Assembly (NCBI GenBank): GCA_002083405.1
Contig: LVWT01000045.1
Span: 17,637 to 81,636 of the forward strand
DNA: 64,000 nucleotides
From: Nitrospira sp. SG-bin2
GTDB taxonomy: Bacteria > Nitrospirota > Nitrospiria > Nitrospirales > Nitrospiraceae
Direction of reading: 5' to 3'
Part shown: positions 1 through 64,000 of the stretch, one piece after another
Layout of the letters: every line of letters starts with the position of its first letter
Position numbering within the stretch: the stretch's first letter is position 1
Notes under the pieces: generated by a model
What the model saw: the letters and a program-made list of their open reading frames with translations, nothing else
Database searches by the model: none
What the model was told of the DNA's origin: nothing
Program-made: the position numbers and the translations under genes

Positions 1-280
1 CCGGGCACTGGCTACGGCTCCATCGTTCATGCTGCTGGACGAACCGTTTGCAGGTATTGATCCCATCGCGGTAGCGGATATTCAGCAGATCATCACGCGA
101 CTGAAGGACAAAGGGATCGGCATCTTGATTACCGACCATAACGTGCAGGAGACGCTTTCGATCGTGGATCGGGCGTACATTATCAATGAGGGGTTGATCC
201 TGGAATCGGGACCGCCTCAAGCAATCGTGAAGAGTGAAACTGCCCGGGCGGTGTATCTTGGGGAACGGTTCAAGTTATAG
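1..280 (+). CDS. lptB: LPS export ABC transporter ATP-binding protein LptB, C-terminal part (5' end outside window)
   Basis: The frame-2 translation reads [21 protein letters not shown] (Walker B/D-loop) and [10 protein letters not shown] (H-loop). It lies directly upstream of rpoN, as in the conserved lptB-rpoN arrangement. Confidence 0.85.
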
Positions 281-288
281 CTGGATAG

Positions 289-1803
289 GTGGGCATGAAA
301 CTTCGACTTGATCTAAAGCTTAGTCAAAAATTGATTATGACGCCGCAATTGCAGCAGGCGATCAAGCTGTTGCAGTTGTCTCGCCTAGAGCTTCAGCAGA
401 GCCTCTCGCAGCACCTTTTGGAAAATCCATTGTTGGATGAAGTCCAGGCAGAAGTAGAGGATGTGGAGCCTCCCACTGCCGAAGGCAAGTCGGAAGAGCC
501 CCCTGCTGCGGCCGGCCAAGAGTTGTCCGAAGAAGGAGGGACGCCGGAGGAGCGTGGTTCGCCCGAAGAGTCCAGTGCATCCGGATGGGAAGAGTATTTT
601 GGAAGTGACCGTCGGATCGGCGATTCCGAGCGTGCCTCCTCCTCCCAGGATGAATTCCCATCCTATGAGCAGACCGTTGCCAAAGCGACATCGCTTGAGG
701 AGCATCTTCTCTGGCAGTTGTCATTGTCCGGATTAACGGATCGAGGGAAAGCGCTCGGTCGGTTGATCATCGGGAACCTTGATGATGACGGATATCTGCG
801 CATTCCATTGACTGAGGTTATCGCAGGAACCGATTTCACGGAATCTGAGGCGGAGTCTGCCCTCAGAGACATCCAAACGTTCGATCCGACCGGTGTCGGG
901 GCGAGAGACTTGCCCGAATGCCTCCTCCTGCAGCTCGGGCATTTAGGCCGCAATCCGATCGGTTCGTTGGGTGCGCGGCCAGGCGCGCTCAAGGGGTCGA
1001 TCGTTGAGGGTGTGATCCTTCATCATTTGAAGGATTTGGAAAAGAAGCAGTATGCCAAAATTGCCAAGGCGTTGGATGTGACGGTTGACGAAGTATTTCA
1101 GGCCACCAAGGTTATTGAAAATCTCGAGCCCAAACCGGGCCGGCCGTTCACGAACACACAGAACTATGTCATCGTTCCAGATGTGTTCGTCGTCAAGGAT
1201 GAAGGGGAGTGGGTCGTACTATTAAATGACGATGGTCTCCCTCGCATGCGGATCAGCCCGTATTACAAACAATTGATGGCTTCCAGCCAGGGAGGCGCTC
1301 CTGAAACGAAAGCCTACATGGATGAGAAGTTGCGGGCTGCCCAGTGGGTCATTCGGAGCATCGAACAACGCAATAAGACGATTGTGAAGGTCGTATCGAG
1401 TATCGTGAAGTTTCAGGAGCAATTCTTTGAGCGCGGTGTCTCGCACCTCAAACCCCTCGTGCTTAAACAGGTCGCCGAAGACATCGGGATGCACGAGTCG
1501 ACCATCAGTCGCGTCACCGCCAATAAGTATATGTATTGTCCTCAGGGCATGTTGGAGCTGAAGTTCTTTTTCAACGCCGGGCTGCAGCGGACCGACCAGC
1601 CGTCGGATATGCACTCGTCCGTATCCGTAAGAGAGATGATTAAGAAAATGGTGGCGGAGGAAGACGGCAAGCGGCCGTTGAAGGATGAAGAAATAGCCGC
1701 CCGCCTTCGCACGCAACAAGTCCTTATTGCCAGACGAACGGTCGCCAAATATCGGGCGGAGGATAATATTCCTTCCGCCGGCCAACGGAAACGTTTCTTT
1801 TAG
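289..1803 (+). CDS. rpoN: RNA polymerase sigma-54 factor
   Basis: 504-aa ORF with region I LSQKLIMTPQLQQAIKLLQLSRLELQQ, an acidic region II, a C-terminal HTH (ESTISRVTANKY) and the RpoN box ARRTVAKYR. The ATG at 295 is an alternative to the GTG at 289. Confidence 0.95.
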   Translation: MGMKLRLDLKLSQKLIMTPQLQQAIKLLQLSRLELQQSLSQHLLENPLLDEVQAEVEDVEPPTAEGKSEEPPAAAGQELSEEGGTPEERGSPEESSASGWEEYFGSDRRIGDSERASSSQDEFPSYEQTVAKATSLEEHLLWQLSLSGLTDRGKALGRLIIGNLDDDGYLRIPLTEVIAGTDFTESEAESALRDIQTFDPTGVGARDLPECLLLQLGHLGRNPIGSLGARPGALKGSIVEGVILHHLKDLEKKQYAKIAKALDVTVDEVFQATKVIENLEPKPGRPFTNTQNYVIVPDVFVVKDEGEWVVLLNDDGLPRMRISPYYKQLMASSQGGAPETKAYMDEKLRAAQWVIRSIEQRNKTIVKVVSSIVKFQEQFFERGVSHLKPLVLKQVAEDIGMHESTISRVTANKYMYCPQGMLELKFFFNAGLQRTDQPSDMHSSVSVREMIKKMVAEEDGKRPLKDEEIAARLRTQQVLIARRTVAKYRAEDNIPSAGQRKRFF

Positions 1804-1845
1804 TCTGCGTAAAGGCCATATTCACTGACCAGTAGGAGGTGTGAT

Positions 1846-2183
1846 ATGAGGCTGAGAATTACCGGACGCCATCTGGACATCACGTCTGCACTGAAGAGTT
1901 ATGTGGAAACGCGGTTTGGGCGGCTCGATCGCTAGAGTTGAAGGTCGGATCGCTTCAAATTGTGCTGGGAGTTGAAAAGCTTCGACATATGGCTGAAGTA
2001 ATCGGAACGGTAAACGGCAGACCGCTGCAGGCGAAAACATCCACTCGAGAAATGTACGCGACAATCGACGCGCTGGTGGATCGGGTTGACGCACAGTTCA
2101 GGAAGTGGAAGGGGCGTCTGGTCAGCCGCAAGTCTGGAGGAACCAGAAGGTCTCAGATGCGAACCGATGCCGATTTGCTATAA
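1846..2183 (+). pseudogene. hpf: Ribosome hibernation promoting factor (short HPF/YhbH type), interrupted by a 1-nt frameshift
   Basis: AGGAGG precedes the ATG at 1846. The ORF encodes MRLRITGRHLDITSALKSYVETRFGRLDR and then stops at TAG 1933-1935. The rest of an HPF (LELKVGSLQIVLGVEKLRHMAEV...EMYATIDALVDRVDAQFRKWKGRL) continues in the adjacent frame to 2183. Confidence 0.8.
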
Positions 2184-2489
2184 CACGACTCTAAGAGGAC
2201 TTTTAAAATTTGGAGATGCCCGCAAGGGAATTAGAATGTCGTACTGCACCCGGTTTTCTCCCGTACTTTTACCGAGAACACTCTAGCAGAAAACCACACG
2301 TCGATCAGTCGAATCTATACCCATCGGGAAGTGTACGGATACAGGCGATGTGGATGTGTTGGGTCATCAGTACAGGAAGTAGCGCGGACTTGACCGCTGT
2401 CGATGAAGTAGGCAATGCTTGATCTCGCTCAACATATCTTGTGCCCATGACAGAGGATGCTTTGAGACATCCATTAGACTAAGAATGAT

Positions 2490-3356
2490 ATGGCCCAACT
2501 CAGCTTAGTCATTATTAGTGGATTGTCCGGGTCCGGTAAATCTCACGCACTCAAGGTGTTTGAGGATGCCGGATATTTCTGTATCGATAACCTTCCACCG
2601 GCCCTGCTGCCAACTTTTGTCGATCTTTGCAATCAACAGAAAGGTGAGATCGCCAATGTGGCCTTGGGCATCGATATTCGAGAGCGGGTATTTTTTTCTG
2701 ACCTGGTCGGTATTCTTGAGCGTGTCAAAGGGCTCGGACATTCTGTCCAGTTGCTGTTTCTTGAATCGCGCGAGGAGGTCTTGGTTCGACGATTTTCCGA
2801 GTCGAGGCGTCCGCATCCGCTCTTGCCTCACTTGCCTGTATTGGAAGGGGTTCGGTTCGAAGCCCAACGGCTTGCGGAGCTTCGGCGGCATGCAGACCGT
2901 GTCATTGATACGTCGGATCTGACGGTACATGAGCTTCGCGACTTGCTCACCAAGCAGTTCAGGCAAGATCCGGGCGAAAAGAAACTTACGATATCGCTGC
3001 TCACATTTGGCTATAAGTTCGGGGTTCCCTACGATATTGATTTGTTGTTCGATGTGCGTTTCCTCAAGAATCCCTATTTCGTTCCTGATCTGAAGTCGCT
3101 TCCCGGGGATGACCCAAGAGTTCGCGCCTTCGTTTTGTCAAATTCCGATGCCGTTGCGTTGATCGAGCGGCTTGAAGGGTTGCTCAAGTTTCTCATTCCG
3201 CAGTTCGAGCGCGAGCCACGCAGCTATCTGACGATTGCAATCGGGTGTACCGGCGGTCGTCATCGATCTGTTGCGGTCGCCGGACGTCTACAAGAAGGCC
3301 TTTCTGCCATGGGCTACGACGTCGCACTAAAGCATCGCGACATTCACAAATCATAG
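2490..3356 (+). CDS. rapZ: RNase adapter / nucleotide-binding protein RapZ (YhbJ)
   Basis: 288 aa with an N-terminal P-loop GLSGSGKS and the C-terminal GCTGGRHRSV motif. It occupies the conserved position in the rpoN cluster. Confidence 0.9.
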   Translation: MAQLSLVIISGLSGSGKSHALKVFEDAGYFCIDNLPPALLPTFVDLCNQQKGEIANVALGIDIRERVFFSDLVGILERVKGLGHSVQLLFLESREEVLVRRFSESRRPHPLLPHLPVLEGVRFEAQRLAELRRHADRVIDTSDLTVHELRDLLTKQFRQDPGEKKLTISLLTFGYKFGVPYDIDLLFDVRFLKNPYFVPDLKSLPGDDPRVRAFVLSNSDAVALIERLEGLLKFLIPQFEREPRSYLTIAIGCTGGRHRSVAVAGRLQEGLSAMGYDVALKHRDIHKS

Positions 3357-3422
3357 GTCTTGCAAAGAGGGACATGTCTGCGCTTATTCAGCGAAGCGCT
3401 ATTGCGTCATTCTGCCCATTTC

Positions 3423-3450
3423 TTGACAGGCAGAACATAGTGACTATACT
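3423..3450 (+). promoter_or_regulatory. Candidate sigma-70 promoter upstream of pilM (TTGACA-16 nt-TATACT)
   Basis: TTGACA at 3423-3428, a 16-nt spacer, and TATACT at 3445-3450, about 270 nt upstream of the pilM ATG in an otherwise non-coding gap. Confidence 0.4.
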
Positions 3451-3722
3451 TGCCCATGTGAGCATGCAAACGGCTTGTAAAGTGAGTTCGCGACGTGAAG
3501 CGGCAGATATTCTCTTCCTGGCGAACGGGGTTGAAGGTATGCCAGCCGTGCGATTCAATCAACGCGTAGAGACGATATGTGCCTGCCGGGAAGAGGAGTG
3601 TGTGATTGCCGGATGGTTCGGGATTGGAGCACCTGGGAACGCTACCTGCAATTGACGATGGATGAAAACAAGAAAATAATTCGTGTATGAAAGGTTGTCG
3701 TGTAGAGTGACAGGGAATACAT

Positions 3723-4829
3723 ATGCTGAGCTCATTTAAAAACGTATTCGAGACCGATCTGATCTCATTCCTGACGCCGCGCAAGCAGCTGGTGGGTCTC
3801 GACATCGGATCCAGCGCGATTAAGCTTGTTCAGTTGAGGGAAAGCAAAGGGCGGTACATTCTTCAGAAGTTCGGTGTGAAGCCTCTTGAGCCCGAGGTGA
3901 TTGTTGATGGGACGGTGATGGACGAAGGTCGTGTGGTTTCGGCTATTCGAGAGTTGTTCGATGAGACCGGAGTCAAGAATAAGCAGGTGGCAGTCTCAAT
4001 TTCCGGACACGCTGTCATCGTGAAGAAGATCAGCTTGCCCCCGATGCCGGACGAAGAGTTGGAAGGGCAGGTGAAGTTAGCGGCGGAGCAGTATATCCCC
4101 TTCGATATCAATGAAGTGAATATCGATTTTCATGTGTTGCCAGCCGATCTGTCAGGGGACAAGCAGACAGATATGGCGGTTATTCTCGTTGCTGCGAAGA
4201 AAGACAAGATCAATGAATTGACCGAACTTGTCAAGGGCGCGGGCCTTACGCCGATGATCATGGATGTGGATGCGTTTGCGATCGAGAATATGCACGCCAT
4301 CAATTATCCGATGGCGCAGGATGAAACCACGGCGTTGATCAATATCGGGGCGAGTGTGATGAATGTGAATATCATCCGCGGCGGCGCCTCTCTGTTCACG
4401 CGGGATATTCCATTGGGCGGCAATCGTTACACCGAGGCGATTCAACGCGAGATGGGTATGTCCTATGAAGAGGCGGAAGAAAGTAAACGAGTAGGGAAGG
4501 GAAGAGACTCTGGCGAGGGCGCGATGAGTGCTGTGATGAACAGCATGAATGGCGAGGTCGCTTCTGAGATCGCCAGAACAGTGGATTATTTCAAAACATC
4601 CGCTGCAAATGCCGAGCTGGATCGAGTGCTTGTGTGCGGTGGTGTCGCGCAGGCTAAAGGATTGATCCAGCAACTCGGCGATCGGATGCAAATTCCTGTA
4701 GAGCTGGCCGACCCGTTTAGCGAGATCGATGTGACCGGAAGCGGCATGGATCCAGACCTGTTGGCCGATCTGGCGCCTTCGGCGGCGGTCGGCGTCGGGT
4801 TGGCACTGAGGGCGGTGGGGGACCGATGA
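3723..4829 (+). CDS. pilM: Type IV pilus assembly protein PilM (actin-like ATPase)
   Basis: 368 aa with LVGLDIGSSAIKLVQL and an actin/HSP70-like fold pattern. It is the first gene of a pilMNOPQ block. Confidence 0.9.
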   Translation: MLSSFKNVFETDLISFLTPRKQLVGLDIGSSAIKLVQLRESKGRYILQKFGVKPLEPEVIVDGTVMDEGRVVSAIRELFDETGVKNKQVAVSISGHAVIVKKISLPPMPDEELEGQVKLAAEQYIPFDINEVNIDFHVLPADLSGDKQTDMAVILVAAKKDKINELTELVKGAGLTPMIMDVDAFAIENMHAINYPMAQDETTALINIGASVMNVNIIRGGASLFTRDIPLGGNRYTEAIQREMGMSYEEAEESKRVGKGRDSGEGAMSAVMNSMNGEVASEIARTVDYFKTSAANAELDRVLVCGGVAQAKGLIQQLGDRMQIPVELADPFSEIDVTGSGMDPDLLADLAPSAAVGVGLALRAVGDR

Positions 4830-5380
4830 TTCGCATTAATCTGCTTGCCTCGGGGGCAAAAGCAAGAAAAGCTAAGCCTCAGTATGATGTCCGCGCACAA
4901 GTGCTGCTCGGCGTGGGAGTGATTCTGATTTTTGTGACCGGATGTTGGTGGTACGCCTCTACGCTCGATAGTGAAATTGAGGCGCGACAGGAAGAGAAGC
5001 GGGAGAAGGAAAGTCAGGTTGCGCAATTAAAAGAGCAGGTGAAAAAAGTTCAAGACTTTGAGCAAAAGAAGAAACTGCTAGAGGATAAAAATCGAATCAT
5101 CGACCAGCTTGAGCAGTCAAGAATGGGGCCGGTGAAAGTGCTGGATCATGTCAGCCAGAGTATCGAGCCTCTGAAGATCTGGTTGACGAGGTTAGGTGTG
5201 TCATCCGATACGGTGGAATTGGAAGGGAAAGCGCTCACGAACGATGATGTCGTGGAATTTGCGAATAATCTTCGGCGGACAGACTATTTTGCCGGCATCA
5301 ATCTTCAGGAAAGCAAGGCGACGGTTGAAAACAAGATCAATGTATATCAGTTTCGATTGACGTTTCGCCTGAAGGGATGA
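4826..5380 (+). CDS. pilN: Type IV pilus assembly protein PilN
   Basis: 184 aa with a typical MIRINLL start, one N-terminal TM helix, then a coiled coil. It has an ATGA overlap with pilM. Confidence 0.8.
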   Translation: MIRINLLASGAKARKAKPQYDVRAQVLLGVGVILIFVTGCWWYASTLDSEIEARQEEKREKESQVAQLKEQVKKVQDFEQKKKLLEDKNRIIDQLEQSRMGPVKVLDHVSQSIEPLKIWLTRLGVSSDTVELEGKALTNDDVVEFANNLRRTDYFAGINLQESKATVENKINVYQFRLTFRLKG

Positions 5381-6039
5381 ATATGGAGCTGCCATCGGTC
5401 AATCTGGACTCGCTACGCAATGTTCCCGCCCCGCAGAAGGTGGCGCTCCTGTTTCTGCTTGTCGGCGGTCTCGTCGCCGCATTTTATTTTTATATTGCTG
5501 AACCCAAAGCAGCGGAGATTGCGGCCTTAGAGGCTGAAAATAGCAGGTTGGAGAGCGAAGTCCAAACGCTCAGCATCAAAGTCAAACATCTAGATGAGAT
5601 CATCGCTGCGAGTAAGCAGCTCGAAATTGAGTTGGCAAAGAAGAAGGAGCGCCTCCCTCCGGAGGAGGAAGCCATTATGCTGCTCAAGCAAGTGTCTGAT
5701 CTTGGTGTCCGGTTAGGGCTCGATATCAGATTGTGGAAGCCGGGGGCCCCAGCTGAGGATCCGTCGAAGCTCTTTGTGAAAATGCCCGTGAATGTCGAGG
5801 TGTCCGGGGTCTATCACACGGCCGCGCTGTTTTTCGACCGCATTAACAGGCTGCCAAGGATCATTACAGTGTCCGGTCTGAAAATGGGATCGCCGAAGGT
5901 TGATCAAGGGCGGATAGTGTCACAAACAACGTTTGACTTAGTCGCGTATGCTGCGCCACAGGAAAAACCCGCGGTTGCAGCACCAGTTGCAGGGGCCAAG
6001 CCGGTTCAGCCTGCTCAGCCCGCTCCAGCTGGAAAATAA
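5377..6039 (+). CDS. pilO: Type IV pilus assembly protein PilO
   Basis: 220 aa with a TM helix plus coiled coil (EIAALEAENSRLESEVQTL) and a 4-nt overlap with pilN. The assignment rests largely on position. Confidence 0.75.
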   Translation: MNMELPSVNLDSLRNVPAPQKVALLFLLVGGLVAAFYFYIAEPKAAEIAALEAENSRLESEVQTLSIKVKHLDEIIAASKQLEIELAKKKERLPPEEEAIMLLKQVSDLGVRLGLDIRLWKPGAPAEDPSKLFVKMPVNVEVSGVYHTAALFFDRINRLPRIITVSGLKMGSPKVDQGRIVSQTTFDLVAYAAPQEKPAVAAPVAGAKPVQPAQPAPAGK

Positions 6040-6057
6040 GGGAGATTCGCAGGGCAC

Positions 6058-6684
6058 ATGGATAGTCTAAAAACCAAGAGGTCGGACGGGCATCGGTATG
6101 CGGTCGTTAGAGGTACAGCGGCTTTCCTTGGCATTGTTGCTCTTGTTTGTCTCCACAACGTCGTTGCTCAAGCAGATCCTCTTGTTGCGCAGATGAGTCC
6201 GATGAGACAGGAATCCATTAAGATGTCATCTGTCCCGGACGTTCCGAAGGCGCCTATTTCAGCTGCTGATCCGCTACCATCCGGAGAGTTGGCGCAGGTG
6301 TCGCCCCAGGCGCCGTTTCCCGACGGTGCAGTTGGGTCCGGTTATGATCCATCCGGGCGCCGCGACCCATTTGCCCCAGTCATACAGGATCTTCAGCTGG
6401 GTAGGGTCGATGTGAATCTTCCCCCGCTCCAACGTGTGACATTGACCGAGCTCAATCTGATCGCCATTGTATGGGGGGCCTATGGGTACACGGCCATGGT
6501 TCAGACGCCTGAAGGGCATGGATATACGGTCAAGCGGGGGACAAGAGTCGGGCAGAACAACGGAGTGGTCAGTGCAATTACTGAGCGGGGCATCATTGTA
6601 CAGGAGCGATTCACCGATGTGTATGGCAAGAAGCAGGAGCGTGAGTATGTCAAGCTCCTCCATCCGAAAGAAGGCTCAGAATGA
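6058..6684 (+). CDS. pilP: Type IV pilus assembly protein PilP
   Basis: 208 aa with a hydrophobic N-terminus and a C-terminal beta domain (YTAMVQTPEGHGYTVKRGTRVGQNNGVVSAI). It lies between pilO and pilQ and overlaps pilQ by 4 nt. Confidence 0.7.
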   Translation: MDSLKTKRSDGHRYAVVRGTAAFLGIVALVCLHNVVAQADPLVAQMSPMRQESIKMSSVPDVPKAPISAADPLPSGELAQVSPQAPFPDGAVGSGYDPSGRRDPFAPVIQDLQLGRVDVNLPPLQRVTLTELNLIAIVWGAYGYTAMVQTPEGHGYTVKRGTRVGQNNGVVSAITERGIIVQERFTDVYGKKQEREYVKLLHPKEGSE

Positions 6685-8663
6685 AACCATTATTCTCTAG
6701 CATGTGTGGTTTGATGACGGCGAGGCGGTTCATCGGAGCCTTGGGGGTATCCCTCATTGCTTTGGGAGCGCATGCCGGAATGGTTCCACTTGACGATGAA
6801 GCCGGTGAGTCCGGCAAGAGCGGTCTCGCAGAAGTCGAGGAAGGTATCGGCTCGCTGCCGGCTCAATCGGTGACCAATATCGAGGTACATCCGGAAGGAG
6901 ATCGGGTCACGGTGGCAATCGTCGGAGACGGAAGATTCTTTCCCGATGCGAAGTTGCTGGATGAGTCTCGGTTAGTCATTGATATGCCGGCTGTGGCCTC
7001 CGCATTCCGGCACTCGACCGTGCAGGGGCAGCACCAGTTGCTCAAAACAATCAGGGTAGGGCATCACGCCGATAGGGTTCGACTCGTATTTGACCTGCTC
7101 GAACAGCCGGCTTTTTCTGTTGAAGCCAAGGGTAATAAAATCCTCGTTGTTCTTAGTCCAAAAGAGTCTCAGGGGTCCCACAGTGAAATATCGCAGTCGG
7201 CCAATCCTCTCGATGTCTCGCGGCCGGCACTTCAGGAGCGCAAGGTGCTGTTTGACTCGGGACCTCGGACTGTGAAAAAGATTGCCCGCATCATCGGTCC
7301 CGCACAGTCTCCATTTAGGGTCCAGCCGGTACAAATGGCAGCGGAGAGTGCTCCAGATCAAAAGGATAGCCGGTCGGATGACGTTGTCGCGGGGCAGACC
7401 AGGTTTGTCGGGCGACGCATCTCACTCGACTTTCAGCAAGCGGACATCACGAATATTTTACGACTGATTGCCGACGTCAGTGGTTTCAATATCGTCGTTG
7501 GCGAGGCTGTCAAATCCAAAGTCACCATGAAGCTGGTGAACGTGCCCTGGGATCAGGCCTTGGATATGCTCTTGAAGATGAATGGGCTCGGCATGATTCG
7601 CCAGGGATCGATTGTCTGGGTGGACACGCTGTCGAATCTTGCCAAGCAGCAGGATGAAGAAGCAAGAGCCAAAGATGCCAAAGTCAAGGCAGAGGAATTA
7701 ATCGACCGTGTCTTTTACATCAAGAATATTCAAGCCCAAGAGCTTATGACGTCGTTGCGCCAATATTTGAGTCCGCGCGGCGTGATGCAGTTTAATGCGG
7801 GAAGCAACGCGTTGATCGTGAGAGAGACGGAAAGCAAGCTGGCGATCATGAGGCAACTGGTCGAGGGGCTCGATTTGGAAGTGCCGCAAGTCCAGATTGA
7901 AGCGCGCATCGTTCAGGCAGATACGGTCTACGCCAGAGGATTGGGAATTCAGTGGGGCTTCCAGGCTGCGAACAGAACGCCTTCAACGTTCAACGCCATC
8001 GGTGGTCTCAACGGTCCGTTCGGCGAAGTTGCCGGCACGGGGAATAGTACGATATCCAGAAGCTGGCTGGTGAATTTGCCGGCCCAGGTCGGCGGGTTGC
8101 CCGCAGTTCCTGGCATCGGCTGGACGTTTGGAAAGTTGGGTGGAGATTTTGCTTTGGATATGCGGTTGTCTGCCGGAGAATTGTTGGGTCTGACCAAAGT
8201 TATTGCCGCCCCGAAGATCATGACGCTGGACAAGCGCGAAGCGAAGATCTCTCAGGGCGAGTCGATTCCATTTCAAACCACTTCGTTACAGGGAACACAG
8301 ACGACATTTGTGGATGCCAATTTGGAACTGAACGTGACACCTCAAATCACATCGCGCGATCCGAAGGAGGATGCCAAGAGAATTTTGCTGAAGGTGCGGG
8401 CGACTCGGAATGCCGTGGGTGCTCGCAGCAATCCGGCCGGTCCGAGCATTGATCGGCGCGAGGCAAATACTCAAGTGCTTGTTCGAGATGGAGAGACGAT
8501 GGTGATCGGCGGGGTGTTCGTCGACACGCAGAATAACAACGTCCAGGGAGTGCCGTATATGTCCCGCATCCCGGTTCTTGGCTGGTTATTCAAGAACAAG
8601 TCCGAGTCGGTCTCCAAGCAAGAGCTGCTCATTTTCTTAACGCCGAGCATTGTGAAGACATAG
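6681..8663 (+). CDS. pilQ: Type IV pilus secretin PilQ
   Basis: 660 aa with a signal peptide, an AMIN-like N-domain, and a secretin core (VIAAPKIMTLDKREAKISQGESIPF, GVPYMSRIPVLGWLFKN). Confidence 0.9.
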   Translation: MKPLFSSMCGLMTARRFIGALGVSLIALGAHAGMVPLDDEAGESGKSGLAEVEEGIGSLPAQSVTNIEVHPEGDRVTVAIVGDGRFFPDAKLLDESRLVIDMPAVASAFRHSTVQGQHQLLKTIRVGHHADRVRLVFDLLEQPAFSVEAKGNKILVVLSPKESQGSHSEISQSANPLDVSRPALQERKVLFDSGPRTVKKIARIIGPAQSPFRVQPVQMAAESAPDQKDSRSDDVVAGQTRFVGRRISLDFQQADITNILRLIADVSGFNIVVGEAVKSKVTMKLVNVPWDQALDMLLKMNGLGMIRQGSIVWVDTLSNLAKQQDEEARAKDAKVKAEELIDRVFYIKNIQAQELMTSLRQYLSPRGVMQFNAGSNALIVRETESKLAIMRQLVEGLDLEVPQVQIEARIVQADTVYARGLGIQWGFQAANRTPSTFNAIGGLNGPFGEVAGTGNSTISRSWLVNLPAQVGGLPAVPGIGWTFGKLGGDFALDMRLSAGELLGLTKVIAAPKIMTLDKREAKISQGESIPFQTTSLQGTQTTFVDANLELNVTPQITSRDPKEDAKRILLKVRATRNAVGARSNPAGPSIDRREANTQVLVRDGETMVIGGVFVDTQNNNVQGVPYMSRIPVLGWLFKNKSESVSKQELLIFLTPSIVKT

Positions 8664-8704
8664 ACCGTAGTAGTTTCCAGTCAGATGTTCTGAAGTAAGA
8701 GAAT

Positions 8705-8748
8705 GTGCGTGGCGATGCTGATCAGCGTCGCCACGCACGTTTGTTTTT
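8705..8748 (+). terminator. Rho-independent terminator after pilQ
   Basis: GTGCGTGGCGA...TCGCCACGCAC forms a near-perfect hairpin (8705-8738), followed by GTTTGTTTTT. Confidence 0.75.
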
Positions 8749-8970
8749 AGCTGAAGGCGCCGCTCCGGGCGTGTGCAGAATAGCTCCTCATGTCGATTTA
8801 TCTATGATCAGTCCCGATTGCGCTTCCCGCCTCTTTACAGAGCGCCGTGTAATTCTTTTAGTTTGGCGATGAGCTGTGCTACCATCCCCCCGCGTCTTGG
8901 CCTTCTTGTTTCAGAGGAATATGTGATGGGCCATGACGATCCAATGAGTGCCATGGTGTAGGAATCGGCT

Positions 8971-10113
8971 ATGACATTGTCATCGATGGTATCGGTCTCG
9001 CTTGGTGAGCGGAGCTACAAGATTCTGATTCAAGCCGGTCTTTTGAGTCGGCTTAAAGGGAGGTTGAGCGAACTGGCGGTGAAGGGGAAAGTCGGTGTGG
9101 TGACGGATCGTCATGTAGCCGGTTACTATCTGAGCGGGATGTTGCAGCAGCTGAAGAGGTGCGGCGTCGATGCGGTTCCTATTGTACTGCCTCCCGGTGA
9201 ACGGTCGAAGACACTGGATACGATCACGAACATTCTTGATGTGATGGCGCGTCATCGGTTTGAGCGGTCGTCGTTTCTCTTTGCACTTGGGGGAGGTGTG
9301 GTCGGCGATATAGCAGGATTTGCGGCGGCGATCTATCAGCGCGGTATCCCATTCATTCAGATTCCAACTACCCTCATTGCCCAGTCTGATTCGAGCGTCG
9401 GGGGAAAGACGGGAGTCGATCATCGGCTGGGTAAGAATCTGATCGGGGCGTTCTATCAACCCAAGGAAGTATGGATTGATCCGCTGACGCTTCGGACTTT
9501 GCCGATGCGCGAATGGGTTGCCGGGCTGGCGGAGGTCATCAAGTATGGCATTATCGCGGATGAGGAGTTTTTTTCATATCTTCAGCGGGAGATGCCCGGT
9601 TTGCTGAAACGAAAACCAGATATTGTTGCAGTGGCAGTGAAGCGGTCTTGCGAAATCAAAGCTCAAGTAGTCGCAGCAGATGAGCGGGAGTCTGACCGGC
9701 GGCGCATCCTCAATTATGGGCACACGATCGGGCATGCGCTTGAAACGCTGGGGCGATACGAATCGCTCATTCACGGTGAGGCTGTCGGGATCGGGTTGGT
9801 TCAAGAAGCTGACGTCGCATGTTTTCTTGGGACTTGTGATCGCAGTGTCGTGCAACGTATTCAAGCCATTGTCCAGGCCGCCGGCTTGCCCGATCGCATG
9901 CCGCAGTGGACAGCAGCCAAAATCTGGAAGGCGATGCTTCATGACAAGAAAGTGTCCGGAGGACAAGTTGTCGGTGTGTGGCCGGAACGGATCGGGCATG
10001 TTCGGATGATGCCGATCGATGAACCGACTTTTTGCCAATGGCATCAAACGCTGCCTAAGCCCAACTCCGGCAAGAGCCTCTCCCGCAAGAAGCCGGCCCA
10101 ACAGAAACGGTAG
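8971..10113 (+). CDS. aroB: 3-dehydroquinate synthase
   Basis: 380 aa containing GGGVVGDIAGFAAAIYQRGIPFIQIPTTLIAQSDSSVGGKTGVDH and YGHTIGHALE...HGEAVGIG. It follows the pil cluster, as in many bacteria. Confidence 0.9.
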   Translation: MTLSSMVSVSLGERSYKILIQAGLLSRLKGRLSELAVKGKVGVVTDRHVAGYYLSGMLQQLKRCGVDAVPIVLPPGERSKTLDTITNILDVMARHRFERSSFLFALGGGVVGDIAGFAAAIYQRGIPFIQIPTTLIAQSDSSVGGKTGVDHRLGKNLIGAFYQPKEVWIDPLTLRTLPMREWVAGLAEVIKYGIIADEEFFSYLQREMPGLLKRKPDIVAVAVKRSCEIKAQVVAADERESDRRRILNYGHTIGHALETLGRYESLIHGEAVGIGLVQEADVACFLGTCDRSVVQRIQAIVQAAGLPDRMPQWTAAKIWKAMLHDKKVSGGQVVGVWPERIGHVRMMPIDEPTFCQWHQTLPKPNSGKSLSRKKPAQQKR

Positions 10114-10122
10114 GCCTGTCTG

Positions 10123-11901
10123 ATGCGCATACTTCGGATTGCCATGGCACAGATTGACCCGACGGTCGGTGATATTTCCGGCAATATGCGGCTTGTCAAA
10201 GCGTGGATCAAGGAGGCGCGGAAGGCCGGCGCCGATCTGGTGGTGTTTCCTGAATTGACGGTGACCGGCTACCCTCCTGAAGATTTGCTTTTAAAGCCGC
10301 GGTTTGTCTCGGACAACCGGCGGGCGCTCGACGAGATCGCGAAAGAGTGTACGGGGCTTGTGGCCGTGATCGGGTATGTCGGCCAAGGCAGTGCAGGCAA
10401 AGGGAAGTCACAGACAGCGTGCACCGCCACCGTAGGCGGGCATGAACTATTTAATGCGGCGGCGGTCGTCGCAGGTCGGCGGGTCATCGCCCGATACAGC
10501 AAATGGATCCTGCCGAACTACGGAGTCTTCGACGAAAGCCGGTATTTTCATCCCGGCCGGCACGTGGTACTGATGACGCTACGTGGTGTGGCAGTCGCTG
10601 TCAGCATTTGTGAAGACATCTGGTCGCCGGACGGGCCCACTTCCATGCAGGCGGCAGCGGGGGCGGAAGTGATCGTGAATATCAATGCGTCGCCGTTCCA
10701 TATTGGGAAGAGCCGTGCGCGCGAACAGGTGCTGGCAACCAGGGCTCGGGAAAACGGAATCATTCTGACATATACCAACATGGTCGGGGGACAGGATGAA
10801 TTGGTGTTTGACGGCAACAGCATGATCGTCAATCAAACGGGTGATGTAATCGCCCGGGGCAAGGAATTTGCGGAGGATTTGATCCTCGCAGACCTTTCGG
10901 TGGATGCTGTTGCGCGAACTCGGATGGTGCAGGTGCGGAGAAAACGCTTCACGGCTGCCATGGCAGCTGCCGTCGAACGAGTGACGATTAAATCTCCCAC
11001 GCGCCCGGCAAAGCGCTCGCACATGGTGCCGTCTCTGGAGGCGTTACTTGGGGATTCCGATGCTGTCTATCGCGCACTGGTATTGGGTGTGCAGGATTAT
11101 ATGCGGAAGAACGGATTTCGAAAGGTCGCGATCGGACTGAGTGGAGGAATCGATAGTGCGCTGACCGCGGTCGTTGCGGTTGATGCGCTGGGCCCTGATA
11201 ATGTGCTGGGGATATTCATGCCGTCGCCGTATACCTCAGCTGAGAGCGCGGAGGATGTAGAGGAGCTCAGCCATCGAATCGGCATCGAGTATCGGACTAT
11301 CCCGATTACGCCGACGTTTGAATCCTACCGGACTGCTCTGGCCCCGACATTTCATGGGAAGGCGGTCGATACGGCGGAGGAAAATCTGCAGGCCCGCATT
11401 CGCGGGAATATTTTGATGGCGTATTCGAACAAGTTCGGCCACCTTGTGTTGACGACCGGCAATAAGAGCGAAATGAGTGTCGGCTATGCCACGTTGTATG
11501 GCGATATGGCCGGCGGTTTCGCGGTGATCAAGGACGTTCCGAAAACCATGGTGTATGAGTTGTCCCGGCTTCGGAATCTTCGAGGCCGTACGCATGTCAT
11601 TCCGAAACGGATATTAGATCGGCCCCCTAGCGCCGAACTAAGACCCAATCAGAAGGACGAAGATTCCTTGCCGGCCTATGCCGTTCTCGACCCCATTCTT
11701 CAATTCTACGTGGAAGAGAACCGTTCGATCGAAGAAATCGTTGATGCAGGATTCGATCGTGCCACAGTAGCGCGAGTGGTGGCCATGGTGGATGGCAGTG
11801 AGTTCAAACGTCGCCAGGCGCCTATCGGCATCAAAGTCACACATCGGGCGTTCGGCAAGGATTGTCGAATGCCGATCACCAACGGGTATCGCAATTCGTA
11901 G
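10123..11901 (+). CDS. nadE: Glutamine-dependent NAD+ synthetase
   Basis: 592 aa with an N-terminal CN-hydrolase/glutaminase domain (VVFPELTVTGYPPEDL) and a C-terminal NAD synthetase domain with the SGGIDS P-loop. Confidence 0.9.
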   Translation: MRILRIAMAQIDPTVGDISGNMRLVKAWIKEARKAGADLVVFPELTVTGYPPEDLLLKPRFVSDNRRALDEIAKECTGLVAVIGYVGQGSAGKGKSQTACTATVGGHELFNAAAVVAGRRVIARYSKWILPNYGVFDESRYFHPGRHVVLMTLRGVAVAVSICEDIWSPDGPTSMQAAAGAEVIVNINASPFHIGKSRAREQVLATRARENGIILTYTNMVGGQDELVFDGNSMIVNQTGDVIARGKEFAEDLILADLSVDAVARTRMVQVRRKRFTAAMAAAVERVTIKSPTRPAKRSHMVPSLEALLGDSDAVYRALVLGVQDYMRKNGFRKVAIGLSGGIDSALTAVVAVDALGPDNVLGIFMPSPYTSAESAEDVEELSHRIGIEYRTIPITPTFESYRTALAPTFHGKAVDTAEENLQARIRGNILMAYSNKFGHLVLTTGNKSEMSVGYATLYGDMAGGFAVIKDVPKTMVYELSRLRNLRGRTHVIPKRILDRPPSAELRPNQKDEDSLPAYAVLDPILQFYVEENRSIEEIVDAGFDRATVARVVAMVDGSEFKRRQAPIGIKVTHRAFGKDCRMPITNGYRNS

Positions 11902-12152
11902 CTGATTGGGACGACCGCTCTCCGGATTTGGCTTCTCTCTTGCCTGCACTGGTCGGTTCTCGTAGTCGTTCTCGGCGAAATCGCAGGAAGTTTACGTTTT
12001 TCAGCGTTGTGCCGAATGAGAGGATTGGGCTATGATGCCTCCTTCGATCTCATGGACATCGAGATCGGCATCTTCGTGGCGTGCCCGGTTATCGAGCATG
12101 AGGGTTGTTTCCGATAGCGCCTGTAATCGCAGCCGTCTCGCGTTATTTCTCC

Positions 12153-12168
12153 TGGCAGGGTGCTAGCT
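12153..12168 (+). promoter_or_regulatory. Candidate sigma-54 (-24/-12) promoter upstream of glnB
   Basis: TGGCAGGGTGCTAGCT compared with the consensus TGGCACG-N4-TTGCW. GG and GC are spaced correctly, 45 nt upstream of the glnB ATG. Confidence 0.5.
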
Positions 12169-12176
12169 TATGCTGA

Positions 12177-12551
<375 letters not shown>

Positions 12552-12742
12552 CGAGGCCTGAGAATCCAGCAGCACCCTGTCGTGTTGGAATCGAGAACGA
12601 CCGCCCATAATGCAGTATCGCATGGATTGAGAATTGAAATGGGTGCCGGATCAGATAGCAGGTGTGACATGTTTTCAGCCAAAGGCAGCATGGGCCGAAA
12701 GGCGGGCCGGTCATTGCGGATGAGCTCTGAAAGGAGGAGGGG

Positions 12743-14152
12743 ATGAACGTGCGAGAAGTGTTGGAGTTTGCCAAGAAGCACAGGGTCCAGATGGTGGACC
12801 TGAAGTTCGTGGACCTGCCGGGAGTGTGGCAGCACATGACCATCCCTGTGAGCGAACTGACGGAAGATCTGTTCAAGGACGGCTCCGGCCTCGACGGGTC
12901 CTCCATTCGTGGCTGGAAGGCGATCAACAACAGTGATCTGCTGATGGTCCCCGATCCCGCGACGGCCTGTCTGGATCCCTTCACGGCAGTGCCGACGCTC
13001 AGCCTTACCGGCAATGTGGTGGACCCTATCTCACGCGAGAATTATGAGCGTGACCCCAGGTTTATTGCCCAGAAGGCGGAAAAGTATCTTCAAAGCACCA
13101 AGATCGGTGACGCATCTTTTTGGGGGCCTGAAGCCGAATTCTTCATCTTCGACCATGCCCGCTACGATCAGACCAGCAACAGCGGGTACTACTTTCTCGA
13201 TTCCGAGGAAGGCGCATGGAACATGGGGCAGGAGGGATTCAATTTGGGCGGCAAGCTCCGCCACAAGCAAGGCTACTTCCCTGTGGCTCCCGCGGATACG
13301 CAACAGGATATCCGCAGCGAAATGGTTGTCGAGATGGAAAAGGTCGGCATCGTTGTTGAGAAGCATCATCACGAAACGGCATCGGCCGGCCAGGCTGAGA
13401 TCGATATTCGGTTCGACTCGCTGGTGAAGACGGCGGACAAAATGATGATGTACAAATACATCGTCAAAAATGTGGCCCGCCGGCATGGCAAAACCGCGAC
13501 GTTCATGCCGAAACCGCTGTTCGGCGACGCCGGTTCCGGCATGCACACTCATCAGAGTATCTGGAAAGAAGGGAAGCCCTTGTTCGCCGGTAAGGATTAT
13601 GCGGGTGTGTCACAGATGTGTTTGCATTACATCGGTGGGATTCTCAAGCATGCGCCGGCGCTGGCGGCTTTTACCAATCCGACGACCAATTCATACAAGC
13701 GGATCACGCCGGGATTCGAAGCGCCGGTGTTGCTCGCCTATTCCAGCCGAAATCGGTCGGCGGGGATCCGTATCCCGATGTATTCGCCCAGTCCGAAGGC
13801 CAAACGGATTGAAGTACGGTTTCCTGATCCTGCCTGCAATCCCTATTTGGCGTTCGCCGCGATGCTCATGGCCGGCCTCGACGGGATTCAGAATAAGATT
13901 GATCCGGGCGAACCTGCCGAAAAAGATCTGTACGATCTTGACCCCAAAGAGGCGGCCAACATCAGAACGATGCCCGGGAGTCTTAATGAAGCGATCGACA
14001 GTCTGGAAAAAGACCATCAGTTTCTCCTTAAGGGAGAGGTCTTTACAGAGGATTTGATCGAAGCCTGGATTGGCTATAAGAGAAATAAAGAGATCGATCC
14101 GATGCGGCTTCGCCCGCATCCCTATGAGTTTTTCCTCTATTACGATGTCTAG
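12743..14152 (+). CDS. glnA: Glutamine synthetase type I
   Basis: 469 aa with [19 protein letters not shown]. The adenylylation-loop Tyr context KDLYDLDP is retained. Confidence 0.95.
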
Positions 14153-14168
14153 CTAAGAAGAGAGAGGA

Positions 14169-14206
14169 CCGGCACAGCAAAGATCATTCGGCTGTGCCGG
14201 TTGTTG
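14169..14206 (+). terminator. Rho-independent terminator after glnA
   Basis: CCGGCACAGC (14169-14178) pairs with GCTGTGCCGG (14191-14200), followed by TTGTTG. Confidence 0.6.
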
Positions 14207-14584
14207 AGAAGATCGCGACCGTCGATTGTTGCCCCTCCTTTGCCGGATATCGGGTTTTCGCTTCAAGTCCATTGGTGATGCCTGCTTCACCTGCCCCCTA
14301 GCTACGGCATGGTGGTGCCTGGCGGTCGGTTCCCAGCAGACGCGTATAGTACCTATCTCCCACACAGTGCAGTTCCGGCCGCTCCTATTTTTGTGCAAGG
14401 TTTGAGGTGGCCCGTACCATACGGACCATTCTGTTGGGGGTAGCCTTCTCTTTCTACATGGGAATGATGGTAAGTGATTGAAATTGCGAGAGAGTTAATC
14501 TGCTCTATAGGGCCTCATTTTTGCTCAACAGGCTACCTGGGCTGCCTGTGACAATATGCGGACGTAACATGCGGAGGAATTGGC

Positions 14585-15523
14585 ATGGATCAACGGAAAT
14601 CCTCAGTCGAATGCTATGAACGAGGGTTGGTGCTCAAGCGGATAGGAATGTGTCATGAGGCAATTGAAAATTTTAAAAAAGCTGCCCTGAATCCGGAGTA
14701 TGCCGGGAGAGCGCATGTGCATATAGCCTTGTGTTTGAAGGCTGATGGTAACCAGGAGGAAGCGGTTGTGGCATTTCGGAAGGCATTTGCCTCGCCCTCA
14801 TTGTCATCCGAAGAACGCCGGCACATTCTCTATCACATCGGCCAGACGCTGGAATCGTTAGGCCGATATGCGGAAAGTCTTGAGGCATATGGTAAGTTGA
14901 GAAACGAGGACCCTGAGTTCCGTGATGTGACACAAAAGATCAAACGGCTGTGCGACGGCGGGCGTCGGACACTTTCGGAGTCTGAAACGTCGTGGCAGTC
15001 CTGGATGGACGAGGCGCGAACCTTGACGCCCACCGTTCTGGCCTTGCTGGAACAGACGGGACAATGGTTAGGCCGGCAGGCAGAGACACTTAAAGGACAT
15101 CGCTGGTTCGAGAAGCCGAATTCCGCTTCTGCGGATAGAGCCGGCCAGGACCCCTATTCGATCGCAATGGCCAAACGACGGAATCAGTCGGCCGGACGGG
15201 ATCGCATGGTCAACACACGCCGGCATGCCCGCGTGCCGGTACGTCTGCGAAGCCAGTTTTCAGCGGACGGCCGAACCGTGGGAGGCGAGGGAGAACTGCG
15301 TGACCTCTCTCCCTGGGGTTGCCGCATGACGAGTACGGTGGCTGTTCCTATTGGAGCAGACTTGAAGTGCCGTATTTTCCCAAAGGGGGCCGGATCTCCG
15401 TTTGTTATTGATGGAGCAACCGTGCGCTGGATCAGCCGTGAAGAGTTCGGCCTTGCGTTCACCAAGATGCATCCCGGCGTACAGCAGCAAATCGAGCAAC
15501 TGTGTAGTGCCCAGGCTGCGTGA
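14585..15523 (+). CDS. TPR-repeat protein with C-terminal PilZ (c-di-GMP binding) domain
   Basis: 312 aa preceded by a GGAGG RBS. The N-terminus has TPR-like repeats. The C-terminus carries the PilZ motifs RRHAR (RxxxR) and DLSPWG (DxSxxG). Confidence 0.75.
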   Translation: MDQRKSSVECYERGLVLKRIGMCHEAIENFKKAALNPEYAGRAHVHIALCLKADGNQEEAVVAFRKAFASPSLSSEERRHILYHIGQTLESLGRYAESLEAYGKLRNEDPEFRDVTQKIKRLCDGGRRTLSESETSWQSWMDEARTLTPTVLALLEQTGQWLGRQAETLKGHRWFEKPNSASADRAGQDPYSIAMAKRRNQSAGRDRMVNTRRHARVPVRLRSQFSADGRTVGGEGELRDLSPWGCRMTSTVAVPIGADLKCRIFPKGAGSPFVIDGATVRWISREEFGLAFTKMHPGVQQQIEQLCSAQAA

Positions 15524-15620
15524 AGTGTGAAAGGTGTGGCGGGAGAGGTCAGGTGTAAGGGGTGAGGCGCAGAATGCGAGACGGGTAGTGAAGAGCAGGT
15601 AGCGACGGTTCCGACGGGAA

Positions 15621-16694
15621 TCAATTCGCAGCCAGAGCCGGATAGTCGCTGTAGCCGTCGGGTCCGCCTCCATACAGGCGCTCGTAGTTGACCTCGTTGA
15701 GCGGGACTTGTTTCACGAAACGGTCGACCAAATCTGGGTTGGCGATGTACGGACGCCCGTACACAATCGCATCAGCCGCTCCGCAAGCCACCGTCGACTC
15801 ACCGCTCTCACGCGTATAGCTTCCGTTGCTCATCAACACACCCCGGAAATTCCGGCGGGCGACCGCCAGGATGGCTTGCTCCTCGGGCAAGGCATGGTTC
15901 TCGTGCCGTATTTCAAGGAACGCGATCCCTCGCCCGCTCAATTCCCTCGCCACATAGGTCACCAACGCGGTTGGTTGACTATCGACCATGTCATTGAACG
16001 GGACCAGGGGCGAGATCCGCACCGCGACGCGTCCGGCGCCCCACACGCTGACGGCCGCATCGGTCACCTCCAGCAAAAAACGAGCACGATTTTCGACGGA
16101 GCCGCCATAGACATCCGTGCGCACGTTGACGCCGTCGCGCAGGAAGTTATCAATCAAATAGCCATGGGCGCCGTGGATCTGCACTCCATCGAAGCCGGCC
16201 CGGTGAGCGTTGTGCGCGGCGAGCCGGAACCTCTCCACATACCGCGGGACTTCCTCGGTGCCGAGCGCGCGCGGGACTTCGTAGGGTTTGGCCCCCTCCT
16301 GGGTAGAAGTCACGCTATGACGAATCGCCACGGCGCTACTGGAGACCGGCTGTTCGCCGTCGTTCAATAACGAGTGCGCGGCACGGCCGGGATGCCAGAT
16401 CTGCATGAAGATGCGGCCACCCTTGGCATGCACGGCGTCTGTGACTCGTTGCCATCCGGCTATATGGGCAGGGCTGTAAATGCCGCCCTCTCCCATGAAG
16501 GCGCAGGCGTGGGCGTCGATCATGGTGCATTCCGTCATCATGAGCCCGCTCGATGCACGTTGGGAGTAATAGTCCACCATCATGTCGTTAGGGATGTGAG
16601 AAGCCCCGGCCCGCACACGGGTGAGGGGAGCCATGACGATGCGGTTGGGTAAGAGGATGTCCCCGGCTTGGAGGGGCGTCAACAGCGTGGGCAT
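15621..16694 (-). CDS. NADH:flavin oxidoreductase, Old Yellow Enzyme family
   Basis: 357 aa from the ATG at 16694 (AAGGAA RBS), with LLTPLQAGDILLPNRIVMAPLTRVRA and HGAHGYLIDNFL. The 40 upstream codons in the ORF track look non-homologous. Confidence 0.85.
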   Translation of the reverse strand: MPTLLTPLQAGDILLPNRIVMAPLTRVRAGASHIPNDMMVDYYSQRASSGLMMTECTMIDAHACAFMGEGGIYSPAHIAGWQRVTDAVHAKGGRIFMQIWHPGRAAHSLLNDGEQPVSSSAVAIRHSVTSTQEGAKPYEVPRALGTEEVPRYVERFRLAAHNAHRAGFDGVQIHGAHGYLIDNFLRDGVNVRTDVYGGSVENRARFLLEVTDAAVSVWGAGRVAVRISPLVPFNDMVDSQPTALVTYVARELSGRGIAFLEIRHENHALPEEQAILAVARRNFRGVLMSNGSYTRESGESTVACGAADAIVYGRPYIANPDLVDRFVKQVPLNEVNYERLYGGGPDGYSDYPALAAN

Positions 16695-16959
16695 CGGTGT
16701 TCCTTTGAGTAACGAGTGATCGTCGATGAGAGAGGGTATAAGCGAGAGGGTGAGGGAGTCAAGACAACAGATTGCGCAGCTGCATAAAACATGGGCCGCA
16801 CGTGTGATCGTCATGCGTGCGGCCCTCTGTTTTCAGGCGCGACGCCCGTCTCAAATAACGCTATAGTGAGGGCTGTCAGTGGATCTCTCAGGTGTGAGGG
16901 CGACTTGTTATACTCAATAGCGATCTGTGATCAGATGTGACCGCGGAAATTTGTTCACA

Positions 16960-17697
16960 ATGACATCGAACCCCGCTCTTTCTGCAAAACGGTATACGGT
17001 CGATCGATTGCTTTCGAAGCTGGGCATGGCTTCACGTAGCACAAGCCAGGAGTGGGTCCGCGCCGGGCGCGTGCGGATCAATGGACGGGTGGTGTGCGAT
17101 CCAGCGACCTGGGTCTTGTGGCCGAAGGACTCCATCTTGGTCGACGATAAGCCGATTCGCGATTCGCTCAAACGATGGATCCTCTTTCACAAACCCAAAG
17201 GGGTCATCACGACACATAGCGATGACCAGGCCCGGAAGACCATCTTCGATGTGTTGCCGGGGGATTTGGGCTATCTGCATGCCGTCGGGCGGCTGGATCA
17301 GGCGACCAGCGGGCTCCTGCTGCTGACCAATGATTCGACCTTGTCGAGCTATCTTACCGATCCGGCCAATAAGGTGATGCGGACGTACCTGGTGTCCGTG
17401 CGAGGCGAATTCACTGAAGCCCAAGCGAAAGAAGCCATGGTTGGCGTTGTCGATGCCGGTGAACGCCTCCAATGCCATCGTGTGAAGATTCAAAAGAGTT
17501 CAGGCCGCGAGACGCATCTGGAGGTGGTGTTGGTCCAGGGAAAGAATCGCGAGATCCGCAGGCTGTTCCTGGCGCTGGGCCATGAAGTGACCAGGCTCAG
17601 GCGCATCCAATTTGGTCCATTCAAACTGGAAGATCTTCAGCCCGGTTCCTGGCGCGAGATGCCGATTGAAGACGCCAGGGAAGCGCTCAGGCTATGA
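16960..17697 (+). CDS. Pseudouridine synthase, RsuA/RluB family
   Basis: An S4 domain (RLLSKLGMASRSTSQEWVRAGRVRINGRVV) plus the catalytic motif GRLDQATSGLLLLTND. The ATG at 16960 is preferred over the ORF-track start. Confidence 0.85.
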   Translation: MTSNPALSAKRYTVDRLLSKLGMASRSTSQEWVRAGRVRINGRVVCDPATWVLWPKDSILVDDKPIRDSLKRWILFHKPKGVITTHSDDQARKTIFDVLPGDLGYLHAVGRLDQATSGLLLLTNDSTLSSYLTDPANKVMRTYLVSVRGEFTEAQAKEAMVGVVDAGERLQCHRVKIQKSSGRETHLEVVLVQGKNREIRRLFLALGHEVTRLRRIQFGPFKLEDLQPGSWREMPIEDAREALRL

Positions 17698-17913
17698 GTG
17701 TTCGGTGTGTAGATTGGATATTGGACGAGGAAAAGGGGCAGTAATTGTTCTGACAGTCAAGCCGTCGTCATGCGGCCCTCCTGTTTTCTGGAGCACCGTC
17801 AAGAGATGTGCAAGTAGATTTCAGGCGACAATGAGTACATGAGTGTCAGATTGAGGCGTGCAGAGGATGCCCACTCCGGTTCGCTCCATAACGTGTATGA
17901 TGGGAGCCGCCTT

Positions 17914-18192
17914 CTAGGCGGCATGTGGAAAGAGGTCGTATCGTGCCGTTGAGGGGGTGATCGTGCTCTCGACCGGGCCGGCGGAAGACGAAGCGGGCGC
18001 CCATAATTCGTAGTCAAACCCCCGGCGGCGCAAACAGATCGCTCCCTGTCGGCTCAATGCATCCACACTCGTGAACACCTGGTTCCAGGTCGATTCCGGG
18101 AGGCAGGGCAGAAGTTTCTCCATCACAATAGATCCTCGCTCGTGAACGATGGCCAGGATCTTCGCTTTCGTGTGTTCCGCAGCAGTACTCAT
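17914..18192 (-). CDS. Small hypothetical protein (92 aa), possibly winged-helix
   Basis: MSTAAEHTKAKILAIVHERGSIVMEKLL... with an ATGA overlap onto the stop of the upstream PsiE-like gene. The longer 248-aa ORF-track version is Arg/Gly-rich antisense-type sequence. Confidence 0.4.
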   Translation of the reverse strand: MSTAAEHTKAKILAIVHERGSIVMEKLLPCLPESTWNQVFTSVDALSRQGAICLRRRGFDYELWAPASSSAGPVESTITPSTARYDLFPHAA

Positions 18193-18722
18193 GGGTGACC
18201 TCCCTCGTCGGCATGGGCCATATATGAATAGGCCGACAGCTTCGTCTGTGTCGGGCTCCATCGAACGACCATCACGCGAATGACTCCCAAGGTAAACAGA
18301 ATGCCGCCCAGCGCCGCCAGCGCCTGCCAATCCCCACCCTTGAACCACTGGGAAATCACTTCCGTCAGCATGACCACGAGGATTGTATCGACAATGAACG
18401 TCACCTTCACACGGCCTTCGCTGAAATAGGTTACTGTCGTCTTGAACACTTCGACGATCGCCAGCAAGATCAGCATGTCGATGATCACCTGTCGCAAGAC
18501 CACCTCGGCCGGATGGCCGACAAGCATGAACAGGTCGAGAAATGATTTCAGGACGCCTCCGGTGAGTGCGGCCAGCAGGGTGACGATCATCAGGCTGAGC
18601 ACCCCCTTGATACCGACGGCCCATACATCCATCAGGTCGATATTGCGCAGTCGGCCCCATCCGGAGTGCCCGTCGAGCAGGTGAGCCTCTATGGGTGTTG
18701 TTCTGAGTGGGTTAGAAGTCAT
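18189..18722 (-). CDS. PsiE-like (phosphate-starvation-inducible E family) membrane protein
   Basis: About 177 aa from the ATG at 18722. It has four TM helices and an ILLAIVEVFKTTVTYF...IVDTILVVMLTEVI pattern like PsiE. Its start overlaps the stop of the CBS gene. Confidence 0.55.
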   Translation of the reverse strand: MTSNPLRTTPIEAHLLDGHSGWGRLRNIDLMDVWAVGIKGVLSLMIVTLLAALTGGVLKSFLDLFMLVGHPAEVVLRQVIIDMLILLAIVEVFKTTVTYFSEGRVKVTFIVDTILVVMLTEVISQWFKGGDWQALAALGGILFTLGVIRVMVVRWSPTQTKLSAYSYMAHADEGGHP

Positions 18723-19095
18723 CGGTTGACACCGGGCGAAGTAGGTCTCGAACAGAAAGCACCCCAACCACGGTGGTGGATTTGCACACCATCAAGTGTC
18801 GTGTGCCATGCCGCTGCATCAGGTCTGCTGCTTCAGTAATCGGCCGCCGCTCGTCGATGCCGATCACCGGTGCACTCATAATCGCTGCAATGGGGAAGTG
18901 GGACGATTCTTGATCGGTCCCTACCACCTTCCGGACGATATCCGACTCCGTCACAATGCCGACGATGTGGTGGTCATGCAACACAAAGACACTCCCGATC
19001 TTGCGACGGGACATTAGTTTCGCTGCATCGACGGCACTCATCGTTCCAGGCGCCGTGACTAATTCTCTGTTCATCAGTTGTCCGACAGTGATCAT
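18712..19095 (-). CDS. CBS-domain pair protein
   Basis: 127 aa with two CBS repeats (VTAPGTMSAVDAAKLMSRRKIGSVFVL, IVGIVTESDIVRKVV, TRHLMVCKSTTVVGVLSVRDLL) and a GAAGGAGGAG RBS. Confidence 0.85.
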   Translation of the reverse strand: MITVGQLMNRELVTAPGTMSAVDAAKLMSRRKIGSVFVLHDHHIVGIVTESDIVRKVVGTDQESSHFPIAAIMSAPVIGIDERRPITEAADLMQRHGTRHLMVCKSTTVVGVLSVRDLLRPVSTDDF

Positions 19096-19494
19096 GCAAC
19101 TCCTCCTTCAGGAAACCCCGTTCATTGTTGTTTGATGTATTTGTGTGGAGGGTACTGCGCGTACGTTGCAGGGCTGTGTCTTCGATGTAAAATCTCTGTT
19201 AACCCCGATCAGAAAGGCAGAGGTATATTCGACGGAATTTTTGCGGGCTACTTCCTGGCGGGCCAGCTTTCCATTGAGGCAGTCTTCTGCGCAACGGCAG
19301 CGAAGAGGGCGAGGAGCCCCAGACATTCACTCACGAGTTGTTGAGAAAGAAAGCTTCTCGATCAGCGTGATGGGGAGAGTTTCTGGGCCGACGTGAGTGA
19401 ATTCATGGGCGCCGAATGGGAAAGGTTCCCGACGAATATGAGGTCAAGCGCTTGAAGCAATGCGATCAGTTGACGAAAGCGCCGCTCAGACCTG

Positions 19495-19740
19495 TCAGGA
19501 AAGAATAGCCGAAGATCCGAATCGCCGAAAAGAGGAAAGGACAACGGGTAAATGACTGACTTCGGCCCACGACAGTACTGCAATCGTTTGCTCTGCTCCG
19601 AGAAAAGACTGAAGCAGCAGGAAGATACCGATGCTGAGGGCAATGATGCTGGGCCAGATTACCGAGAGAGCACCGAAAACGAATACAACCGTCATGGCCT
19701 CCAAAGCATGCCGGCCAAACCGGACATTGGGCGTGATCAT
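19495..19740 (-). CDS. Possible small two-TM membrane protein
   Basis: MITPNVRFGRHALEAMTVVFVFGALSVIWPSIIALSIGIFLLLQSF... There is no recognisable family and no clear RBS. Confidence 0.3.
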   Translation of the reverse strand: MITPNVRFGRHALEAMTVVFVFGALSVIWPSIIALSIGIFLLLQSFLGAEQTIAVLSWAEVSHLPVVLSSFRRFGSSAILS

Positions 19741-19819
19741 GAGGGCCCTCCCTGGTCTGCTCTCTACCAAATGCATGAAAGGCGTTGATGTAAACTGGCG
19801 ATATGATACTGCCTAAGGG

Positions 19820-19889
19820 GGCCTAACTGGCAACTGGGCATGAGGCCTAATGCCTAGTGGGCATGAGGCCCAGTACGACTGGGCACACT
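19820..19889. repeat. Three tandem degenerate ~23-bp direct repeats
   Basis: The three units are GGCCTAACTGGCAACTGGGCATGA, GGCCTAATGCCTAGTGGGCATGA and GGCCCAGTACGACTGGGCACACT. The array is intergenic. Confidence 0.7.
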
Positions 19890-20138
19890 ACCTACTAAGC
19901 GGTGGTCTTGTTACCAGGGTGTTGCAATGACAGAGCGTGACATCAGTACTCGATGCTCTGAAATGTGACCTGTGCTTGTCGCAAACAGCCGACCTGCTCC
20001 ATGCCTAAGTCTGCGAACGCCTCTGCCGCCGCGCAACAGAATGGCTGTTGGCAACGCTAGCAAAGCCAGACCCCATGGCTCATTCAAGTCAGGTCAGGTT
20101 GCCAGGTGAGAATGAGCACGCCGCAGGCGAGGACGGTT

Positions 20139-20276
20139 CTACAGATTGACCTGGTAATGTGTGCTCCGGCCGCCGCCGATGGCAGTGAACACGCCTTTGT
20201 CCGCCAAATTCTGCGAGTCGCGTGTGGCTGTGGCCTTTGATGCGCCGGTGATGGTCGTGTATTTCGTAGCGCTCAT
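20139..20276 (-). pseudogene. Isolated C-terminal winged-HTH fragment (45 codons) of a larger gene
   Basis: MSATKYTTITGASKATATRDSQNLADKGVFTAIGGGRSTHYQVNL resembles the terminal wHTH of Fic/AlbA_2-type regulators (...TGxSxxTAxRDLxxLxxKGxL...GxGRxTxY). A stop lies 4 codons upstream. Confidence 0.4.
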
Positions 20277-20400
20277 GCTACTCACCTACGACAAGGCCAC
20301 TGCTATCCAGTTCATTGCGATGAAAAGCATGAGCCGGATAGTGGCCATTTTCAGCTCATGGGAGCGACGTGAGGTAGACTGATGACTGTTGTGAGTAGCT

Positions 20401-20444
20401 AGAAACAAGAAGCCCCAGACCGTTCTTACGAGCGGTCTGGGGCT
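20401..20444 (-). terminator. Rho-independent terminator downstream of the 20465-20830 gene
   Basis: AGCCCCAGACCG (20411-20422) pairs with CGGTCTGGGGCT (20433-20444). On the minus strand it is followed by TCTTGTTTCT. Confidence 0.7.
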
Positions 20445-20464
20445 TGAAGATGCCGGAGTGGAGG

Positions 20465-20830
20465 TTATTCCACTTCGACGGTGATCGTATGAGAAGCCAC
20501 GACGGGATCGTGATCCTTGGTCGCCCCGTTCAGGGAGACCTTATGTGTTCCCTTGCTCAGACTCTTGATCGTTCCGGAAAATCCCTTCTGATATTCGCCG
20601 TCTACATAGGCATGGACATGCGTCGCCTGCGTTCCCTTGGTCAAGTCATACTTGATCTCGAAGGTGTCGCTGACTTTGGCTCCGTCCTTGGGGGACGTAA
20701 TCACCAGCTTCGATCCGTCCTCAACCGGCGCTGCTGCCGGCTTATCTCCTGCCAAGGCCAGCCCTCCGCTGAGGCAGCCGGCCAATACGATTCCCAATCC
20801 CATCAACCCGATACGTCCCATCTGCTGCAT
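20465..20830 (-). CDS. Small exported lipoprotein-like protein, His-rich beta-sandwich type (DUF4399-like?)
   Basis: 121 aa with a signal peptide and lipobox-like VLAGC. The core is ATHVHAYVDGEYQKGFSG...KGTHKV. It is a paralogue of the ORF at 35406-35750. Confidence 0.6.
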   Translation of the reverse strand: MQQMGRIGLMGLGIVLAGCLSGGLALAGDKPAAAPVEDGSKLVITSPKDGAKVSDTFEIKYDLTKGTQATHVHAYVDGEYQKGFSGTIKSLSKGTHKVSLNGATKDHDPVVASHTITVEVE

Positions 20831-20977
20831 TGCAACCTCCCTAGTTTGAACTCACTGAATGGACACGACGGCCTGTCCTGCTCTGCCGGATGTCCTTGTG
20901 CTTGTTGACCCGTCGTTCACCGGTAGAGCATACCGATACATTCTAATTTTCAAAATGGCGCTAGTCAATCCGTCCGT

Positions 20978-23242
20978 TTACAGCGCGCCGAACATTCGTT
21001 CGAAAAAGGCCTTGGTGAGCGTCATATGTTGCGTGATATCCGTCTGGAGATGCCTGGCCCCAGCTTGCCAATCATCCGTCGTATAGCCCACCCGTCGCGC
21101 CAGGAAGATAAACTCATCTGAATCAGTCGGGGGAAGAACGCGGTCTTTGGCGTTGCCCCGGACCATCCGAAGGCCGTCGATGAGCATCCGGATGAAGAAA
21201 TACGCCTTGCGTAAATTCTCGCCGTCCGGTCTCGTGACAATCCCGCACTCGACGAGCCCGGCGAGCGCCTGCATCGTGTTGGGTGTGCGTAACACGGAGC
21301 GCGTATGGCCGTGCATGATTTGGAGGTATTGCACGGCATATTCGATATCGACGATTCCGCCCGGACTGTACTTGAGGTTGACCGTGCCATGCTCTACCAG
21401 TTGCTTCAGTTGCTGCCGGCGCAGGTCCAGGGCGACCGCGATGTCCCACGGGGTTCCACTGTAGACATAGGCGTCACGATGGGCTTCGACACGTTTGCCC
21501 AGGGCTGCATCGCCCGCCACATGCCGCAGTTTGATCAAGGATTGCCGCTCGAACGGAGCGGCGAGGCCTGCGTCACTGTAATACCCGATGATTTCGTCGA
21601 ACGGATTTGTCAGAGAGCCTTTGCCGCCGTGGGGACGGAGGCGCACGTCGAGATGGAAGATCCCCTCCTGTCTGGACTCGATCCACTGCAGCAGCTCCTG
21701 CCCTAGGCGTTCGAAGTATTCACTGTTGTCGATGGCCTGTTTGCCGCCGGTACGCCCTGCGTCGCCGTAGACGAACAGGACTTCGATATCGGAGGCATAG
21801 CCCAGTTCACGGCCGCCGAATTTGCCCAACCCAAGAATCGTGAAGGGACAGGGTTTCTTATTGGCCAAACGCGGAGGGCCGTAGAGCTTGTTTAATTTGG
21901 CCTGGCAGTCCTTCAGGCTCCGGTCCACGATCACTTCAGCCAACTGGGTGAGCGCGCCGGAAAAGTCGGCCAGCGCGATCCCCGGCTCGACGATGTGCTT
22001 CATGTCGATACGAAACAGCTCGCGGTCCTTAAAGGTGTTCAAGGCGGTCTTGCGCGCGTCGGCGGTTTTGGCCTGGCCCACGAAGCGATCAATCTCTCTG
22101 CGGAGTGATGTTCGAGGCTTGGCCAGCGGGGCGTCACGATAGTCCTGCAGGAGCGGCAGGAGGTTGGTGTGTTGCCGGCGCAGAAAGTCTTCCCAGAGAA
22201 AGTCGCTGGTGCCGAGTAAGCGGGCGAGGAGCGGAAACGTTTTTTTGTCGCTGAGCAGCGCAAGGGCCTGCTGCTGGGCCTTGCCTTTCGTCCCTTGCAC
22301 GATGAGGTCGAGGAACTGGTCGAAGGCTTCGAGGGCTTTGGTCGGGTCCGGTGCCCAGGTCAACGCATGGGTGAACTGCTTGATGAGCACGGCTGTCAAG
22401 CGCAACTGTTGCTGATCGGTCGGATCGGTCAGCTTCTGCCCGTAGCGATTGCGGACATAGAAGCGGTCGTGCAGCTTGGCGTCCTCGATGTCGATTTGCG
22501 CTTTGGAGATATAGACATTGCGCATCGCGAGCGCGTTGGCGAAGGCGTAAAGAAACGCGGGGGTATCGTCTGATCGGATGTCCATAATCGTGTCTGTCTG
22601 AGACTGGCTGTTGTCGAAGGTGATTTGGACGGGATGGAGCAGGCCGCTGAAGGACCCGCGGCGCCGGCCGAGTTGTTCGACCAGCCGTCGATTTACCGCA
22701 TGGCGGGCTTCTTCGAACTGGTTCGTGTCGAGCAGGCCGATGACGGAGCGCAGCTCCTGCGCAAGCCGGTTCTGTTCAACCGGTCCGAACGAGGCGCCGT
22801 GAACCGGTTGGACGCGGAAGATGTCGACGATTTTCTTGCTGCTCAGCCCCGGCCGCACATGTGGACGCCGGCGCGGACTTTCATTGTAGGAGGCTTTGGC
22901 TGGTTTGGCCGATGCGGCTTCGGCGAACGTATAGATTTGGCCTTCTTCGATGTTTAATCCGAAGGAGGATAGGAGGCCGCAGATGGTGGCGAATTCGGCA
23001 AAATAGTCATAGGCGACGATGGTCACATCGGCACGGCCTCCCTGTTGTTCGGTGATCGAGAGTTCGCAGAGATGGTCCGGCGTCAGTTGAGCTGCCAGAT
23101 GAATGTGCCTTGCAATGGCGGTTGGATCGACTCGCCGGAAATATTCCTGATCCATTCGGCTGATAAAGTCGTGCAAAATGTCGGACGGGACGTCCTGGCA
23201 GTGAGACGTGACGGTCCGGAGAATCTCTTCGCGGTTGTCCAT
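20978..23242 (-). CDS. ACT-ACT-GlnE fusion: glutamine synthetase adenylyltransferase-type nucleotidyltransferase with two N-terminal GlnD-like ACT domains
   Basis: 754 aa from the ATG at 23242. ACT-like segments are ADVTIVAYDYFAEFATICGLLSSFGLNIEEGQIYTF and TIMDIRSDDTPAFLYAFANALAMRNVYISKAQIDIEDAKLHDRFYV. These are followed by the GlnE NTase motif GLGKFGGRELGYASDIEVLFVY and a GlnE C-terminal helical domain. Confidence 0.8.
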   Translation of the reverse strand: MDNREEILRTVTSHCQDVPSDILHDFISRMDQEYFRRVDPTAIARHIHLAAQLTPDHLCELSITEQQGGRADVTIVAYDYFAEFATICGLLSSFGLNIEEGQIYTFAEAASAKPAKASYNESPRRRPHVRPGLSSKKIVDIFRVQPVHGASFGPVEQNRLAQELRSVIGLLDTNQFEEARHAVNRRLVEQLGRRRGSFSGLLHPVQITFDNSQSQTDTIMDIRSDDTPAFLYAFANALAMRNVYISKAQIDIEDAKLHDRFYVRNRYGQKLTDPTDQQQLRLTAVLIKQFTHALTWAPDPTKALEAFDQFLDLIVQGTKGKAQQQALALLSDKKTFPLLARLLGTSDFLWEDFLRRQHTNLLPLLQDYRDAPLAKPRTSLRREIDRFVGQAKTADARKTALNTFKDRELFRIDMKHIVEPGIALADFSGALTQLAEVIVDRSLKDCQAKLNKLYGPPRLANKKPCPFTILGLGKFGGRELGYASDIEVLFVYGDAGRTGGKQAIDNSEYFERLGQELLQWIESRQEGIFHLDVRLRPHGGKGSLTNPFDEIIGYYSDAGLAAPFERQSLIKLRHVAGDAALGKRVEAHRDAYVYSGTPWDIAVALDLRRQQLKQLVEHGTVNLKYSPGGIVDIEYAVQYLQIMHGHTRSVLRTPNTMQALAGLVECGIVTRPDGENLRKAYFFIRMLIDGLRMVRGNAKDRVLPPTDSDEFIFLARRVGYTTDDWQAGARHLQTDITQHMTLTKAFFERMFGAL

Positions 23243-23329
23243 TGTGCAGGCAGTATACCGCAATGCCGTTCATTGTGTGAGAGGGAGCGCGCCAGTATAA
23301 TGCCGCGCCAGACGGAGATGGCGAGGAAC

Positions 23330-23357
23330 GTGAAACGTGAGGCGTGAAACGTGAGGC
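23330..23357. repeat. Heptamer-period repeat array (GTGAAAC GTGAGGC)x2
   Basis: GTGAAACGTGAGGCGTGAAACGTGAGGC lies in the divergent gap between the two GlnE-type genes. The same family occurs at 30894-30921 and, reverse-complemented, at 54835-54855. Confidence 0.75.
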
Positions 23358-25087
23358 GAAAGCCTGAGAAAGCCGGTAAGTCAGGATCACCGCCCGGGAA
23401 ACTGGTGCCGGGTTTACGGAGGGCATCGACCGGGCCTGATCCGACTCCCGTCTTGCTGGCTGAAGAGCGGAAGCCCGAGCAGATCCGAGCCATTTTATCG
23501 GCCTATGGATTAAGGAATATCGAACAGGCCGACCGCAATCTTGGCACGATGGCCGGGGAACCGCATGAGCGGCGTCAGTTGGCCGAGATCCTTCCACAGC
23601 TGTTAGCGGCCGTCGCGCGGACGGCCGATCCCGATCAAGCACTCAATCATTGGGAACGGCTGTTATCAAACGTGACCCGCTCATCCTTTCTGGACTATCT
23701 GCGCAGTTGGCCGCGCATGGTGGAGGTCCTCGCGACGATTTTTGGCAACAGTGATTCGCTGGCTTTCACGATCGTTCGCGATCCCATGCTGGTCTATTGG
23801 CTGGCTGAGGAATCTGTGCTCTCGAAGCCGGCAACCCGTGCCGACATTGAACAGTCACTGCAAAAGCAGCTGGCCAGGTTGACGGCGAAGGAGTTGAAAC
23901 TGGATGTGTTGCGCCGGGTGCGGCGGCGGGAGATGTTGCGGATTGGTGTGCGCGACCTGCTGCGCATGGCCGACGTGCCGGAGACCATGGCAGCCCTCTC
24001 CGATTTGGCCGGTGCCTTAATTCACGCAGCCTATCAGGTGGTGGATGCGGACTTGCGCTCCCTCTACGGCGTTCCCATGCATAAGAACCGGCGGGGGAAG
24101 TGGGTGGAGACCGGCTTTGCCGTGATGGGGATGGGGAAACTCGGCGGTCATGAGCTGAATTACAGCTCCGACGTTGATCTGATCTACGTCTACGCGTCGC
24201 ATGAAGGAGAAACGAGGGCCCTGCGCGGAAAGCCAGCCGGGAAGCCGGCGGGTGCCGGTATTTCCAGCGAGGAATATTTTGAAATCCTCTCGCGCGAGCT
24301 GACCAAGGCGCTGGTCGAACAGACCAGAGAGGGGTACGTCTTTCGTGTGGATCTGCGTCTGCGGGCCGAAGGGTCCGTCGGGCAGTTAGCCCGCTCGCTG
24401 GCGGATTACAAAAAATATTACGAGACCAGAGGCATGGCGTGGGAACGATTGGCGCTCCTGAAAGCCTGGCCGGTGGCAGGGTCGACGGCGGTGGGGCAGG
24501 CGTTCTTGAAAATGGCCAGGCCGTTCATTTTTGGCGTGGGGAAGATGGATTGTGATGGAGCGCTGGCGATCGTGCAGAATGTGCGGGCGGTGAAGGAGAT
24601 GATCGATGCGAAGATGGCCGAGCGCGGCCATGAGCGGCGCAATGTGAAGCTTGGAATCGGTGGCATCAGGGAGATCGAATTTCTCGTGCAGACGGTACAG
24701 GTGTTGGCGGGGAGGCAGGCGCCGGCGCTTTTCGACCGCAGCACGCTCGGGGCGCTGCCCCGGTTTGTGACACGCAGGCTGCTCTCGGGCCGGGAGCGTG
24801 ATGAGCTGACGGCGGCGTATCTCTTTCTACGCGATGTCGAGCACAAGCTTCAGATGGTCCATGACCTCCAAACCCATGCGCTGCCGGATGAGACGGAGGA
24901 GTTGGAGCGTTGCGCCATCCGTGGGGGCTACGACGGCAGCGATCGGACTGCTGCCGTGAAGAAGTTCCTGGCGGATCATGCGGCCCATACGGCTGCCGTG
25001 CACCGGGCGTTTCAGTCGCTCTTCTATGAACCTACTACGTCGTCGGTATTCAAAGCGACTCTTCGGGTCATGGGAGCGAAGGGCTGA
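23351..25087 (+). CDS. glnE: GlnE-type glutamine synthetase adenylyltransferase/adenylyl-removase, single nucleotidyltransferase module
   Basis: 578 aa with the NTase motif GMGKLGGHELNYSSDVDLIYVY and GlnE helical domains. The start is uncertain because the GTG at 23351 lies inside the repeat array. Confidence 0.8.
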   Translation: MRRKPEKAGKSGSPPGKLVPGLRRASTGPDPTPVLLAEERKPEQIRAILSAYGLRNIEQADRNLGTMAGEPHERRQLAEILPQLLAAVARTADPDQALNHWERLLSNVTRSSFLDYLRSWPRMVEVLATIFGNSDSLAFTIVRDPMLVYWLAEESVLSKPATRADIEQSLQKQLARLTAKELKLDVLRRVRRREMLRIGVRDLLRMADVPETMAALSDLAGALIHAAYQVVDADLRSLYGVPMHKNRRGKWVETGFAVMGMGKLGGHELNYSSDVDLIYVYASHEGETRALRGKPAGKPAGAGISSEEYFEILSRELTKALVEQTREGYVFRVDLRLRAEGSVGQLARSLADYKKYYETRGMAWERLALLKAWPVAGSTAVGQAFLKMARPFIFGVGKMDCDGALAIVQNVRAVKEMIDAKMAERGHERRNVKLGIGGIREIEFLVQTVQVLAGRQAPALFDRSTLGALPRFVTRRLLSGRERDELTAAYLFLRDVEHKLQMVHDLQTHALPDETEELERCAIRGGYDGSDRTAAVKKFLADHAAHTAAVHRAFQSLFYEPTTSSVFKATLRVMGAKG

Positions 25088-25192
25088 TCGAGGCTGAAAC
25101 GGATACGAAACACGAAGGCCCCGGCGGTCTCCCGCCGGGGCCTTCATTTCCGACTCCGAGCTATCGGCCATACGCCATCAGCTCTTCGTTTC

Positions 25193-26869
<1,677 letters not shown>

Positions 26870-26945
26870 TTAAAGTCAAAAAGTCATAAGCCGGATTGGA
26901 GACTTGACGACCTTAAGACTTGCCGGCTTGGGACGCCTGCGTGTC

Positions 26946-27245
26946 TTATGCCGTGAAAATGCCCAAGATGTCTTCTTCCTTCAGGATCAAGCACTCTTCG
27001 TCTTCGATGCGGAGCTTGCTTCCTGAGTACTTGTCGAACAAGACATGGTCGCCGACCTTGACGTTCTCGACCTTCTTGCCGACTGCTTGCACGACACCCC
27101 GCTGAGGCTTCTCTTTTGCCGAATCCGGCACATAAATTCCGCCGGCGGTCCGCTCCAGTTCCTCGGTATAGGTGACGAATACCCGCTCACCCAGCGGTTG
27201 AAACCCCTTGGCAACGTTCTTCTTTTCCTTCTCAGCTGTGCTCAT
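26946..27245 (-). CDS. groS: Co-chaperonin GroES
   Basis: 99 aa with FQPLGERVFV...TAGGIYVPDSAKEKPQRGVVQAVG. It carries a ~12-aa N-terminal extension relative to typical GroES. Confidence 0.9.
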   Translation of the reverse strand: MSTAEKEKKNVAKGFQPLGERVFVTYTEELERTAGGIYVPDSAKEKPQRGVVQAVGKKVENVKVGDHVLFDKYSGSKLRIEDEECLILKEEDILGIFTA

Positions 27246-27368
27246 AACAGAACCTCCTCCTGATGAAAGTTAACTCGTCATTGTGAACGATGTGGGATGG
27301 GCTTGTACTCGATCGCGCTGATAGTGTACGCACTCGAATAGGCAGAAGCCCTGCTCGACTCGGAACCA

Positions 27369-27396
27369 GAGATAGCCCTGGCTCGACGCAAGTCAA
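27369..27396 (-). promoter_or_regulatory. Candidate promoter upstream of groES (CCCTTGACT-16 nt-TATCTC on the minus strand)
   Basis: On the minus strand the -35 TTGACT is at 27396-27391 and the -10 TATCTC at 27374-27369. The CTTGA -35 half also fits sigma-32-type promoters. I found no CIRCE element. Confidence 0.3.
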
Positions 27397-27525
27397 GGGG
27401 TGGGGCAGAGGATTTTCTATTGCCTCCCACTCTGTCGAACGAAGTATCTTAACTCATTGAGAATTCGGTATTCCAGAGCTATTTTTCAGTGTGTCTACAC
27501 GCATGATGCACATATGCGTGGGGGG

Positions 27526-28524
27526 CTAAGTCTGCAACTGGTCGAAATCTTTGACGTCCTTCCTAATATAGTCGCGCAGCCGCTTGATGATGCGGGCCTC
27601 TAACTGGCGGGTTCGCTCTTTGGTGATGCCATATTTCCCGCCCAGATCGTCCAATGTCAGCGGATCTTCAGAGAGGATACGATTTCTGAGAATGTCTTCG
27701 TCCCGTTCGTCCAAGGTCTTGATGAACTCCGCCAGTTTTGCACGAAAGAGCGTGCGTAACTGCTGATCGGCAAGCTGTTCGTCCGCCGGTTTCTGTTGTG
27801 ACGGGAGAATGTCGAGCAGGCTGCCGTCTTGATTCTCGCCGATCGGTTGGTCCAGCGACAGTTCCCAGTTACCCAGGCGCGCATCCATTTCGATCACGTC
27901 GCGTTCACGGACGTTCAAGCGGTCCGCGAGCAGCTTCGTATCGGGGGCGAACCCTTCCCGTTCGAGCTTGGCCTTTTCCTTTTTCAAGTTATAGAACAGC
28001 TTCCGCTGATCCTGGGTTGTTCCGATCTTCACCAGCCGGAAGGTATTGAGCAGGTACCGAAGAATATAGGCCCGGGACCACCAGGCCGCATAGGCGTAGA
28101 AGCGGACATTCTTGGCCGGATCGAATTTCTTGATCGCCTGCATCAGGCCGACGTTGCCCTCTTGAATCAAATCCATATGGTCGGCGCCGGTATGGAGATA
28201 TTCCGATGCGATGGCGACCGACACGCGCAAGTTGGCCATGATGAGTTTGACTGCCGCTTCACGGCTGCCGTGCGCATGATATTCCTGGAAGAGCCGAAGC
28301 TCTTCTTCTTTGGAAAGGTAGGGATAGCGTCGGATTTCGGCAAGATACTGCTGCAGCGCCGTGACCGGCACCACGGCTGTGGTGTCGGCTGGCGCACTGT
28401 GGACGGGGTCCGGCGCGGGGCTGAGTTCCACAACAGGCGGAGCGTTGTTCAGCTCCTCGTCCGAGGGCCCTAAGACCTCTGGCTCAAGGATCTCGTCGTC
28501 CGGATCATCTTTCCGAGTCGCCAT
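27526..28524 (-). CDS. rpoH: Heat-shock sigma factor RpoH (sigma-32)
   Basis: 332 aa with sigma-70 regions 2-4 and an RpoH-box-like QDQRKLFYNLKKEK. The N-terminus is an acidic/Pro-rich extension. Confidence 0.85.
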   Translation of the reverse strand: MATRKDDPDDEILEPEVLGPSDEELNNAPPVVELSPAPDPVHSAPADTTAVVPVTALQQYLAEIRRYPYLSKEEELRLFQEYHAHGSREAAVKLIMANLRVSVAIASEYLHTGADHMDLIQEGNVGLMQAIKKFDPAKNVRFYAYAAWWSRAYILRYLLNTFRLVKIGTTQDQRKLFYNLKKEKAKLEREGFAPDTKLLADRLNVRERDVIEMDARLGNWELSLDQPIGENQDGSLLDILPSQQKPADEQLADQQLRTLFRAKLAEFIKTLDERDEDILRNRILSEDPLTLDDLGGKYGITKERTRQLEARIIKRLRDYIRKDVKDFDQLQT

Positions 28525-28633
28525 ATGAATCGCAAACTATAACAGAACCTCGGCCCGTGACAATGGCCAATGGTCAATGGTAGATTGCCATCACACCGAC
28601 CGGTTATCCATTTACCATTCCATTCATCCAGCG

Positions 28634-29842
28634 ATGGCTACGCCGTTTGACAGTATCGAAAGCGCGATTCGGGACATCAAGAAGGGCAAATTCATTATCC
28701 TGGTCGACGACGAAGACCGGGAAAATGAAGGTGATCTCGTCATCGCGGCAGAGAAAGTGACTCCGCAGGCCGTCAATTTCATGGCCAAGCATGCGCGTGG
28801 GCTGATTTGTCTGGCCCTCACGCCGGAGCGAGTTGAGGAGCTGCAACTGCCTCAGCAGGCCGTTGAGAATACCGCGACATTCGGGACCGCCTTTACGGTG
28901 TCGATCGATGCCCGCAAGGATGTGACGACCGGCATCTCCGCCGCCGACCGCGCCACCACCATTCATGCCGCGATCGATCCAAAATCGAAACCCAGCGATC
29001 TGGCGCGCCCCGGCCATATTTTCCCGTTGAAGGCTCAGCATGGCGGTGTATTGAAACGTGCCGGCCAGACGGAAGGCTCCGTCGATCTGGCGCGGTTAGC
29101 CGGATTGTATCCAGCCGGAGTGATTTGCGAGATCATGAACGAGGACGGCACCATGGCGCGTGTGCCGGAGCTGGCTAAATTTGCCAGGGCACACAAGCTG
29201 ACGATGGTAACCGTGAAGGCGCTGATTGAGCACCGCATGCGCCGCGAGACCTTTGTCCGGCGGATGGCAAGCGCGAAGCTGCCGACGACCTTCGGTGAGT
29301 TCGAAGCGGTCGCGTTCGAGAACCAAATCGACGGGATCACCCACATCGCGCTGGTACGGGGGCGGGTGGATACCGGCGAGCCGACGCTGGTGCGGGTGCA
29401 TTCCGGCTGTCTGACCGCCGATGCGCTGGGCTCTCTCCGCTGCGATTGCCGTGATCAGCTCCACGCGGCGATGGAAGTCATCCAAAAGGCCGACCGGGGG
29501 GTGCTGCTCTATCTCAATCAGGAAGGGCGCGGGATCGGGTTGCTCAACAAGATCAGGGCCTACGGGCTTCAGGACACAGGCAGCGATACGGTCGAGGCGA
29601 ATTTGAAACTCGGGTTCAAGGCCGATCTGAGGGACTATGGCGTCGGCGCGCAGATTTTGGCGAGTCTCGGGCTGCACCAGATTCAGCTGATCACGAATAA
29701 CCCGCGCAAGATCGTCGGGATCGAAGGCTATGGATTGAAAGTCGTCGAGCGGGTGCCGATCGAGATCGCGCCGCGCGCAGCGAACGTGCGGTACCTCCGA
29801 ACCAAAAAAAATAAGATGGGCCATATTTTGAAAAAGGTATGA
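28634..29842 (+). CDS. ribBA: Bifunctional 3,4-dihydroxy-2-butanone-4-phosphate synthase / GTP cyclohydrolase II
   Basis: [11 protein letters not shown] (DHBPS) plus [18 protein letters not shown] (GCH II zinc site). The ATG at 28634 is preferred. Confidence 0.92.
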
Positions 29843-30387
29843 AGGTAGGGATGAAGCCTCGGAAGGAACTGCGCAACGCAGCTGGGTTCAGGTTCGGCAT
29901 CGTCGTTGCGACGTTCAACAAGCTGGTGACGGACAGATTGCTTTCCTCCTGCCTCGATGGTCTGACCAAGCAGGGCGTGAAGGAAACGGACGTCGAAGTG
30001 GTCCGGGTTCCGGGTGCCTTCGAAATCCCGCTGGTCGCGCGAACGTTGGCGAAGTCGGGCCGGCTCAACGCGGTGATTTGCCTGGGGGCGGTCATTCGCG
30101 GGGACACGCCGCATTTCGACTTTATCAGCGCCGAGGCAAGCCGCGGAGTCGGCCAGGCTGCGCTGGACTCCGGAGTGCCGGTAATTTTTGGAGTGCTGAC
30201 GACGGATACCGAGACGCAAGCCATCGAGCGGGCCGATCCCGGCACGTTCAACCGAGGCGGTGAGGCGGCAAAGTCGGCGATCCAAATGGCGACGGTGATG
30301 CGGATGTTGAAAGGAGAGGCTGACAGATCGGCAAGTTCCAGGCTGACAAGCGGGACGGTCAAGCGTCAAGGCGGGAGAACGCGATGA
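29839..30387 (+). CDS. ribH: 6,7-dimethyl-8-ribityllumazine synthase
   Basis: [12 protein letters not shown] and [11 protein letters not shown]. The last ~22 codons ([22 protein letters not shown]) extend beyond the usual RibH end and are encoded by the GCTGACA repeat array. Confidence 0.9.
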
Positions 30388-30475
30388 GTCATGCTCGTCA
30401 GCCCTCCCTTGAGGCATCTTGTCAGCCTGCCGCCTTGTCAGCGTGCAATCTTTCCGGCCTGTCAGCCTGATAGCC
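30318..30475. repeat. REP-like imperfect palindrome built from GCTGACA / TGTCAGC units
   Basis: GGCTGACA at 30318 and 30341 opposes TGTCAGC at 30420, 30436 and 30460. The array ends in CCTGTCAGCCTGATAGCC, which abuts the nusB ATG. Confidence 0.7.
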
Positions 30476-30928
30476 ATGGGATCTCGCCACGAAGCTCGCG
30501 AGCGGGCATTGCAGATCCTCTTTCAGTATGACATCCATGGAAAAGCGGGACTCTGGCTGGAAGAATTCTGGAAGCCGCTGAAGGCTGATGAAGAGACAAA
30601 GGCCTTTGCGGAGCGGCTGGTCACGGGGGTACTGGAGAAGAAAAAAGAGCTGGATCAGCTGATCGGCAGGTACGCCGTGAATTGGACTGTCGCCCGCATG
30701 CAGATCGTCGACCGGAATATTTTACGGATCGGCGCCTATGAGCTGCTGTGGTTGAACGAGGTGCCGGCCAAGGTGACAGTGAATGAGGCGATCGAGCTCG
30801 CCAAAGATTTCGGCGACGACGAAGCCGCGAAGTTCGTGAACGGTATTCTGGACAAGGTGTTGTCGTCCGAGCAGCGGCTTGAAGTTAAAAGACGTGAGGC
30901 GTCAGGCGTGAAACGTGAGGCGAAATAA
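30476..30928 (+). CDS. nusB: Transcription antitermination factor NusB
   Basis: [19 protein letters not shown] plus the conserved ribH-nusB order. The C-terminal tail ([12 protein letters not shown]) is encoded by the heptamer repeat. Confidence 0.88.
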
Positions 30929-30988
30929 TGCGGATGATCAGGCTGCTGTTTTCTCCACCCCTTACGCCTAACTCCTTACGCCTAACGG
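30894..30988. repeat. Heptamer-period repeat arrays forming an imperfect inverted repeat between nusB and purB
   Basis: GTGAGGC GTCAGGC GTGAAAC GTGAGGC (30894-30921) opposes CTTACGC CTAACTC CTTACGC CTAACGG (30961-30988). About 19 of 26 positions are complementary by hand alignment. Confidence 0.7.
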
Positions 30989-30995
30989 AGCAGAG

Positions 30996-32333
30996 ATGAT
31001 TGACCGCTATACCCGTCCCAAGATGAAGGCTATCTGGGATCTGAAACGCAAGTATGAGATCTGGCTCGAAGTCGAGCTGCAAGCCTGTGCGGCGTTTGAA
31101 CGGGCGGGACAGGCGCCGCGCGGCACGGCGGCCAAAATTCGCAAGAAGGCAAAGATCAATGTCGAGCGAATCGCCGAAATCGAAAAAGTGACGAAGCACG
31201 ATATCATCGCGTTTCTCGAATCGCTCATGGATACGGTCGGGCCGGAACACCGGTTTCTTCACATGGGGCTGACCTCGTCCGACATCGTGGACACCTCGCT
31301 CGCCCTTCAAATGACCGAGGCCATGGATCTGATCCTGGACGGGGTCGAGGCGTTTCTCGCTGTGTTGAAGCGGCAGGCGTTCCGGTACAAGACCCAGGCT
31401 ATGGTCGGACGGTCGCACGGTATCCACGGCGAACCGATTTCGTTTGGATTCAAACTGGCCATTTGGCATGAGGAAGTGGGCCGCCATCGGGAACGGTTGA
31501 AGGCGGTTCGTGAGGACATCGCGGTCGGCAAACTTTCCGGCGCGATGGGGACTTTTGCTCATCAAAGTCCGGACATCGAGGAGTATGTCTGCGCAAAGTT
31601 GGGCTTGAAGCCGGACCCTGTCTCCAATCAAGTGGTTCAGCGCGATCGCCATGCCGCCTACGCAACCGCGCTGGCGCTGCTGGCTGCCACGATCGAAAAG
31701 ATTGCCACGGAGATCCGTCATCTTCAGCGCACCGAAGTGCTGGAGGCGGAAGAATACTTTTCCGAAGGCCAAAAGGGCTCGTCGGCTATGCCGCATAAGC
31801 GCAATCCGATCGTCTCGGAAAATCTCTGCGGCCTGGCGCGGCTGGTGCGGGCCAACAGTCTGGCCGCCATGGAAAATGTCGCTCTGTGGCACGAACGGGA
31901 CATCAGCCATTCTTCGGTCGAGCGCGTCATCATGCCGGACAGCACCATCCTGATCGATTACATGCTGGCGAAGGTGACGGAGCTCATTAAAAATCTGGTG
32001 GTCTATCCGGATCGCATGGCGCGGAACTTAGAACTGACGGGCGGGCTCGTCTATTCGCAGCGGCTGCTGCTGTCGCTGATCGGCAAAGGCGCGCAGCGGA
32101 AGGAGTCATACGAGGCGGTCCAGCGAAACGCGATGGCATCATGGACGGGATCAGGCGGGTTGCAGGAACTGGTGTGCAAAGACCCCTTTATCTCGCAGCA
32201 TCTCACACAACGCGAGATTGCCGGGTGTTTCAATCCGAAGTATTATCTGCGGCACCTCGACCGAGTGTTTCAGCGGGTGTTTCGGGGTGGAGGACAACGA
32301 ATCGCCAACCAACAGAAGGAGAGACGCACATGA
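30996..32333 (+). CDS. purB: Adenylosuccinate lyase
   Basis: 445 aa with the fumarate-lyase signature GSSAMPHKRNP. Confidence 0.92.
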   Translation: MIDRYTRPKMKAIWDLKRKYEIWLEVELQACAAFERAGQAPRGTAAKIRKKAKINVERIAEIEKVTKHDIIAFLESLMDTVGPEHRFLHMGLTSSDIVDTSLALQMTEAMDLILDGVEAFLAVLKRQAFRYKTQAMVGRSHGIHGEPISFGFKLAIWHEEVGRHRERLKAVREDIAVGKLSGAMGTFAHQSPDIEEYVCAKLGLKPDPVSNQVVQRDRHAAYATALALLAATIEKIATEIRHLQRTEVLEAEEYFSEGQKGSSAMPHKRNPIVSENLCGLARLVRANSLAAMENVALWHERDISHSSVERVIMPDSTILIDYMLAKVTELIKNLVVYPDRMARNLELTGGLVYSQRLLLSLIGKGAQRKESYEAVQRNAMASWTGSGGLQELVCKDPFISQHLTQREIAGCFNPKYYLRHLDRVFQRVFRGGGQRIANQQKERRT

Positions 32334-33130
32334 TCGGGATACGGCGAGCCGGCATCATCATCTCGGCTCTTGTAATGAGCATCGGCTTTTGGGCGCCGCT
32401 CTCTTTTGGAGGGGCGGATCGGGACAAGCTGCTCAGCGAGCCTGGTGTGTTCGGCACCTTCGCGACGTTCAGTCTCGGCGAAACATGGGTGAAACAGGAT
32501 CAGGCGACCCGGATCGGTCAGTTGGCTCTGTTGAAGGGTGTGGTCGAACAACATCGGGAAAAGATCGCCGTCGATCTCTATCTTCTGCGCGGCTTGTCCG
32601 ACTATGGGGATCTGATGTTCCGGGTGCATGCGTCCGAGCTGCGGGATACCCAACAATTTCTCCTGGATCTTCAGAACAGCGCCTTCGGCAAGCATCTCAA
32701 AGGGGCCGGACTGATGCATGGCCTCACCAAGAAGGCCAATTACGTACCGGGGTTCCCGGATCAGCTGAAGACGGACTTGAAAGTAGCCAGTGAGCCGGGC
32801 TCGAAGCCGTATGCCATTGTGATTCCGGTCAGAAAGAGTGCGGAGTGGTGGGCATTGGATCAGGACAAGCGCGCCGCAATGATGCAGGAACATACGGAGG
32901 CGACAATGCCCTATCTCAAGACCGTGAAGCGGAAGCTCTACCACTCCAGCGGATTGGACGATCTGGATTTTATCACCTACTTTGAGACCTCCAAGCTGGA
33001 AGATTTCCACAGTCTGATTCTGTCGCTGGAGAAGGTCAAAGAGTTCCAGTACACACGCCGGCTCGGCCATCCCACGCTGATCGGCGCCGTGAAGTCGTTG
33101 GACGAGATGATCGAAGTGCTCGCGCAGTAG
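32330..33130 (+). CDS. cld: Chlorite dismutase (periplasmic, Nitrospira type)
   Basis: 266 aa from the ATG at 32330, with an AAGGAG RBS and an ATGA overlap onto the purB stop. It has a signal peptide and long colinear matches to the Ca. N. defluvii Cld as I recall it (YLLRGLSDxxDLMFRVHA, PYAIVIPxxKxAEWWALDQ, MQEHT, YLKTVKRKLYHSxGLDDxDFITYFET, GHPTL). Confidence 0.88.
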   Translation: MIGIRRAGIIISALVMSIGFWAPLSFGGADRDKLLSEPGVFGTFATFSLGETWVKQDQATRIGQLALLKGVVEQHREKIAVDLYLLRGLSDYGDLMFRVHASELRDTQQFLLDLQNSAFGKHLKGAGLMHGLTKKANYVPGFPDQLKTDLKVASEPGSKPYAIVIPVRKSAEWWALDQDKRAAMMQEHTEATMPYLKTVKRKLYHSSGLDDLDFITYFETSKLEDFHSLILSLEKVKEFQYTRRLGHPTLIGAVKSLDEMIEVLAQ

Positions 33131-33152
33131 CCTATTCAGCCCGAGGCGATGT

Positions 33153-33860
33153 ATGGATACGACCGGATCGATGTTGTACGAGGGAAAAGCCAAGAAGATT
33201 TTTGCGGCTGCGCGGCCGGATCAGGTCGTTCACTATTTCAAGGATGATGCAACGGCATTCAATGCCGAGAAGCGCGGCACCATCGTCGACAAGGGGGTCG
33301 TCAATAACAGGGTGTCGGAGCGGCTGTTCACGCTGATTGAGGAGAAAGGCATCCCGACGCATTTCCTTAAGCGGCTGAGCGACCGGGAGATGCTGACCAA
33401 GAAAGTTGCGATCGTGCCCGTCGAAGTTGTGGTACGCAATCTCGTCGCCGGCAGCTTGGCGAAGCGATTGGGCTTGCGCATCGGGGACGCGATCGAGCCG
33501 GCGATCGTTGAGTTCTATTATAAAAATGATGCGCTTGGGGATCCGCTGGTCAATGACGACCATCTGCGCTTGATGAACGTGGCGACACCGGGGGTGTTGC
33601 GCGAACTGCGCGAACTGGCCCATAAGGTCAATGCCGTGCTGAAGCCGTTCGTTGCCGAACGGAAGATGCAGCTGGTGGATTTCAAGCTTGAGTTTGGCCT
33701 GTTCCACAACAAGCTGATCCTGGCCGATGAGATTTCTCCCGATACCTGCCGTTTTTGGGATATGGAGACCGGCGAGTCGATGGACAAGGACCGGTTCAGG
33801 AAGGACATGGGCAAGATTGAAGAGGCGTATCAGGAAGTATTGAGAAGGGTGTGTGGATGA
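33153..33860 (+). CDS. purC: SAICAR synthetase
   Basis: 235 aa with LYEGKAKKIF and LADEISPDTCRFWD. Confidence 0.92.
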   Translation: MDTTGSMLYEGKAKKIFAAARPDQVVHYFKDDATAFNAEKRGTIVDKGVVNNRVSERLFTLIEEKGIPTHFLKRLSDREMLTKKVAIVPVEVVVRNLVAGSLAKRLGLRIGDAIEPAIVEFYYKNDALGDPLVNDDHLRLMNVATPGVLRELRELAHKVNAVLKPFVAERKMQLVDFKLEFGLFHNKLILADEISPDTCRFWDMETGESMDKDRFRKDMGKIEEAYQEVLRRVCG

Positions 33861-33868
33861 AACGTTTT

Positions 33869-33989
33869 GGAGGGATGTGGTGACCGGTTTCTGTGCTCGC
33901 GCGACGCGCACGCAAGATTAATCATGGTTTTGTGTTGAGGGCGGTGCTCGTCGCATGCGCGCAGGAGAAACCGATCACCGCATCCCTCC
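33869..33989. repeat. Long inverted repeat / stem-loop (24-nt arms, 73-nt loop) after purC
   Basis: GGAGGGATGTGGTGACCGGTTTCT (33869-33892) pairs with AGAAACCGATCACCGCATCCCTCC (33966-33989). There are two mismatches, both wobble-compatible in RNA. Confidence 0.65.
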
Positions 33990-34038
33990 CGTGAGACCAG
34001 AAACCTTTCTTTACTAGGGGCAGGGGAAGAGAAGAGGG

Positions 34039-34254
34039 ATGCTGCGGGCATATTTGAATTATGGCTTGATCGCATCGGTGGTGGTCTGGGCGGCCATCAT
34101 CGGGGTGATGGCCTATCGGCTGAACGAATCGCCGTGGCGCTGGGCGTTCATCGGGCTGATGTGTGCCGGAGGCCTGACCATTGCCGTCATATTCTGGATC
34201 AAGAATTATGTGGATCGTCAGACTAAAGCGTCGGAGCAGAGGAGTCACAAGTGA
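34039..34254 (+). CDS. Small two-TM membrane protein
   Basis: 71 aa with two hydrophobic helices, a GGGGAAGAGAAGAGGG purine-rich RBS region, and a 4-nt overlap with the purS start. Confidence 0.45.
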   Translation: MLRAYLNYGLIASVVVWAAIIGVMAYRLNESPWRWAFIGLMCAGGLTIAVIFWIKNYVDRQTKASEQRSHK

Positions 34255-34490
34255 AAGCGAGAATTCATGTGACGTTAAAGCAAGGTATCTTGGACCCGCA
34301 AGGTAAGGCGATTGAGCATGCGCTGGACTCGCTGGGGTTCAAGAGTGCGGCGAACGTGCGTGTTGGGAAGTACATGGAAGTGGATGTGAATGAGCAGGAT
34401 AAGGCCAAGGCTGAAGCCGAGGTCAAGCAAATGTGCGAGAAGCTGTTGGCGAATACAATCATTGAAGAATACCGATACGAACTCGGATAG
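34251..34490 (+). CDS. purS: FGAM synthase subunit PurS
   Basis: 79 aa with a GTG start, containing HVTLKQGILDPQGKAIEHALDSLGF. Confidence 0.9.
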   Translation: MKARIHVTLKQGILDPQGKAIEHALDSLGFKSAANVRVGKYMEVDVNEQDKAKAEAEVKQMCEKLLANTIIEEYRYELG

Positions 34491-34583
34491 GGGAAGGGAG
34501 AGCTGATAGCTGATAGCCTGTGGCACGAACCTCAGATTGTCCAGTTTCGTGACATACGCCATGCGCCATACGCTCTTTACATT

Positions 34584-35300
34584 ATGAACATTGGCGTCGT
34601 CGTGTTTCCCGGTTCCAACTGCGATCATGACTGTCGGCACGTCTTCCAAGACGTGCTGGGGCAGGATGTCACGATGGTTTGGCACAAGGAAACGTCTTTG
34701 ACAGGGTTGGACGGGGTGATTCTTCCCGGGGGTTTTTCCTATGGAGATTACCTCCGCACCGGCGCCATTGCCCGGTTTTCCCCTGTGATGAAGGCAGTGA
34801 AACAGTTTGCCGTCGAGGGCGGGATGGTTCTCGGCATTTGCAACGGTTTTCAGATTTTGCTCGAAGCCGGCTTGCTCCCCGGCGCGATGTTGCGAAACAA
34901 GTCGCTGCATTTCATCTGCAAGGATATTTTTGTGCGGGTGGAGAATGCGGCCACGCCATTTACCAGTGGGTGCAAGCCAGGCCAAGTTCTCAAGATTCCA
35001 ATCGCCCATGCGGATGGGAGCTACTACACAGACCCGGTCACGTTGGCGGGATTGCAGGCAAACGCGCAGGCGATTTTTCGATATTGCGATCAGGAGGGGA
35101 GGGTGACGCCGGAGGCGAATCCAAACGGCTCGCTTGATAATATCGCCGGCATTCGTAATGCCGCCGGCAACGTGCTTGGCATGATGCCGCATCCGGAGCG
35201 CTGCGCTGAGTCGGTGCTGGGCAACGAAGATGGGCGTCTGATTCTGGCCTCGATGGTGGAGGGGCTGAAGAAAACGAAGCGCGCTGAGACTGTGGTCTGA
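34584..35300 (+). CDS. purQ: FGAM synthase glutaminase subunit PurQ
   Basis: 238 aa with [10 protein letters not shown], the catalytic Cys in [10 protein letters not shown], and MMPHPER. Confidence 0.92.
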
Positions 35301-35405
35301 TGGCGACCCAGCGTTCTGCTTCAAGTGAGCAGCAAGAACTGTTCAATGAGTAGGGCGCGTCTGGACTGTCGGAGTCGGACGCGGCGATCAGGTGAGAGGT
35401 GTTCA

Positions 35406-35750
35406 ATGATTCGTATGTGTGTGGCCATTTTGATGATCGGTCTGTTGGGGCTGGGCCTCGATGGGAGTGCGTGGGCTGCTGAAGCAGCTGAAGCTCAAGC
35501 ACAGATCAAGATACTGAGCCCCGCGCCCGGTGCCATCATTAAAGGGGATTTTGTCGAAGTGCGCTATGAATTGGCCAAGGGAGTTGATGCCACGCACGTC
35601 CATTGTTACGTGGATGGCGAGTACCAGCGTGGATTTTCAGGGATCGTCAAGGGGCTTGCTCGCGGAACGCACGAGATCAAGGTCGTGGCCGCCAGTCACG
35701 ATCATGAAGCGACGGCTGCCGAAGCCAGGGTCACAATCGAAGTGGAGTAA
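35406..35750 (+). CDS. Small exported His-rich beta-sandwich protein, paralogue of 20465-20830
   Basis: 114 aa with a signal peptide (ILMIGLLGLGLDGSAWA) and the core ATHVHCYVDGEYQRGFSG...RGTHEI, ending VTIEVE like its paralogue. Confidence 0.6.
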   Translation: MIRMCVAILMIGLLGLGLDGSAWAAEAAEAQAQIKILSPAPGAIIKGDFVEVRYELAKGVDATHVHCYVDGEYQRGFSGIVKGLARGTHEIKVVAASHDHEATAAEARVTIEVE

Positions 35751-35780
35751 GGCGTACGTATTTATGGGCTGAAAAGATCC

Positions 35781-36071
35781 ATGTCATTCCTTGATCTGGC
35801 AGTCAATTCAAGTTTCAAGAGTAATGAACGCGGACAGACTGTTTTTTTACCATGGGGGAAGTTGGGAAAAGGTTATGTATTGGGTAGTGAGCAAAAAGCA
35901 GCGGAGGCGCGCAGATTTGTGAAGAGGACTGCTCTGTCTGTTTTTGGACTGCTATTTCTGACAATCTTTACGGTTGGTCCAACCTTTGCGATTTTTTGGT
36001 TTCCATTTTGGAGCCTGTTTTATTGGTGGCGAGTAAACAGAATGCTGAGAGCGTGTGAAACTATTAGCTAG
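35781..36071 (+). CDS. Hypothetical membrane protein (low-GC insert)
   Basis: 96 aa with two hydrophobic helices (ALSVFGLLFLTIFTV, FAIFWFPFWSLFYWW). No family recognised. Confidence 0.4.
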   Translation: MSFLDLAVNSSFKSNERGQTVFLPWGKLGKGYVLGSEQKAAEARRFVKRTALSVFGLLFLTIFTVGPTFAIFWFPFWSLFYWWRVNRMLRACETIS

Positions 36072-36210
36072 AGGGAGCCTCTCTATAAATAAATCCTGCT
36101 CTCCAACTAATGACCAAAGGCCTCATTGCCTTGGATAATCTGATGGATGACGAGTATTGGAAGATCGTTGAGATTTCAGGCTGTGAGCCAAATCTGATGC
36201 GGAGGCTACG

Positions 36211-36480
36211 ATGATTCCAATTGAGTTTGATGCGATCATTTTCCAGGAGGGTAAGAGCTTTGTGGCTCACTGCCCCGAGCTGGATGTTTCCAGTTGTGGG
36301 CATAATGTGGATGAGGCGAGAGGCGGCTTGAAGACTGCCGTACGCTTGTTCATTGAAGAGGCGGAAAAGCTCGGTACCTTGGACGATATTCTGAAAGAGG
36401 CTGGGTATTTACGGGGGGCTGACGGTAAGTGGAAGTCGCCGCGCATTGTTGCCACTGAAGTGATGTCGTTGGCGGTTTAG
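36211..36480 (+). CDS. hicB: HicB-family antitoxin
   Basis: 89 aa with FDAIIFQEGKSFVAHCPELDVSSCGHNVDEARGGLKTAVRLFIEE, the HicB N-terminal pattern. It lies immediately upstream of a HicA-like ORF. Confidence 0.6.
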   Translation: MIPIEFDAIIFQEGKSFVAHCPELDVSSCGHNVDEARGGLKTAVRLFIEEAEKLGTLDDILKEAGYLRGADGKWKSPRIVATEVMSLAV

Positions 36481-36485
36481 CCCCG

Positions 36486-36716
36486 ATGTCACGCATTACC
36501 GCAATCCCGGCATGGAAGCTGCGAAAAGTTATGGAAAAGGCGGGTTTCAAATGTGTGCGAACTGAGGGCGATCACTCTGTGTATGTAAAACCAGGCGTGG
36601 CGAGGCCGGTGGTGATACCCGATTGGGACGAAGTGCCAGTGTTCATCATCAAGAACAACTTGCGGACGGCAGGAATTTCGCGCGATGAGTATTTCGAACT
36701 CTTGGGCAAGGTCTAG
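36486..36716 (+). CDS. hicA: HicA-family mRNA interferase toxin
   Basis: 76 aa with KLRKVMEKAGFKCVRTEGDHSVYVKPG...VVIP, the HicA dsRBD-like pattern with a catalytic His. Confidence 0.7.
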   Translation: MSRITAIPAWKLRKVMEKAGFKCVRTEGDHSVYVKPGVARPVVIPDWDEVPVFIIKNNLRTAGISRDEYFELLGKV

Positions 36717-36727
36717 ATAGGTAGGCA

Positions 36728-38965
36728 ATGAAAATCGACGGTCATATCATCACCAAAGACCTTATCGCGCAGCATAATCTGACGGACGATGAGTACAAGA
36801 AGATCATCGAGATTTTGGGGCGCGAGCCGAATCTGACGGAACTCGGGATGTTTTCCGTCATGTGGTCGGAACATTGCTCCTATAAGAGTTCGCGCGTCCA
36901 TTTGAAGAAGCTGCCGACCACCGGGCCTCGTGTGGTGCAAGGGCCCGGTGAAAATGCGGGCGTGGTAGATATCGGGGATGGATTGTGTGTGGTCTTCAAG
37001 ATGGAATCTCACAACCATCCGTCGTTCATCGAGCCCTATCAGGGGGCGGCGACCGGGGTCGGTGGAATTTTGCGGGACGTGTTTACTATGGGCGCGCGGC
37101 CGATTGCGTTGCTCGATTCACTTCGCTTCGGCGGGCTGGATACGCCGAAGAATCGACATCTCATGAAAGGTGTCGTCGCCGGCATCGCCGGCTATGGCAA
37201 CTGTATGGGCGTGCCGACGGTGGGCGGTGAGATTGTCTTCAACGACATTTACTCGCTCAATCCGCTGGTGAATGTGTTTTGCCTGGGGATTGCCAAGAAA
37301 GACAAGATTTTTCTGGGGACTGCAGCGGGAGTCGGCAACCCGGTGATCTATTTCGGCTCGAAGACGGGTCGTGATGGGATTCACGGCGCGACGATGGCAT
37401 CCGATTCCTTCGACGATGAGTCCGAGCAAAAGCGACCCACGGTGCAGGTGGGCGATCCATTTCAGGAGAAGCTGCTGCTTGAAGCCTGTCTCGAGTTGAT
37501 GGCCGGCGATTTGCTGGTCGGGATTCAAGACATGGGCGCAGCCGGCTTGACGAGCTCATCCTGCGAAATGGCTTCGCGCGCAGGAAACGGGATGGAGTTG
37601 GATTTGACCCATGTTCCGCGCCGTGAACCCGGTATGACGCCGTATGAGTTGATGCTGTCGGAGTCGCAAGAGCGGATGTTGATGGTCGCGAAGGCCGGCA
37701 AAGAAGACGCGTGCATCGCGATCTGCCGGAAATGGGATCTGGATGTCGCAGTCGTTGGAACTGTCACAGGCGACGGGATCTTGCGTGTGAAGGATCAGGG
37801 GAAGGTCGTGGCGGAAATTCCCGCCAAATCGCTCGCTGATGACGGGCCGCGCTACGAACGGCCCTATCAGCCGCCTGAGTATCAGGACATGCTGACGAAT
37901 CTGAACTATGACCTTCTCCCGGACGTGAAAGATGCGAATGCGGCGCTCCTGTCGCTGTTGGAGTCGCCGACGATCGCCAGCAAGCGATGGGTGTATCAAC
38001 AGTACGATCATATGGTGCGGACCAACACGATGATCCGCCCAGGATCGGATGCGGCGGTGGTCCGGATCAAGGGCACGAATAAAGCCGTGGCAATGACGGT
38101 CGATTGCAACAGCCGGTATTGCATGTTGCATCCCTACGAAGGCGCGCGGATCGCTGTGGCTGAAGCCGCGCGCAATCTGGCATGCTCGGGCGCCGAACCG
38201 ATCGGGCTGACCGATTGTTTGAATTTCGGCAATCCCGAACGGCCTGAGATCATGTGGCAGTTCGTGCTTGCGGTCGAAGGCATCAAAGACGCATGCGAGC
38301 GTCTCGCTGTTCCGGTCGTCAGCGGGAACGTCAGCTTTTACAATGAGACCAACGGGCTGTCGATCTATCCGACTCCTATGCTGGGCATGGTGGGATTGAT
38401 TGAACAAGCCGATCAGACCATGACGCAATGGTTCAAGCAGGATGGTGACGAGATCATTCTGTTGGGGGCGACTCGTGAAGATTTGGGCGGATCGGAATAC
38501 TTGAAGATCATTCACGCCCGGGAACAGGGGTCGCCGCCGTTGTTGAATATGGATGCTGAAAAGGCACTGCATGAGTGTGTGCTGGCGCTGGTGCGACGTG
38601 GATTGGTCCAATCCGCGCACGATTGCTCGGACGGCGGATTGGCCGTGACATTGGCGGAGAGCTGCTTCTCAGGACAGGATCGGAAGCTGGGTGCCGTGGT
38701 AAGATTAGCCCCGGGCCGGATTCGCAGAGACGCGGTGCTTTTCGGCGAAAGCCAATCCAGGGTGGTGCTTTCGGCCAAACCGTCCCATCGGCAGGCAATT
38801 CTTGATCAGGCCAAAAGTCTGGGCGTGCCGGCAGAAGTCATTGGGTCGGTGACGGGCGCACGACTGACGATCAGTCTGGGTGATGTGACCATGGTGGACG
38901 TGCCAGTTGCGACGCTCCATGACCGATGGGCGTTATCGATCGAACGGACACTGAACCAAGAGTAG
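36728..38965 (+). CDS. purL: FGAM synthase II, large subunit PurL
   Basis: 745 aa with [29 protein letters not shown]. It starts 11 nt after the hicA stop. Confidence 0.95.
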
Positions 38966-38989
38966 GGGTGGCGCTCACCCTGTATTATC

Positions 38990-40420
38990 ATGGCCAAAGA
39001 ACTGCCTCTCATCTCACCTGACAAATTTCACGACGAATGCGCGGTGTTCGGCATTTTCGGCCACGAAGAGGCAGCCAACCTCACCTATCTCGGACTCTAT
39101 GCGCTCCAGCATCGAGGGCAAGAAGCCTCCGGTATCGTGTCAGGAGACGCAAACCAGTTTTTTGTGCAAAAGGGCATGGGACTTGTGGCCGATATCTACG
39201 ATCGGTCGTCGCTTGCGAAGCTGCCCGGCCATATGGCCATCGGCCATAATCGCTATTCCACGGCCGGCGGCAACGATCTGAAGAATGTCCAGCCGCTGAT
39301 TGTGAATTTTGCCCTCGGCAACTTGGCACTGGCCCACAATGGCAATCTGATCAATGCCCAGATGCTCCGCAACGAACTGGAAGCCTACGGGGCGATTTTC
39401 CAGTCTACCTCGGACAGCGAAGTCATTATCCACCTCATCGCGCACTCCAAAGCGAGTTCATTTCTCGCCCGTGTGATCGATGCGCTCAATCGGGTGCGCG
39501 GCGCATTTTCCGTTGTGTTGCTGACAGACAACGGTTTGATTGCCGCGCGTGATCCGTACGGATTGCGGCCGCTGTGTCTCGGGCGTGTGCGGAGCAGCTG
39601 GATTGTGGCGTCCGAAACGTGCGCGTTCGATTTGCTCGATGCGGAATATGTTCGGGAAATTGAACCGGGTGAATTGGTCGTGATCAGCGATCAGGGCGTG
39701 GACAGCCATCGGCCGTTTCCCAAGGTGGATCCGGCCATGTGTGTCTTCGAGTATGTATATTTTGCCAGGCCAGACAGCCGAATCTTCGGGGCCAATGCCG
39801 TCTATGCTACGCGCAAGGCGTTGGGCCGGCAACTGGCGGCGGAATCCTGGGTGCCCGCAGACATCGTCATTCCCGTTCCGGATTCCGGCGTGCCCGCTGC
39901 GCTGGGCTATGCGGAGGGGGGCGGGATTCAGTTCGAGACCGGGCTGATCCGCAATCACTATGTCGGGCGGACGTTCATCGAGCCGGAACAGTCGATCCGC
40001 CACTTTGGCGTTAAGGTGAAGCTGAATGCGGTGTCGGAAGTGTTGAGCGGAAAGCGGGTTGTGGTGGTGGACGATTCACTTGTCCGCGGGACGACCAGCC
40101 GGAAGATCGTCAAGATGATCCGCCAGGCCGGGGCGAAGGAGGTCCATATGCGGATTAGTTCGCCGCCGATCGTGTCACCCTGTTTCTATGGGATCGATAC
40201 ACCGACAAAGAAGGAACTCATCGCATCCGACCACTCGACGGAAGAAATCCGCAAGTACATCACGGCGGACAGTTTGGCCTATCTCAGTCTCGATGGGATG
40301 CTCAAAGCCGCGCCGGGCACGCCGCAGCAGTATTGCAGCGCGTGCTTTACAGAGCGCTATCCCATTCCATTCACCCGCGCAGAGGAACTGCAGTTGGGCC
40401 TCTTCGAACCGGCGTCCTGA
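38990..40420 (+). CDS. purF: Amidophosphoribosyltransferase
   Basis: 476 aa with a propeptide then CAVFGIFG (Ntn Cys), the PRPP loop [14 protein letters not shown], and C-terminal Cys ligands. Confidence 0.95.
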
Positions 40421-40474
40421 GCGAGGCCGGGACTGGCAACGTCGAGCTGTTTGCAGAAAGGGAATTCGGCGGAT

Positions 40475-40777
40475 ATGCAGCCACGGTCTAGGCCACGAGT
40501 GGCTGTCGATTATCCAGTTCTTTTCTCCGGCGACCATATCTCCGGCGAGGGGGCATTCAGAAATCTCACGATCTCAGGCGGTGAGATTATGAGTGAGGCG
40601 CCGGTTTCTATCGGCACGCATCTTCATCTCCAGGTGCAAGCGTCCGGTGCCCGGCCGCCGATCATTATCACGCTTGCCATCGTTCGATGGAAGCGGGCCG
40701 ATCGGTACGGCGTCGAGTTCGTTCGATTTCAAGGCGATGCCAAACAACAGCTGGAAGACATGCTGAATCAGCGATGA
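40475..40777 (+). CDS. Stand-alone PilZ-domain protein
   Basis: About 100 aa with RSRPR (RxxxR) and NLTISGG (a D/NxSxxG-like motif). Confidence 0.65.
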   Translation: MQPRSRPRVAVDYPVLFSGDHISGEGAFRNLTISGGEIMSEAPVSIGTHLHLQVQASGARPPIIITLAIVRWKRADRYGVEFVRFQGDAKQQLEDMLNQR

Positions 40778-40957
40778 TGGATCGCGCGTCGGTCCGTTCA
40801 AGCCCGCCCGCTCAGTTGCCCCGCTAAAAAACACCATGATAGGATGTCTTCCGTTTGAGAACGATTGGTGCCGCGCCGAGAGAAGCGGCGAACATTCCGG
40901 TGTGAGGATCGGATTTCTCTCAGCGTCGGCCGCCAGCCTAGTAAGGGGGAGGGATCT

Positions 40958-41197
40958 GTGGACGAGATCGAAGCAGGCAAACAGAAGTTTCTAGATGTCG
41001 TGAAGGCCATCGATGGCGCGGTGCAGGTGGTTATTCCTGTGACTCCATCCAACAGCATGTTTTTGATCTCGGTCACCAAAGGGGCGAATCGCAAATTCAT
41101 GACTGTCCCGGAAGACGACATCATCGATCTCCCGACCGATGCCGGTATTCTTGCGAAAGTCACCAAAACGGTGCGGGATGCCATCGCGGCTCTCTGA
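40958..41197 (+). CDS. Small hypothetical protein (79 aa, GTG start)
   Basis: The AAGGGGGAGGG RBS is 5 nt upstream of the GTG at 40958. No family recognised. Confidence 0.35.
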   Translation: MDEIEAGKQKFLDVVKAIDGAVQVVIPVTPSNSMFLISVTKGANRKFMTVPEDDIIDLPTDAGILAKVTKTVRDAIAAL

Positions 41198-41305
41198 GAC
41201 CGCGCGGCGGGCAGTACGAGCGCGACGTGCAACACATCGGCAGCAGGGAATTCCTTCAACGAGCATCGCAGATCACGCAACTCCCGCATGCCGCGCGGTG
41301 AGATT

Positions 41306-41908
41306 ATGAAACAAATTTTTCCCGGCATCTGGCAATGGACCTGGTTCTCTGACGAGAAGCAGCTGGATTTCAACGGCTTGTTTCTGATGGTCGGTGAACA
41401 CAAGATTCTGGTCGATCCTCCGCTGATGACCGCCGAGGCGCGCTCATTCGTCCGCCGCAACGGGCCGGTTGATTACATCATTGTCACGAACAGAGATCAC
41501 CTCCGTGAGGCGGCGGCCTATCAGGCGGAGTTCACGTGCTGGCTGTATGTGCCTGAGGCGGATGCAGCGCAGATGGATGTGACACCCACAAAAAGGTATA
41601 CGGACGGCGAACTGCTCCCGGGCGGCATCTGGGCGATCCGGCTGAGCGATCAGAAATCTCCGGGGGAATCGGCGTTGTTTCTGGATCGAGGACAGGGGAT
41701 CATGATCGTAGGAGATGCGTTGATCGGCAAACCGGCCGGCGCCGTCAGCCTGCTCCCTGCCGAGAAGTATCCCGATGCGGCGAAGGTCAAAGACGGACTC
41801 CGGCGCCTCCTCAAGTACAATTTCGACGGTCTCGTTGTCGGCGACGGCGCGTCGATTCTTGCGGGCGGCAAGCCGGTGGTTGAGCGGTTTCTGAGCCTGC
41901 CATCATGA
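41306..41908 (+). CDS. MBL-fold (metallo-beta-lactamase-like) protein
   Basis: About 200 aa with an MBL-like beta-strand pattern (HKILVDPP, DYIIVTNRDHLRE, IMIVGDAL). The canonical HxHxDH is degenerate. Confidence 0.6.
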   Translation: MKQIFPGIWQWTWFSDEKQLDFNGLFLMVGEHKILVDPPLMTAEARSFVRRNGPVDYIIVTNRDHLREAAAYQAEFTCWLYVPEADAAQMDVTPTKRYTDGELLPGGIWAIRLSDQKSPGESALFLDRGQGIMIVGDALIGKPAGAVSLLPAEKYPDAAKVKDGLRRLLKYNFDGLVVGDGASILAGGKPVVERFLSLPS

Positions 41909-42729
41909 CGCTCCGCAATGGATTGTCGGAAGAGCTGAATCGGCAAGGCAATGAGTATTTCTCGCGCGGCCACTACACGGAGGCGTACGCCTGTTACGCC
42001 AAGGCGCTGGAATGCGATCGGCAGACCGGCGATCAGCGGGCGCTGGCGGCGACGCTTGGAAATCTCGGCAATATTTGCGCAGTCAGCGGGCGGAGAGAGT
42101 CGGCGCAGACGCATTACCAGGAAGTCTTGGAGTTGCAGAAGATTCTCGGCGATGAGAAGGGGATCGGAACGACGCTGGGGAATCTGGGGAATTTACGCGC
42201 CGATGCCGGCGAATGGAGCCGGGCACGGGCGTACTACCTGGAAGCGCTGGATCTCATGACGAAGACGCATGATGAGGCAGCCAAGGCCGTACTGTTTTCC
42301 GACCTGGGTCTGGTGGCGCGTGAGACCGGACATTTCGACGAAGCGATCGACTGGTACGAACAGTCGCTGGTGTTGATGCGGCGGTTGGACAATCAAGGCG
42401 GTGTTGCCGATGCCTGGCGCATGATCGGACGCACGTTCCTGGTTCAAAGGCGCTACGACGATGCAATCGCGTGCTGTCAGACCAGCCAATCAGTTGCCGA
42501 GCGGTCGCGCGATGAACTCCGCGCGGGCGGCGCCCGCTACGTATTGGCGCAATGCTATGAAGAGACGGGACGGCTTGAAGATGCTGCGGATCTTTTGAGA
42601 CAGGTCGTCAACATGGACCGCAAGTATCAGCTGCCCAAACTTGAAGAAAATACCAGACGCCTGGCGGCGCTTCAGGCGCGCATCGCAGAGCGCGATCACC
42701 TGTCGTCTTTTCCAGAGGCCAGAACATGA
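41905..42729 (+). CDS. TPR-repeat protein
   Basis: 274 aa with repeated LGNLGN...A...Y.EAL units. It overlaps both neighbours by 4 nt. Confidence 0.75.
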   Translation: MTLRNGLSEELNRQGNEYFSRGHYTEAYACYAKALECDRQTGDQRALAATLGNLGNICAVSGRRESAQTHYQEVLELQKILGDEKGIGTTLGNLGNLRADAGEWSRARAYYLEALDLMTKTHDEAAKAVLFSDLGLVARETGHFDEAIDWYEQSLVLMRRLDNQGGVADAWRMIGRTFLVQRRYDDAIACCQTSQSVAERSRDELRAGGARYVLAQCYEETGRLEDAADLLRQVVNMDRKYQLPKLEENTRRLAALQARIAERDHLSSFPEART

Positions 42730-43163
42730 CTGAACCAGTTCCATCCGCATGGCCGCCGCTTCGTACGGCCCTGATGCAAGCATTTCCCAAACTTTATGAA
42801 TTGGAGCCGGGCGGACCACTTGTCATGGATCTGGGGTCGGATGGATGGATCTTGGAGGTCAGGCCGCAAGGGACCGTGCTGTGCCAATATGGCGTGGCAA
42901 TGGATGACGTGATGGCGCTTATGTCGGAGGGCACGCCGGAAGATTTGGGGACCGACGAAGTGGCCAAACAGGCCAAGTATTTTCTCCAACCCGCGGTGTC
43001 GAAGTATCGGGCGCTGCTCCTGGAGTCCGGATTTTCTGAGGAGACGGAGATGACCGACGAGTTTGTGGCCGTGACATTTGCGCGCGGCGTTGATGTGACA
43101 GACTTTGCCAAGGTGCAGGGCTTGCTCCGCTGGTGTTGTCAGCAGATCGGAAGGATGCCCTGA
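42726..43163 (+). CDS. Hypothetical protein
   Basis: 145 aa, translationally coupled inside the 41306-44227 gene string. No family recognised. Confidence 0.5.
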   Translation: MTEPVPSAWPPLRTALMQAFPKLYELEPGGPLVMDLGSDGWILEVRPQGTVLCQYGVAMDDVMALMSEGTPEDLGTDEVAKQAKYFLQPAVSKYRALLLESGFSEETEMTDEFVAVTFARGVDVTDFAKVQGLLRWCCQQIGRMP

Positions 43164-44227
43164 CGCCGCGCATCGCCACCTTCAAGGAGTTCCGCGAGGC
43201 GATCGCCGCCTATCGATTGCCGCTGGTGTTGTTGGCCGGGTTGGAACTGGACATCTTTACGGCGGTCGGCGCAGGAGTTTGGACGATTCCCGCTCTTGCC
43301 AAGCAGCTCAAGGTCAGCGAACGAGGATTGGATATCCTCTGCCGGAATCTTGCCATGGCCGGTCTGTTGATGAAGAAAGGCGGAACGTACAGAAACAGCC
43401 GGCTTGGAGGTACGGCGCTCAATGCCGCTCATCCGGCCTATCGCGGGTCGTATTTGGACTTGATCAGAACCCATTGGACAGACTGGGTCCGGCTGTCGGA
43501 ATCGGTGCGAAGCGGGCTGCCGATCGATCACGACGTTCCAGATAGCCCGGATTGGCGCCGCCGGTTCACATGGGCCATGCACCACCGCACGGTGGAGACC
43601 GCGCCGGCGATTGCCGCACAGATAAAGCTCGGCGGGGCCCGGACGTTTCTCGATCTTGGGGGAGGCCCCGGCACCTATGCGCTGGCGTTTTTAGCGGAAA
43701 ATACCCGGTTGCGCGCCACGGTCTGCGACCGGGCCGAGGCGTTGGATGTGGCCAAAGAGATTGCTGCGACGCATAGGGCAGGGCGGCGGTTGTCGTATCT
43801 GCCGTGTGATTTTACCAAGGAGCCGATCCCGGGCACCTATGACGTGATCTGGTATTCCAACGTGCTGCATATCTACTCGCCGGAGGTCAATCGAGCGGTT
43901 TTTCGCCGGGTCTTGGCTGCGTTGGCGCCGGGCGGGCGGCTCATCATGCAAGACGCGTTTCTCCATGGCCGCGAGGGGCTGCTTCCCCCGGAGTCCAGCC
44001 TGTTCGCCGCCTCGATGTTACTGTTTACAGAGGGAGGGAACACCTATCCGGCGTCGGAGACTGCAACATGGCTCAAAGAGGCCGGGTTCGTACGAATCAA
44101 ATCCCTCCCGCTCAAGAAGAAGACTGAGGACTGGGAAAAGGGAATTCTTGAGGCGTCGGCCCCTACCGCACATCCAAAAATGAGCGTCCTCCGAACAGGA
44201 TCAAGAGGAAGTTTAAGAAGCCGCTGA
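43133..44227 (+). CDS. SAM-dependent O-methyltransferase (Methyltransf_2 type with N-terminal dimerisation wHTH)
   Basis: 364 aa with the SAM motif FLDLGGGPGTYALAFL and YDVIWYSNVLHIY. The N-terminal LELDIFTAV...LAKQL is typical of this family. Confidence 0.8.
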   Translation: MLSADRKDALTPRIATFKEFREAIAAYRLPLVLLAGLELDIFTAVGAGVWTIPALAKQLKVSERGLDILCRNLAMAGLLMKKGGTYRNSRLGGTALNAAHPAYRGSYLDLIRTHWTDWVRLSESVRSGLPIDHDVPDSPDWRRRFTWAMHHRTVETAPAIAAQIKLGGARTFLDLGGGPGTYALAFLAENTRLRATVCDRAEALDVAKEIAATHRAGRRLSYLPCDFTKEPIPGTYDVIWYSNVLHIYSPEVNRAVFRRVLAALAPGGRLIMQDAFLHGREGLLPPESSLFAASMLLFTEGGNTYPASETATWLKEAGFVRIKSLPLKKKTEDWEKGILEASAPTAHPKMSVLRTGSRGSLRSR

Positions 44228-44513
44228 CCAGGCTGCTCAGCAGGGTCAGCATGCCGTCCGAATCTTTTGACAGGATTTGGACCATCGTGGCGACGTCCAT
44301 CGCCAACCCTACCGTCCCATACATCACACAGGCCATAACGGCCCAACGAAACCCACGCCAAACCAGGAGCCCTAGCCCCAAGGGGACCAGGGCGAAAAAG
44401 CCGATCCACCAGGCCCCCGTTGGTGAGGTGGAGGTTTCAGACTCTATCGTCAAAACTCCTATGTTTACCGCTAGGAGTCCCGCCAACAGCATGGGTAAGA
44501 CGGTGTGTTTCAT
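44163..44513 (-). CDS. Small integral membrane protein
   Basis: 116 aa from the ATG at 44513 with four hydrophobic helices. Its 3' end overlaps the convergent methyltransferase ORF by 65 nt. Confidence 0.5.
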   Translation of the reverse strand: MKHTVLPMLLAGLLAVNIGVLTIESETSTSPTGAWWIGFFALVPLGLGLLVWRGFRWAVMACVMYGTVGLAMDVATMVQILSKDSDGMLTLLSSLVSGFLNFLLILFGGRSFLDVR

Positions 44514-44664
44514 GGGGAGACTATAAGACGGGGAAAGCAAAATCGGCAATGGCCCATAGTTGTCGGTATACAGCCCCCTCCTTTTGGGGGGAAGTGTACT
44601 GATAGTGGGGAATTTACCGGCGACAGGATCTCTTGCAGAATGCACACACGCATCAGGAGGGTCT

Positions 44665-45570
44665 ATGTCGCAGATCCATCGCTTTTCTCAACTCCCTGGC
44701 AGACTGACGGTCTTTTCCCCAAGTACTGGTTCGGTTCACGATTGTAAACCGTCGGCTATGCATCTCCGCGGAACATGGAGTCTTTCTTGTCGGCTGGTCG
44801 GAGTTGGGTTGTGCCTTTCATTGATGGGTGGTCAGGCATGGGGCCAGATCGAGACTGAACAGAAGGAAGGCCATGAGGCCATCGTCGCGGCGGGATTCGG
44901 CTATCAGAACAGTGTTGAATCCACCATTACGGTCAAGGTGTACAATCCTGCCTCGGGCGAGGTGCTCTCAGAAGACGTGTACGAATTGAGCGTCAAAGAA
45001 GACAGTTTTGGCGGATCGAATGGCTCAGAGGGCCGTATTTTTGCCGGCGGGGTCGGTCTGGGTGCGACCGATCTCTCTAGTTTTATCGTCCGTGTATACG
45101 ATGCAAAGACGGGTGAGTTCCAGTGGTCCGGGCGACTCAATCTCACGCCGGGCGACGGGAGCGAGGCGGGGCGGTTGATTTCCACCGTGGTGCCGCGCCG
45201 CGCCACCATCATGAAAATTCATGGCATCGACACGGCGGCGCAGTCGCCGCTATTTGTGCTGCGCGCCGTGGATGTGTTGACCGGGGGGATTCTCTGGGAA
45301 GATGAGTTCTCCGCCGACGGCGAAGGTGCGGCGAAAGCCAGGCAGATCGCCACGCGCTTGGCCGATGCCGCGGAGGGCTCGCCGGTAGCCGACCTATTCG
45401 ACTTCAGAATTCGCATGTTTGACCACGATGGCCGGACAGTTTTGTGGGAAGATCAGGTGCTTCAGCAGCCGGCCGATGCAGAGGTTCAAGGTGCGGTCGA
45501 TGATCGTGCCCAGATGCTGCCGGCCTGGACGGGGACAATCGAACAAGACTCCATGCCGGAGGAAATCTAG
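44665..45570 (+). CDS. Exported protein with four internal beta-strand repeats
   Basis: AGGAGGG RBS before the ATG at 44665 and a hydrophobic signal LVGVGLCLSLMGGQAWG. The repeats are VKVYNPASGEVLSEDVY, VRVYDAKTGEFQWSGRL, LRAVDVLTGGILWEDEF and IRMFDHDGRTVLWEDQV. Confidence 0.55.
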   Translation: MSQIHRFSQLPGRLTVFSPSTGSVHDCKPSAMHLRGTWSLSCRLVGVGLCLSLMGGQAWGQIETEQKEGHEAIVAAGFGYQNSVESTITVKVYNPASGEVLSEDVYELSVKEDSFGGSNGSEGRIFAGGVGLGATDLSSFIVRVYDAKTGEFQWSGRLNLTPGDGSEAGRLISTVVPRRATIMKIHGIDTAAQSPLFVLRAVDVLTGGILWEDEFSADGEGAAKARQIATRLADAAEGSPVADLFDFRIRMFDHDGRTVLWEDQVLQQPADAEVQGAVDDRAQMLPAWTGTIEQDSMPEEI

Positions 45571-45648
45571 CAGGTTGCGGGAAAACTCCGTGCAGACATG
45601 AGCCACCACAGAAATCTTGGCGAATGGTTCAGAAGGTGTCGAAACCCC

Positions 45649-45879
45649 AGGATGCTCAAAATGGCCACTGGTCTCACCCGCCCACCCCGGTGCGCCAAGA
45701 CGCCCCGTTCCACGGGCAAGGCCGCAGCGAGTGAAGAGGCGAGGAGGTACATACCAAGCTTCGCTTGAACCGCTCGCTTCGATCACATGCGAGCGGATAG
45801 GTTCCTTGCCTCCGCTGATTCCGTACGTTGAGTCTCTGAGCGATGCGAGAACGCCGCTGGCGGACTTTTTCAGCATCCT
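45649..45879. repeat. 231-bp palindromic MITE-like / structured intergenic element
   Basis: Terminal inverted repeats AGGATGCTCAAAATGGCCACTGG (45649-) and CCGCTGGCGGACTTTTTCAGCATCCT (-45879). Internal pairing includes GGGCAAGG/CCTTGCC and an apical hairpin CCGCTCGC (45770-77) / GCGAGCGG (45789-96). Confidence 0.55.
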
Positions 45880-45880
45880 G

Positions 45881-47305
45881 CTAGGAGCGTTTTTGCTGGA
45901 AACTTTCCAGCCACTGATGATGGAATTGTTCGTACGAGACGAACAATGTATTTTGAATGGCGATTGCCGCTGATGTTCGCGCCTTGAATGCCTTCAGTAG
46001 TCCATCTACCTGCGCCATACCCCACCGTTCGATCAGATAGTGCGTCGCGGAATTCGCTTCCAGATAGGCCAGCGTTGCGGCATCGGCCGGCAATGCACCC
46101 CAGGGGCCTTCGAGATAGGTCAACGGGATGATTGTGACTTCCCCGTGCAAGGCCTCATCGAGATCGGGCCATGAGTCGCCGGCCAGTTGCATCGCCAGTC
46201 CCTCGTTCAACCAGGTGGGAAGCGATCCGCTGCTCATGCCCAGCCGGTCGTGCAACAGGGCATGGACATATTCGTGGCGCAACACCGAGGTCAACCACTT
46301 CGTGTCCGTCGTCGCTCCTTGGGTGGGCAGTTGAATGCGCCCCAACGTCGGGTCGAACAGACCATCGGCCCATGCAGGGCTTCCGGTCGCGCCTTGAAAC
46401 GAATCTCTCGTGTGGAGCACGACTACAATGGGCTTGGACGGGAAGTGCCCGAACTTCTGCCCGATTTCTCGATAGGCGTCCTCAAGTATCTCCAGCACAG
46501 CGGTCCACGTGCCGTGATCCTCGGCTCCGTCGAATTTCACCATGAAATGTTCGCTCGTCTTTGCCGTCATGCGAGATTCGACGGATTCCATATGCTGAAC
46601 CTTGGCGGTGACGGCGGCCAGATACGATCGCAGCGCAGGATCGCGCGGCACACGATCTGCGGCATGGGCCAGATGTGTCACGGCTTCTGACGATTGATTC
46701 TGCTCATGCAGCAGCTCGGCCATCGCCAGGTGCGGAAATGGTTCCTCCGGGGCGAGCCGAATCAATTGTTCCAGAAGGTCTCGATTCAGGGCGGGGTCCC
46801 GTTGTTCCCAGTAGGCATGGGCCAAATTCATGAGGATGACCGGGTTCGAGCCATCGAGCGCCGCCGCTTTCTTGAAGGCCTTCACTGAGAGCTGTGTGCC
46901 GTGGAGTGTTTCTTGCTCGATACCGAGGTTGTTCCAGAGCACTGCCACAAATGGTTTGGTTGTGGCGTCCGAAATCGCGCTTTGGGGAAGGGCCATGAGC
47001 TTGGATTCGGCGAGCGGCAAATTGCGCTTTTCAATTTCGTCGCGGATAGCGATCAGCAGTGTCTCATGACGAGAGCCGGGTATGGCAGGATGATCGAGGA
47101 CACGGATCTGCGCGGGGTGGACTTCACGGGGGCTTGCGGCAGGCGGTGGCGGCGGCGCGACTGGTTCGATTGTGTTGCCGACGGTCGAAGCTGTGGAGGC
47201 AAGCCGGGTGGCAGCGGGTGTTTTGAGAAACAGATGGTATCCCACGACCAGCGCCAGCGCCAGCGCCATGGGCATCAGGATATGCGTAATGTTGCGGCGA
47301 TACAT
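45881..47305 (-). CDS. TPR + peptidase-MA-like (HExxH) exported/membrane-anchored protein
   Basis: 474 aa from the ATG at 47305, with an N-terminal TM (ILMPMALALALVVGY), TPR-like repeats and HEYVHALLH...WLNEGLA. The upstream 240 codons in the ORF track are antisense to recG. Confidence 0.7.
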   Translation of the reverse strand: MYRRNITHILMPMALALALVVGYHLFLKTPAATRLASTASTVGNTIEPVAPPPPPAASPREVHPAQIRVLDHPAIPGSRHETLLIAIRDEIEKRNLPLAESKLMALPQSAISDATTKPFVAVLWNNLGIEQETLHGTQLSVKAFKKAAALDGSNPVILMNLAHAYWEQRDPALNRDLLEQLIRLAPEEPFPHLAMAELLHEQNQSSEAVTHLAHAADRVPRDPALRSYLAAVTAKVQHMESVESRMTAKTSEHFMVKFDGAEDHGTWTAVLEILEDAYREIGQKFGHFPSKPIVVVLHTRDSFQGATGSPAWADGLFDPTLGRIQLPTQGATTDTKWLTSVLRHEYVHALLHDRLGMSSGSLPTWLNEGLAMQLAGDSWPDLDEALHGEVTIIPLTYLEGPWGALPADAATLAYLEANSATHYLIERWGMAQVDGLLKAFKARTSAAIAIQNTLFVSYEQFHHQWLESFQQKRS

Positions 47306-47418
47306 GGTGTTTCGTGCATGAGTGTAGCACCCTAGGCAGAACTGACAAAGTATTCCCGGAAAACCGGCACGCCAAGCTTTAAAGAGCTGGCTGCTTCGCT
47401 GTCGTTGAGCCGTGGAGA

Positions 47419-50004
47419 GTGCTGTGCTACGATTCCCCCGGTATGCAAACTCCCTCCACGTCGGTTTCCGCAAAAGCATTTCAGGATTGGTTGGACCGCG
47501 TCGCGCGTCCCATCGAATTCGCGACTCGGGACGAATGCGCGCATCTGAGCGCCGTGAAGAATCTTGGTTCCTTCGTCGCGGAGCAGGTGTTGTCCGCCCT
47601 GGCCAACCGTGTGTATCCCAAGACCGTCGAGGCTCGCTTGGTCTCCTTGCGGGATCTGTTCGTCGATTTTCAGCGGCTGCTTCCGCCTCATGAGCAACGC
47701 CGCAGGTTGCAAGCCGCTGTGGCGATCGTGAATGGGCTTCGTAGCGTTGTGCGGGAGCTGCCGGAGTTGCCAGAATCGGAAATGCCGCGAGCCGAACCGG
47801 AGTCTCGTCCAGAGGGGACGAAGCGAGGCGGTCTTTGGAATCTCCCGATCCGCTTTGCGAAGGGTGTGGGACCCAAGCGCATCGGCCTGTTGCAGCGGTG
47901 GAAGATCGACACAGTGGAAGATGCGCTCTGGACTCTGCCCTGGCGGTATGAAGATCGGTCGGTGATGACACAGCTCGGCGATCTCGTGCCCGGTATGACG
48001 ACCTCCATTTGTGGAACTGTCGCAAAATGCGAGGCCAAGCGGACGAGAAATCGCCGGTTGAGTGTGTTGGATGTCGGGGTGGAGGATGAGACCGGGCGCA
48101 TGCAGGCAGTGTTTTTTAACCAGCCATACTTGGAAAAGGTGTTGGCCATCGGAACGCGCGTCATGATGAGCGGGCGCGTGATTGCCGGGCGCCAGGGTTG
48201 GATGGTTCCGCGAATGGAAGTGGCCCAGTATGAGGTGCTTGGAGAGGATACGGAATCGACCCTGCATGTGGGGCGGATTGTACCGGTTTATCACGAAACG
48301 AAGGGATGGACATCCCGTCAAATGCGGGTGCTGGAAAGAGATCTGTTGGAGAAGCATGCGCGTGAACTGCACGATTGTCTTCCGGTGCAACTTCGGGCCC
48401 GCCGGCGGCTTATTCCGATTCAAGAGGCGCTGCGTGATGTGCATTTCCCAGACGCCGGCGCCGATCTTACGCTGCTGGAGCAAAGCAAGACTCCGGCGCA
48501 TCGGCGGTTGGCGTTCGAAGAGCTGTTTCTGCTCCAAACGGCCTTGGCAACCAGGCAGCGGTCGGTGCAGAACGAACCGAAACAGCTGACGTTCAATCCG
48601 CGCACGCCGCTTCTGGAGAAGTTGAGCCGCCTGCTGCCGTTCCGCCTTACTGCCGCGCAGGATCGGGTGATTCGGGAAGTGTTTCACGATATGCTGGCGC
48701 CGCGGCCGATGAATCGGCTAGTGCAAGGCGATGTCGGATCGGGAAAGACCGCCGTGGCCCTGCATGCGCTCGTTATGGCTTGCGGCTCCGGCTATCAGGC
48801 GGCGTTGATGGCGCCGACGGAGATTCTGGCCGAGCAACACTATCGCAATCTGTCCGGGACCTTTGAATCCTTGGGGCTGAAGGCGATGCTCATGCGAGGC
48901 GGAGGCAAGGCATCGGTGAAGACTGCGCAGATCGCACAGCTTGCGTCCGGGGAAATTCACGTGGCGATCGGCACCCATGCGCTGATTCAGAAGGGGGTGG
49001 CGTTCAAGAACCTGGGATTGGCCGTTGTCGATGAGCAACACAAGTTCGGCGTCCTCCAACGGAAAACACTGATCGACAAAGGGTATAAGCCGGATATGCT
49101 GGTGCTCACGGCGACTCCGATCCCCCGGACGCTGGCGATGACGGTGTACGGCGATCTGGATGTGTCGGTCATCGATGAGTTGCCGCCGGGGAGAAAACCG
49201 GTCCACACCCTCCTCTTCGACCAATCGCAGCGGCGGCGGGCGTATCAGCTTCTGCGTGATGAATTGCGCAACGGCAGGCAGGCCTATGTGGTCTATCCCC
49301 TCATTGAGGAGTCGGAAAAGACAGACCTTCAGGCGGCGATGCAAGGGGCCGAGCAATTGCAGAGCGGAGAACTCGCCGAGTTTCGCGTCGGTCTGTTGCA
49401 TGGACGCATGAAGGCGGCAGAGAAGGAAGCGGTGATGGCCGAGTTCAAAGCCGGATCCATTCATGCTCTCGTGGCGACGACGGTGGTTGAAGTCGGAGTC
49501 GATGTGCCGAATGCGACGATCATGATGATTGAACATGCCGAACGGTTCGGCCTGGCGCAGTTGCATCAATTGCGCGGGCGTGTCGGGCGGGCCTGCCATC
49601 AATCCTACTGCCTGCTGATGGTGTCGGGGAGGTGGAGCAAGGGAGGGGTGAGGGCTGGAGGTCTGAAGGGCGCACGTGCATCCGATGCTGCTGATGAACA
49701 TGGGCCATCGGCGTCACGAGAGCGGTTGGAAGCACTGGTGCGGTCGAACGACGGGTTTGTCATCGCTGAAGAAGATCTGCGCATCAGAGGACCTGGAGAG
49801 TTTTTCGGTCTTCGACAATGGGGCATGCCGGAGTTCCGTGTGGCCAACATCGTGCGGGACGCCGATTTGCTGCAACAGGCCAGACAGGAAGCATTCGCGT
49901 TGTTGAAAATGGACCCGGATTTGAAGGCCCCGGCTCATCAGGAGTTGCGGGATGCCATGTTGCGGAAGTGGCAGGAGAAACTGGAGCTGGGGTCAATCAG
50001 TTGA
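47419..50004 (+). CDS. recG: ATP-dependent DNA helicase RecG
   Basis: 861 aa with a wedge domain and helicase motifs GDVGSGKT, VVDEQHKFG, LTATPIPRTL and QLHQLRGRVGR. The start is uncertain (GTG 47419 or ATG 47443). Confidence 0.93.
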   Translation: MLCYDSPGMQTPSTSVSAKAFQDWLDRVARPIEFATRDECAHLSAVKNLGSFVAEQVLSALANRVYPKTVEARLVSLRDLFVDFQRLLPPHEQRRRLQAAVAIVNGLRSVVRELPELPESEMPRAEPESRPEGTKRGGLWNLPIRFAKGVGPKRIGLLQRWKIDTVEDALWTLPWRYEDRSVMTQLGDLVPGMTTSICGTVAKCEAKRTRNRRLSVLDVGVEDETGRMQAVFFNQPYLEKVLAIGTRVMMSGRVIAGRQGWMVPRMEVAQYEVLGEDTESTLHVGRIVPVYHETKGWTSRQMRVLERDLLEKHARELHDCLPVQLRARRRLIPIQEALRDVHFPDAGADLTLLEQSKTPAHRRLAFEELFLLQTALATRQRSVQNEPKQLTFNPRTPLLEKLSRLLPFRLTAAQDRVIREVFHDMLAPRPMNRLVQGDVGSGKTAVALHALVMACGSGYQAALMAPTEILAEQHYRNLSGTFESLGLKAMLMRGGGKASVKTAQIAQLASGEIHVAIGTHALIQKGVAFKNLGLAVVDEQHKFGVLQRKTLIDKGYKPDMLVLTATPIPRTLAMTVYGDLDVSVIDELPPGRKPVHTLLFDQSQRRRAYQLLRDELRNGRQAYVVYPLIEESEKTDLQAAMQGAEQLQSGELAEFRVGLLHGRMKAAEKEAVMAEFKAGSIHALVATTVVEVGVDVPNATIMMIEHAERFGLAQLHQLRGRVGRACHQSYCLLMVSGRWSKGGVRAGGLKGARASDAADEHGPSASRERLEALVRSNDGFVIAEEDLRIRGPGEFFGLRQWGMPEFRVANIVRDADLLQQARQEAFALLKMDPDLKAPAHQELRDAMLRKWQEKLELGSIS

Positions 50005-50008
50005 AAGA

Positions 50009-50101
50009 GCTGACAAGCATGTAGGCTAACAGGCGTGCAAGCGGCAGGTTGACAAAATTGGTGTTCCGGATGTCAGCTTGAGACCTGTCAGCCTGTTAGC
50101 C
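50009..50101. repeat. REP-like imperfect palindrome of GCTGACA/TGTCAGC-family units
   Basis: GCTGACA (50009), GGCTAACAGGC (50024) and GGTTGACA (50047) oppose TGTCAGC (50071) and CCTGTCAGCCTGTTAGCC (50084-50101). Confidence 0.7.
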
Positions 50102-50111
50102 AGAGGGTCGA

Positions 50112-50435
50112 ATGGGCTTATTGCAGCGACTCAAAGACGATTTGCGGACAGGCATCGCGACCTTGCGTCTGGGAACCGTGCATGCGGCCGGCCGCGCGCT
50201 GGAAGAGACGGAACTACTTCGGATGCGGCTGGAAGCCCGCAAGCTGGACCAGCAACTCTCCGATCTCTATAAGGATATCGGTGAGCGGGCCGTCGATATG
50301 AAAGAACGCGGCGAGACAGCGGAGCGCATCATCCACGATGCAGAAATCGGCCGTCTCGTTCGAGAGGTGCAGGCGCTCAAGGAGTCGCGCAAGAAACTGG
50401 AAGCCGAAATGGACGAGATCCGGAACGAGCAATGA
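50112..50435 (+). CDS. Coiled-coil hypothetical protein
   Basis: 107 aa, highly charged and helical, with a 4-nt overlap onto the ppx-family gene start. Confidence 0.5.
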   Translation: MGLLQRLKDDLRTGIATLRLGTVHAAGRALEETELLRMRLEARKLDQQLSDLYKDIGERAVDMKERGETAERIIHDAEIGRLVREVQALKESRKKLEAEMDEIRNEQ

Positions 50436-51388
50436 CCGCCCCGCCTGCCCGTATGCGTCGATTAGCCGGAATCGACATCGGGACTCTGACCTGCAGGCTT
50501 CTCATCGCAGATCTTTCTCCACCGGCACCTCTCAAAGCACTCCGATCCGAGCGGCGCATTCTCCGGCTGGGGGAGGGCGTCGATCAAACCAAACGACTCA
50601 ACGCTGCGGCCATGGATCGGGTGATCGCGTGTCTGCAGGAGTGGCGAGATCTCATCGACAGCCATCAGGTCGATGCAGCCACGGCTGTCGCGACCAGCGC
50701 GGTCCGGGATGCGGTCAATCGCGATGAATTTCTCCGACGACTGAGACAAGAGACAGGATTCGACGTCGAAGTCATCACGGGCGAGGAAGAAGCCCGGCGG
50801 ACTCTCCTCGGCATTCGTTCCGGTTTGCCCGCCGGAGTCACAGACATGATCGCGTTGGACATTGGCGGCGGCAGTACGGAATTCATTCTGGACCGGCCAG
50901 GCCAGGTCCCGATCGTCCGCTCCATCGACATCGGTGTGGTGCGTCTATGCGAGAGAGTACTGACACATGACCCGCCGACGGCGGAAGAAATAGAGCAGGC
51001 ACGGGACTGGGTGCGAGGCGAGACTCAAGCCGCCGTCGTCGGAATGGAGGGCTCTCAGTCTGCCACCTTCGTCGGAACCGCCGGCACGATCACCGCGCTT
51101 GCTGCCATGGCGCAGAAGCTGCCTGCCTATGAACCGCCCCGCATCCATAACTACCGGCTGGCCATTACTACGGTTCAGGAAATCGAACAGACCCTGTTGA
51201 GCCGTAAGAAGGCCGATCGTATCGGTCTCCCGGGCCTCGAACAGAACCGCGAAGAAGTTATAGCCGCCGGTGCCATCATCATCCGAACGATCATGGAGAC
51301 GCTGAGGATGTCGAGTGTGCTGGTGAGTGATCTGGGATTGCGGGAGGGCGTGCTGATTGATCTGGCGAGGAGGATGGAGTATCGGTAA
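50432..51388 (+). CDS. Ppx/GppA-family exopolyphosphatase / pppGpp phosphohydrolase
   Basis: 318 aa with the ASKHA motifs LAGIDIGTLTCRLLIADL and ALDIGGGSTEF. Confidence 0.85.
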   Translation: MTAPPARMRRLAGIDIGTLTCRLLIADLSPPAPLKALRSERRILRLGEGVDQTKRLNAAAMDRVIACLQEWRDLIDSHQVDAATAVATSAVRDAVNRDEFLRRLRQETGFDVEVITGEEEARRTLLGIRSGLPAGVTDMIALDIGGGSTEFILDRPGQVPIVRSIDIGVVRLCERVLTHDPPTAEEIEQARDWVRGETQAAVVGMEGSQSATFVGTAGTITALAAMAQKLPAYEPPRIHNYRLAITTVQEIEQTLLSRKKADRIGLPGLEQNREEVIAAGAIIIRTIMETLRMSSVLVSDLGLREGVLIDLARRMEYR

Positions 51389-51407
51389 GCAAGAATGAGG
51401 GGCGTAG

Positions 51408-51436
51408 TTGCCCGTACTTTGCCGCTGGACTACAAT
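51408..51436 (+). promoter_or_regulatory. Candidate sigma-70 promoter for the hicBA module (TTGCCC-17 nt-TACAAT)
   Basis: The -35 is at 51408-51413 and the -10 at 51431-51436. A GGGAGG RBS and the ATG at 51460 follow. Confidence 0.45.
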
Positions 51437-51459
51437 GCAGTTTGGTGGGAGGAACCGTC

Positions 51460-51801
51460 ATGGCAATTTCAAAGATGACCCGTCGTCGAGGGAGAGAACC
51501 AAAGATCATGGTTGCCGATCCTCTGCTCACGGTCCTCCTCGCCAAAGACAGCGGCCACTATTGCGCCAAGTGCCCAGAGCTGGATCTTGTGACGGAACTT
51601 CCGACCGCCGACGCTGCCTTAGAAGATCTGATTGAAGCTATTCGGGACTATGCGAAAGAATATCTTCGCGACCGCGACCGATACGCCACGAGTCCGAACC
51701 GAGCCCACCATGTTCCCTATATCGAGGCCATCGCTGCTTGCAAGACTGATTGGGAGTTGCGGACACTGATCGAGATCAAGCATGGCCTCGTTCACGTATA
51801 A
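51460..51801 (+). CDS. hicB: HicB-family antitoxin
   Basis: LTVLLAKDSGHYCAKCPELDLVTELPTADAALEDLIEAIRDYAKEYL is a HicB-type N-domain. The start was chosen for its GGGAGG RBS. Confidence 0.6.
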   Translation: MAISKMTRRRGREPKIMVADPLLTVLLAKDSGHYCAKCPELDLVTELPTADAALEDLIEAIRDYAKEYLRDRDRYATSPNRAHHVPYIEAIAACKTDWELRTLIEIKHGLVHV

Positions 51802-52021
51802 CGATTTCCGTGTTGTGCTTAGGCGCGCGGGGTTCGAACATCTCCGATCGGAAAAGCACGAAACCTGGCGAAAGTTCCTGCCGAACGGGTCGATTCTGCG
51901 TGTCCGGATTAGCCATCAGCACAAGCGCGACATTCTCAAGTGGTTAGTCCATGAAATGCTTCGACAAGCAAGACTGATTTTAGGAGAATTCAGCACGGGC
52001 GCTTTTGGAAGCACAACATAG
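51782..52021 (+). CDS. hicA: HicA-family toxin
   Basis: 79 aa with FRVVLRRAGFEHLRSEKHETWRKFLPNGSILRVRISHQHKRDI, the HicA pattern. It overlaps hicB by 20 nt. Confidence 0.65.
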   Translation: MASFTYNDFRVVLRRAGFEHLRSEKHETWRKFLPNGSILRVRISHQHKRDILKWLVHEMLRQARLILGEFSTGAFGSTT

Positions 52022-52037
52022 TGGCATCGCCGCTGGC

Positions 52038-52736
52038 GTGATCAGTTTAGAAACTGGGAAAGTGCTGGTTATTTTGAATATCGATTCTGCTGCTGACTAC
52101 CTCCTGCGTACCGAAAGTGCAGCGCGGACGTTATTAGATGGCATAGGGGCATATGTTGCTCTATTGAAGCATGCTCCATTACCGGTGTTCGGGGGGTCGT
52201 TCTCGGATGAAAAGGTTGCCCGTATTGCGTTTGATCATTGGTCAACTAAGAAAGATAAGCGGATTCAACTTTCGCTCAAGTCTCAGCGGGAATTTTTAGC
52301 TGAAAGCTTCGCTCTCGCAACATTATGCGGCTGTCTGCTTCAAATCGCTGCTAAAGGCATTGAATGGTTCTCCAACAATACAGATATTCCATTCGATTTC
52401 GGTTCTGTAATCAAACCTTCGTCGTCGGCTGTGCCATTTTGTATCGGGCGTCGTGTCCGAGGTGTTCCTGTCGGCTTGGTCATCTTTGCTGGCCGCAATC
52501 AGTTTGCGCATTTGAATGAACGGGAACTTCGAGAGCCTAATGCGACAATATTTGAACGCCTTGCGGTGAATCACAGACAAACACAAACGATGGAGGGTCA
52601 TTTTAAGGATCCGGCTTTTGATCTTCAGAACGGACAGTTGGTCAATTTCGCAGGCAACGTCACAGGTCTGCTTGGTTGGCGGAATCATGATGCCTACGCG
52701 ACCGATATGCGTCAGTTACTCGGGGGTGAAGAGTGA
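52038..52736 (+). CDS. Hypothetical protein with HEPN-like RNxxxH motif
   Basis: The open frame runs 52005-52736 in low-GC DNA. There is no ATG near the 5' end, so the start could be GTG 52038, GTG 52062 or TTG 52005. The motif is FAGRNQFAHLNE. No family recognised. Confidence 0.5.
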   Translation: MISLETGKVLVILNIDSAADYLLRTESAARTLLDGIGAYVALLKHAPLPVFGGSFSDEKVARIAFDHWSTKKDKRIQLSLKSQREFLAESFALATLCGCLLQIAAKGIEWFSNNTDIPFDFGSVIKPSSSAVPFCIGRRVRGVPVGLVIFAGRNQFAHLNERELREPNATIFERLAVNHRQTQTMEGHFKDPAFDLQNGQLVNFAGNVTGLLGWRNHDAYATDMRQLLGGEE

Positions 52737-52774
52737 TAAATAATTGAGGACTTATTTGTTTCGAGGAGGCACAA

Positions 52775-53305
52775 TTGAATAATGACCATAATCCATCTCG
52801 ACGGATTTTCTGTGGCCATTTCCATGTTGCGAAGACGTCCTTGATAGGCACAGCTTTGCTAATGGCGTTTCTTTTTGGGATTTGTGACAGCGGGCTTGGT
52901 CAGGAACAACCACTAAATCATAAACCAATTTGGACTGCCGTCGATAAACTGTTCTGTCGAGGCCAAAATATGTTTACTTGCTCGTTTGAAGATCCAATAA
53001 GTTGTGATCAGAGTAAATCCAGCGCCTCTGTGACGATAAATTTCGCGGCGAGAGTCCTCGAATTTCACGGTGCTTATCGAGGTGGTGGTACGATTAAGTC
53101 AGTGGCATTTGCAGATAGTCTTAACCCGATGCAGACGATACTTCTAGACGATAATAGGGTAGTCCATCTTGCGCATTACAAATTCCATGACCGGCTGGAG
53201 ATTTCAGGGTATCTCTTAGATGCTGAGAATGTTGCCTACGCAAATCCCAAAGAAACAATAAAGAGAGGGGCTTCGGGCCACACTCTTATATGCTTTCCAG
53301 AGTAG
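52775..53305 (+). CDS. Hypothetical exported protein
   Basis: 176 aa. The TTG start is preceded by GGAGG at 5-6 nt. It has a hydrophobic signal (LIGTALLMAFLFGI) and several Cys residues. Confidence 0.5.
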   Translation: MNNDHNPSRRIFCGHFHVAKTSLIGTALLMAFLFGICDSGLGQEQPLNHKPIWTAVDKLFCRGQNMFTCSFEDPISCDQSKSSASVTINFAARVLEFHGAYRGGGTIKSVAFADSLNPMQTILLDDNRVVHLAHYKFHDRLEISGYLLDAENVAYANPKETIKRGASGHTLICFPE

Positions 53306-53355
53306 AGAGAAAAACTGATGCGGGGACGCTTTCAAGTGTTCAGAAAGGAATAGCG

Positions 53356-53688
53356 GTGCGCTTCTTGATAGGTCTTTCAATTTGTCTGGCCTTGTCTGCT
53401 TGTCTCCAAAAGACAAGGGATTTGACGGAAGTGGAGCACGGTGAGCTAATGCAATATCGGAATATGCTCATTGAACAAGCCAGAGCGGGTAAATTGAGCG
53501 AGGAGCAATATCACTGGTCACTGCTTGAGGAGGAGTGTCGGATAAGAGGGGGGTGTAGCGAGCAGTACAAGAGAGGTTATTGGAACGCCTACAGGCGATC
53601 GAAGGGATTGCCTGAAATTCAGAGCCCTCCTCATTTTGTTTGCTCACAAGTAAGCTCGGGCAATTATTCAACCATCGTGTGTCAGTAA
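53356..53688 (+). CDS. Hypothetical lipoprotein
   Basis: The GTG start has an AAAGGA RBS. The signal carries the lipobox LALSAC. The mature part is Cys-containing and helical. Confidence 0.5.
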   Translation: MRFLIGLSICLALSACLQKTRDLTEVEHGELMQYRNMLIEQARAGKLSEEQYHWSLLEEECRIRGGCSEQYKRGYWNAYRRSKGLPEIQSPPHFVCSQVSSGNYSTIVCQ

Positions 53689-53765
53689 GAGCGGCAACGG
53701 TGCCCTTTGTAATGCCGTGAGTGCGACAGCTCAGCCTGTTCCCTTTTCTCGGACTTGGTGTGCTT

Positions 53766-54374
53766 ATGAAAAGTTGTCAAGCTGCCGGAGAGCGATTCTT
53801 CAGGGTGTACCATAAGCATTGTGTCAAGCCTGACAAGGACACGCTGTTCAATCTCCTCAATTCCACTCATGGTCTGAACGACAAAGTTCGAAAGGCAACT
53901 GGCGGGCATTTCTTCGGCTGCAACGAATTTATAGCGTTGAAGGCACTGCGAAATCTATTCCATCATGAAGTCGAGCTGGTCAATGAAGTGCGAATCATCC
54001 CAGTCGAAAAGTTGCCGCTTCTAAGCACCGACAGTCCATTCCTGTGCCTGGTGCCTCGCGATCTTGTTCTGCAGTCATTTGCGCAGCTTGAAAGAAAGAG
54101 GCGCGTGCATGAGGAAGGCATCATTCGCAGTACGCTGAAGTGGTACGGAAATGTTGTCAATATCAATCCCTGCTTATTCAACTTTGCAGTTCATGTATTT
54201 GAGAAGTTGAAGACTCTTGGCGTCCAAGTCGGCGGAGACGAATACGCGGAATTCCAAGCAAGCTACGAGTTCGAAGACGAGACTGGGCACTCCCACTTCA
54301 TTGCCGGAGACATCATTTGCCATGCAGGAAGTGTTGAGCAGGTTCTGGCGGTGGCATTCGAAAATGTCATCTAA
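53766..54374 (+). CDS. Hypothetical protein with HEPN-like RNxxxH motif (Abi-like?)
   Basis: 202 aa from the ATG at 53766. The motif FIALKALRNLFHHEVELV resembles the RNxxAH motif of Abi_2/other HEPN families. It sits in low-GC DNA. Confidence 0.55.
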   Translation: MKSCQAAGERFFRVYHKHCVKPDKDTLFNLLNSTHGLNDKVRKATGGHFFGCNEFIALKALRNLFHHEVELVNEVRIIPVEKLPLLSTDSPFLCLVPRDLVLQSFAQLERKRRVHEEGIIRSTLKWYGNVVNINPCLFNFAVHVFEKLKTLGVQVGGDEYAEFQASYEFEDETGHSHFIAGDIICHAGSVEQVLAVAFENVI

Positions 54375-54480
54375 CTCCATCATCGACGGAAGTCATAACG
54401 AGGCGTGCTATAGCGATGACCAGGGTCATTGCTTGACTTGACACCAGAGCGACTAACGTACACTGCTGGTCTGATCAATC

Positions 54481-54765
54481 ATGAAGAAGAAAACGACGAA
54501 GTCCAGCGGCAATGTGTTTGTCGATCTTGGGTTCGATCCAGCTGAAGCGGCGGTGCTCCAAATGCGTTCCAATTTCATGAGCGATCTTCGTCTCTATATC
54601 GAGAAGCAGAAGTTAACTCAAGCCGAAGCGGCCAAGCGACTTGGGATCGCACAATCCCGCGTGTCCGATCTTGTTCGTGGGAAATGGGACAAATTCAGCC
54701 TCGAAATGCTCATTATGCTTGAGGCACGCTTCGGACGGACGATTCGGGTTGAATTCGCAGCGTAA
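54481..54765 (+). CDS. XRE-family HTH protein of the antitoxin-associated HTH_37 type
   Basis: 94 aa with an N-terminal NVFVDLGFDPAEA, then LTQAEAAKRLGIAQSRVSDLVRGKWDKFSLEMLIMLEARFG. This architecture is normally found downstream of RelE/Gp49-type toxins. Confidence 0.8.
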   Translation: MKKKTTKSSGNVFVDLGFDPAEAAVLQMRSNFMSDLRLYIEKQKLTQAEAAKRLGIAQSRVSDLVRGKWDKFSLEMLIMLEARFGRTIRVEFAA

Positions 54766-54834
54766 TTCAGACTCCCAAATTGGGAGCGGCGGCGGGACCC
54801 TTTTACTGCGCGTATCAGAAAAATTGGCATCCGC

Positions 54835-54855
54835 GCCTCACACCTGACGCCTCAC
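54835..54855. repeat. Heptamer repeat (reverse complement of GTGAGGC GTCAGGT GTGAGGC)
   Basis: GCCTCAC ACCTGAC GCCTCAC lies immediately distal to the displaced methyltransferase 3' fragment. Confidence 0.7.
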
Positions 54856-54856
54856 G

Positions 54857-54904
54857 TCATTTCTGCGAATACCACCGATAGCTTTTTTGCTCCGTGAACT
54901 GAGC
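54857..54904 (-). pseudogene. Displaced copy A of the 3' end of the 57055-58545 methyltransferase gene
   Basis: It encodes AQFTEQKSYRWYSQK-stop, compared with AQFTEQKGYRWYSQK-stop in the intact gene. About 42 of 48 nt are identical by hand alignment. Confidence 0.65.
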
Positions 54905-54987
54905 TAGGCGAGGGAGCCCGATGCAGGAAGTCCTGTTTGACTTATCGCTACTGACGCCATAATATTTGCCTGCTCGAAGGGAGGCAT

Positions 54988-55326
54988 ATGGATCAGGAAT
55001 CGCTTGCCCAAATTCAACAGATTGTCGGCGCTGCGACCGAAGCCCTTCGGGCAGATCTTACCGGGACCCTTCGCACTGAAATTGCCGATGCGAAACGCCA
55101 CACAGGCGTCCTTACTGAAGGACTCCGGCATGAACTTCAGCTTGTGGCTGAAGGCTTCCAGATACACCTCGATCGGCGTCATGCCGATGACCGTGAGCAT
55201 GTGGATAATCAATTCAGAGAAACTCGTGCGCTCATCCAACTCTCCTACGGTCAGATACAAGAACGAGTTGAGCGGTTGGAACAGCGGGTCCGCACCATCG
55301 AGCAGCATCTCGGTCTCACCGTGTAG
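54988..55326 (+). CDS. Coiled-coil hypothetical protein
   Basis: 112 aa with a GAAGGGAGG RBS and a heptad-rich sequence. It lies between 3'-end copies A and B. Confidence 0.5.
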   Translation: MDQESLAQIQQIVGAATEALRADLTGTLRTEIADAKRHTGVLTEGLRHELQLVAEGFQIHLDRRHADDREHVDNQFRETRALIQLSYGQIQERVERLEQRVRTIEQHLGLTV

Positions 55327-55348
55327 CCTCCTCAGTAATGCTTCAACA

Positions 55349-55441
55349 TCTGTGACTGCCATCGATAGCCTTTTATTCCGTGAGCTGAGCTTTCGGTGCG
55401 CCGCCGGGGTTTTTCAATAACATGACTTTCAAGTCTGTGAG
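55349..55441 (-). pseudogene. Displaced, decayed copy B of the 3' end of the methyltransferase gene
   Basis: It reads LTDLKVMLLKNPGGAPKAQLTE-stop, compared with LLDFKVLLLEKPGGAPKAQFTEQK... in the intact gene. Identity is roughly 80% over ~93 nt with 2 indels. Confidence 0.6.
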
Positions 55442-55493
55442 ATAAACCAAGCGGAGTCGGGAGGTCGTTACAGTTGCAGGATGGCAGTTGCCT

Positions 55494-55910
55494 CTAGCGG
55501 GTGCGGAGCAGAGCGACAAACCCTTCCTGTTCAAAATGCCGATCGGTCGTCAGAGCTTCGGATAGATGGCGTTCACGCATGAGCAGCATCGACCCGCAGT
55601 CGGTCAGGCTGTATCCTTTGTCCGGCCTGGATTTGTAGAAGGCGAGACTGCGGCTGAATGTGCGGCGACTTTGCGGAATCACTGTGACTCGTGAATTGTT
55701 CATGATTGCTTCGACCATTTCAACTGCGGCGGCGCGGACATGAGGTCCTTTGTCGGCCAAGGCATGGAGAAACTCGGTAAGGACTGCTTCTGTCGTGAAG
55801 AGGCGGCAGTGTCCCAACGCGGAGGACACTTCGACAGCTTTAGCGTGATATTGGTCGAAAGAATTCGTGAGGGCGATCCAATAAACGGTGTCTGCGAAGA
55901 GGCGCTTCAC
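55494..55910 (-). CDS. vapC: PIN-domain toxin VapC
   Basis: 138 aa with FADTVYWIAL (first acidic residue), TTEAVLTEF, SLTDCGSMLLM and LTTDRHF. Confidence 0.8.
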   Translation of the reverse strand: MKRLFADTVYWIALTNSFDQYHAKAVEVSSALGHCRLFTTEAVLTEFLHALADKGPHVRAAAVEMVEAIMNNSRVTVIPQSRRTFSRSLAFYKSRPDKGYSLTDCGSMLLMRERHLSEALTTDRHFEQEGFVALLRTR

Positions 55911-56110
55911 GTTCCCTTGCTGCCGTAGAGGTAGTGGTCATGGTGAGCGGCGAGATCTGTGGGCAGTTTATGGAGGTCAGGTTCAGGAATAGTCCGGGCG
56001 ATGCGCAAGATTTCTTCCCACACCGGGCGAGGCTTTCTTTTCTTGAGGGAGGAGGCGCTTTTTCGCCCACGTTTGGGGACTCTCGTGCGTACAGTCGATC
56101 GCGTGCTCAT
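55907..56110 (-). CDS. vapB: VapB-type antitoxin (non-AbrB type with C-terminal HDHYLYG motif)
   Basis: 67 aa from the ATG at 56110 with a 4-nt overlap onto vapC. The LPTDLAAHHDHYLYGSK tail recalls antitoxins found upstream of PIN genes. Confidence 0.5.
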   Translation of the reverse strand: MSTRSTVRTRVPKRGRKSASSLKKRKPRPVWEEILRIARTIPEPDLHKLPTDLAAHHDHYLYGSKGT

Positions 56111-56338
56111 GATGGGTGGAATTATAGCGGGTAACATCTATGTTGTCCAAAGGTGGCTAGCCCTTGCAACTCATGCTTCCCGGTCTACCTCCGCGAGTAC
56201 CATTGATGGTGTTGGTCCTCGGTGAATCGCGCTTTCGACGCGCCGCCTGGTTCGTTGGTGTGAGAATCCTGTCGAAGTTGCCCCTGGGTGCAGAGTCTTG
56301 TACACTTCCTGCCGTGTGCCAATTTAGGAGTTCAGGCG

Positions 56339-56536
56339 ATGCCAGGAAATTCCGGTCAACCAGATGATGCGAAGATTGCCGACAATTTGCGTTGCGCCAT
56401 CGAGTTGACAGAGCTCGGATTACGTCTGCGTAGTGCAGTGCTGCAACAGAATAAGCCTCAGGGCGATGCCATGGTACAAGTCATGCGCGAGATTCGCCGC
56501 GCAAAAGAGCAAGCATGGCAGAAGAATCACTCTTAG
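56339..56536 (+). CDS. Small helical protein, putative partner of the downstream nucleotidyltransferase
   Basis: 65 aa from the ATG at 56339 (TAGGAG RBS). It overlaps the next ORF by 22 nt. Confidence 0.45.
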   Translation: MPGNSGQPDDAKIADNLRCAIELTELGLRLRSAVLQQNKPQGDAMVQVMREIRRAKEQAWQKNHS

Positions 56537-57048
56537 CTCAGACCCTCTCGACTCTCATCACGGACTTCAATCGACGCGATATTCAGTATGCGCTGGCCGG
56601 AGGTTGGGCCTACAGCGCGTTGGTTGAGCCGCGAGCCACGACTGATATCGATGTCCTTCTGTTGATGGAACAGCCTTCCCGCGATCGGCTACAGGCGCTG
56701 CTCTCGTCCCTTTTTGATTCGACCATCGTTCATCCGGCCGCGATGGTCTTTCATGGCATTTCGATTTGGCGATGCGTGGGCGTTCTCAAAAACCAGGAAG
56801 TCGTAATCGACATACTGTTGGCCGATTCCGAATATCTGCAGACAGCCCTGTCGCGTCGTCGGCGGATTCTGTTAGGAGATTTGCCGGTATCGATTCTGAC
56901 ACTGGAAGATTTGATTCTGCTCAAGACGCTGGCTGGTCGGCTTCAAGATCAGGCCGATCTTGAGAAAATCAGACTTCGTCAAGACGAACTTCATATTGAT
57001 TGGGCGTATGTCGGGGAATGGAAAGCAAAGCTGGGTCTTGCCCGATAA
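56515..57048 (+). CDS. Minimal nucleotidyltransferase-fold protein
   Basis: 177 aa with LAGGWAYSALVEPRATTDIDVLL (a GG...DxD NTase motif) and C-terminal LEDLILLKTLAGRLQDQADLEKI. Confidence 0.65.
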   Translation: MAEESLLAQTLSTLITDFNRRDIQYALAGGWAYSALVEPRATTDIDVLLLMEQPSRDRLQALLSSLFDSTIVHPAAMVFHGISIWRCVGVLKNQEVVIDILLADSEYLQTALSRRRRILLGDLPVSILTLEDLILLKTLAGRLQDQADLEKIRLRQDELHIDWAYVGEWKAKLGLAR

Positions 57049-57054
57049 CCTGTC

Positions 57055-58545
57055 CTATTTCTGTGAATACCACCGATAACCTTTTTGCTCCGTGAACTGC
57101 GCTTTCGGCGCGCCGCCCGGTTTTTCCAGTAACAACACTTTGAAGTCGAGGAGGCCGAACCAGGCGGGATCGGCGACGTCGTGGTAGTGCGTACCCTGGA
57201 TCTTGGGGAGCATGTCGCCGAGGGTCTGTTTGAGTTCCGGTTCCGTGTAGGCGCGGATGACGAACGGCTTGTCGATGGCCTGACAAAAGCGTTGAATCGT
57301 ATAGGCTGCGCCGGTGCAGAGGACCTTCGTGTCCGGTTTGAGTCCCAGAAATTGCGGGAGCGAGAGATACCGTTCCTGAAAGCCGAGCCAACGCGCAACA
57401 TGCCGCAGCTGGCTGTATTGCACTTCATATTCGGTATGGCCCGGCAGCTTCACCGGCGCGGGCCAGCCTTCGTCGATTCCAAACTCTGAGAGAAAGGCAT
57501 GTCCGCCCGGTTTCAGGACTCGCCAGAGTTCCGCCACAAAGCGGGTCGGTCCCAGGTTGAAGATGACCTCTTCGGGCAGATCGGTTCCGATCGGAAGGCG
57601 CGCGCGCCTGATCCAATCCAGGGCTTCCTGGTGCTGTGCGGTTTCGCCACGGCCTGACGAGAGTTCCTGTTTCGTCAGCTTCACCGGCGTCATGTCGGCC
57701 ATGTTTTCGTTGTCGATGACCACATCGACGGAGTGGTCTGTGAAGGGAAGCGCTTCGCCGTTTGCTTGTGTGCCGATGACATTCCACCCTCCGGCCTTGG
57801 CGCGGGAGACTTGCCGCTTCAAGAACGGACCGGTGATGTCGAGCGAGCAATAGGTCATACCCTGTTTCTCGAACGGCAGAAGTTCTTTGCCTAACTCGCG
57901 TGCGACGTAGCCGAGGCCCCCGCCGATTTCCACGATCATGCGCGGTTTGGGGGTAAACCAGCCCAGCTTGCGGAGTTGTCGCATCAGGAGCCGGCCGTAG
58001 GTCAGGCCGTTGAGGGCTTCGTTCGGCTCCCGGAACAGATGCGAGACCGTCGTCTCGATGACATCGAAATGGCCGTCGTCATCGGCGGCCTGGCTCAGTT
58101 CATGATGGTGGAAGTCTTCCAGATGTGCTTCGCCCTCGAATCCTTCCTGCCCCGACCAGCCTTCGCGGATTTGTTGCAGCAGAAGGTCCCATTTCCCTTT
58201 GTGCCGATGGCCACCCGGCGGTTCGGTGCCGTAATAGCAGAGCGAGAAGTTTGGCGTCGCCCATCGCTCCAGGTGCCAGAGCCCCGGCTGGCCGTCCGGT
58301 CCGCAGATCTTGCGCCCATATTGTTCAAGCAAGGCGCCGACGGTTGTGTGGCCGTTCATCGCGCGGAGCATGTTCAGGCCGGTCCTGTTCAGTCGTATCA
58401 GCGGAAGATTGTCATCAAGCGGGGCGAACCACCATTCGTCTCCATGGTGCTGATAGGCGACGAGATCGGGGATGTGCCAGGCGAAGAGATTCAACGTCTC
58501 TCCGGTCAGATTCAGTGGTTCTTGGATAGCAGTGACAGGCTTCAT
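57055..58545 (-). CDS. Class I SAM-dependent methyltransferase with N-terminal PqqD/RRE-like domain
   Basis: 496 aa. LPLIRLNRTGLNMLRAMNGHTTVGALLEQYG fits the PqqD-family pattern (LNxTgxxiwxlxdGxxTvxxl). The SAM motif is IVEIGGGLGYVAREL, and the C-terminal part is a helical/beta region. Confidence 0.8.
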   Translation of the reverse strand: MKPVTAIQEPLNLTGETLNLFAWHIPDLVAYQHHGDEWWFAPLDDNLPLIRLNRTGLNMLRAMNGHTTVGALLEQYGRKICGPDGQPGLWHLERWATPNFSLCYYGTEPPGGHRHKGKWDLLLQQIREGWSGQEGFEGEAHLEDFHHHELSQAADDDGHFDVIETTVSHLFREPNEALNGLTYGRLLMRQLRKLGWFTPKPRMIVEIGGGLGYVARELGKELLPFEKQGMTYCSLDITGPFLKRQVSRAKAGGWNVIGTQANGEALPFTDHSVDVVIDNENMADMTPVKLTKQELSSGRGETAQHQEALDWIRRARLPIGTDLPEEVIFNLGPTRFVAELWRVLKPGGHAFLSEFGIDEGWPAPVKLPGHTEYEVQYSQLRHVARWLGFQERYLSLPQFLGLKPDTKVLCTGAAYTIQRFCQAIDKPFVIRAYTEPELKQTLGDMLPKIQGTHYHDVADPAWFGLLDFKVLLLEKPGGAPKAQFTEQKGYRWYSQK

Positions 58546-58612
58546 GGCGAGTGGTTCTTAGTGTTGCGGACACGCAGCCTACAGGAGGAGTTGGTGGTCC
58601 TGCAAGGTAGTC

Positions 58613-59020
58613 TTACAACTGTGATGGCGCCGGAACAGCGTCGGTCACAATTAGGACGCCTCGCATGATGGGATGGATACGGCAGTGATAAAGGTAACGC
58701 CCGGCCGGCAGGCCGGGAATGGTAAACTGCGCTCCCGGAGGGACAGGCCCTGAGTCGAATAAGCAGGGATGGCCATCCTCCACGCACCCGTTGTGGGTCA
58801 CGGTGTGGTGGGTTGGCGTCGGGTTATCCCAGCGGATGGGGTTGCCGCTGGCCACGGTGGCAGTGACGGGAACGTAATAGGGCGATCCGTCTTCCATGAC
58901 GATCTGCGCAGACAGGGACGTGCCCGTAGCCGGCCAGCTTGAGCAGGCTCCTACCACTACGGCGAGGGCAATAGCTAATGTCCTATCCAAGACGGCACGA
59001 CTCCTGTAAAACGCGGTCAT
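58613..59020 (-). CDS. Cupredoxin (amicyanin/pseudoazurin-like blue copper) lipoprotein
   Basis: 135 aa with the lipobox VVGAC. The copper ligands show amicyanin spacing: HHTVTH...YHCRIHPIM (CxxHxxM). Confidence 0.75.
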   Translation of the reverse strand: MTAFYRSRAVLDRTLAIALAVVVGACSSWPATGTSLSAQIVMEDGSPYYVPVTATVASGNPIRWDNPTPTHHTVTHNGCVEDGHPCLFDSGPVPPGAQFTIPGLPAGRYLYHCRIHPIMRGVLIVTDAVPAPSQL

Positions 59021-59281
59021 GGCATAAGAGCCAAGAAGACTGTAGAGGATTCTCTGTCACTCGGTGGCTTTCTCCATCTTATTATCACGAGCACGGGTTT
59101 TTCCAATGGAAGATTTTTGGGTCCTGCCACAGGGAGAGGCCTGTTCAAATCTAGAACGATGAGGAGGGATGGCTTGAGACGGGGTTCATCCATGAGATTG
59201 TTGCAAGAGCCTATTCGTTCATGCTAGATGGTGGCCGACAGCTCGTGGTCAAATCGGCCCGATGACAAGAGGAGGACTGGA

Positions 59282-59737
59282 ATGGCGAAGAAGAAGGCCG
59301 CAACCAAGAAATCGTCAGGAAAGAAAAAAGCTTCGGCATCATCCAAAAAGAAGGTGACGAATAAGAAGAAGGTGGCAAAGAAGCCGGTGAAACAAGCCGC
59401 GGCCGCGAAGAAGAAGCCTGCGAAGAAAACGGTCAAGAAGCCTGCGAAGAAAGTTGTGAAGAAAGCCGCTCCCAAGCCTAGTCGGCCAGCCCCAGCCGCC
59501 CCCAAAGCCGTGGCCAAGGAAGAAGCAATGCCTCGCAAGGCAGCTGTTGCTGCTCCGGTTGAGCCGCGGGAAGCAGATCTCGATGAAGAGATAGCCGGTG
59601 AGGAATTGGAGATGGAGAGCGATATCGAGGAAGATGTGCAGGAAGAGTTGGACCTCGATGAAGATGACGAGAGCGACGGAATCATTGAAAAGTCAGAAGA
59701 CCTTCTGGACGAGCACGACGATTATCGGAACAACTGA
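59282..59737 (+). CDS. Histone-H1-like Lys/Ala-rich protein with strongly acidic C-terminal tail
   Basis: 151 aa from the ATG at 59282 (GAGGAGG RBS). The N-terminal half has KKxAKK repeats. The C-terminal half is DLDEEIAGEELEMESDIEEDVQEELDLDEDDESD. Confidence 0.65.
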   Translation: MAKKKAATKKSSGKKKASASSKKKVTNKKKVAKKPVKQAAAAKKKPAKKTVKKPAKKVVKKAAPKPSRPAPAAPKAVAKEEAMPRKAAVAAPVEPREADLDEEIAGEELEMESDIEEDVQEELDLDEDDESDGIIEKSEDLLDEHDDYRNN

Positions 59738-59756
59738 TTTCTCGGCTGTCAGCTGA

Positions 59757-59823
59757 ACAGTGCCGGAACGAAGTCTTCGCTTCCCGGGGTACTCAATAGG
59801 GGGAGGGGCCGTTCCGGCACTGT
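59757..59823 (+). terminator. Terminator-like long-loop hairpin after the histone-like gene
   Basis: ACAGTGCCGGAACG (59757-59770) pairs with CGTTCCGGCACTGT (59810-59823), followed by CTATTTC. Confidence 0.4.
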
Positions 59824-59989
59824 CTATTTCAGAGCATTCTACTTCTCTCGCCCGACTGACGGCCTGAATACTGTGTCATTCTTATTCTTTCCTTGCCCGC
59901 CCACATTGTCACGTCATTCATATCCGGTCGGCCTGGACTTGCCTTACTGGTAGGCCTCTCGTATAACGGCGCCCGTGGGTGAATATCCG

Positions 59990-61072
59990 ATGATTCATTG
60001 GGGCAGTCGATGCCTGGCATTGCTGCTTGGTTGCGGCGTTCTTGTCTTTGCGCAAGACGTGAGCGCGATGTGCCAGGTGGAGGCCCCTGCCGGTGGAACA
60101 GGCCGCCCACTTGTGAAAAAACTGGCGTCTGGTTGCACAGCGGCTGAGCGGGAAACTCACGCCGTTAACAGCGCGGCGATCATAGCGGCGCTGGAAGAAG
60201 GGCAGGCGGTCGAGCTGGCGGGCGTGATTGTTCGTGGTGATCTGAGCTTCGATCGTCTCCCCCTGCGGACGGCCAAGATGAAGCGGGGCTCTCCCCCTGA
60301 ACAACAGGAACCGCCGAATCAGTTAAGTGGGCAGGAAGTGCGACTCGTCCGAGGGGCGCTGACGATCAGCGACTCGGTCGTTTTGGGAACGGTGCGTCAC
60401 CGGTCTGCCCAAGGCACGCTTCAATTCGATGGGCCGGTGGATTTTCATGGGACGACATTCACGGAAGGGGTGGACCTTTCGCGTGCGCGGTTTCAAGGCA
60501 TCGTCGATCTATCCGGGGTGGTACTTCAAAAAGAGGCGTTCTTTGTGCAAGGGCAATTCACTCGATCGCTGGCATGCAGAGAGGCCAAGTTTGGGCCCCA
60601 TACGAGATTCCATCGCGCTATGTTTTATGGCGCAGTTGATTGCACCGGTGCGCTGTTCGATGGTCTGGCGGAGTTTCTCGAAGTGACGTTTCAACAACAG
60701 GCCTTCTTTGAGCGGGTGCGATTCGGATCGGGAACCGGATTTTCAGGGAGCCGATTCGCGCAGCAGGTCAGTTTTCATGAAGCTATCTTCAGCCGTGACA
60801 CGTTCTTTGGATTTGTCGTCTTTGAGGGGGCTGCTTCATTTGCAGGGGCGCAATTTTTGGGGAAGGCGGACTTTTCCGATGCGGAGTTCAAGCAGCCGGA
60901 CGATCTGGCCAAGGCGCGATTTGACCAGCCGGCACTCCTGGCGCGCACACAGCGCGCTGTTCAAGATCAGCCCGACAAGGGGATGGACTCGCCGATCGGC
61001 CAATATGCCCTGACGGTGGGATTGCTATTCCTCGCGGCGATGCTCCTGGCCTATGCGCTGAAGCGGAAATAG
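59990..61072 (+). CDS. Pentapeptide-repeat protein with signal peptide and C-terminal TM anchor
   Basis: Signal LALLLGCGVLVFAQDVSA. A long run of A(D/N)LxF-type pentapeptides follows (VDLSRARFQGIVDLSGVVLQKEAFF...). The C-terminus has the TM LTVGLLFLAAMLLAYAL. Confidence 0.8.
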   Translation: MIHWGSRCLALLLGCGVLVFAQDVSAMCQVEAPAGGTGRPLVKKLASGCTAAERETHAVNSAAIIAALEEGQAVELAGVIVRGDLSFDRLPLRTAKMKRGSPPEQQEPPNQLSGQEVRLVRGALTISDSVVLGTVRHRSAQGTLQFDGPVDFHGTTFTEGVDLSRARFQGIVDLSGVVLQKEAFFVQGQFTRSLACREAKFGPHTRFHRAMFYGAVDCTGALFDGLAEFLEVTFQQQAFFERVRFGSGTGFSGSRFAQQVSFHEAIFSRDTFFGFVVFEGAASFAGAQFLGKADFSDAEFKQPDDLAKARFDQPALLARTQRAVQDQPDKGMDSPIGQYALTVGLLFLAAMLLAYALKRK

Positions 61073-61149
61073 CCTACCATCATCGGCTAGCCACTACATA
61101 TAGATTTCCGGCTTGCCCGCCCCCCCAATAAGTTGGTATAACCAGCCCC

Positions 61150-61956
61150 ATGGATTCTCCAAGCGACAGCTACGAACAAACTGAGCTGCCCTACCAGGTC
61201 CGTGTCGAAAAGTTCGAGGGACCGCTCGATCTGTTGCTTCACCTGATCAAGAAAAACGAGATCAATATTTACGACATTCCGATCGCCCTGATCGCTCAAC
61301 AGTACTTAGAATACATTGAGGCAATGAAGGATCTGAACCTCAACGTGGCCGGGGATTTTCTCGTGATGGCGGCGACACTGCTCCAGATCAAATCGAAGAT
61401 GCTGTTGCCTGCCGATGAGGCGGCGTTGGATGAGGAAGACGGGCCAGATCCACGAGAGGAACTTGTCCGGCGGCTGTTGGAATATAAAACGTACAAGGAA
61501 GCGGCGACCAGGCTCGATGGGCAGGAAAAGATGTGGCGCGAGATTTTCAGCCGGGAGCAGCCACCGACAGAACCGGTCGAGACGGATGAGACGCTTCTGG
61601 AGAACGTCTCCTTGTTCGATCTCGTGGATGCACTCCAGGGGATTTTGGACCGCAATCCCGGCAAAAAGCTGATCGAGATCATGCCTGACAATCTCACGGT
61701 GCGGGAACGGATGAATGTGATTCTCGAACTGCTGGAAGGCAAAGACTCGGTGTCGTTTGTCGACTTGTTTGAGCAGACCAGCCACCGGCTGGTCGTGATC
61801 GTGACATTTTTGGCGATGTTGGAACTGATTCGGCTGCGGGTGGCGCGGGTGTTCCAAGCGGAAGCGTTTGGGCCGATTCTGGTCTCGCGGGCATTCTCGC
61901 TGGTTCCAGACCCTGCCGAACTCGATGATGTGGATGTGGAATGGAGGGGGACATGA
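61150..61956 (+). CDS. scpA: Segregation and condensation protein A
   Basis: 268 aa with FEGPLDLLLHLIKKNEINIYDIPIALIAQQYLEYI. Confidence 0.9.
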   Translation: MDSPSDSYEQTELPYQVRVEKFEGPLDLLLHLIKKNEINIYDIPIALIAQQYLEYIEAMKDLNLNVAGDFLVMAATLLQIKSKMLLPADEAALDEEDGPDPREELVRRLLEYKTYKEAATRLDGQEKMWREIFSREQPPTEPVETDETLLENVSLFDLVDALQGILDRNPGKKLIEIMPDNLTVRERMNVILELLEGKDSVSFVDLFEQTSHRLVVIVTFLAMLELIRLRVARVFQAEAFGPILVSRAFSLVPDPAELDDVDVEWRGT

Positions 61957-62825
61957 CTCCAGTGACGGAAGAGTTGATTCAAGAGGTATCTGAGGTTGAG
62001 TCCGCGACAGCCGGGCTGGAACAGGAATCTGGTGGCCTATCCGATATGGACAAGACAGCAGAGACGGCTTCCATAGCCGACGCAGCGCAGACCATTGCGG
62101 AGCGGGAACTGAAGGCCATTCTCGAATCCTTGCTCTTTGTCTCCCCGGAGCCGCTTTCGGCCGTGCGGCTTGTCTCGGTGTTGGGAGATGTGACCAAGGC
62201 CGAGGTCGAGCGGACGTTGCGAAGTCTTGGGGAAGAGCTTGAGCAGGAAGGGCGGGGCATCCGGCTCGTGGAAGTCGCCGGTGGGTATCGCTTGGTCACC
62301 AAGCAGGAATATGCGCCGTGGATCAAGCGTTTGGATAAGGCCAAGTCTGCCACGAAGTTGTCACGGTCCGCACTCGAATCACTCGCCATCATTGCCTATA
62401 AGCAGCCGCTTGTCCGTTCGGAAATCGAGGAGATCCGCGGGGTGGAGACATCCGGTGTGGTGCGAACCTTGTTGGAGCGGAAGCTGGTGCGTATCGTCGG
62501 ACGCAAGGAGGTGCCGGGCCGTCCGATCATGTACGGGACAACAAAGTTTTTTCTTGAGCATTTCGGATTGAATGATTTGTCGCAGCTTCCGCCGTTGCGT
62601 GAGTTCAAAGAACTCGGCGAGGCGGAACAGGCGTTGCTGCCGATGGATGAGGCTCTGCCGGTGACGGTCGATGAAACAGCCACAGACCACGTGGCGAAGT
62701 CGATCGAGGGGATCTGCCAGGAGTCGCTGTCTTTGAACGGAGAAGAGGTTTCCGTCGAGTTCAAGGCCGACGAAGAGTTGAAAGGCCACGAAGAGCTCGC
62801 CGGCGAGCCGGTTGAGCAGGCGTAG
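61953..62825 (+). CDS. scpB: Segregation and condensation protein B
   Basis: ILESLLFVSPEPLS and two wHTH domains. ATG 61953 gives an ATGA overlap with scpA, and ATG 61941 is also possible. It has acidic N- and C-terminal extensions. Confidence 0.88.
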   Translation: MTPVTEELIQEVSEVESATAGLEQESGGLSDMDKTAETASIADAAQTIAERELKAILESLLFVSPEPLSAVRLVSVLGDVTKAEVERTLRSLGEELEQEGRGIRLVEVAGGYRLVTKQEYAPWIKRLDKAKSATKLSRSALESLAIIAYKQPLVRSEIEEIRGVETSGVVRTLLERKLVRIVGRKEVPGRPIMYGTTKFFLEHFGLNDLSQLPPLREFKELGEAEQALLPMDEALPVTVDETATDHVAKSIEGICQESLSLNGEEVSVEFKADEELKGHEELAGEPVEQA

Positions 62826-63081
62826 AAGGTCCCTTCTTGGTTCTCGATGGAGCGGTTTTCTCTCAAGGGTAGATTCACATCCCCCTCGCTGCTCATATAA
62901 GGGGCAGGCTGAGCTGACCCCGTTCCCCTATCGGCAACATGAGTGTCCGCTGGTCAAGATCGAGGGGCATCTGGGTGTCCGCTATGCGCCCATCAGCCGT
63001 CGACTCAAACAGGCTGAGCAGGAATATGTGTGATTGCAAGACCGGACCCTGGTTTTACAAAAACCATTCAAAAAGGCAACC

Positions 63082-64000
63082 ATGCAAAATAAGTCTTTCG
63101 CCCACCGGATGAAAGAATATCAGACTGCCTGGGCTAACAAGAATGGACTCACCCACCTGTTAGAGCCACGCCATGATTCGCAGCCGTCATGGGTCTTAAA
63201 AAGAGAACACAAGACCAGAAATCTGCTGAACCCCACTTGGTGGAAGCTCATCCCCGAAGGCCATGAGCATCTATGGGCGAGAGCACTGAACTCCAGTCAA
63301 TGTTTCGGCCTGAACCTCTTTGGGGCACTGGCAGAGAACTCCATTTTGGCAAAACGAGTCCTCGAAATGCTGCTGCCTCATCGAACACTTGAAAAGAACG
63401 ATGTGGTTACCGTTTGCTTCGAGCACACACCAGAGGGAACGCGCGAGTGGTTAGGAGAGATCAAGACGCGTCAGCCGACACAGGTGGATGTATTCTTCAC
63501 AGTGACACGGAGGGAGAAGCCAATTGGGTATCTTCTCGTGGAAGTAAAATTCACGGAAGACGAGTTTGGGTCTTGTCGGGGAGCAGTTCCACCAAAACCT
63601 GGAAAGGATGGCAACTTGGATTCGTCGCGGTGTCTCAACTTCCAAGCCGTATTCAAAAGTCCCAAAACGATGTGTTGGATGGCTGAACCTGGAAATGGGC
63701 GACACTATTGGGACTTTATGCTTTCTGCTGCTACTCCTTTCAAGTTCGCTTCAGTGATTGCCTGTCCGTTCCGGCAGAGTCTCTACCAGTTGATGCGGAA
63801 CCAGGTTCTGGCTCTTGCGTTGGTCCAAAACACATCCGCTGAGTGGGCGGAGTTTGGGGTGTGTCTTCATCCTGGGAATGAAGAAGTTCGTCAACTCTCG
63901 GATGCTGTTTTGGGGCACACAGATGCATTGGATGCGTTCAGTGCGATTCTTCCCGATAAGGCAAAAACCATCGAAATTTCTCCATCCAAAATCATCGAAC
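63082..64000 (+). CDS. PD-(D/E)xK nuclease-like protein, 5' part (runs off window end; not in supplied ORF track)
   Basis: My own translation gives 306 uninterrupted codons from ATG 63082: MQNKSFAHRMKEYQTAW...SSQCFGLNLFG...QVDVFFTV...GYLLVEVKFTEDEFGSC...YQLMRNQVLALAL. The D...ExK spacing is typical of a restriction-endonuclease fold. The DNA is low-GC. Confidence 0.55.
   Translation, partial: MQNKSFAHRMKEYQTAWANKNGLTHLLEPRHDSQPSWVLKREHKTRNLLNPTWWKLIPEGHEHLWARALNSSQCFGLNLFGALAENSILAKRVLEMLLPHRTLEKNDVVTVCFEHTPEGTREWLGEIKTRQPTQVDVFFTVTRREKPIGYLLVEVKFTEDEFGSCRGAVPPKPGKDGNLDSSRCLNFQAVFKSPKTMCWMAEPGNGRHYWDFMLSAATPFKFASVIACPFRQSLYQLMRNQVLALALVQNTSAEWAEFGVCLHPGNEEVRQLSDAVLGHTDALDAFSAILPDKAKTIEISPSKIIE

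Follow-up and report, generated by a model that had tools for sequence, protein, structure and literature searches.

A putative split GlnE system in a comammox Nitrospira, with a GlnD-type ACT pair fused to one of two divergently encoded modules

Two divergently transcribed genes of the comammox bacterium Nitrospira sp. SG-bin2 probably make up a split and rewired GlnE system acting on the organism's single GSI, in which a 578-aa adenylyl-removing (AR) protein is paired with a 754-aa adenylyltransferase (AT) that senses through ACT domains. The plus-strand product is a putative adenylyl-removing enzyme of the AR lineage, and the minus-strand product a putative glutamine-sensing glutamine synthetase (GS) adenylyltransferase of the AT lineage. 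Both genes lie in a 64,000-nucleotide stretch of genomic DNA (the window), to which the following coordinates refer.

12213..12551, plus strand: glnB (PII), directly upstream of glnA (PF00543 match at C45:29849-30166)
12743..14152, plus strand: glnA (GS) (Pfam; alignment to E. coli GlnA)
20978..23242, minus strand: ACT-ACT-GlnE-module gene, 754 aa (open reading frame, Pfam and NCBIfam matches, AF2 model, rooted tree)
20990..21388, minus strand: HEPN-like substrate-binding domain (GlnD_UR_UTase, PF08335), including R692 (E 3.5e-16)
21485..22228, minus strand: GlnE-type nucleotidyltransferase domain (PF03710, E 5.4e-40)
22355..22630, minus strand: predicted ACT domain 2, residues about 205-296 (AF2, VIA match, HMM match to GlnD ACT2)
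22727..23068, minus strand: predicted ACT domain 1, residues about 59-172 (AF2, VIA match, HMM match to GlnD ACT1)
23069..23242, minus strand: helical lead-in, residues 1-58, corresponding to the GlnD segment ahead of ACT1
23243..23350, no strand: divergent intergenic region, 108 bp (sequence)
23351..25087, plus strand: single-module GlnE gene, 578 aa (open reading frame and translation, Pfam, rooted tree)

A first-pass annotation of the window had placed the GlnE modules on two separate genes, head-to-head across a 108-bp gap, and the open reading frames, Pfam matches and coordinates bear this out. The minus-strand reading frame spans 20978-23263, with a probable start at ATG 23242 (MDNREE...) that gives 754 aa; its translation contains GLGKFGGRELGYASDIEVLFVY as well as the TIMDIRSDD...HDRFYV stretch quoted in that annotation, which falls inside ACT domain 2. 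The translated 578-aa product contains GMGKLGGHELNYSSDVDLIYVY. In an alignment with Nitrospira homologues the GTG start at 23351 coincides with their ATG, so the gap stays at 108 bp. A 14-bp unit occurs twice in this region, just ahead of and overlapping the GTG, and one weak sigma-70-like site (9/12 matches) is present for the minus-strand gene; a sigma-54 consensus was not found in the 108 bp.

The GlnE domains expected in both proteins were likewise confirmed, with Pfam scores well above the cut-offs of 24 bits for PF03710 and 21 bits for PF08335. These scores were 137.8 and 59.9 bits, respectively, for the minus-strand protein, and 211.9 bits (residues 126-387) and 95.3 bits (residues 413-558) for the plus-strand protein. 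Both carry the catalytic G-K-x-G-G / S-D-x-[DE] / third acidic residue pattern of the GlnE family. In the 754-aa protein these residues are G473-K-x-G-G477, S484-D485-x-E487 and D532 (ATG numbering), in columns that are invariant across 43 homologues; the second catalytic acid, in the motif ASDIE, is Glu rather than Asp and is equally invariant, whereas the plus-strand motif reads SSDVD. The genome has no other PF03710 or PF08335 genes, so that the divergent pair represents its only GlnE-family genes.

The minus-strand protein consists of a helical lead-in, two ACT domains and a single GlnE module (nucleotidyltransferase plus HEPN-like domain). The earlier suggestion that it opens with two GlnD-type ACT segments is supported by several comparisons. 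The GlnD model TIGR01693 aligns over its positions 613-842 with residues 23-288 (numbered from TTG 23263; 16-281 from the ATG) at E 7.8e-24; only the ACT region is matched, and the score is 83.9 bits where the cut-off is 519.4. By BLAST, residues 24-112 (17-105 from the ATG) resemble E. coli GlnD 654-742 (E 2e-6), and an HMM of residues 1-295 matches both GlnD ACT domains collinearly (E 1e-13 to 1e-19). By sequence, the pair is homologous to both C-terminal GlnD ACT domains, in conserved order. PF24931 (ACT_ACR9_3rd) scored 25.2 bits on ACT2, slightly below its cut-off of 27 (E 1.8e-5), and no HD family appeared among the Pfam matches to the protein at E <= 1.

Detection of ACT folds at the N-terminus had been set beforehand as one of two points on which the annotation could fail; they were found both by profile and in the AF2 model (pLDDT 86.9, pTM 0.79), which confidently predicts two ACT domains, so that the ferredoxin-like beta-alpha-beta-beta-alpha-beta fold of this class is predicted as a tandem pair. 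Predicted lead-in helices span residues 2-12, 20-29, 32-37 and 40-51. The first ACT domain is modelled with strands at 59-65, 71-78, 96-105 and 137-146 and helices at 83-93 and 154-172, its loop 106-136 being of low confidence, and the second with strands at 205-210, 218-225, 244-253 and 256-264 and helices at 230-240 and 274-296. VIA matched ACT1 (model residues 59-169) to the ACT-like domain of GL3 at Z 6.6 and rmsd 1.9, and ACT2 (model residues 204-288) to that of maize R at Z 6.0.

A phyletic survey of this architecture, which the first-pass annotation had proposed, found that the ACT-ACT-GlnE fusion is widespread and not peculiar to this genome. Proteins from at least five phyla contain the ACT-ACT-module unit, either by itself or with an AR-like module joined before or after it; the fused forms come from Chloroflexota, Lentisphaerota, Fibrobacterota (Chitinivibrionales) and Spirochaetia. 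In 96/96 fused proteins (64 of the form ACT-ACT-module-module and 32 of the form module-ACT-ACT-module) the ACT-linked module has an AR-like partner, and among the relatives surveyed a canonical AT module was never the partner. The ACT pair is absent from all 15 sequences whose layout is that of canonical GlnE. Of 80 Nitrospiraceae loci, 72 retain the divergent pair, and canonical GlnE was not found in five Nitrospirales genomes carrying it. We found no paper describing a split GlnE with a GlnD-type ACT pair.

The genome, which is 99.85% complete and contains amoA, identifying it as a comammox Nitrospira, has a single GS gene (one PF00120 match). Its product shares 55% identity with E. coli GlnA, and Tyr399 (EKDLYDLDP) lines up with the Tyr that is adenylylated in the E. 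coli protein, in agreement with the first-pass annotation, which had reported that the adenylylation-loop Tyr is kept. This GS is the presumed substrate of the GlnE pair. The adjacent PII keeps the T-loop Tyr51 (...RGQEY51TIEF). GlnD was not found in this genome, nor in any of the six comammox genomes tested, of which this is one. In the proposed mechanism, the nucleotidyltransferase/HEPN module of the 754-aa protein would AMPylate GS Tyr399, and the 578-aa protein would remove the AMP by phosphorolysis. The ACT pair would act as an allosteric sensor, most likely of glutamine, switching on the AT under plentiful nitrogen. With no GlnD in the genome, PII uridylylation would be impossible, which would leave the ACT pair as the one GlnD-type glutamine sensor that can be detected there.

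We infer that the 754-aa protein adds AMP, that the 578-aa protein removes it and that GS is the substrate of both. In a GlnD-rooted tree (IQ-TREE, LG+C20+F+G4), plus-strand-like modules group with canonical AR halves (support 92/90), and the canonical AR modules sister to the plus-strand module come, with one exception, from Nitrospirota; ACT-linked modules fall with the canonical AT halves (98/97). The ACT-linked modules also make up a clade of their own (SH-aLRT 100), apart from the AR-like one (SH-aLRT 93; FastTree 0.97). The first-pass annotation had named shared module identity as another finding that would undo it, and the rooted tree instead supports different classes for the minus- and plus-strand modules. 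The AT class of the ACT-linked module is favoured but not statistically secure, as the alternative of placing it beside the AR-like modules is not rejected by an AU test (delta lnL 6.8, p 0.157). Since the ACT-linked and AT clades are both long-branched, mutual attraction is possible in the tree; unrooted trees show no more than the three module classes meeting at one node. One strong signature column, in the HEPN domain, backs AT: ACT-linked modules always have R there (100%), as do 94% of AT modules, while 98% of AR-like modules have Q. Here the 754-aa protein has R692, common to canonical AT modules, and the 578-aa protein has the AR signature residue Q501. Three weaker columns agree with AR. 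These three columns and the AU result would also fit a reading in which both proteins are AR-type or functionally equivalent, paralogues of the same chemistry that differ in regulation only. For both proteins the AR half of E. coli GlnE gives a better score than the AT half (132 versus 109 bits for the minus-strand protein; 191 versus 135 for the plus-strand protein), as does 1v4a (121.7 for 1v4a, AR, versus 102.2 for 3k7d, AT, in the case of the minus-strand protein), and the NCBIfam GlnE models align both to the model's N-terminal half. The predicted structure of the 754-aa protein gives a tie (Z 40.4 for AR, 1v4a, 419 residues; 38.5 for AT, 3k7d), which does not favour the AT assignment either. 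However, AR halves evolve more slowly, so that any GlnE-like module should score better against them. Together with the rooted tree, R692 and the pairing of one ACT-linked with one AR-like module in each fused relative, as AT is paired with AR in canonical GlnE, this makes shared chemistry improbable.

The GlnD-type ACT pair, the missing GlnD and the retained PII Tyr51 might also suggest that the ACT-ACT protein replaces GlnD and modifies PII Tyr51 instead of GS, its partner reversing the modification; one NCBI record does call a homologue a '[protein-PII] uridylyltransferase family protein'. We regard this as very unlikely. The catalytic module is of the GlnE family, TIGR01693 matches nothing beyond the ACT region, an HD domain is lacking, and GlnD N-terminal regions are a distant outgroup on a stem of about 3.7 substitutions per site. 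Moreover, a full GlnD is present in 7/7 f2 and 11/18 f1 genomes of the same order, and five of these, checked directly, have the divergent pair and lack canonical GlnE; the fusion thus occurs alongside GlnD in many relatives. The pair therefore fills the GlnE slot and not the GlnD slot, and the ACT fusion is not explained by loss of GlnD. There is a small chance that the 754-aa protein is indeed a GS adenylyltransferase whose ACT pair senses another ligand (an amino acid or 2-oxoglutarate) or only oligomerises. ACT pairs bind many ligands, and the closest structure matches of the region, the aspartate kinase ACT (Z 12.3), the IlvA regulatory domain (Z 8.6) and CASTOR2 (Z 7.7), belong to proteins sensing Thr/Lys, Ile/Val and Arg, respectively. 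By sequence, however, the pair's closest ACT relatives, and the sole significant ones, are the GlnD ACT domains, matched in order over both domains. Glutamine control of GlnD is mediated by its ACT domains, for which, to our knowledge, no residue-level glutamine site has been defined. In canonical GlnE the C-terminal half provides direct glutamine sensing, at a site just ahead of and inside the AT module (bioRxiv 10.64898/2026.09.02.748916). The ACT pair of the 754-aa protein occupies the place of this glutamine-responsive part. We infer that glutamine is the ligand of the pair; as canonical GlnE already senses it, the pair would be a different sensor and not a new capability.

If the 754-aa protein is a glutamine-sensing AT, the GlnD -> PII -> GlnE relay may, in GlnD-less comammox Nitrospira, have collapsed into one ACT-ACT-AT enzyme independent of PII uridylylation, with a free AR enzyme resetting GS, as a minimal switch in organisms suited to very low ammonium; we put this forward tentatively and consider it doubtful. 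Where GlnD is lacking, GS-level nitrogen sensing would need to run without PII uridylylation.

Control of GS by adenylylation is a textbook cascade worked out almost wholly in Proteobacteria and Actinobacteria. A key nitrifier group would have a differently wired version, with separate on and off enzymes and a GlnD-type ACT sensor on the likely 'off' enzyme, and the ACT-ACT-module unit extends to at least four phyla besides that of Nitrospira. The glutamine site of GlnE-type enzymes has yet to be mapped, and if the pair binds glutamine, one such enzyme would thereby have a defined sensor domain. AT-only and AR-only enzymes that can be handled separately would be convenient for biochemistry, and the system bears on how comammox Nitrospira balance ammonium assimilation against ammonia oxidation.

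Among known systems, the canonical bifunctional GlnE, exemplified by the E. coli ATase (946 aa; PDB 1V4A, AR domain; 3K7D, AT domain), shares with both Nitrospira proteins the module of nucleotidyltransferase and PF08335 HEPN-like domain. It also resembles them in the presence of one putative AR-lineage and one putative AT-lineage module per genome and, near the pair, of a PII gene and a GSI with the adenylylation Tyr. It differs in that the Nitrospira modules are on two polypeptides from divergent genes, one module each; two GlnD-type ACT domains precede the AT-lineage module, replacing the central linker/regulatory region; and this module has D-x-E instead of D-x-D and a long branch away from canonical AT. 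Both proteins stay below the NCBIfam GlnE equivalog cut-offs (194.9 against 625 for the minus-strand and 352.4 against 487 for the plus-strand protein). GlnD (TIGR01693; E. coli b0167), like the 754-aa protein, joins an ACT pair to an NT-HEPN module, and its C-terminal ACT1-ACT2 region is homologous to the N-terminal 290 residues of that protein. However, the ACT pair comes first in the 754-aa protein and last in GlnD, and the 754-aa protein is without an HD domain and has a nucleotidyltransferase of the GlnE type. The fused ACT-GlnE proteins (about 1200-1300 aa; e.g. P0130, Anaerolineae), which NCBI names 'ACT domain-containing protein' or 'glutamine synthetase adenylyltransferase', have the same ACT-ACT-module unit plus an AR-like module and are 33-48% identical across the whole 754 aa. 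They are arranged as AR-ACT-ACT-AT (32 representatives) or ACT-ACT-AT-AR (64), whereas in Nitrospira the AR gene is separate and divergent, and in the tree its module lies nearer to canonical AR halves than to AR modules from such fusions, with moderate support.

The minus-strand frame at 20978-23263 and the plus-strand frame at 23351-25087 were both present in the ORF list of the window, and all motifs quoted in the first-pass annotation, which proposed a GlnE split into two genes with GlnD-type ACT domains on one of them, were recovered in the translations of these ORFs. For the minus-strand gene, ATG 23242 (MDNREE...) is most likely the start, giving a protein of 754 aa; an upstream TTG lies at 23263. 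In the plus-strand gene, which encodes a protein of 578 aa, GTG 23351 aligns where Nitrospira homologues have their ATG; conservation starts approximately 25 residues further in. Given these start positions, the proposed head-to-head arrangement across a 108-bp gap is real. No sigma-54 consensus and only a weak sigma-70-like site were found in this gap. At 23330-23357 there are two tandem copies of a 14-bp unit (GTGAAACGTGAGGC), the second of which ends over the GTG at which the plus-strand gene starts; as this GTG is aligned with the homologue ATG, the repeat lies at the extreme 5' end of the gene or in its leader. A 16-bp GC-rich hairpin at 25112-25147, between the convergent ends of the plus-strand gene and groEL, looks like a bidirectional terminator.

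A Pfam analysis revealed in each protein one PF03710 nucleotidyltransferase domain followed by one PF08335 domain, together termed a module here. The GlnE equivalog models of NCBIfam matched each protein with just one of their two halves, at scores far under their cut-offs. The catalytic residues are invariant, save for a conservative D-x-E in the minus-strand protein where canonical GlnE has D-x-D. No HD domain was detected in the minus-strand protein. Upstream of its module, a Pfam ACT model matched residues 213-288 near threshold, and positions 613-842 of the NCBIfam GlnD model TIGR01693 matched residues 23-288 (E 7.8e-24; both numbered from TTG 23263). An HMM of residues 1-295 matched six Nitrospirota GlnD proteins at their C-termini and also matched E. 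coli GlnD (E 1.3e-9); the three Nitrospirota matches inspected each consisted of two collinear pieces, on ACT1 and ACT2, with E-values of 1e-13 to 1e-19.

From one sequence alone, AlphaFold2 produced no usable model (pLDDT 35.5), and the model used here came from a run on a 43-sequence alignment (pLDDT 86.9, pTM 0.79). It predicts a helical lead-in (2-51), two beta-beta-alpha-beta-beta-alpha units (59-172 and 205-296) and the GlnE module, in that order. The model was then compared with known structures.

Structural matches to the N-terminal part of the minus-strand protein (model searched against representatives, all-against-representatives)
Model residues 1-289: aspartate kinase ACT region, Z 12.3
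Model residues 67-285: E. coli threonine dehydratase regulatory domain, Z 8.6
Model residues 58-291: CASTOR2, Z 7.7
Model residues 59-169: GL3 ACT-like domain, Z 6.6
Model residues 204-288: maize R ACT-like domain, Z 6.0

Together, the HMM matches to GlnD ACT1 and ACT2, the predicted fold and the structural matches establish that the N-terminus of the minus-strand protein is a GlnD-type ACT pair, as had been suggested from the sequence.

Raw similarity did not settle which of the two modules corresponds to the adenylyl-removing (AR) and which to the adenylyltransferase (AT) half of canonical GlnE: with E. coli GlnE, the AR half gives the higher score for both proteins, and in the structural search the minus-strand model matches 1v4a about as well as 3k7d. 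A set of 274 modules was compared, including those of the canonical two-module GlnE of 13 other Nitrospirota genomes and of E. coli. Trees of this set (FastTree, 274 modules; IQ-TREE quick, 81 modules) contained three monophyletic classes, namely ACT-linked, canonical C-terminal (AT) and AR-like, the last comprising the plus-strand protein, the N-terminal modules of canonical GlnE and, from each fused ACT protein, the module that is not ACT-linked. These classes join at one node in the unrooted trees, where nearness of the ACT-linked class to AT or AR is unreadable, and thus a root was needed. Rooting on seven GlnD N-terminal regions under a site-heterogeneous model placed the ACT-linked modules with canonical AT (UFBoot 98, SH-aLRT 97) and the plus-strand type with canonical AR (92/90). 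An AU test did not reject a grouping of ACT-linked with AR-like modules (p 0.157), and long branches lie under both the ACT-linked and AT clades. A scan for signature columns yielded few discriminating positions, of which one was strong and the others weak or contradictory. In the strong column, 98% of AR-like modules have Q, and R occupies it in 94% of AT and 100% of ACT-linked modules; the minus-strand protein has R692 at this position and the plus-strand protein Q501. In the module set, each two-module protein combines exactly one AR-like module with either a canonical AT or an ACT-linked module; this complementarity is the strongest argument for the assignment.

The search of 1.84 billion representatives returned 10,029 relatives. 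Nearly all of the best 150 of these contain the whole ACT-ACT-module unit, either alone (35) or in ACT-ACT-module-module (64) and module-ACT-ACT-module (32) layouts. Homologues with 77-97% identity bear the name Nitrospira, the nearest being Nitrospira sp. ST-bin4. The best 80 loci of the contig scan were all from Nitrospiraceae; 72 of them hold the divergent pair and most others are interrupted by contig ends. Another family within this order also has the pair, and other classes of the phylum Nitrospirota have canonical fused GlnE. Judging by cluster names, from which other phyla were assigned, the ACT-type unit is also present in Anaerolineae, Chitinivibrionales, Lentisphaerota and Spirochaetia. 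Stop-to-stop ORFs of approximately 1240-1310 aa in three Nitrospirota genomes, considered as ACT-extended forms, lack any ACT match; they are canonical GlnE proteins. Two sister-family genomes contain an ORF of approximately 838 aa with a weak GlnE-domain match (34-44 bits; G088:C1:1225690-1226283 and G120:C1:2191051-2191647), a putative third nucleotidyltransferase absent from the window's genome. With moderate support, the plus-strand protein is nearer to the AR halves of canonical GlnE, of which nearly all come from Nitrospirota, than to the AR modules in fused ACT forms; this hints at a mosaic origin of the gene pair, as opposed to the simple fission of one fused gene. Database names for ACT-ACT-module proteins vary, and literature searches on GlnE with ACT domains, on split GlnE and on Nitrospira glnE/glnD turned up no description of the architecture.

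The window's genome (3.66 Mb, 99.85% complete) has no PF03710 or PF08335 genes other than these two. No GlnD was found in it, the best TIGR01693 match being the ACT region of the minus-strand gene itself. The sole other GlnD-like ACT match, a weak one (E 1.5e-5), is in a 727-aa ORF (G000:C57:50221-50427). The genome carries four PII genes, one directly upstream of its single glutamine synthetase (GS) gene within the window. The PII of this glnB-glnA pair (12213-14152) retains the uridylylation-site Tyr51 despite the GlnD-less genome. The GS shares 55% identity with E. coli GlnA, and this comparison bears out the earlier statement that its adenylylation Tyr is retained.

An amoA gene at C4:38617-39324, outside the window, identifies the genome as comammox Nitrospira. 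Full GlnD is present in all seven sister-family genomes, 11 of 18 Nitrospiraceae and only four of 11 other genomes of this genus. Among genomes tested, amoA was found in 5/5 GlnD-less congeners and was missing in 4/5 GlnD-bearing genomes; within the genus, six amoA-bearing genomes without GlnD (including the window's) stand against four amoA-less genomes with it. One genome (G077) has partial amoA and partial GlnD. In canonical Nitrospira, glnD lies in a nitrogen-assimilation cluster that is missing from clade A comammox (review, PMC6311188). All five directly checked genomes with full GlnD also carry the split pair. From these distributions, GlnD loss is secondary and tracks comammox, and the ACT fusion is earlier than the loss.

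We infer the activities of both proteins, with GS as substrate and glutamine as ligand. The 754-aa protein would AMPylate GS Tyr399 once its ACT pair binds glutamine, and the 578-aa protein would take the AMP off GS. Canonical GlnE senses glutamine through a stretch that covers its central region and AT domain (bioRxiv 10.64898/2026.09.02.748916), and this glutamine-sensing position is the site occupied by the ACT pair in the minus-strand protein.

Follow-up and report, generated by a model that had tools for sequence, protein, structure and literature searches.

Small cassettes inserted serially behind a methyltransferase gene in Nitrospira

In Streptococcus thermophilus, ICESt1 and ICESt3 exemplify the tandem accretion of integrative elements and cis-mobilizable elements (CIMEs) at a gene 3' end, in this case fda; the CIMEs derive from ICEs or IMEs by decay, and their short att sites are acted on by a related integrase (PMC5704250). 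The locus analyzed here, in a 64-kb stretch of Nitrospira DNA (the window), resembles CIME accretion (PMC5704250) in that elements lacking recombination genes lie in tandem behind a conserved gene and newcomers displace older ends. It differs in that the Nitrospira units are single-operon cassettes of 0.45-2.5 kb with repeats of 50-140 nt, that no integrase was seen in about 120 hotspot loci, and that several unrelated gene termini behave alike. In Dehalococcoides, 16 islands at ssrA carry a CcrB-like serine recombinase module, and some ssrA islands without the integration module are thought to be mobilized in cis (PMC3146451). These islands (PMC3146451), as well as SCCmec and pseudo-SCC elements at the 3' end of rlmH (orfX), share with the Nitrospira arrays a tandem placement downstream of a single-copy essential gene, with each unit bounded by a direct repeat of the gene's 3' end. 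In contrast to Nitrospira, the ssrA- and SCC-type repeats measure about 20 bp, their insertion point is defined, and the islands span kilobases to tens of kilobases. Also, the Nitrospira target is a 496-aa class I methyltransferase (MT), not ssrA or rlmH.

In integron arrays and CALINs, the repeated site is homogeneous within one array and toxin-antitoxin (TA) cassettes stabilize the array, a CALIN being a cluster of attC sites without an integrase. The Nitrospira arrays are similar, with small, mostly single-gene or TA cassettes separated by a repeated site of ~60-140 nt. Unlike integrons, they have no IntI and no attC hairpin (no attC-like fold of the repeats was detected; DNA folding z-scores were -1.7 to +0.6), the repeats are the coding end of the neighboring core gene, and the cassettes bring their own promoters and occur in either orientation. 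Xer-dependent elements (IMEX) and pdif modules are also recombinase-less, often carry TA genes, and are bracketed by repeated sites. They are moved by a housekeeping recombinase and need a 28-bp dif-like site, and pdif sites alternate in orientation. The Nitrospira repeats, in contrast, are gene ends of unrelated sequence, all direct, and there is no GC-skew switch at the locus.

The array in the window

The MT gene (57055-58545, minus strand) encodes a class I SAM-dependent methyltransferase (Pfam Methyltransf_11/25). All of its homologues (n=268) belong to Nitrospira/Nitrospirota, and the C-terminus DFKVLLLEKPGGAPKAxFTExKGYRWYSQx is conserved. The hotspot is closed by a convergent core gene, ppx, for a Ppx/GppA phosphatase (50432-51388, plus strand; Pfam E=4e-70). 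An earlier note, made from the sequence alone, had described three same-strand copies of the MT end in this region. When the intact MT end was used as the query against the whole window with single-sequence nhmmer, those copies were recovered in place or nearby, far beyond chance, together with a fourth copy that the note had missed. The displaced copies B, A, and D gave E=1.5e-13, 1.1e-8, and 6.3e-6, and the whole window held no further significant match or other MT-like sequence. With a profile from 80 intact Nitrospira MT ends, the values were 3.9e-22, 3.9e-9, and 4.8e-8, confirming that the similarity is significant.

Copy C (57055-57165, minus strand) is the working MT 3' end, with the stop codon TAG, and forms the proximal repeat of the array. 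Copy D (56178-56252, minus strand) is the copy that had been missed. It is of the short class (profile positions 83-157), is identical to C at 49/68 positions, and translates as EPGGASKARFTEDQHHQWYSRR followed by a stop. D sits between vapBC and a small-protein/nucleotidyltransferase (NTase) pair and splits the stretch between B and the gene, which had been taken for a single ~1.6-kb cassette, into two; every cassette in the window is thus individually bracketed. Copy B (55336-55474, minus strand) is of the long class (profile positions 17-158) and matches C at 99/131 positions. Its decay had been noted correctly (a CAA-to-TAA change gives an internal stop, and there are compensating indels), but the extent reported for it, 55349-55441, was too short. 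Copy A (54852-54905, minus strand; former stop TGA) is a long-class junction and agrees with the resident end at 43/49 positions. It is not the clean ~50-nt copy it had seemed to be: junction alignment identifies it as the long copy type that always comes after the coiled-coil cassette, here shortened by an internal deletion of ~58 nt.

The window array therefore consists of three cassettes and four MT-end copies. Cassette 1 (56253-57054, plus strand) reads towards the MT gene and carries a putative TA pair, with a promoter-like TTGCCC-17-TACACT (56278-56306, plus strand), a 65-aa ORF (56339-56536, plus strand), and a 177-aa NTase (56515-57048, plus strand) that has weak DUF6036/AbiEii matches. 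Cassette 2 (55475-56177, minus strand) is vapBC. Its promoter, TGGACA-17-TATAAT (56149-56121, minus strand), scored 11/12 in the promoter scan and is followed by vapB (about 55907-56110, minus strand) and the PIN-domain toxin gene vapC (55494-55910, minus strand; TIGR00028). Cassette 3 (54906-55335, plus strand) has the promoter TTGACT-17-TAATAT (54937-54965, plus strand) and encodes a 112-aa coiled-coil protein without a family match (54988-55326, plus strand).

Beyond copy A lies an orphan gene for an HTH_37/HigA-like antitoxin (54481-54765, plus strand; Pfam HTH_37 E=1.8e-18). Window positions 54473-54905 are 85-87% identical to two relatives, L002 and L003, and the gene is the remnant of a Gp49/HigB-HigA cassette that is directly 3' of MT in both; L002 and L143 have the Gp49/HigB toxin partner. 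The 3' part of A, the REP-like repeat after it, and the HTH gene are collinear with the intact MT end, REP, and HTH cassette of L002 and L003, and the distal part of A was therefore once a working gene end. This agrees in part with the earlier proposal that A is the original terminus; its 5' part, by the alignment, is part of the coiled-coil cassette junction and not chromosomal. The repeat directly after the A stop codon had been described as a heptamer REP. It is present and dispersed in the window, but is an octamer pair, CGCCTCAC-N6-CGCCTCAC (54834-54855, plus strand). The octamer occurs 10 times in the window versus 3.2 expected, similar pairs lie at 23337/23351 and 30894/30915 (14- and 21-nt start-to-start spacing), and in L002 and L003 the pair also lies behind the intact MT stop.

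The remainder of the region up to ppx (51442-54480) is a variable island with a GC content of 0.45-0.54 compared to 0.58-0.62 in the flanks. Pfam matches identify a RelB/PHD-like gene (51442-51801) and a HicA-like gene (51782-52021), alongside four ORFs without a family match, and no MT-end copies were detectable in this island. In one relative (L051), the RelB cassette comes after a displaced ppx end. An assembly artefact was ruled out as the source of the array, as the same gene order was found in five independent assemblies (NCBI, ENA, JGI, and two Logan runs), all of which encode an identical MT protein.

The MT-ppx hotspot in related genomes

MT and ppx are convergent in 80 related genomes. 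The intervening gap measures -18 or 8-50 nt at empty sites (n=10) and reaches 7.9 kb at the other extreme. The MT-ppx intergenic space is thus an insertion hotspot in Nitrospira, filled serially by small cassettes of 0.45-2.5 kb, most of which carry TA or defence genes with their own promoter. Displaced MT-end copies numbered 45, spread over 24 of 81 Nitrospira loci, and all 45 lie on the same strand, downstream of MT, and terminate 0-13 nt past the stop codon. Each insertion hits the MT stop codon and comes with a direct repeat of the gene's terminal 50-140 nt, leaving the MT gene intact and the earlier end displaced downstream as a dead fragment. Together with the empty sites of 8-50 nt, these copies confirm that the fragments are displaced MT 3' ends produced by insertions at the gene terminus, and support serial insertion there.

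Another possible origin for the fragments, as relics of full-length paralogous methyltransferase genes or as chance similarity, is refuted. The decayed state of B and D is all that speaks for it. Against it are E-values of 1e-8 to 1e-22, the lack of other MT-like sequence in the window, and the relatives: in the 81 loci, the copies reach at most ~140 nt into the gene, end at the stop, and have clustered 5' ends.

The cassettes recur in different orders, for example NTase-vapBC-coiled-coil-HTH in the window, HTH-NTase-MNT-coiled-coil in L003, and NTase-coiled-coil in L091. The MT site carries the NTase operon, with a conserved promoter, in 13 of the 80 genome loci and ~40 loci from metagenomes; 12 of the 80 genome loci have the coiled-coil cassette, and homologues of the vapBC cassette occur in three relatives (L009, L011, and L094). 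For each cassette type, the junction to the distal copy is constant across genomes. Wherever downstream sequence was available, a long-class copy came after the coiled-coil cassette (11 of 13 instances aligned). The 5' boundaries of the copies vary (positions 10-44 and 78-88), and those of the short class, although from several different cassettes, cluster in a span of about 10 nt (78-88), beside a GC palindrome.

Of the displaced copies, 24/45 have frameshifts or stops, and several are truncated by REP/MITE-like elements. This could mean that the arrays are fossils of larger integrase-bearing islands, integrated successively at the MT 3' end and decayed to an addictive TA module and an attR fragment, with nothing mobile today. 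The identical array in the five assemblies of the strain and the non-bracketed, low-GC genes in the window island are also in its favor. Independent decay, however, would not yield the same compact cassettes with identical boundaries that are seen in many genomes and in differing orders, no integrase-bearing intermediate was found in ~120 hotspot loci, and near-identical pairs of copies (129/131 at the MT end in L035 and 152/155 in L146) suggest recent events. We consider this explanation improbable.

Other gene ends and the search for a recombinase

The same architecture was found at other core genes. Six relatives (L005, L035, L049, L051, L053, and L063) have cassettes flanked by duplicates of the ppx 3' end (108-159 nt), with at least three junction types. 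The window has a second such locus, where a hicBA cassette (36211-36716) lies between the purL start (36728) and a decayed purL 5' copy (36106-36200, plus strand) that is about 75% identical to the purL 5' coding region at 36743-36840 (blastn E=2e-9). The cassette consists of a hicB-like ORF (36211-36480, plus strand) and a hicA toxin gene (36486-36716, plus strand; HicA_toxin Pfam E=2e-10). The NTase operon also lies behind an unrelated conserved 417-aa Nitrospira core gene. The repeats on either side of it, 125-167 nt in length, duplicate the 3' end of the 417-aa gene and finish at the stop codon; the L146 pair is from this locus. A four-copy array in L143 is made of another, different repeat. 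In all, at least four unrelated target sequences have this architecture, and the NTase operon is at two of them, with only the promoter and genes common between target contexts and the cassette termini differing. The earlier analogy with tRNA/tmRNA genes, in which one integrase uses one att site, is weakened because unrelated gene ends (ppx 3', purL 5', and the 417-aa gene 3') share the layout and one operon is found at two targets.

The finding of one TA operon at different targets, with duplications of the local gene and no trace of the other target, could instead point to an unknown insertion mechanism that makes a ~50-165 nt target-site duplication beside a stop or start codon, so that the copy is generated and not carried. 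Widely staggered breaks or replicative template switching are possible routes, and the almost identical young pairs and variable duplicated lengths would be accounted for. However, in the MT hotspot the junction position and sequence of each cassette type are constant over many genomes and array positions, which means that the junction is inherited and does not form anew with every insertion. Also, no gene common to the cassettes could encode such an activity. This mechanism has a low probability in our judgment.

Searches of the cassettes, the 64-kb window (the part covered of this ~4-Mb genome), and large ORFs from filled gaps in relatives turned up no integrase, resolvase, or transposase family, upholding the earlier remark that the cassettes lack a recombinase. 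No intermediate array still containing an integrase was seen among the ~120 hotspot loci (80 genome and ~40 metagenome), and the MT-end core was not found on phage or viral contigs. A candidate was a PF10136 'SpecificRecomb' gene (annotated 'site-specific recombinase') in the hotspot of five relatives (L008, L010, L022, L049, and L057); in L010, copies bracket it. The window lacks this gene, and its protein has hydrophobic membrane-type segments in the C-terminal third and no solved relative.

A recombinase acting in trans would nevertheless explain several features. The cassettes would be non-autonomous site-specific elements (CIME, pseudo-SCC, or IMEX-like) whose attP mimics the MT 3' end. 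They would integrate and excise at a core site inside the repeat, through the PF10136 protein or through a tyrosine or serine recombinase from another part of the genome. Tandem, one-strand direct repeats of a gene 3' end up to the stop codon are the classical signature of integrase accretion. Positions ~88-150 are common to all complete copies, and inspection of the sequence shows that they include an imperfect inverted repeat, CACCGAGA-N8-TATCGGTG. The clustered short-class boundaries (78-88) do not obviously come from random founding events and could mark a recombinase site, and repeats ending a few nucleotides from the stop codon would also fit the attP design of integrative elements. The PF10136 gene, bracketed in one hotspot, is a further point in favor. 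Against this, no recombinase was found in the window or any scanned cassette, covering 24 genomic and ~40 metagenomic arrays, in contrast to the 16 Dehalococcoides islands with an integration module. The repeats are far longer than known core sites and variable in length, at least four unrelated targets look alike with one operon at two of them, the core is missing from phage and viral contigs, and the PF10136 protein has the drawbacks described above. We regard this possibility as rather unlikely, and a dedicated site-specific integrase is not supported.

Proposed recombination through a carried gene end

The best current explanation, unproven and with about an even chance of being correct, is homology-driven, Campbell-type recombination via a carried gene-end copy. 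In Campbell-type insertion-duplication, as with suicide plasmids bearing an internal or terminal piece of a gene, a circular DNA with a gene fragment enters by one crossover and is flanked by direct repeats as long as the fragment; with a 3'-terminal fragment, the gene stays intact and a 5'-truncated copy is left distal. The Nitrospira layout exactly matches this product. Campbell insertion is familiar as a laboratory tool and an occasional event, and is not known to build cassette arrays recurrently in nature at several core genes.

Each cassette would travel with a gene-end copy as portable homology, and a circular or linear molecule of cassette and copy would recombine with any resident MT-end copy. 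The host homologous recombination machinery would carry out the crossover, by Campbell-type insertion-duplication or a transformation-type double crossover, and a dedicated integrase would be unneeded. Recombination between copies could then excise, reorder, and swap cassettes among lineages. New cassette/gene-end junctions would be rare products of illegitimate events that arose at several core-gene termini. TA addiction is proposed as the reason that cassettes survive despite the deletion-prone direct repeats flanking them.

The repeats, at 50-165 nt, are at or above the length needed for RecA-type recombination. Intragenomic copies are often only 70-88% identical, which makes a poor RecA substrate and counts against homologous recombination. 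The same is true of the lack of any observed circle, excision product, or within-strain polymorphism, the five assemblies of the strain sharing one array. Some copies are mosaic (for example, cc2 of L009), and many displaced copies resemble MT ends from other lineages more closely than those of their own. Stop-codon type goes with the downstream cassette, TAG with NTase and TGA with REP-HTH, and the stop codon and last ~10 nt are linked to that cassette with a mismatch rate of 0.13 versus a baseline of 0.30. This linkage is consistent with the present MT gene end having come with the NTase cassette, as the earlier note had proposed in calling the C-terminus element-derived. In L003, the displaced copy ahead of the NTase cassette matches copy C in its TAG stop and last ~45 nt.

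Copies of the methyltransferase end in the window

The methyltransferase (MT) gene at 57055-58545 (- strand) encodes a 496-aa class I SAM-dependent methyltransferase (Pfam Methyltransf_11/25). When the whole window was searched with the last ~110 nt of this gene, three further matches were found, all on the same strand, and nothing else. An earlier note had described three copies of the gene end, the intact one (C) and two displaced ones (A and B). These were confirmed, and the similarity of B (E = 1.5e-13) and A (E = 1.1e-8) was significant in the single-sequence search, but a further copy, D (E = 6.3e-6), had been overlooked. Coordinates were set with a profile of the intact MT ends of 80 Nitrospira loci. 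Copy C lies at 57048-57204 (profile positions 1-157), D at 56178-56252 (positions 83-157, E = 4.8e-8), B at 55336-55474 (positions 17-158, E = 3.9e-22) and A at 54852-54905 (positions 102-155, E = 3.9e-9). D, B and A are identical to the resident end at 49/68, 99/131 and 43/49 positions, respectively.

Read along the + strand, the array runs from A through a coiled-coil gene to B, then through vapBC to D, and through a small ORF with a nucleotidyltransferase (NTase) gene to C. Since D is present besides A, B and C, every cassette is bracketed individually. The same gene order was found in five independent assemblies encoding an identical MT protein and, therefore, the array is not an assembly artefact. 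The array is real and larger than had been described. Each cassette has its own promoter-like site, at 54937-54965 (coiled-coil), 56149-56121 (vapBC) and 56278-56306 (NTase pair), and the three are oriented +, - and +. Two mechanically called ORFs, 55373-55534 (-) and 56185-56322 (-), end in dead MT C-termini (DLKVMLLKNPGGAPKAQLTE and EPGGASKARFTEDQHHQWYSRR, each followed by the stop) and are likely mis-annotated as small genes. For annotation, it matters that short ORFs such as 55373-55534 are dead gene ends, and that working gene ends may derive from an inserted cassette.

A GC-rich palindrome, CGGCGCGCCG, followed by a T-run was also seen on the + strand, antisense to MT, at 57100-57130 in C and at 55391-55409 in B. 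It could terminate convergent transcripts from ppx or the cassette operons; overall, the terminator scan was not above chance.

The MT-ppx hotspot in relatives

MT homologues were found exclusively in Nitrospira/Nitrospirota, are all ~496 aa long and have a conserved C-terminus. For comparison, 80 genome loci were retrieved, and across them the order cupredoxin gene, MT, ppx and recG is kept, with ppx and recG convergent to MT. The distance between the MT and ppx stops was obtained for 57 closed gaps. Ten are empty sites of 60 nt or less, including one 18-nt overlap, while 9 measure 60-300 nt, 8 measure 0.3-1 kb, 11 measure 1-3 kb and 19 measure 3-8 kb. The gap in the window is 5.7 kb, with a GC content of 0.45-0.55 compared to 0.58-0.62 in the flanks.

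Displaced MT ends numbered 45 in 24 of 81 loci, with a maximum of five at one locus (L009). All lie on the MT strand downstream of MT and terminate at the stop codon plus 0-13 nt. Two classes can be told apart by their 5' ends, one dispersed ("long", positions 10-44) and one tight ("short", positions 78-88), and short-class copies start at the GC palindrome. Decayed MT paralogues, named in the earlier note as another possible source of the fragments, are excluded because none of the 45 copies, all of them 5'-truncated, reaches further into the gene than the long class. Frameshifts or premature stops occur in 24 of the 45. Compared with the resident end, the copies have an excess of mismatches at third codon positions (168, 141 and 362 at positions 1, 2 and 3), and many resemble the MT end of another lineage more than that of their own genome. 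The displaced copies were therefore once working gene ends, and some of them are foreign. At L035, a higBA cassette lies between 136-nt repeats that are identical at 129/131 positions and end exactly at the stop codon; such near-identity marks the insertion as an apparently young event. Of the more than 100 copies found across genome and metagenome loci, a single one, at L095:2680-2780, is inverted.

The cassettes of the window recur in other loci. The coiled-coil cassette is present in 12, and in 11 of 13 aligned instances it is followed by a long-class copy with the same junction sequence; in L003 and L078, no such copy was detected behind it. The NTase cassette was found at the MT site in 13 genome loci and ~40 metagenome loci. 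Its distal copy, where surviving, is short-class and abuts the cassette promoter, and is absent in about nine of the ~40 metagenome loci. The vapBC cassette also occurs in L009, L011 and L094. The order of cassettes varies, being NTase-vapBC-coiled-coil-HTH in the window (HTH denoting a HigA-like gene beyond A), HTH-NTase-MNT-coiled-coil in L003, NTase-coiled-coil directly before ppx in L091, NTase-PF10136 in L010 and PF10136-NTase in L049. Cassettes are thus inherited together with their junction to a gene-end copy, and are reordered and shared between lineages.

Two relatives, L002 and L003, have an intact MT end followed by REP octamers and the HTH cassette, and this arrangement is collinear with window 54905-54473 at 85-87% identity. 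Accordingly, the 3' part of copy A was once a working MT end, and the three cassettes were inserted proximal to A in the lineage of the window. The idea that A is the original MT terminus could hold for its 3' part; the rest is the long-class junction of the coiled-coil cassette with a ~58-nt internal deletion. The stop codon TAG goes with the NTase cassette, in copy C of the window and in a displaced copy of L003, and TGA goes with REP-HTH, in the intact ends of L002 and L003 and in copy A. In pooled comparisons, the last 10 nt showed a mismatch rate of 0.13 between copies sharing a downstream cassette, against a baseline of 0.30. Both observations agree with the earlier proposal that the present MT end may be element-derived, and they would fit its arrival with the most proximal cassette. 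A copy tracks its downstream cassette over no more than its last ~10-30 nt, in a mapping of low power, given that the divergence of cassettes and of MT ends is about the same.

Beyond the array, window 52005-54374 holds four ORFs (243, 176, 132 and 217 aa) in the part of the island with the lowest GC content (0.45-0.50). None matched Pfam or NCBIfam, and no MT-end copies flank them.

Other gene termini and the search for a recombinase

The same layout was found at other genes. On the opposite side of the hotspot, and mirroring the MT-end arrays, six loci (L005, L035, L049, L051, L053 and L063) have the last 108-159 nt of ppx in duplicate on the strand of that gene, for example at L035:14564-14709. 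The duplications enclose a cassette of ~0.55-1.2 kb, which is higBA in four loci, and there are at least three junction types. Immediately after ppx, window 51442-52021 contains a RelB/PHD-like gene overlapping a weak HicA-like gene; this cassette also occurs in L051, where it lies behind a displaced ppx end, and in L063. Elsewhere in the window, 36106-36200 (~95 nt) is a decayed ~75% copy of the 5' coding region of purL (36743-36840), and a hicB/hicA cassette lies between this copy and the purL start (36728), giving the terminus-repeat layout at a 5' end.

When metagenomes were scanned with the NTase protein, the MT hotspot came up many times. The scan also found the same NTase operon (65-68% aa identity) behind and co-directional with a 417-aa gene, which encodes a conserved Nitrospira hypothetical protein with 1352 homologues, in seven loci (L142, L146, L149, L150, L154, L155 and L166). 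There, direct repeats of 125-167 nt, made of the 3' end of the 417-aa gene and ending at its stop codon, lie on both sides of the operon; the pair in L146 (3505-3659 and 4580-4734) is identical at 152/155 positions. At L143:2671-5915, four direct copies of another 100-190-nt repeat, the source gene of which is off the contig, separate a Gp49/HigB-HTH_37 cassette, the NTase cassette and a third cassette. Across these contexts, NTase cassettes have only promoter and genes in common, while their termini differ. No motif was shared between MT and ppx repeats, and the MT profile matched ppx ends only where MT ends physically overlap them. The array architecture is not specific to the MT end but occurs at several unrelated targets.

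A recombinase was looked for in Pfam scans of the island genes of the window, 10 large gap ORFs and about 30 further gap ORFs (concatenated) from 47 filled hotspots. The families found were toxin-antitoxin (TA) ones (PIN, HTH_37, Gp49, HepT, Polbeta/MNT, HicA and RelB-like), defence-type domains (TIR/CAP12, Mrr_cat, FRG, DUF4145 and DUF4209) and others including TPR, Sel1, FGE-sulfatase and MltC. No integrase, resolvase or transposase was found in the 64-kb window, as the earlier note had seen for its cassettes, or in the large ORFs scanned from filled gaps of relatives. No tyrosine or serine recombinase was found in the cassettes of the 45 displaced copies of 24 genomes and, by gene content (the Pfam scan of these being not exhaustive), none lies beside the ~40 metagenomic arrays. 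The remaining window genes are housekeeping ones (rpoN, pil, glnA, rib, purB, purL, recG and others), and no tRNA or tmRNA gene or Rfam family lies within the window as the real target.

The sole hotspot gene with a name suggesting recombination is PF10136 "SpecificRecomb" (714-742 aa), which is absent from the window. It occupies the MT-ppx gap in L008, L010:12387-14615, L022:11516-13660, L049 and L057, bracketed by MT-end copies in L010 and as gap filler in L008, L022 and L057. N. moscoviensis is among the species with PF10136 in the hotspot. It was rejected as a bona fide recombinase since it is without a solved relative, has strongly hydrophobic C-terminal segments and recurs in the literature by name, no experimental support beyond that name having been found. 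It could be either cargo or an actor in the hotspot.

The copies were also examined for recombination sites. Copies C, B and D and two copies from relatives were folded as DNA, each strand in turn; compared with shuffled sequences the z-scores lay between -1.7 and +0.6, which rejects an attC-like fold or any other secondary structure. No viral or phage attP with the MT-end core was found when viral contigs were scanned with exact and degenerate patterns. A conserved 55-nt segment, AAGTGTACAAGACTCC..GGAGCAAC, beside short-class copies was considered as a possible att arm; it proved to be the -10/-35 region of the NTase operon, which the unrelated 417-aa-gene site has in conserved form as well. 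The mismatch rate at near-invariant positions was flat along the copies (~8%) bar edge effects, so no decay step was seen, and mosaic copies are anecdotal (e.g., L009 cc2). A recurrent breakpoint at profile position ~106 was not a crossover but was due to insertion of a REP/MITE-like element, GGGCAACCAGACYGCCCTTTGTGCTCGCGCAACGCGC with an inverted partner, into MT-end copies. This element was seen at L016:7409-7500, L064:8725 and 9697, L036:14355 and L037:4837, in five cases at the same position (~106) beside the microhomology GAAAGC. It occurs in 29 of the collected sequences, with one window copy near 30092-30109 (+ strand coordinates).

Serial insertion at a gene terminus with duplication of that terminus is shown by these arrays, and the earlier reading of serial integration at a gene end without an integrase holds, with individually bracketed cassettes and no recombinase in cis. 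The site-specific mechanism proposed with it has not been established and is less likely now that several targets are known. A site-specific recombinase acting in trans would be the main rival explanation. The tight clustering of short-class boundaries beside the GC palindrome, the repeats bounded exactly at the stop codon and the many intragenomic copies of low identity would all suit it, but the same architecture at several unrelated targets would not, and we regard it as unlikely.

Possible routes of insertion and known systems

We give about even chances to the carried gene-end copy being a portable stretch of homology on which the host's homologous recombination acts. A circle of a cassette and a 3'-terminal gene fragment would integrate through one crossover, and the product would be an intact gene, the cassette and a 5'-truncated copy, exactly the layout seen. 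A linear donor of gene, cassette and copy could enter a naive gene end through two crossovers, and recombination between copies could excise or reorder cassettes. New cassette/gene-end junctions would be made by rare illegitimate events, which we propose as the reason for the variable 5' boundaries and multiple targets. TA addiction would oppose repeat-mediated deletion, and this may explain the enrichment of TA modules. Another possible explanation is that a long target duplication is generated at each insertion, but the junctions are inherited with the cassettes and this is improbable. That the arrays are fossil islands likewise has a low probability.

More broadly, and tentatively, Nitrospira may have an integron-like, integrase-free system that uses core-gene termini as portable sites, with homologous recombination or an unrecognised enzyme as the agent; we consider this somewhat less probable than not. 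The sites would be the 3' ends of MT, ppx and the 417-aa gene and the 5' end of purL, through which TA and defence cassettes with promoters of their own would be taken up, stacked, brought into new orders and passed from lineage to lineage. PF10136 would be one candidate for the enzyme.

The locus recalls the cassette arrays of integrons and CALINs. In integrons, intI adjoins the array and the cassettes are mostly promoterless and co-oriented; CALINs have attC sites only, and attC sites are imperfect inverted repeats that form a single-stranded hairpin (R''-L''/L'-R'). In contrast, there is no integrase here, the gene upstream of the array is MT itself, no attC fold was found, and cassettes have their own promoter-like sites and mixed orientations. 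Transposons have a transposase, conserved terminal repeats and short target-site duplications of fixed length, whereas here there is no transposase, cassette termini are unconserved between contexts and the repeats are variable (50-167 nt). IMEX/pdif elements have a dif-like XerC/XerD site where they join, and the chromosomal dif is found at the replication terminus; here the sign of the GC skew does not change across 44-64 kb, and no motif is common to the repeats of the four targets.

The layout is a classical sign of accretion at a gene 3' end. Integrase-mediated islands at such ends also have the target's 3' end as flanking direct repeats and restore the gene, but among the scanned loci no element carries a tyrosine or serine recombinase. 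Such islands have a single short core with a fixed crossover position; the 5' boundaries of the MT-end repeats fall in two clusters (10-44 and 78-88), with stop-proximal linkage to the downstream cassette, crossover mapping being underpowered. SCC and pseudo-SCC elements target the 3' end of rlmH (orfX) with ccr serine recombinases. The MT arrays resemble SCC composites in accretion at a gene 3' end, but the target is a 496-aa Methyltransf_11/25 protein rather than rlmH, and no resolvase/recombinase family was found. CIMEs accrete at a gene 3' end with ICESt1/3 (PMC5704250) and, like the arrays, have attL/attR-type flanks without integration or transfer genes. CIMEs derive from a related ICE or IME, the integrase of which mobilises them at a shared att site; no such element was found in the 80 loci with 10-kb flanks. 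The ssrA islands of Dehalococcoides have 20-bp repeats, with a CcrB-like module in 16 islands (PMC3146451), while here the target is not ssrA, the repeats are longer and no recombinase module was found. The arrays differ from both 3'-end accretion and integron systems in cassette size, repeat length and target multiplicity.

The layout at the MT, ppx, purL and 417-aa-gene termini is what Campbell-type insertion-duplication would be expected to produce. In that process, which does not depend on the target sequence, direct repeats equal to a carried gene fragment flank the insert, and a terminal fragment leaves the gene intact. Here, the junction is inherited with the cassette. We know of no description of it as a natural, recurrent route of array building, and a literature search for gene-end-bracketed cassettes found nothing specific. 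To our knowledge, apart from integrons and large mobile elements, there is little to explain how TA and small defence modules pass from one chromosome to another. The arrays of single-operon cassettes in Nitrospira, a widespread genus of nitrifiers, share only a copy of a neighbouring core gene's terminus, at several unrelated genes and with no recombinase in sight. If the gene-end copies are portable homology, they would offer a simple, enzyme-free route to cassette capture and shuffling. This would explain hotspots without mobile-element genes and provide a test bed for circle junctions, recA dependence and strain polymorphism.

Finally, a small REP-like element, made of two octamers CGCCTCAC, is dispersed in the window, at 54834-54855, 23337-23358 and 30894-30922, with a start-to-start spacing of 14 nt at 54834 and 23337 and of 21 nt at 30894. 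In L002 and L003, the element comes after the intact MT stop codon. The window contains 10 such octamers compared to 3.2 expected.
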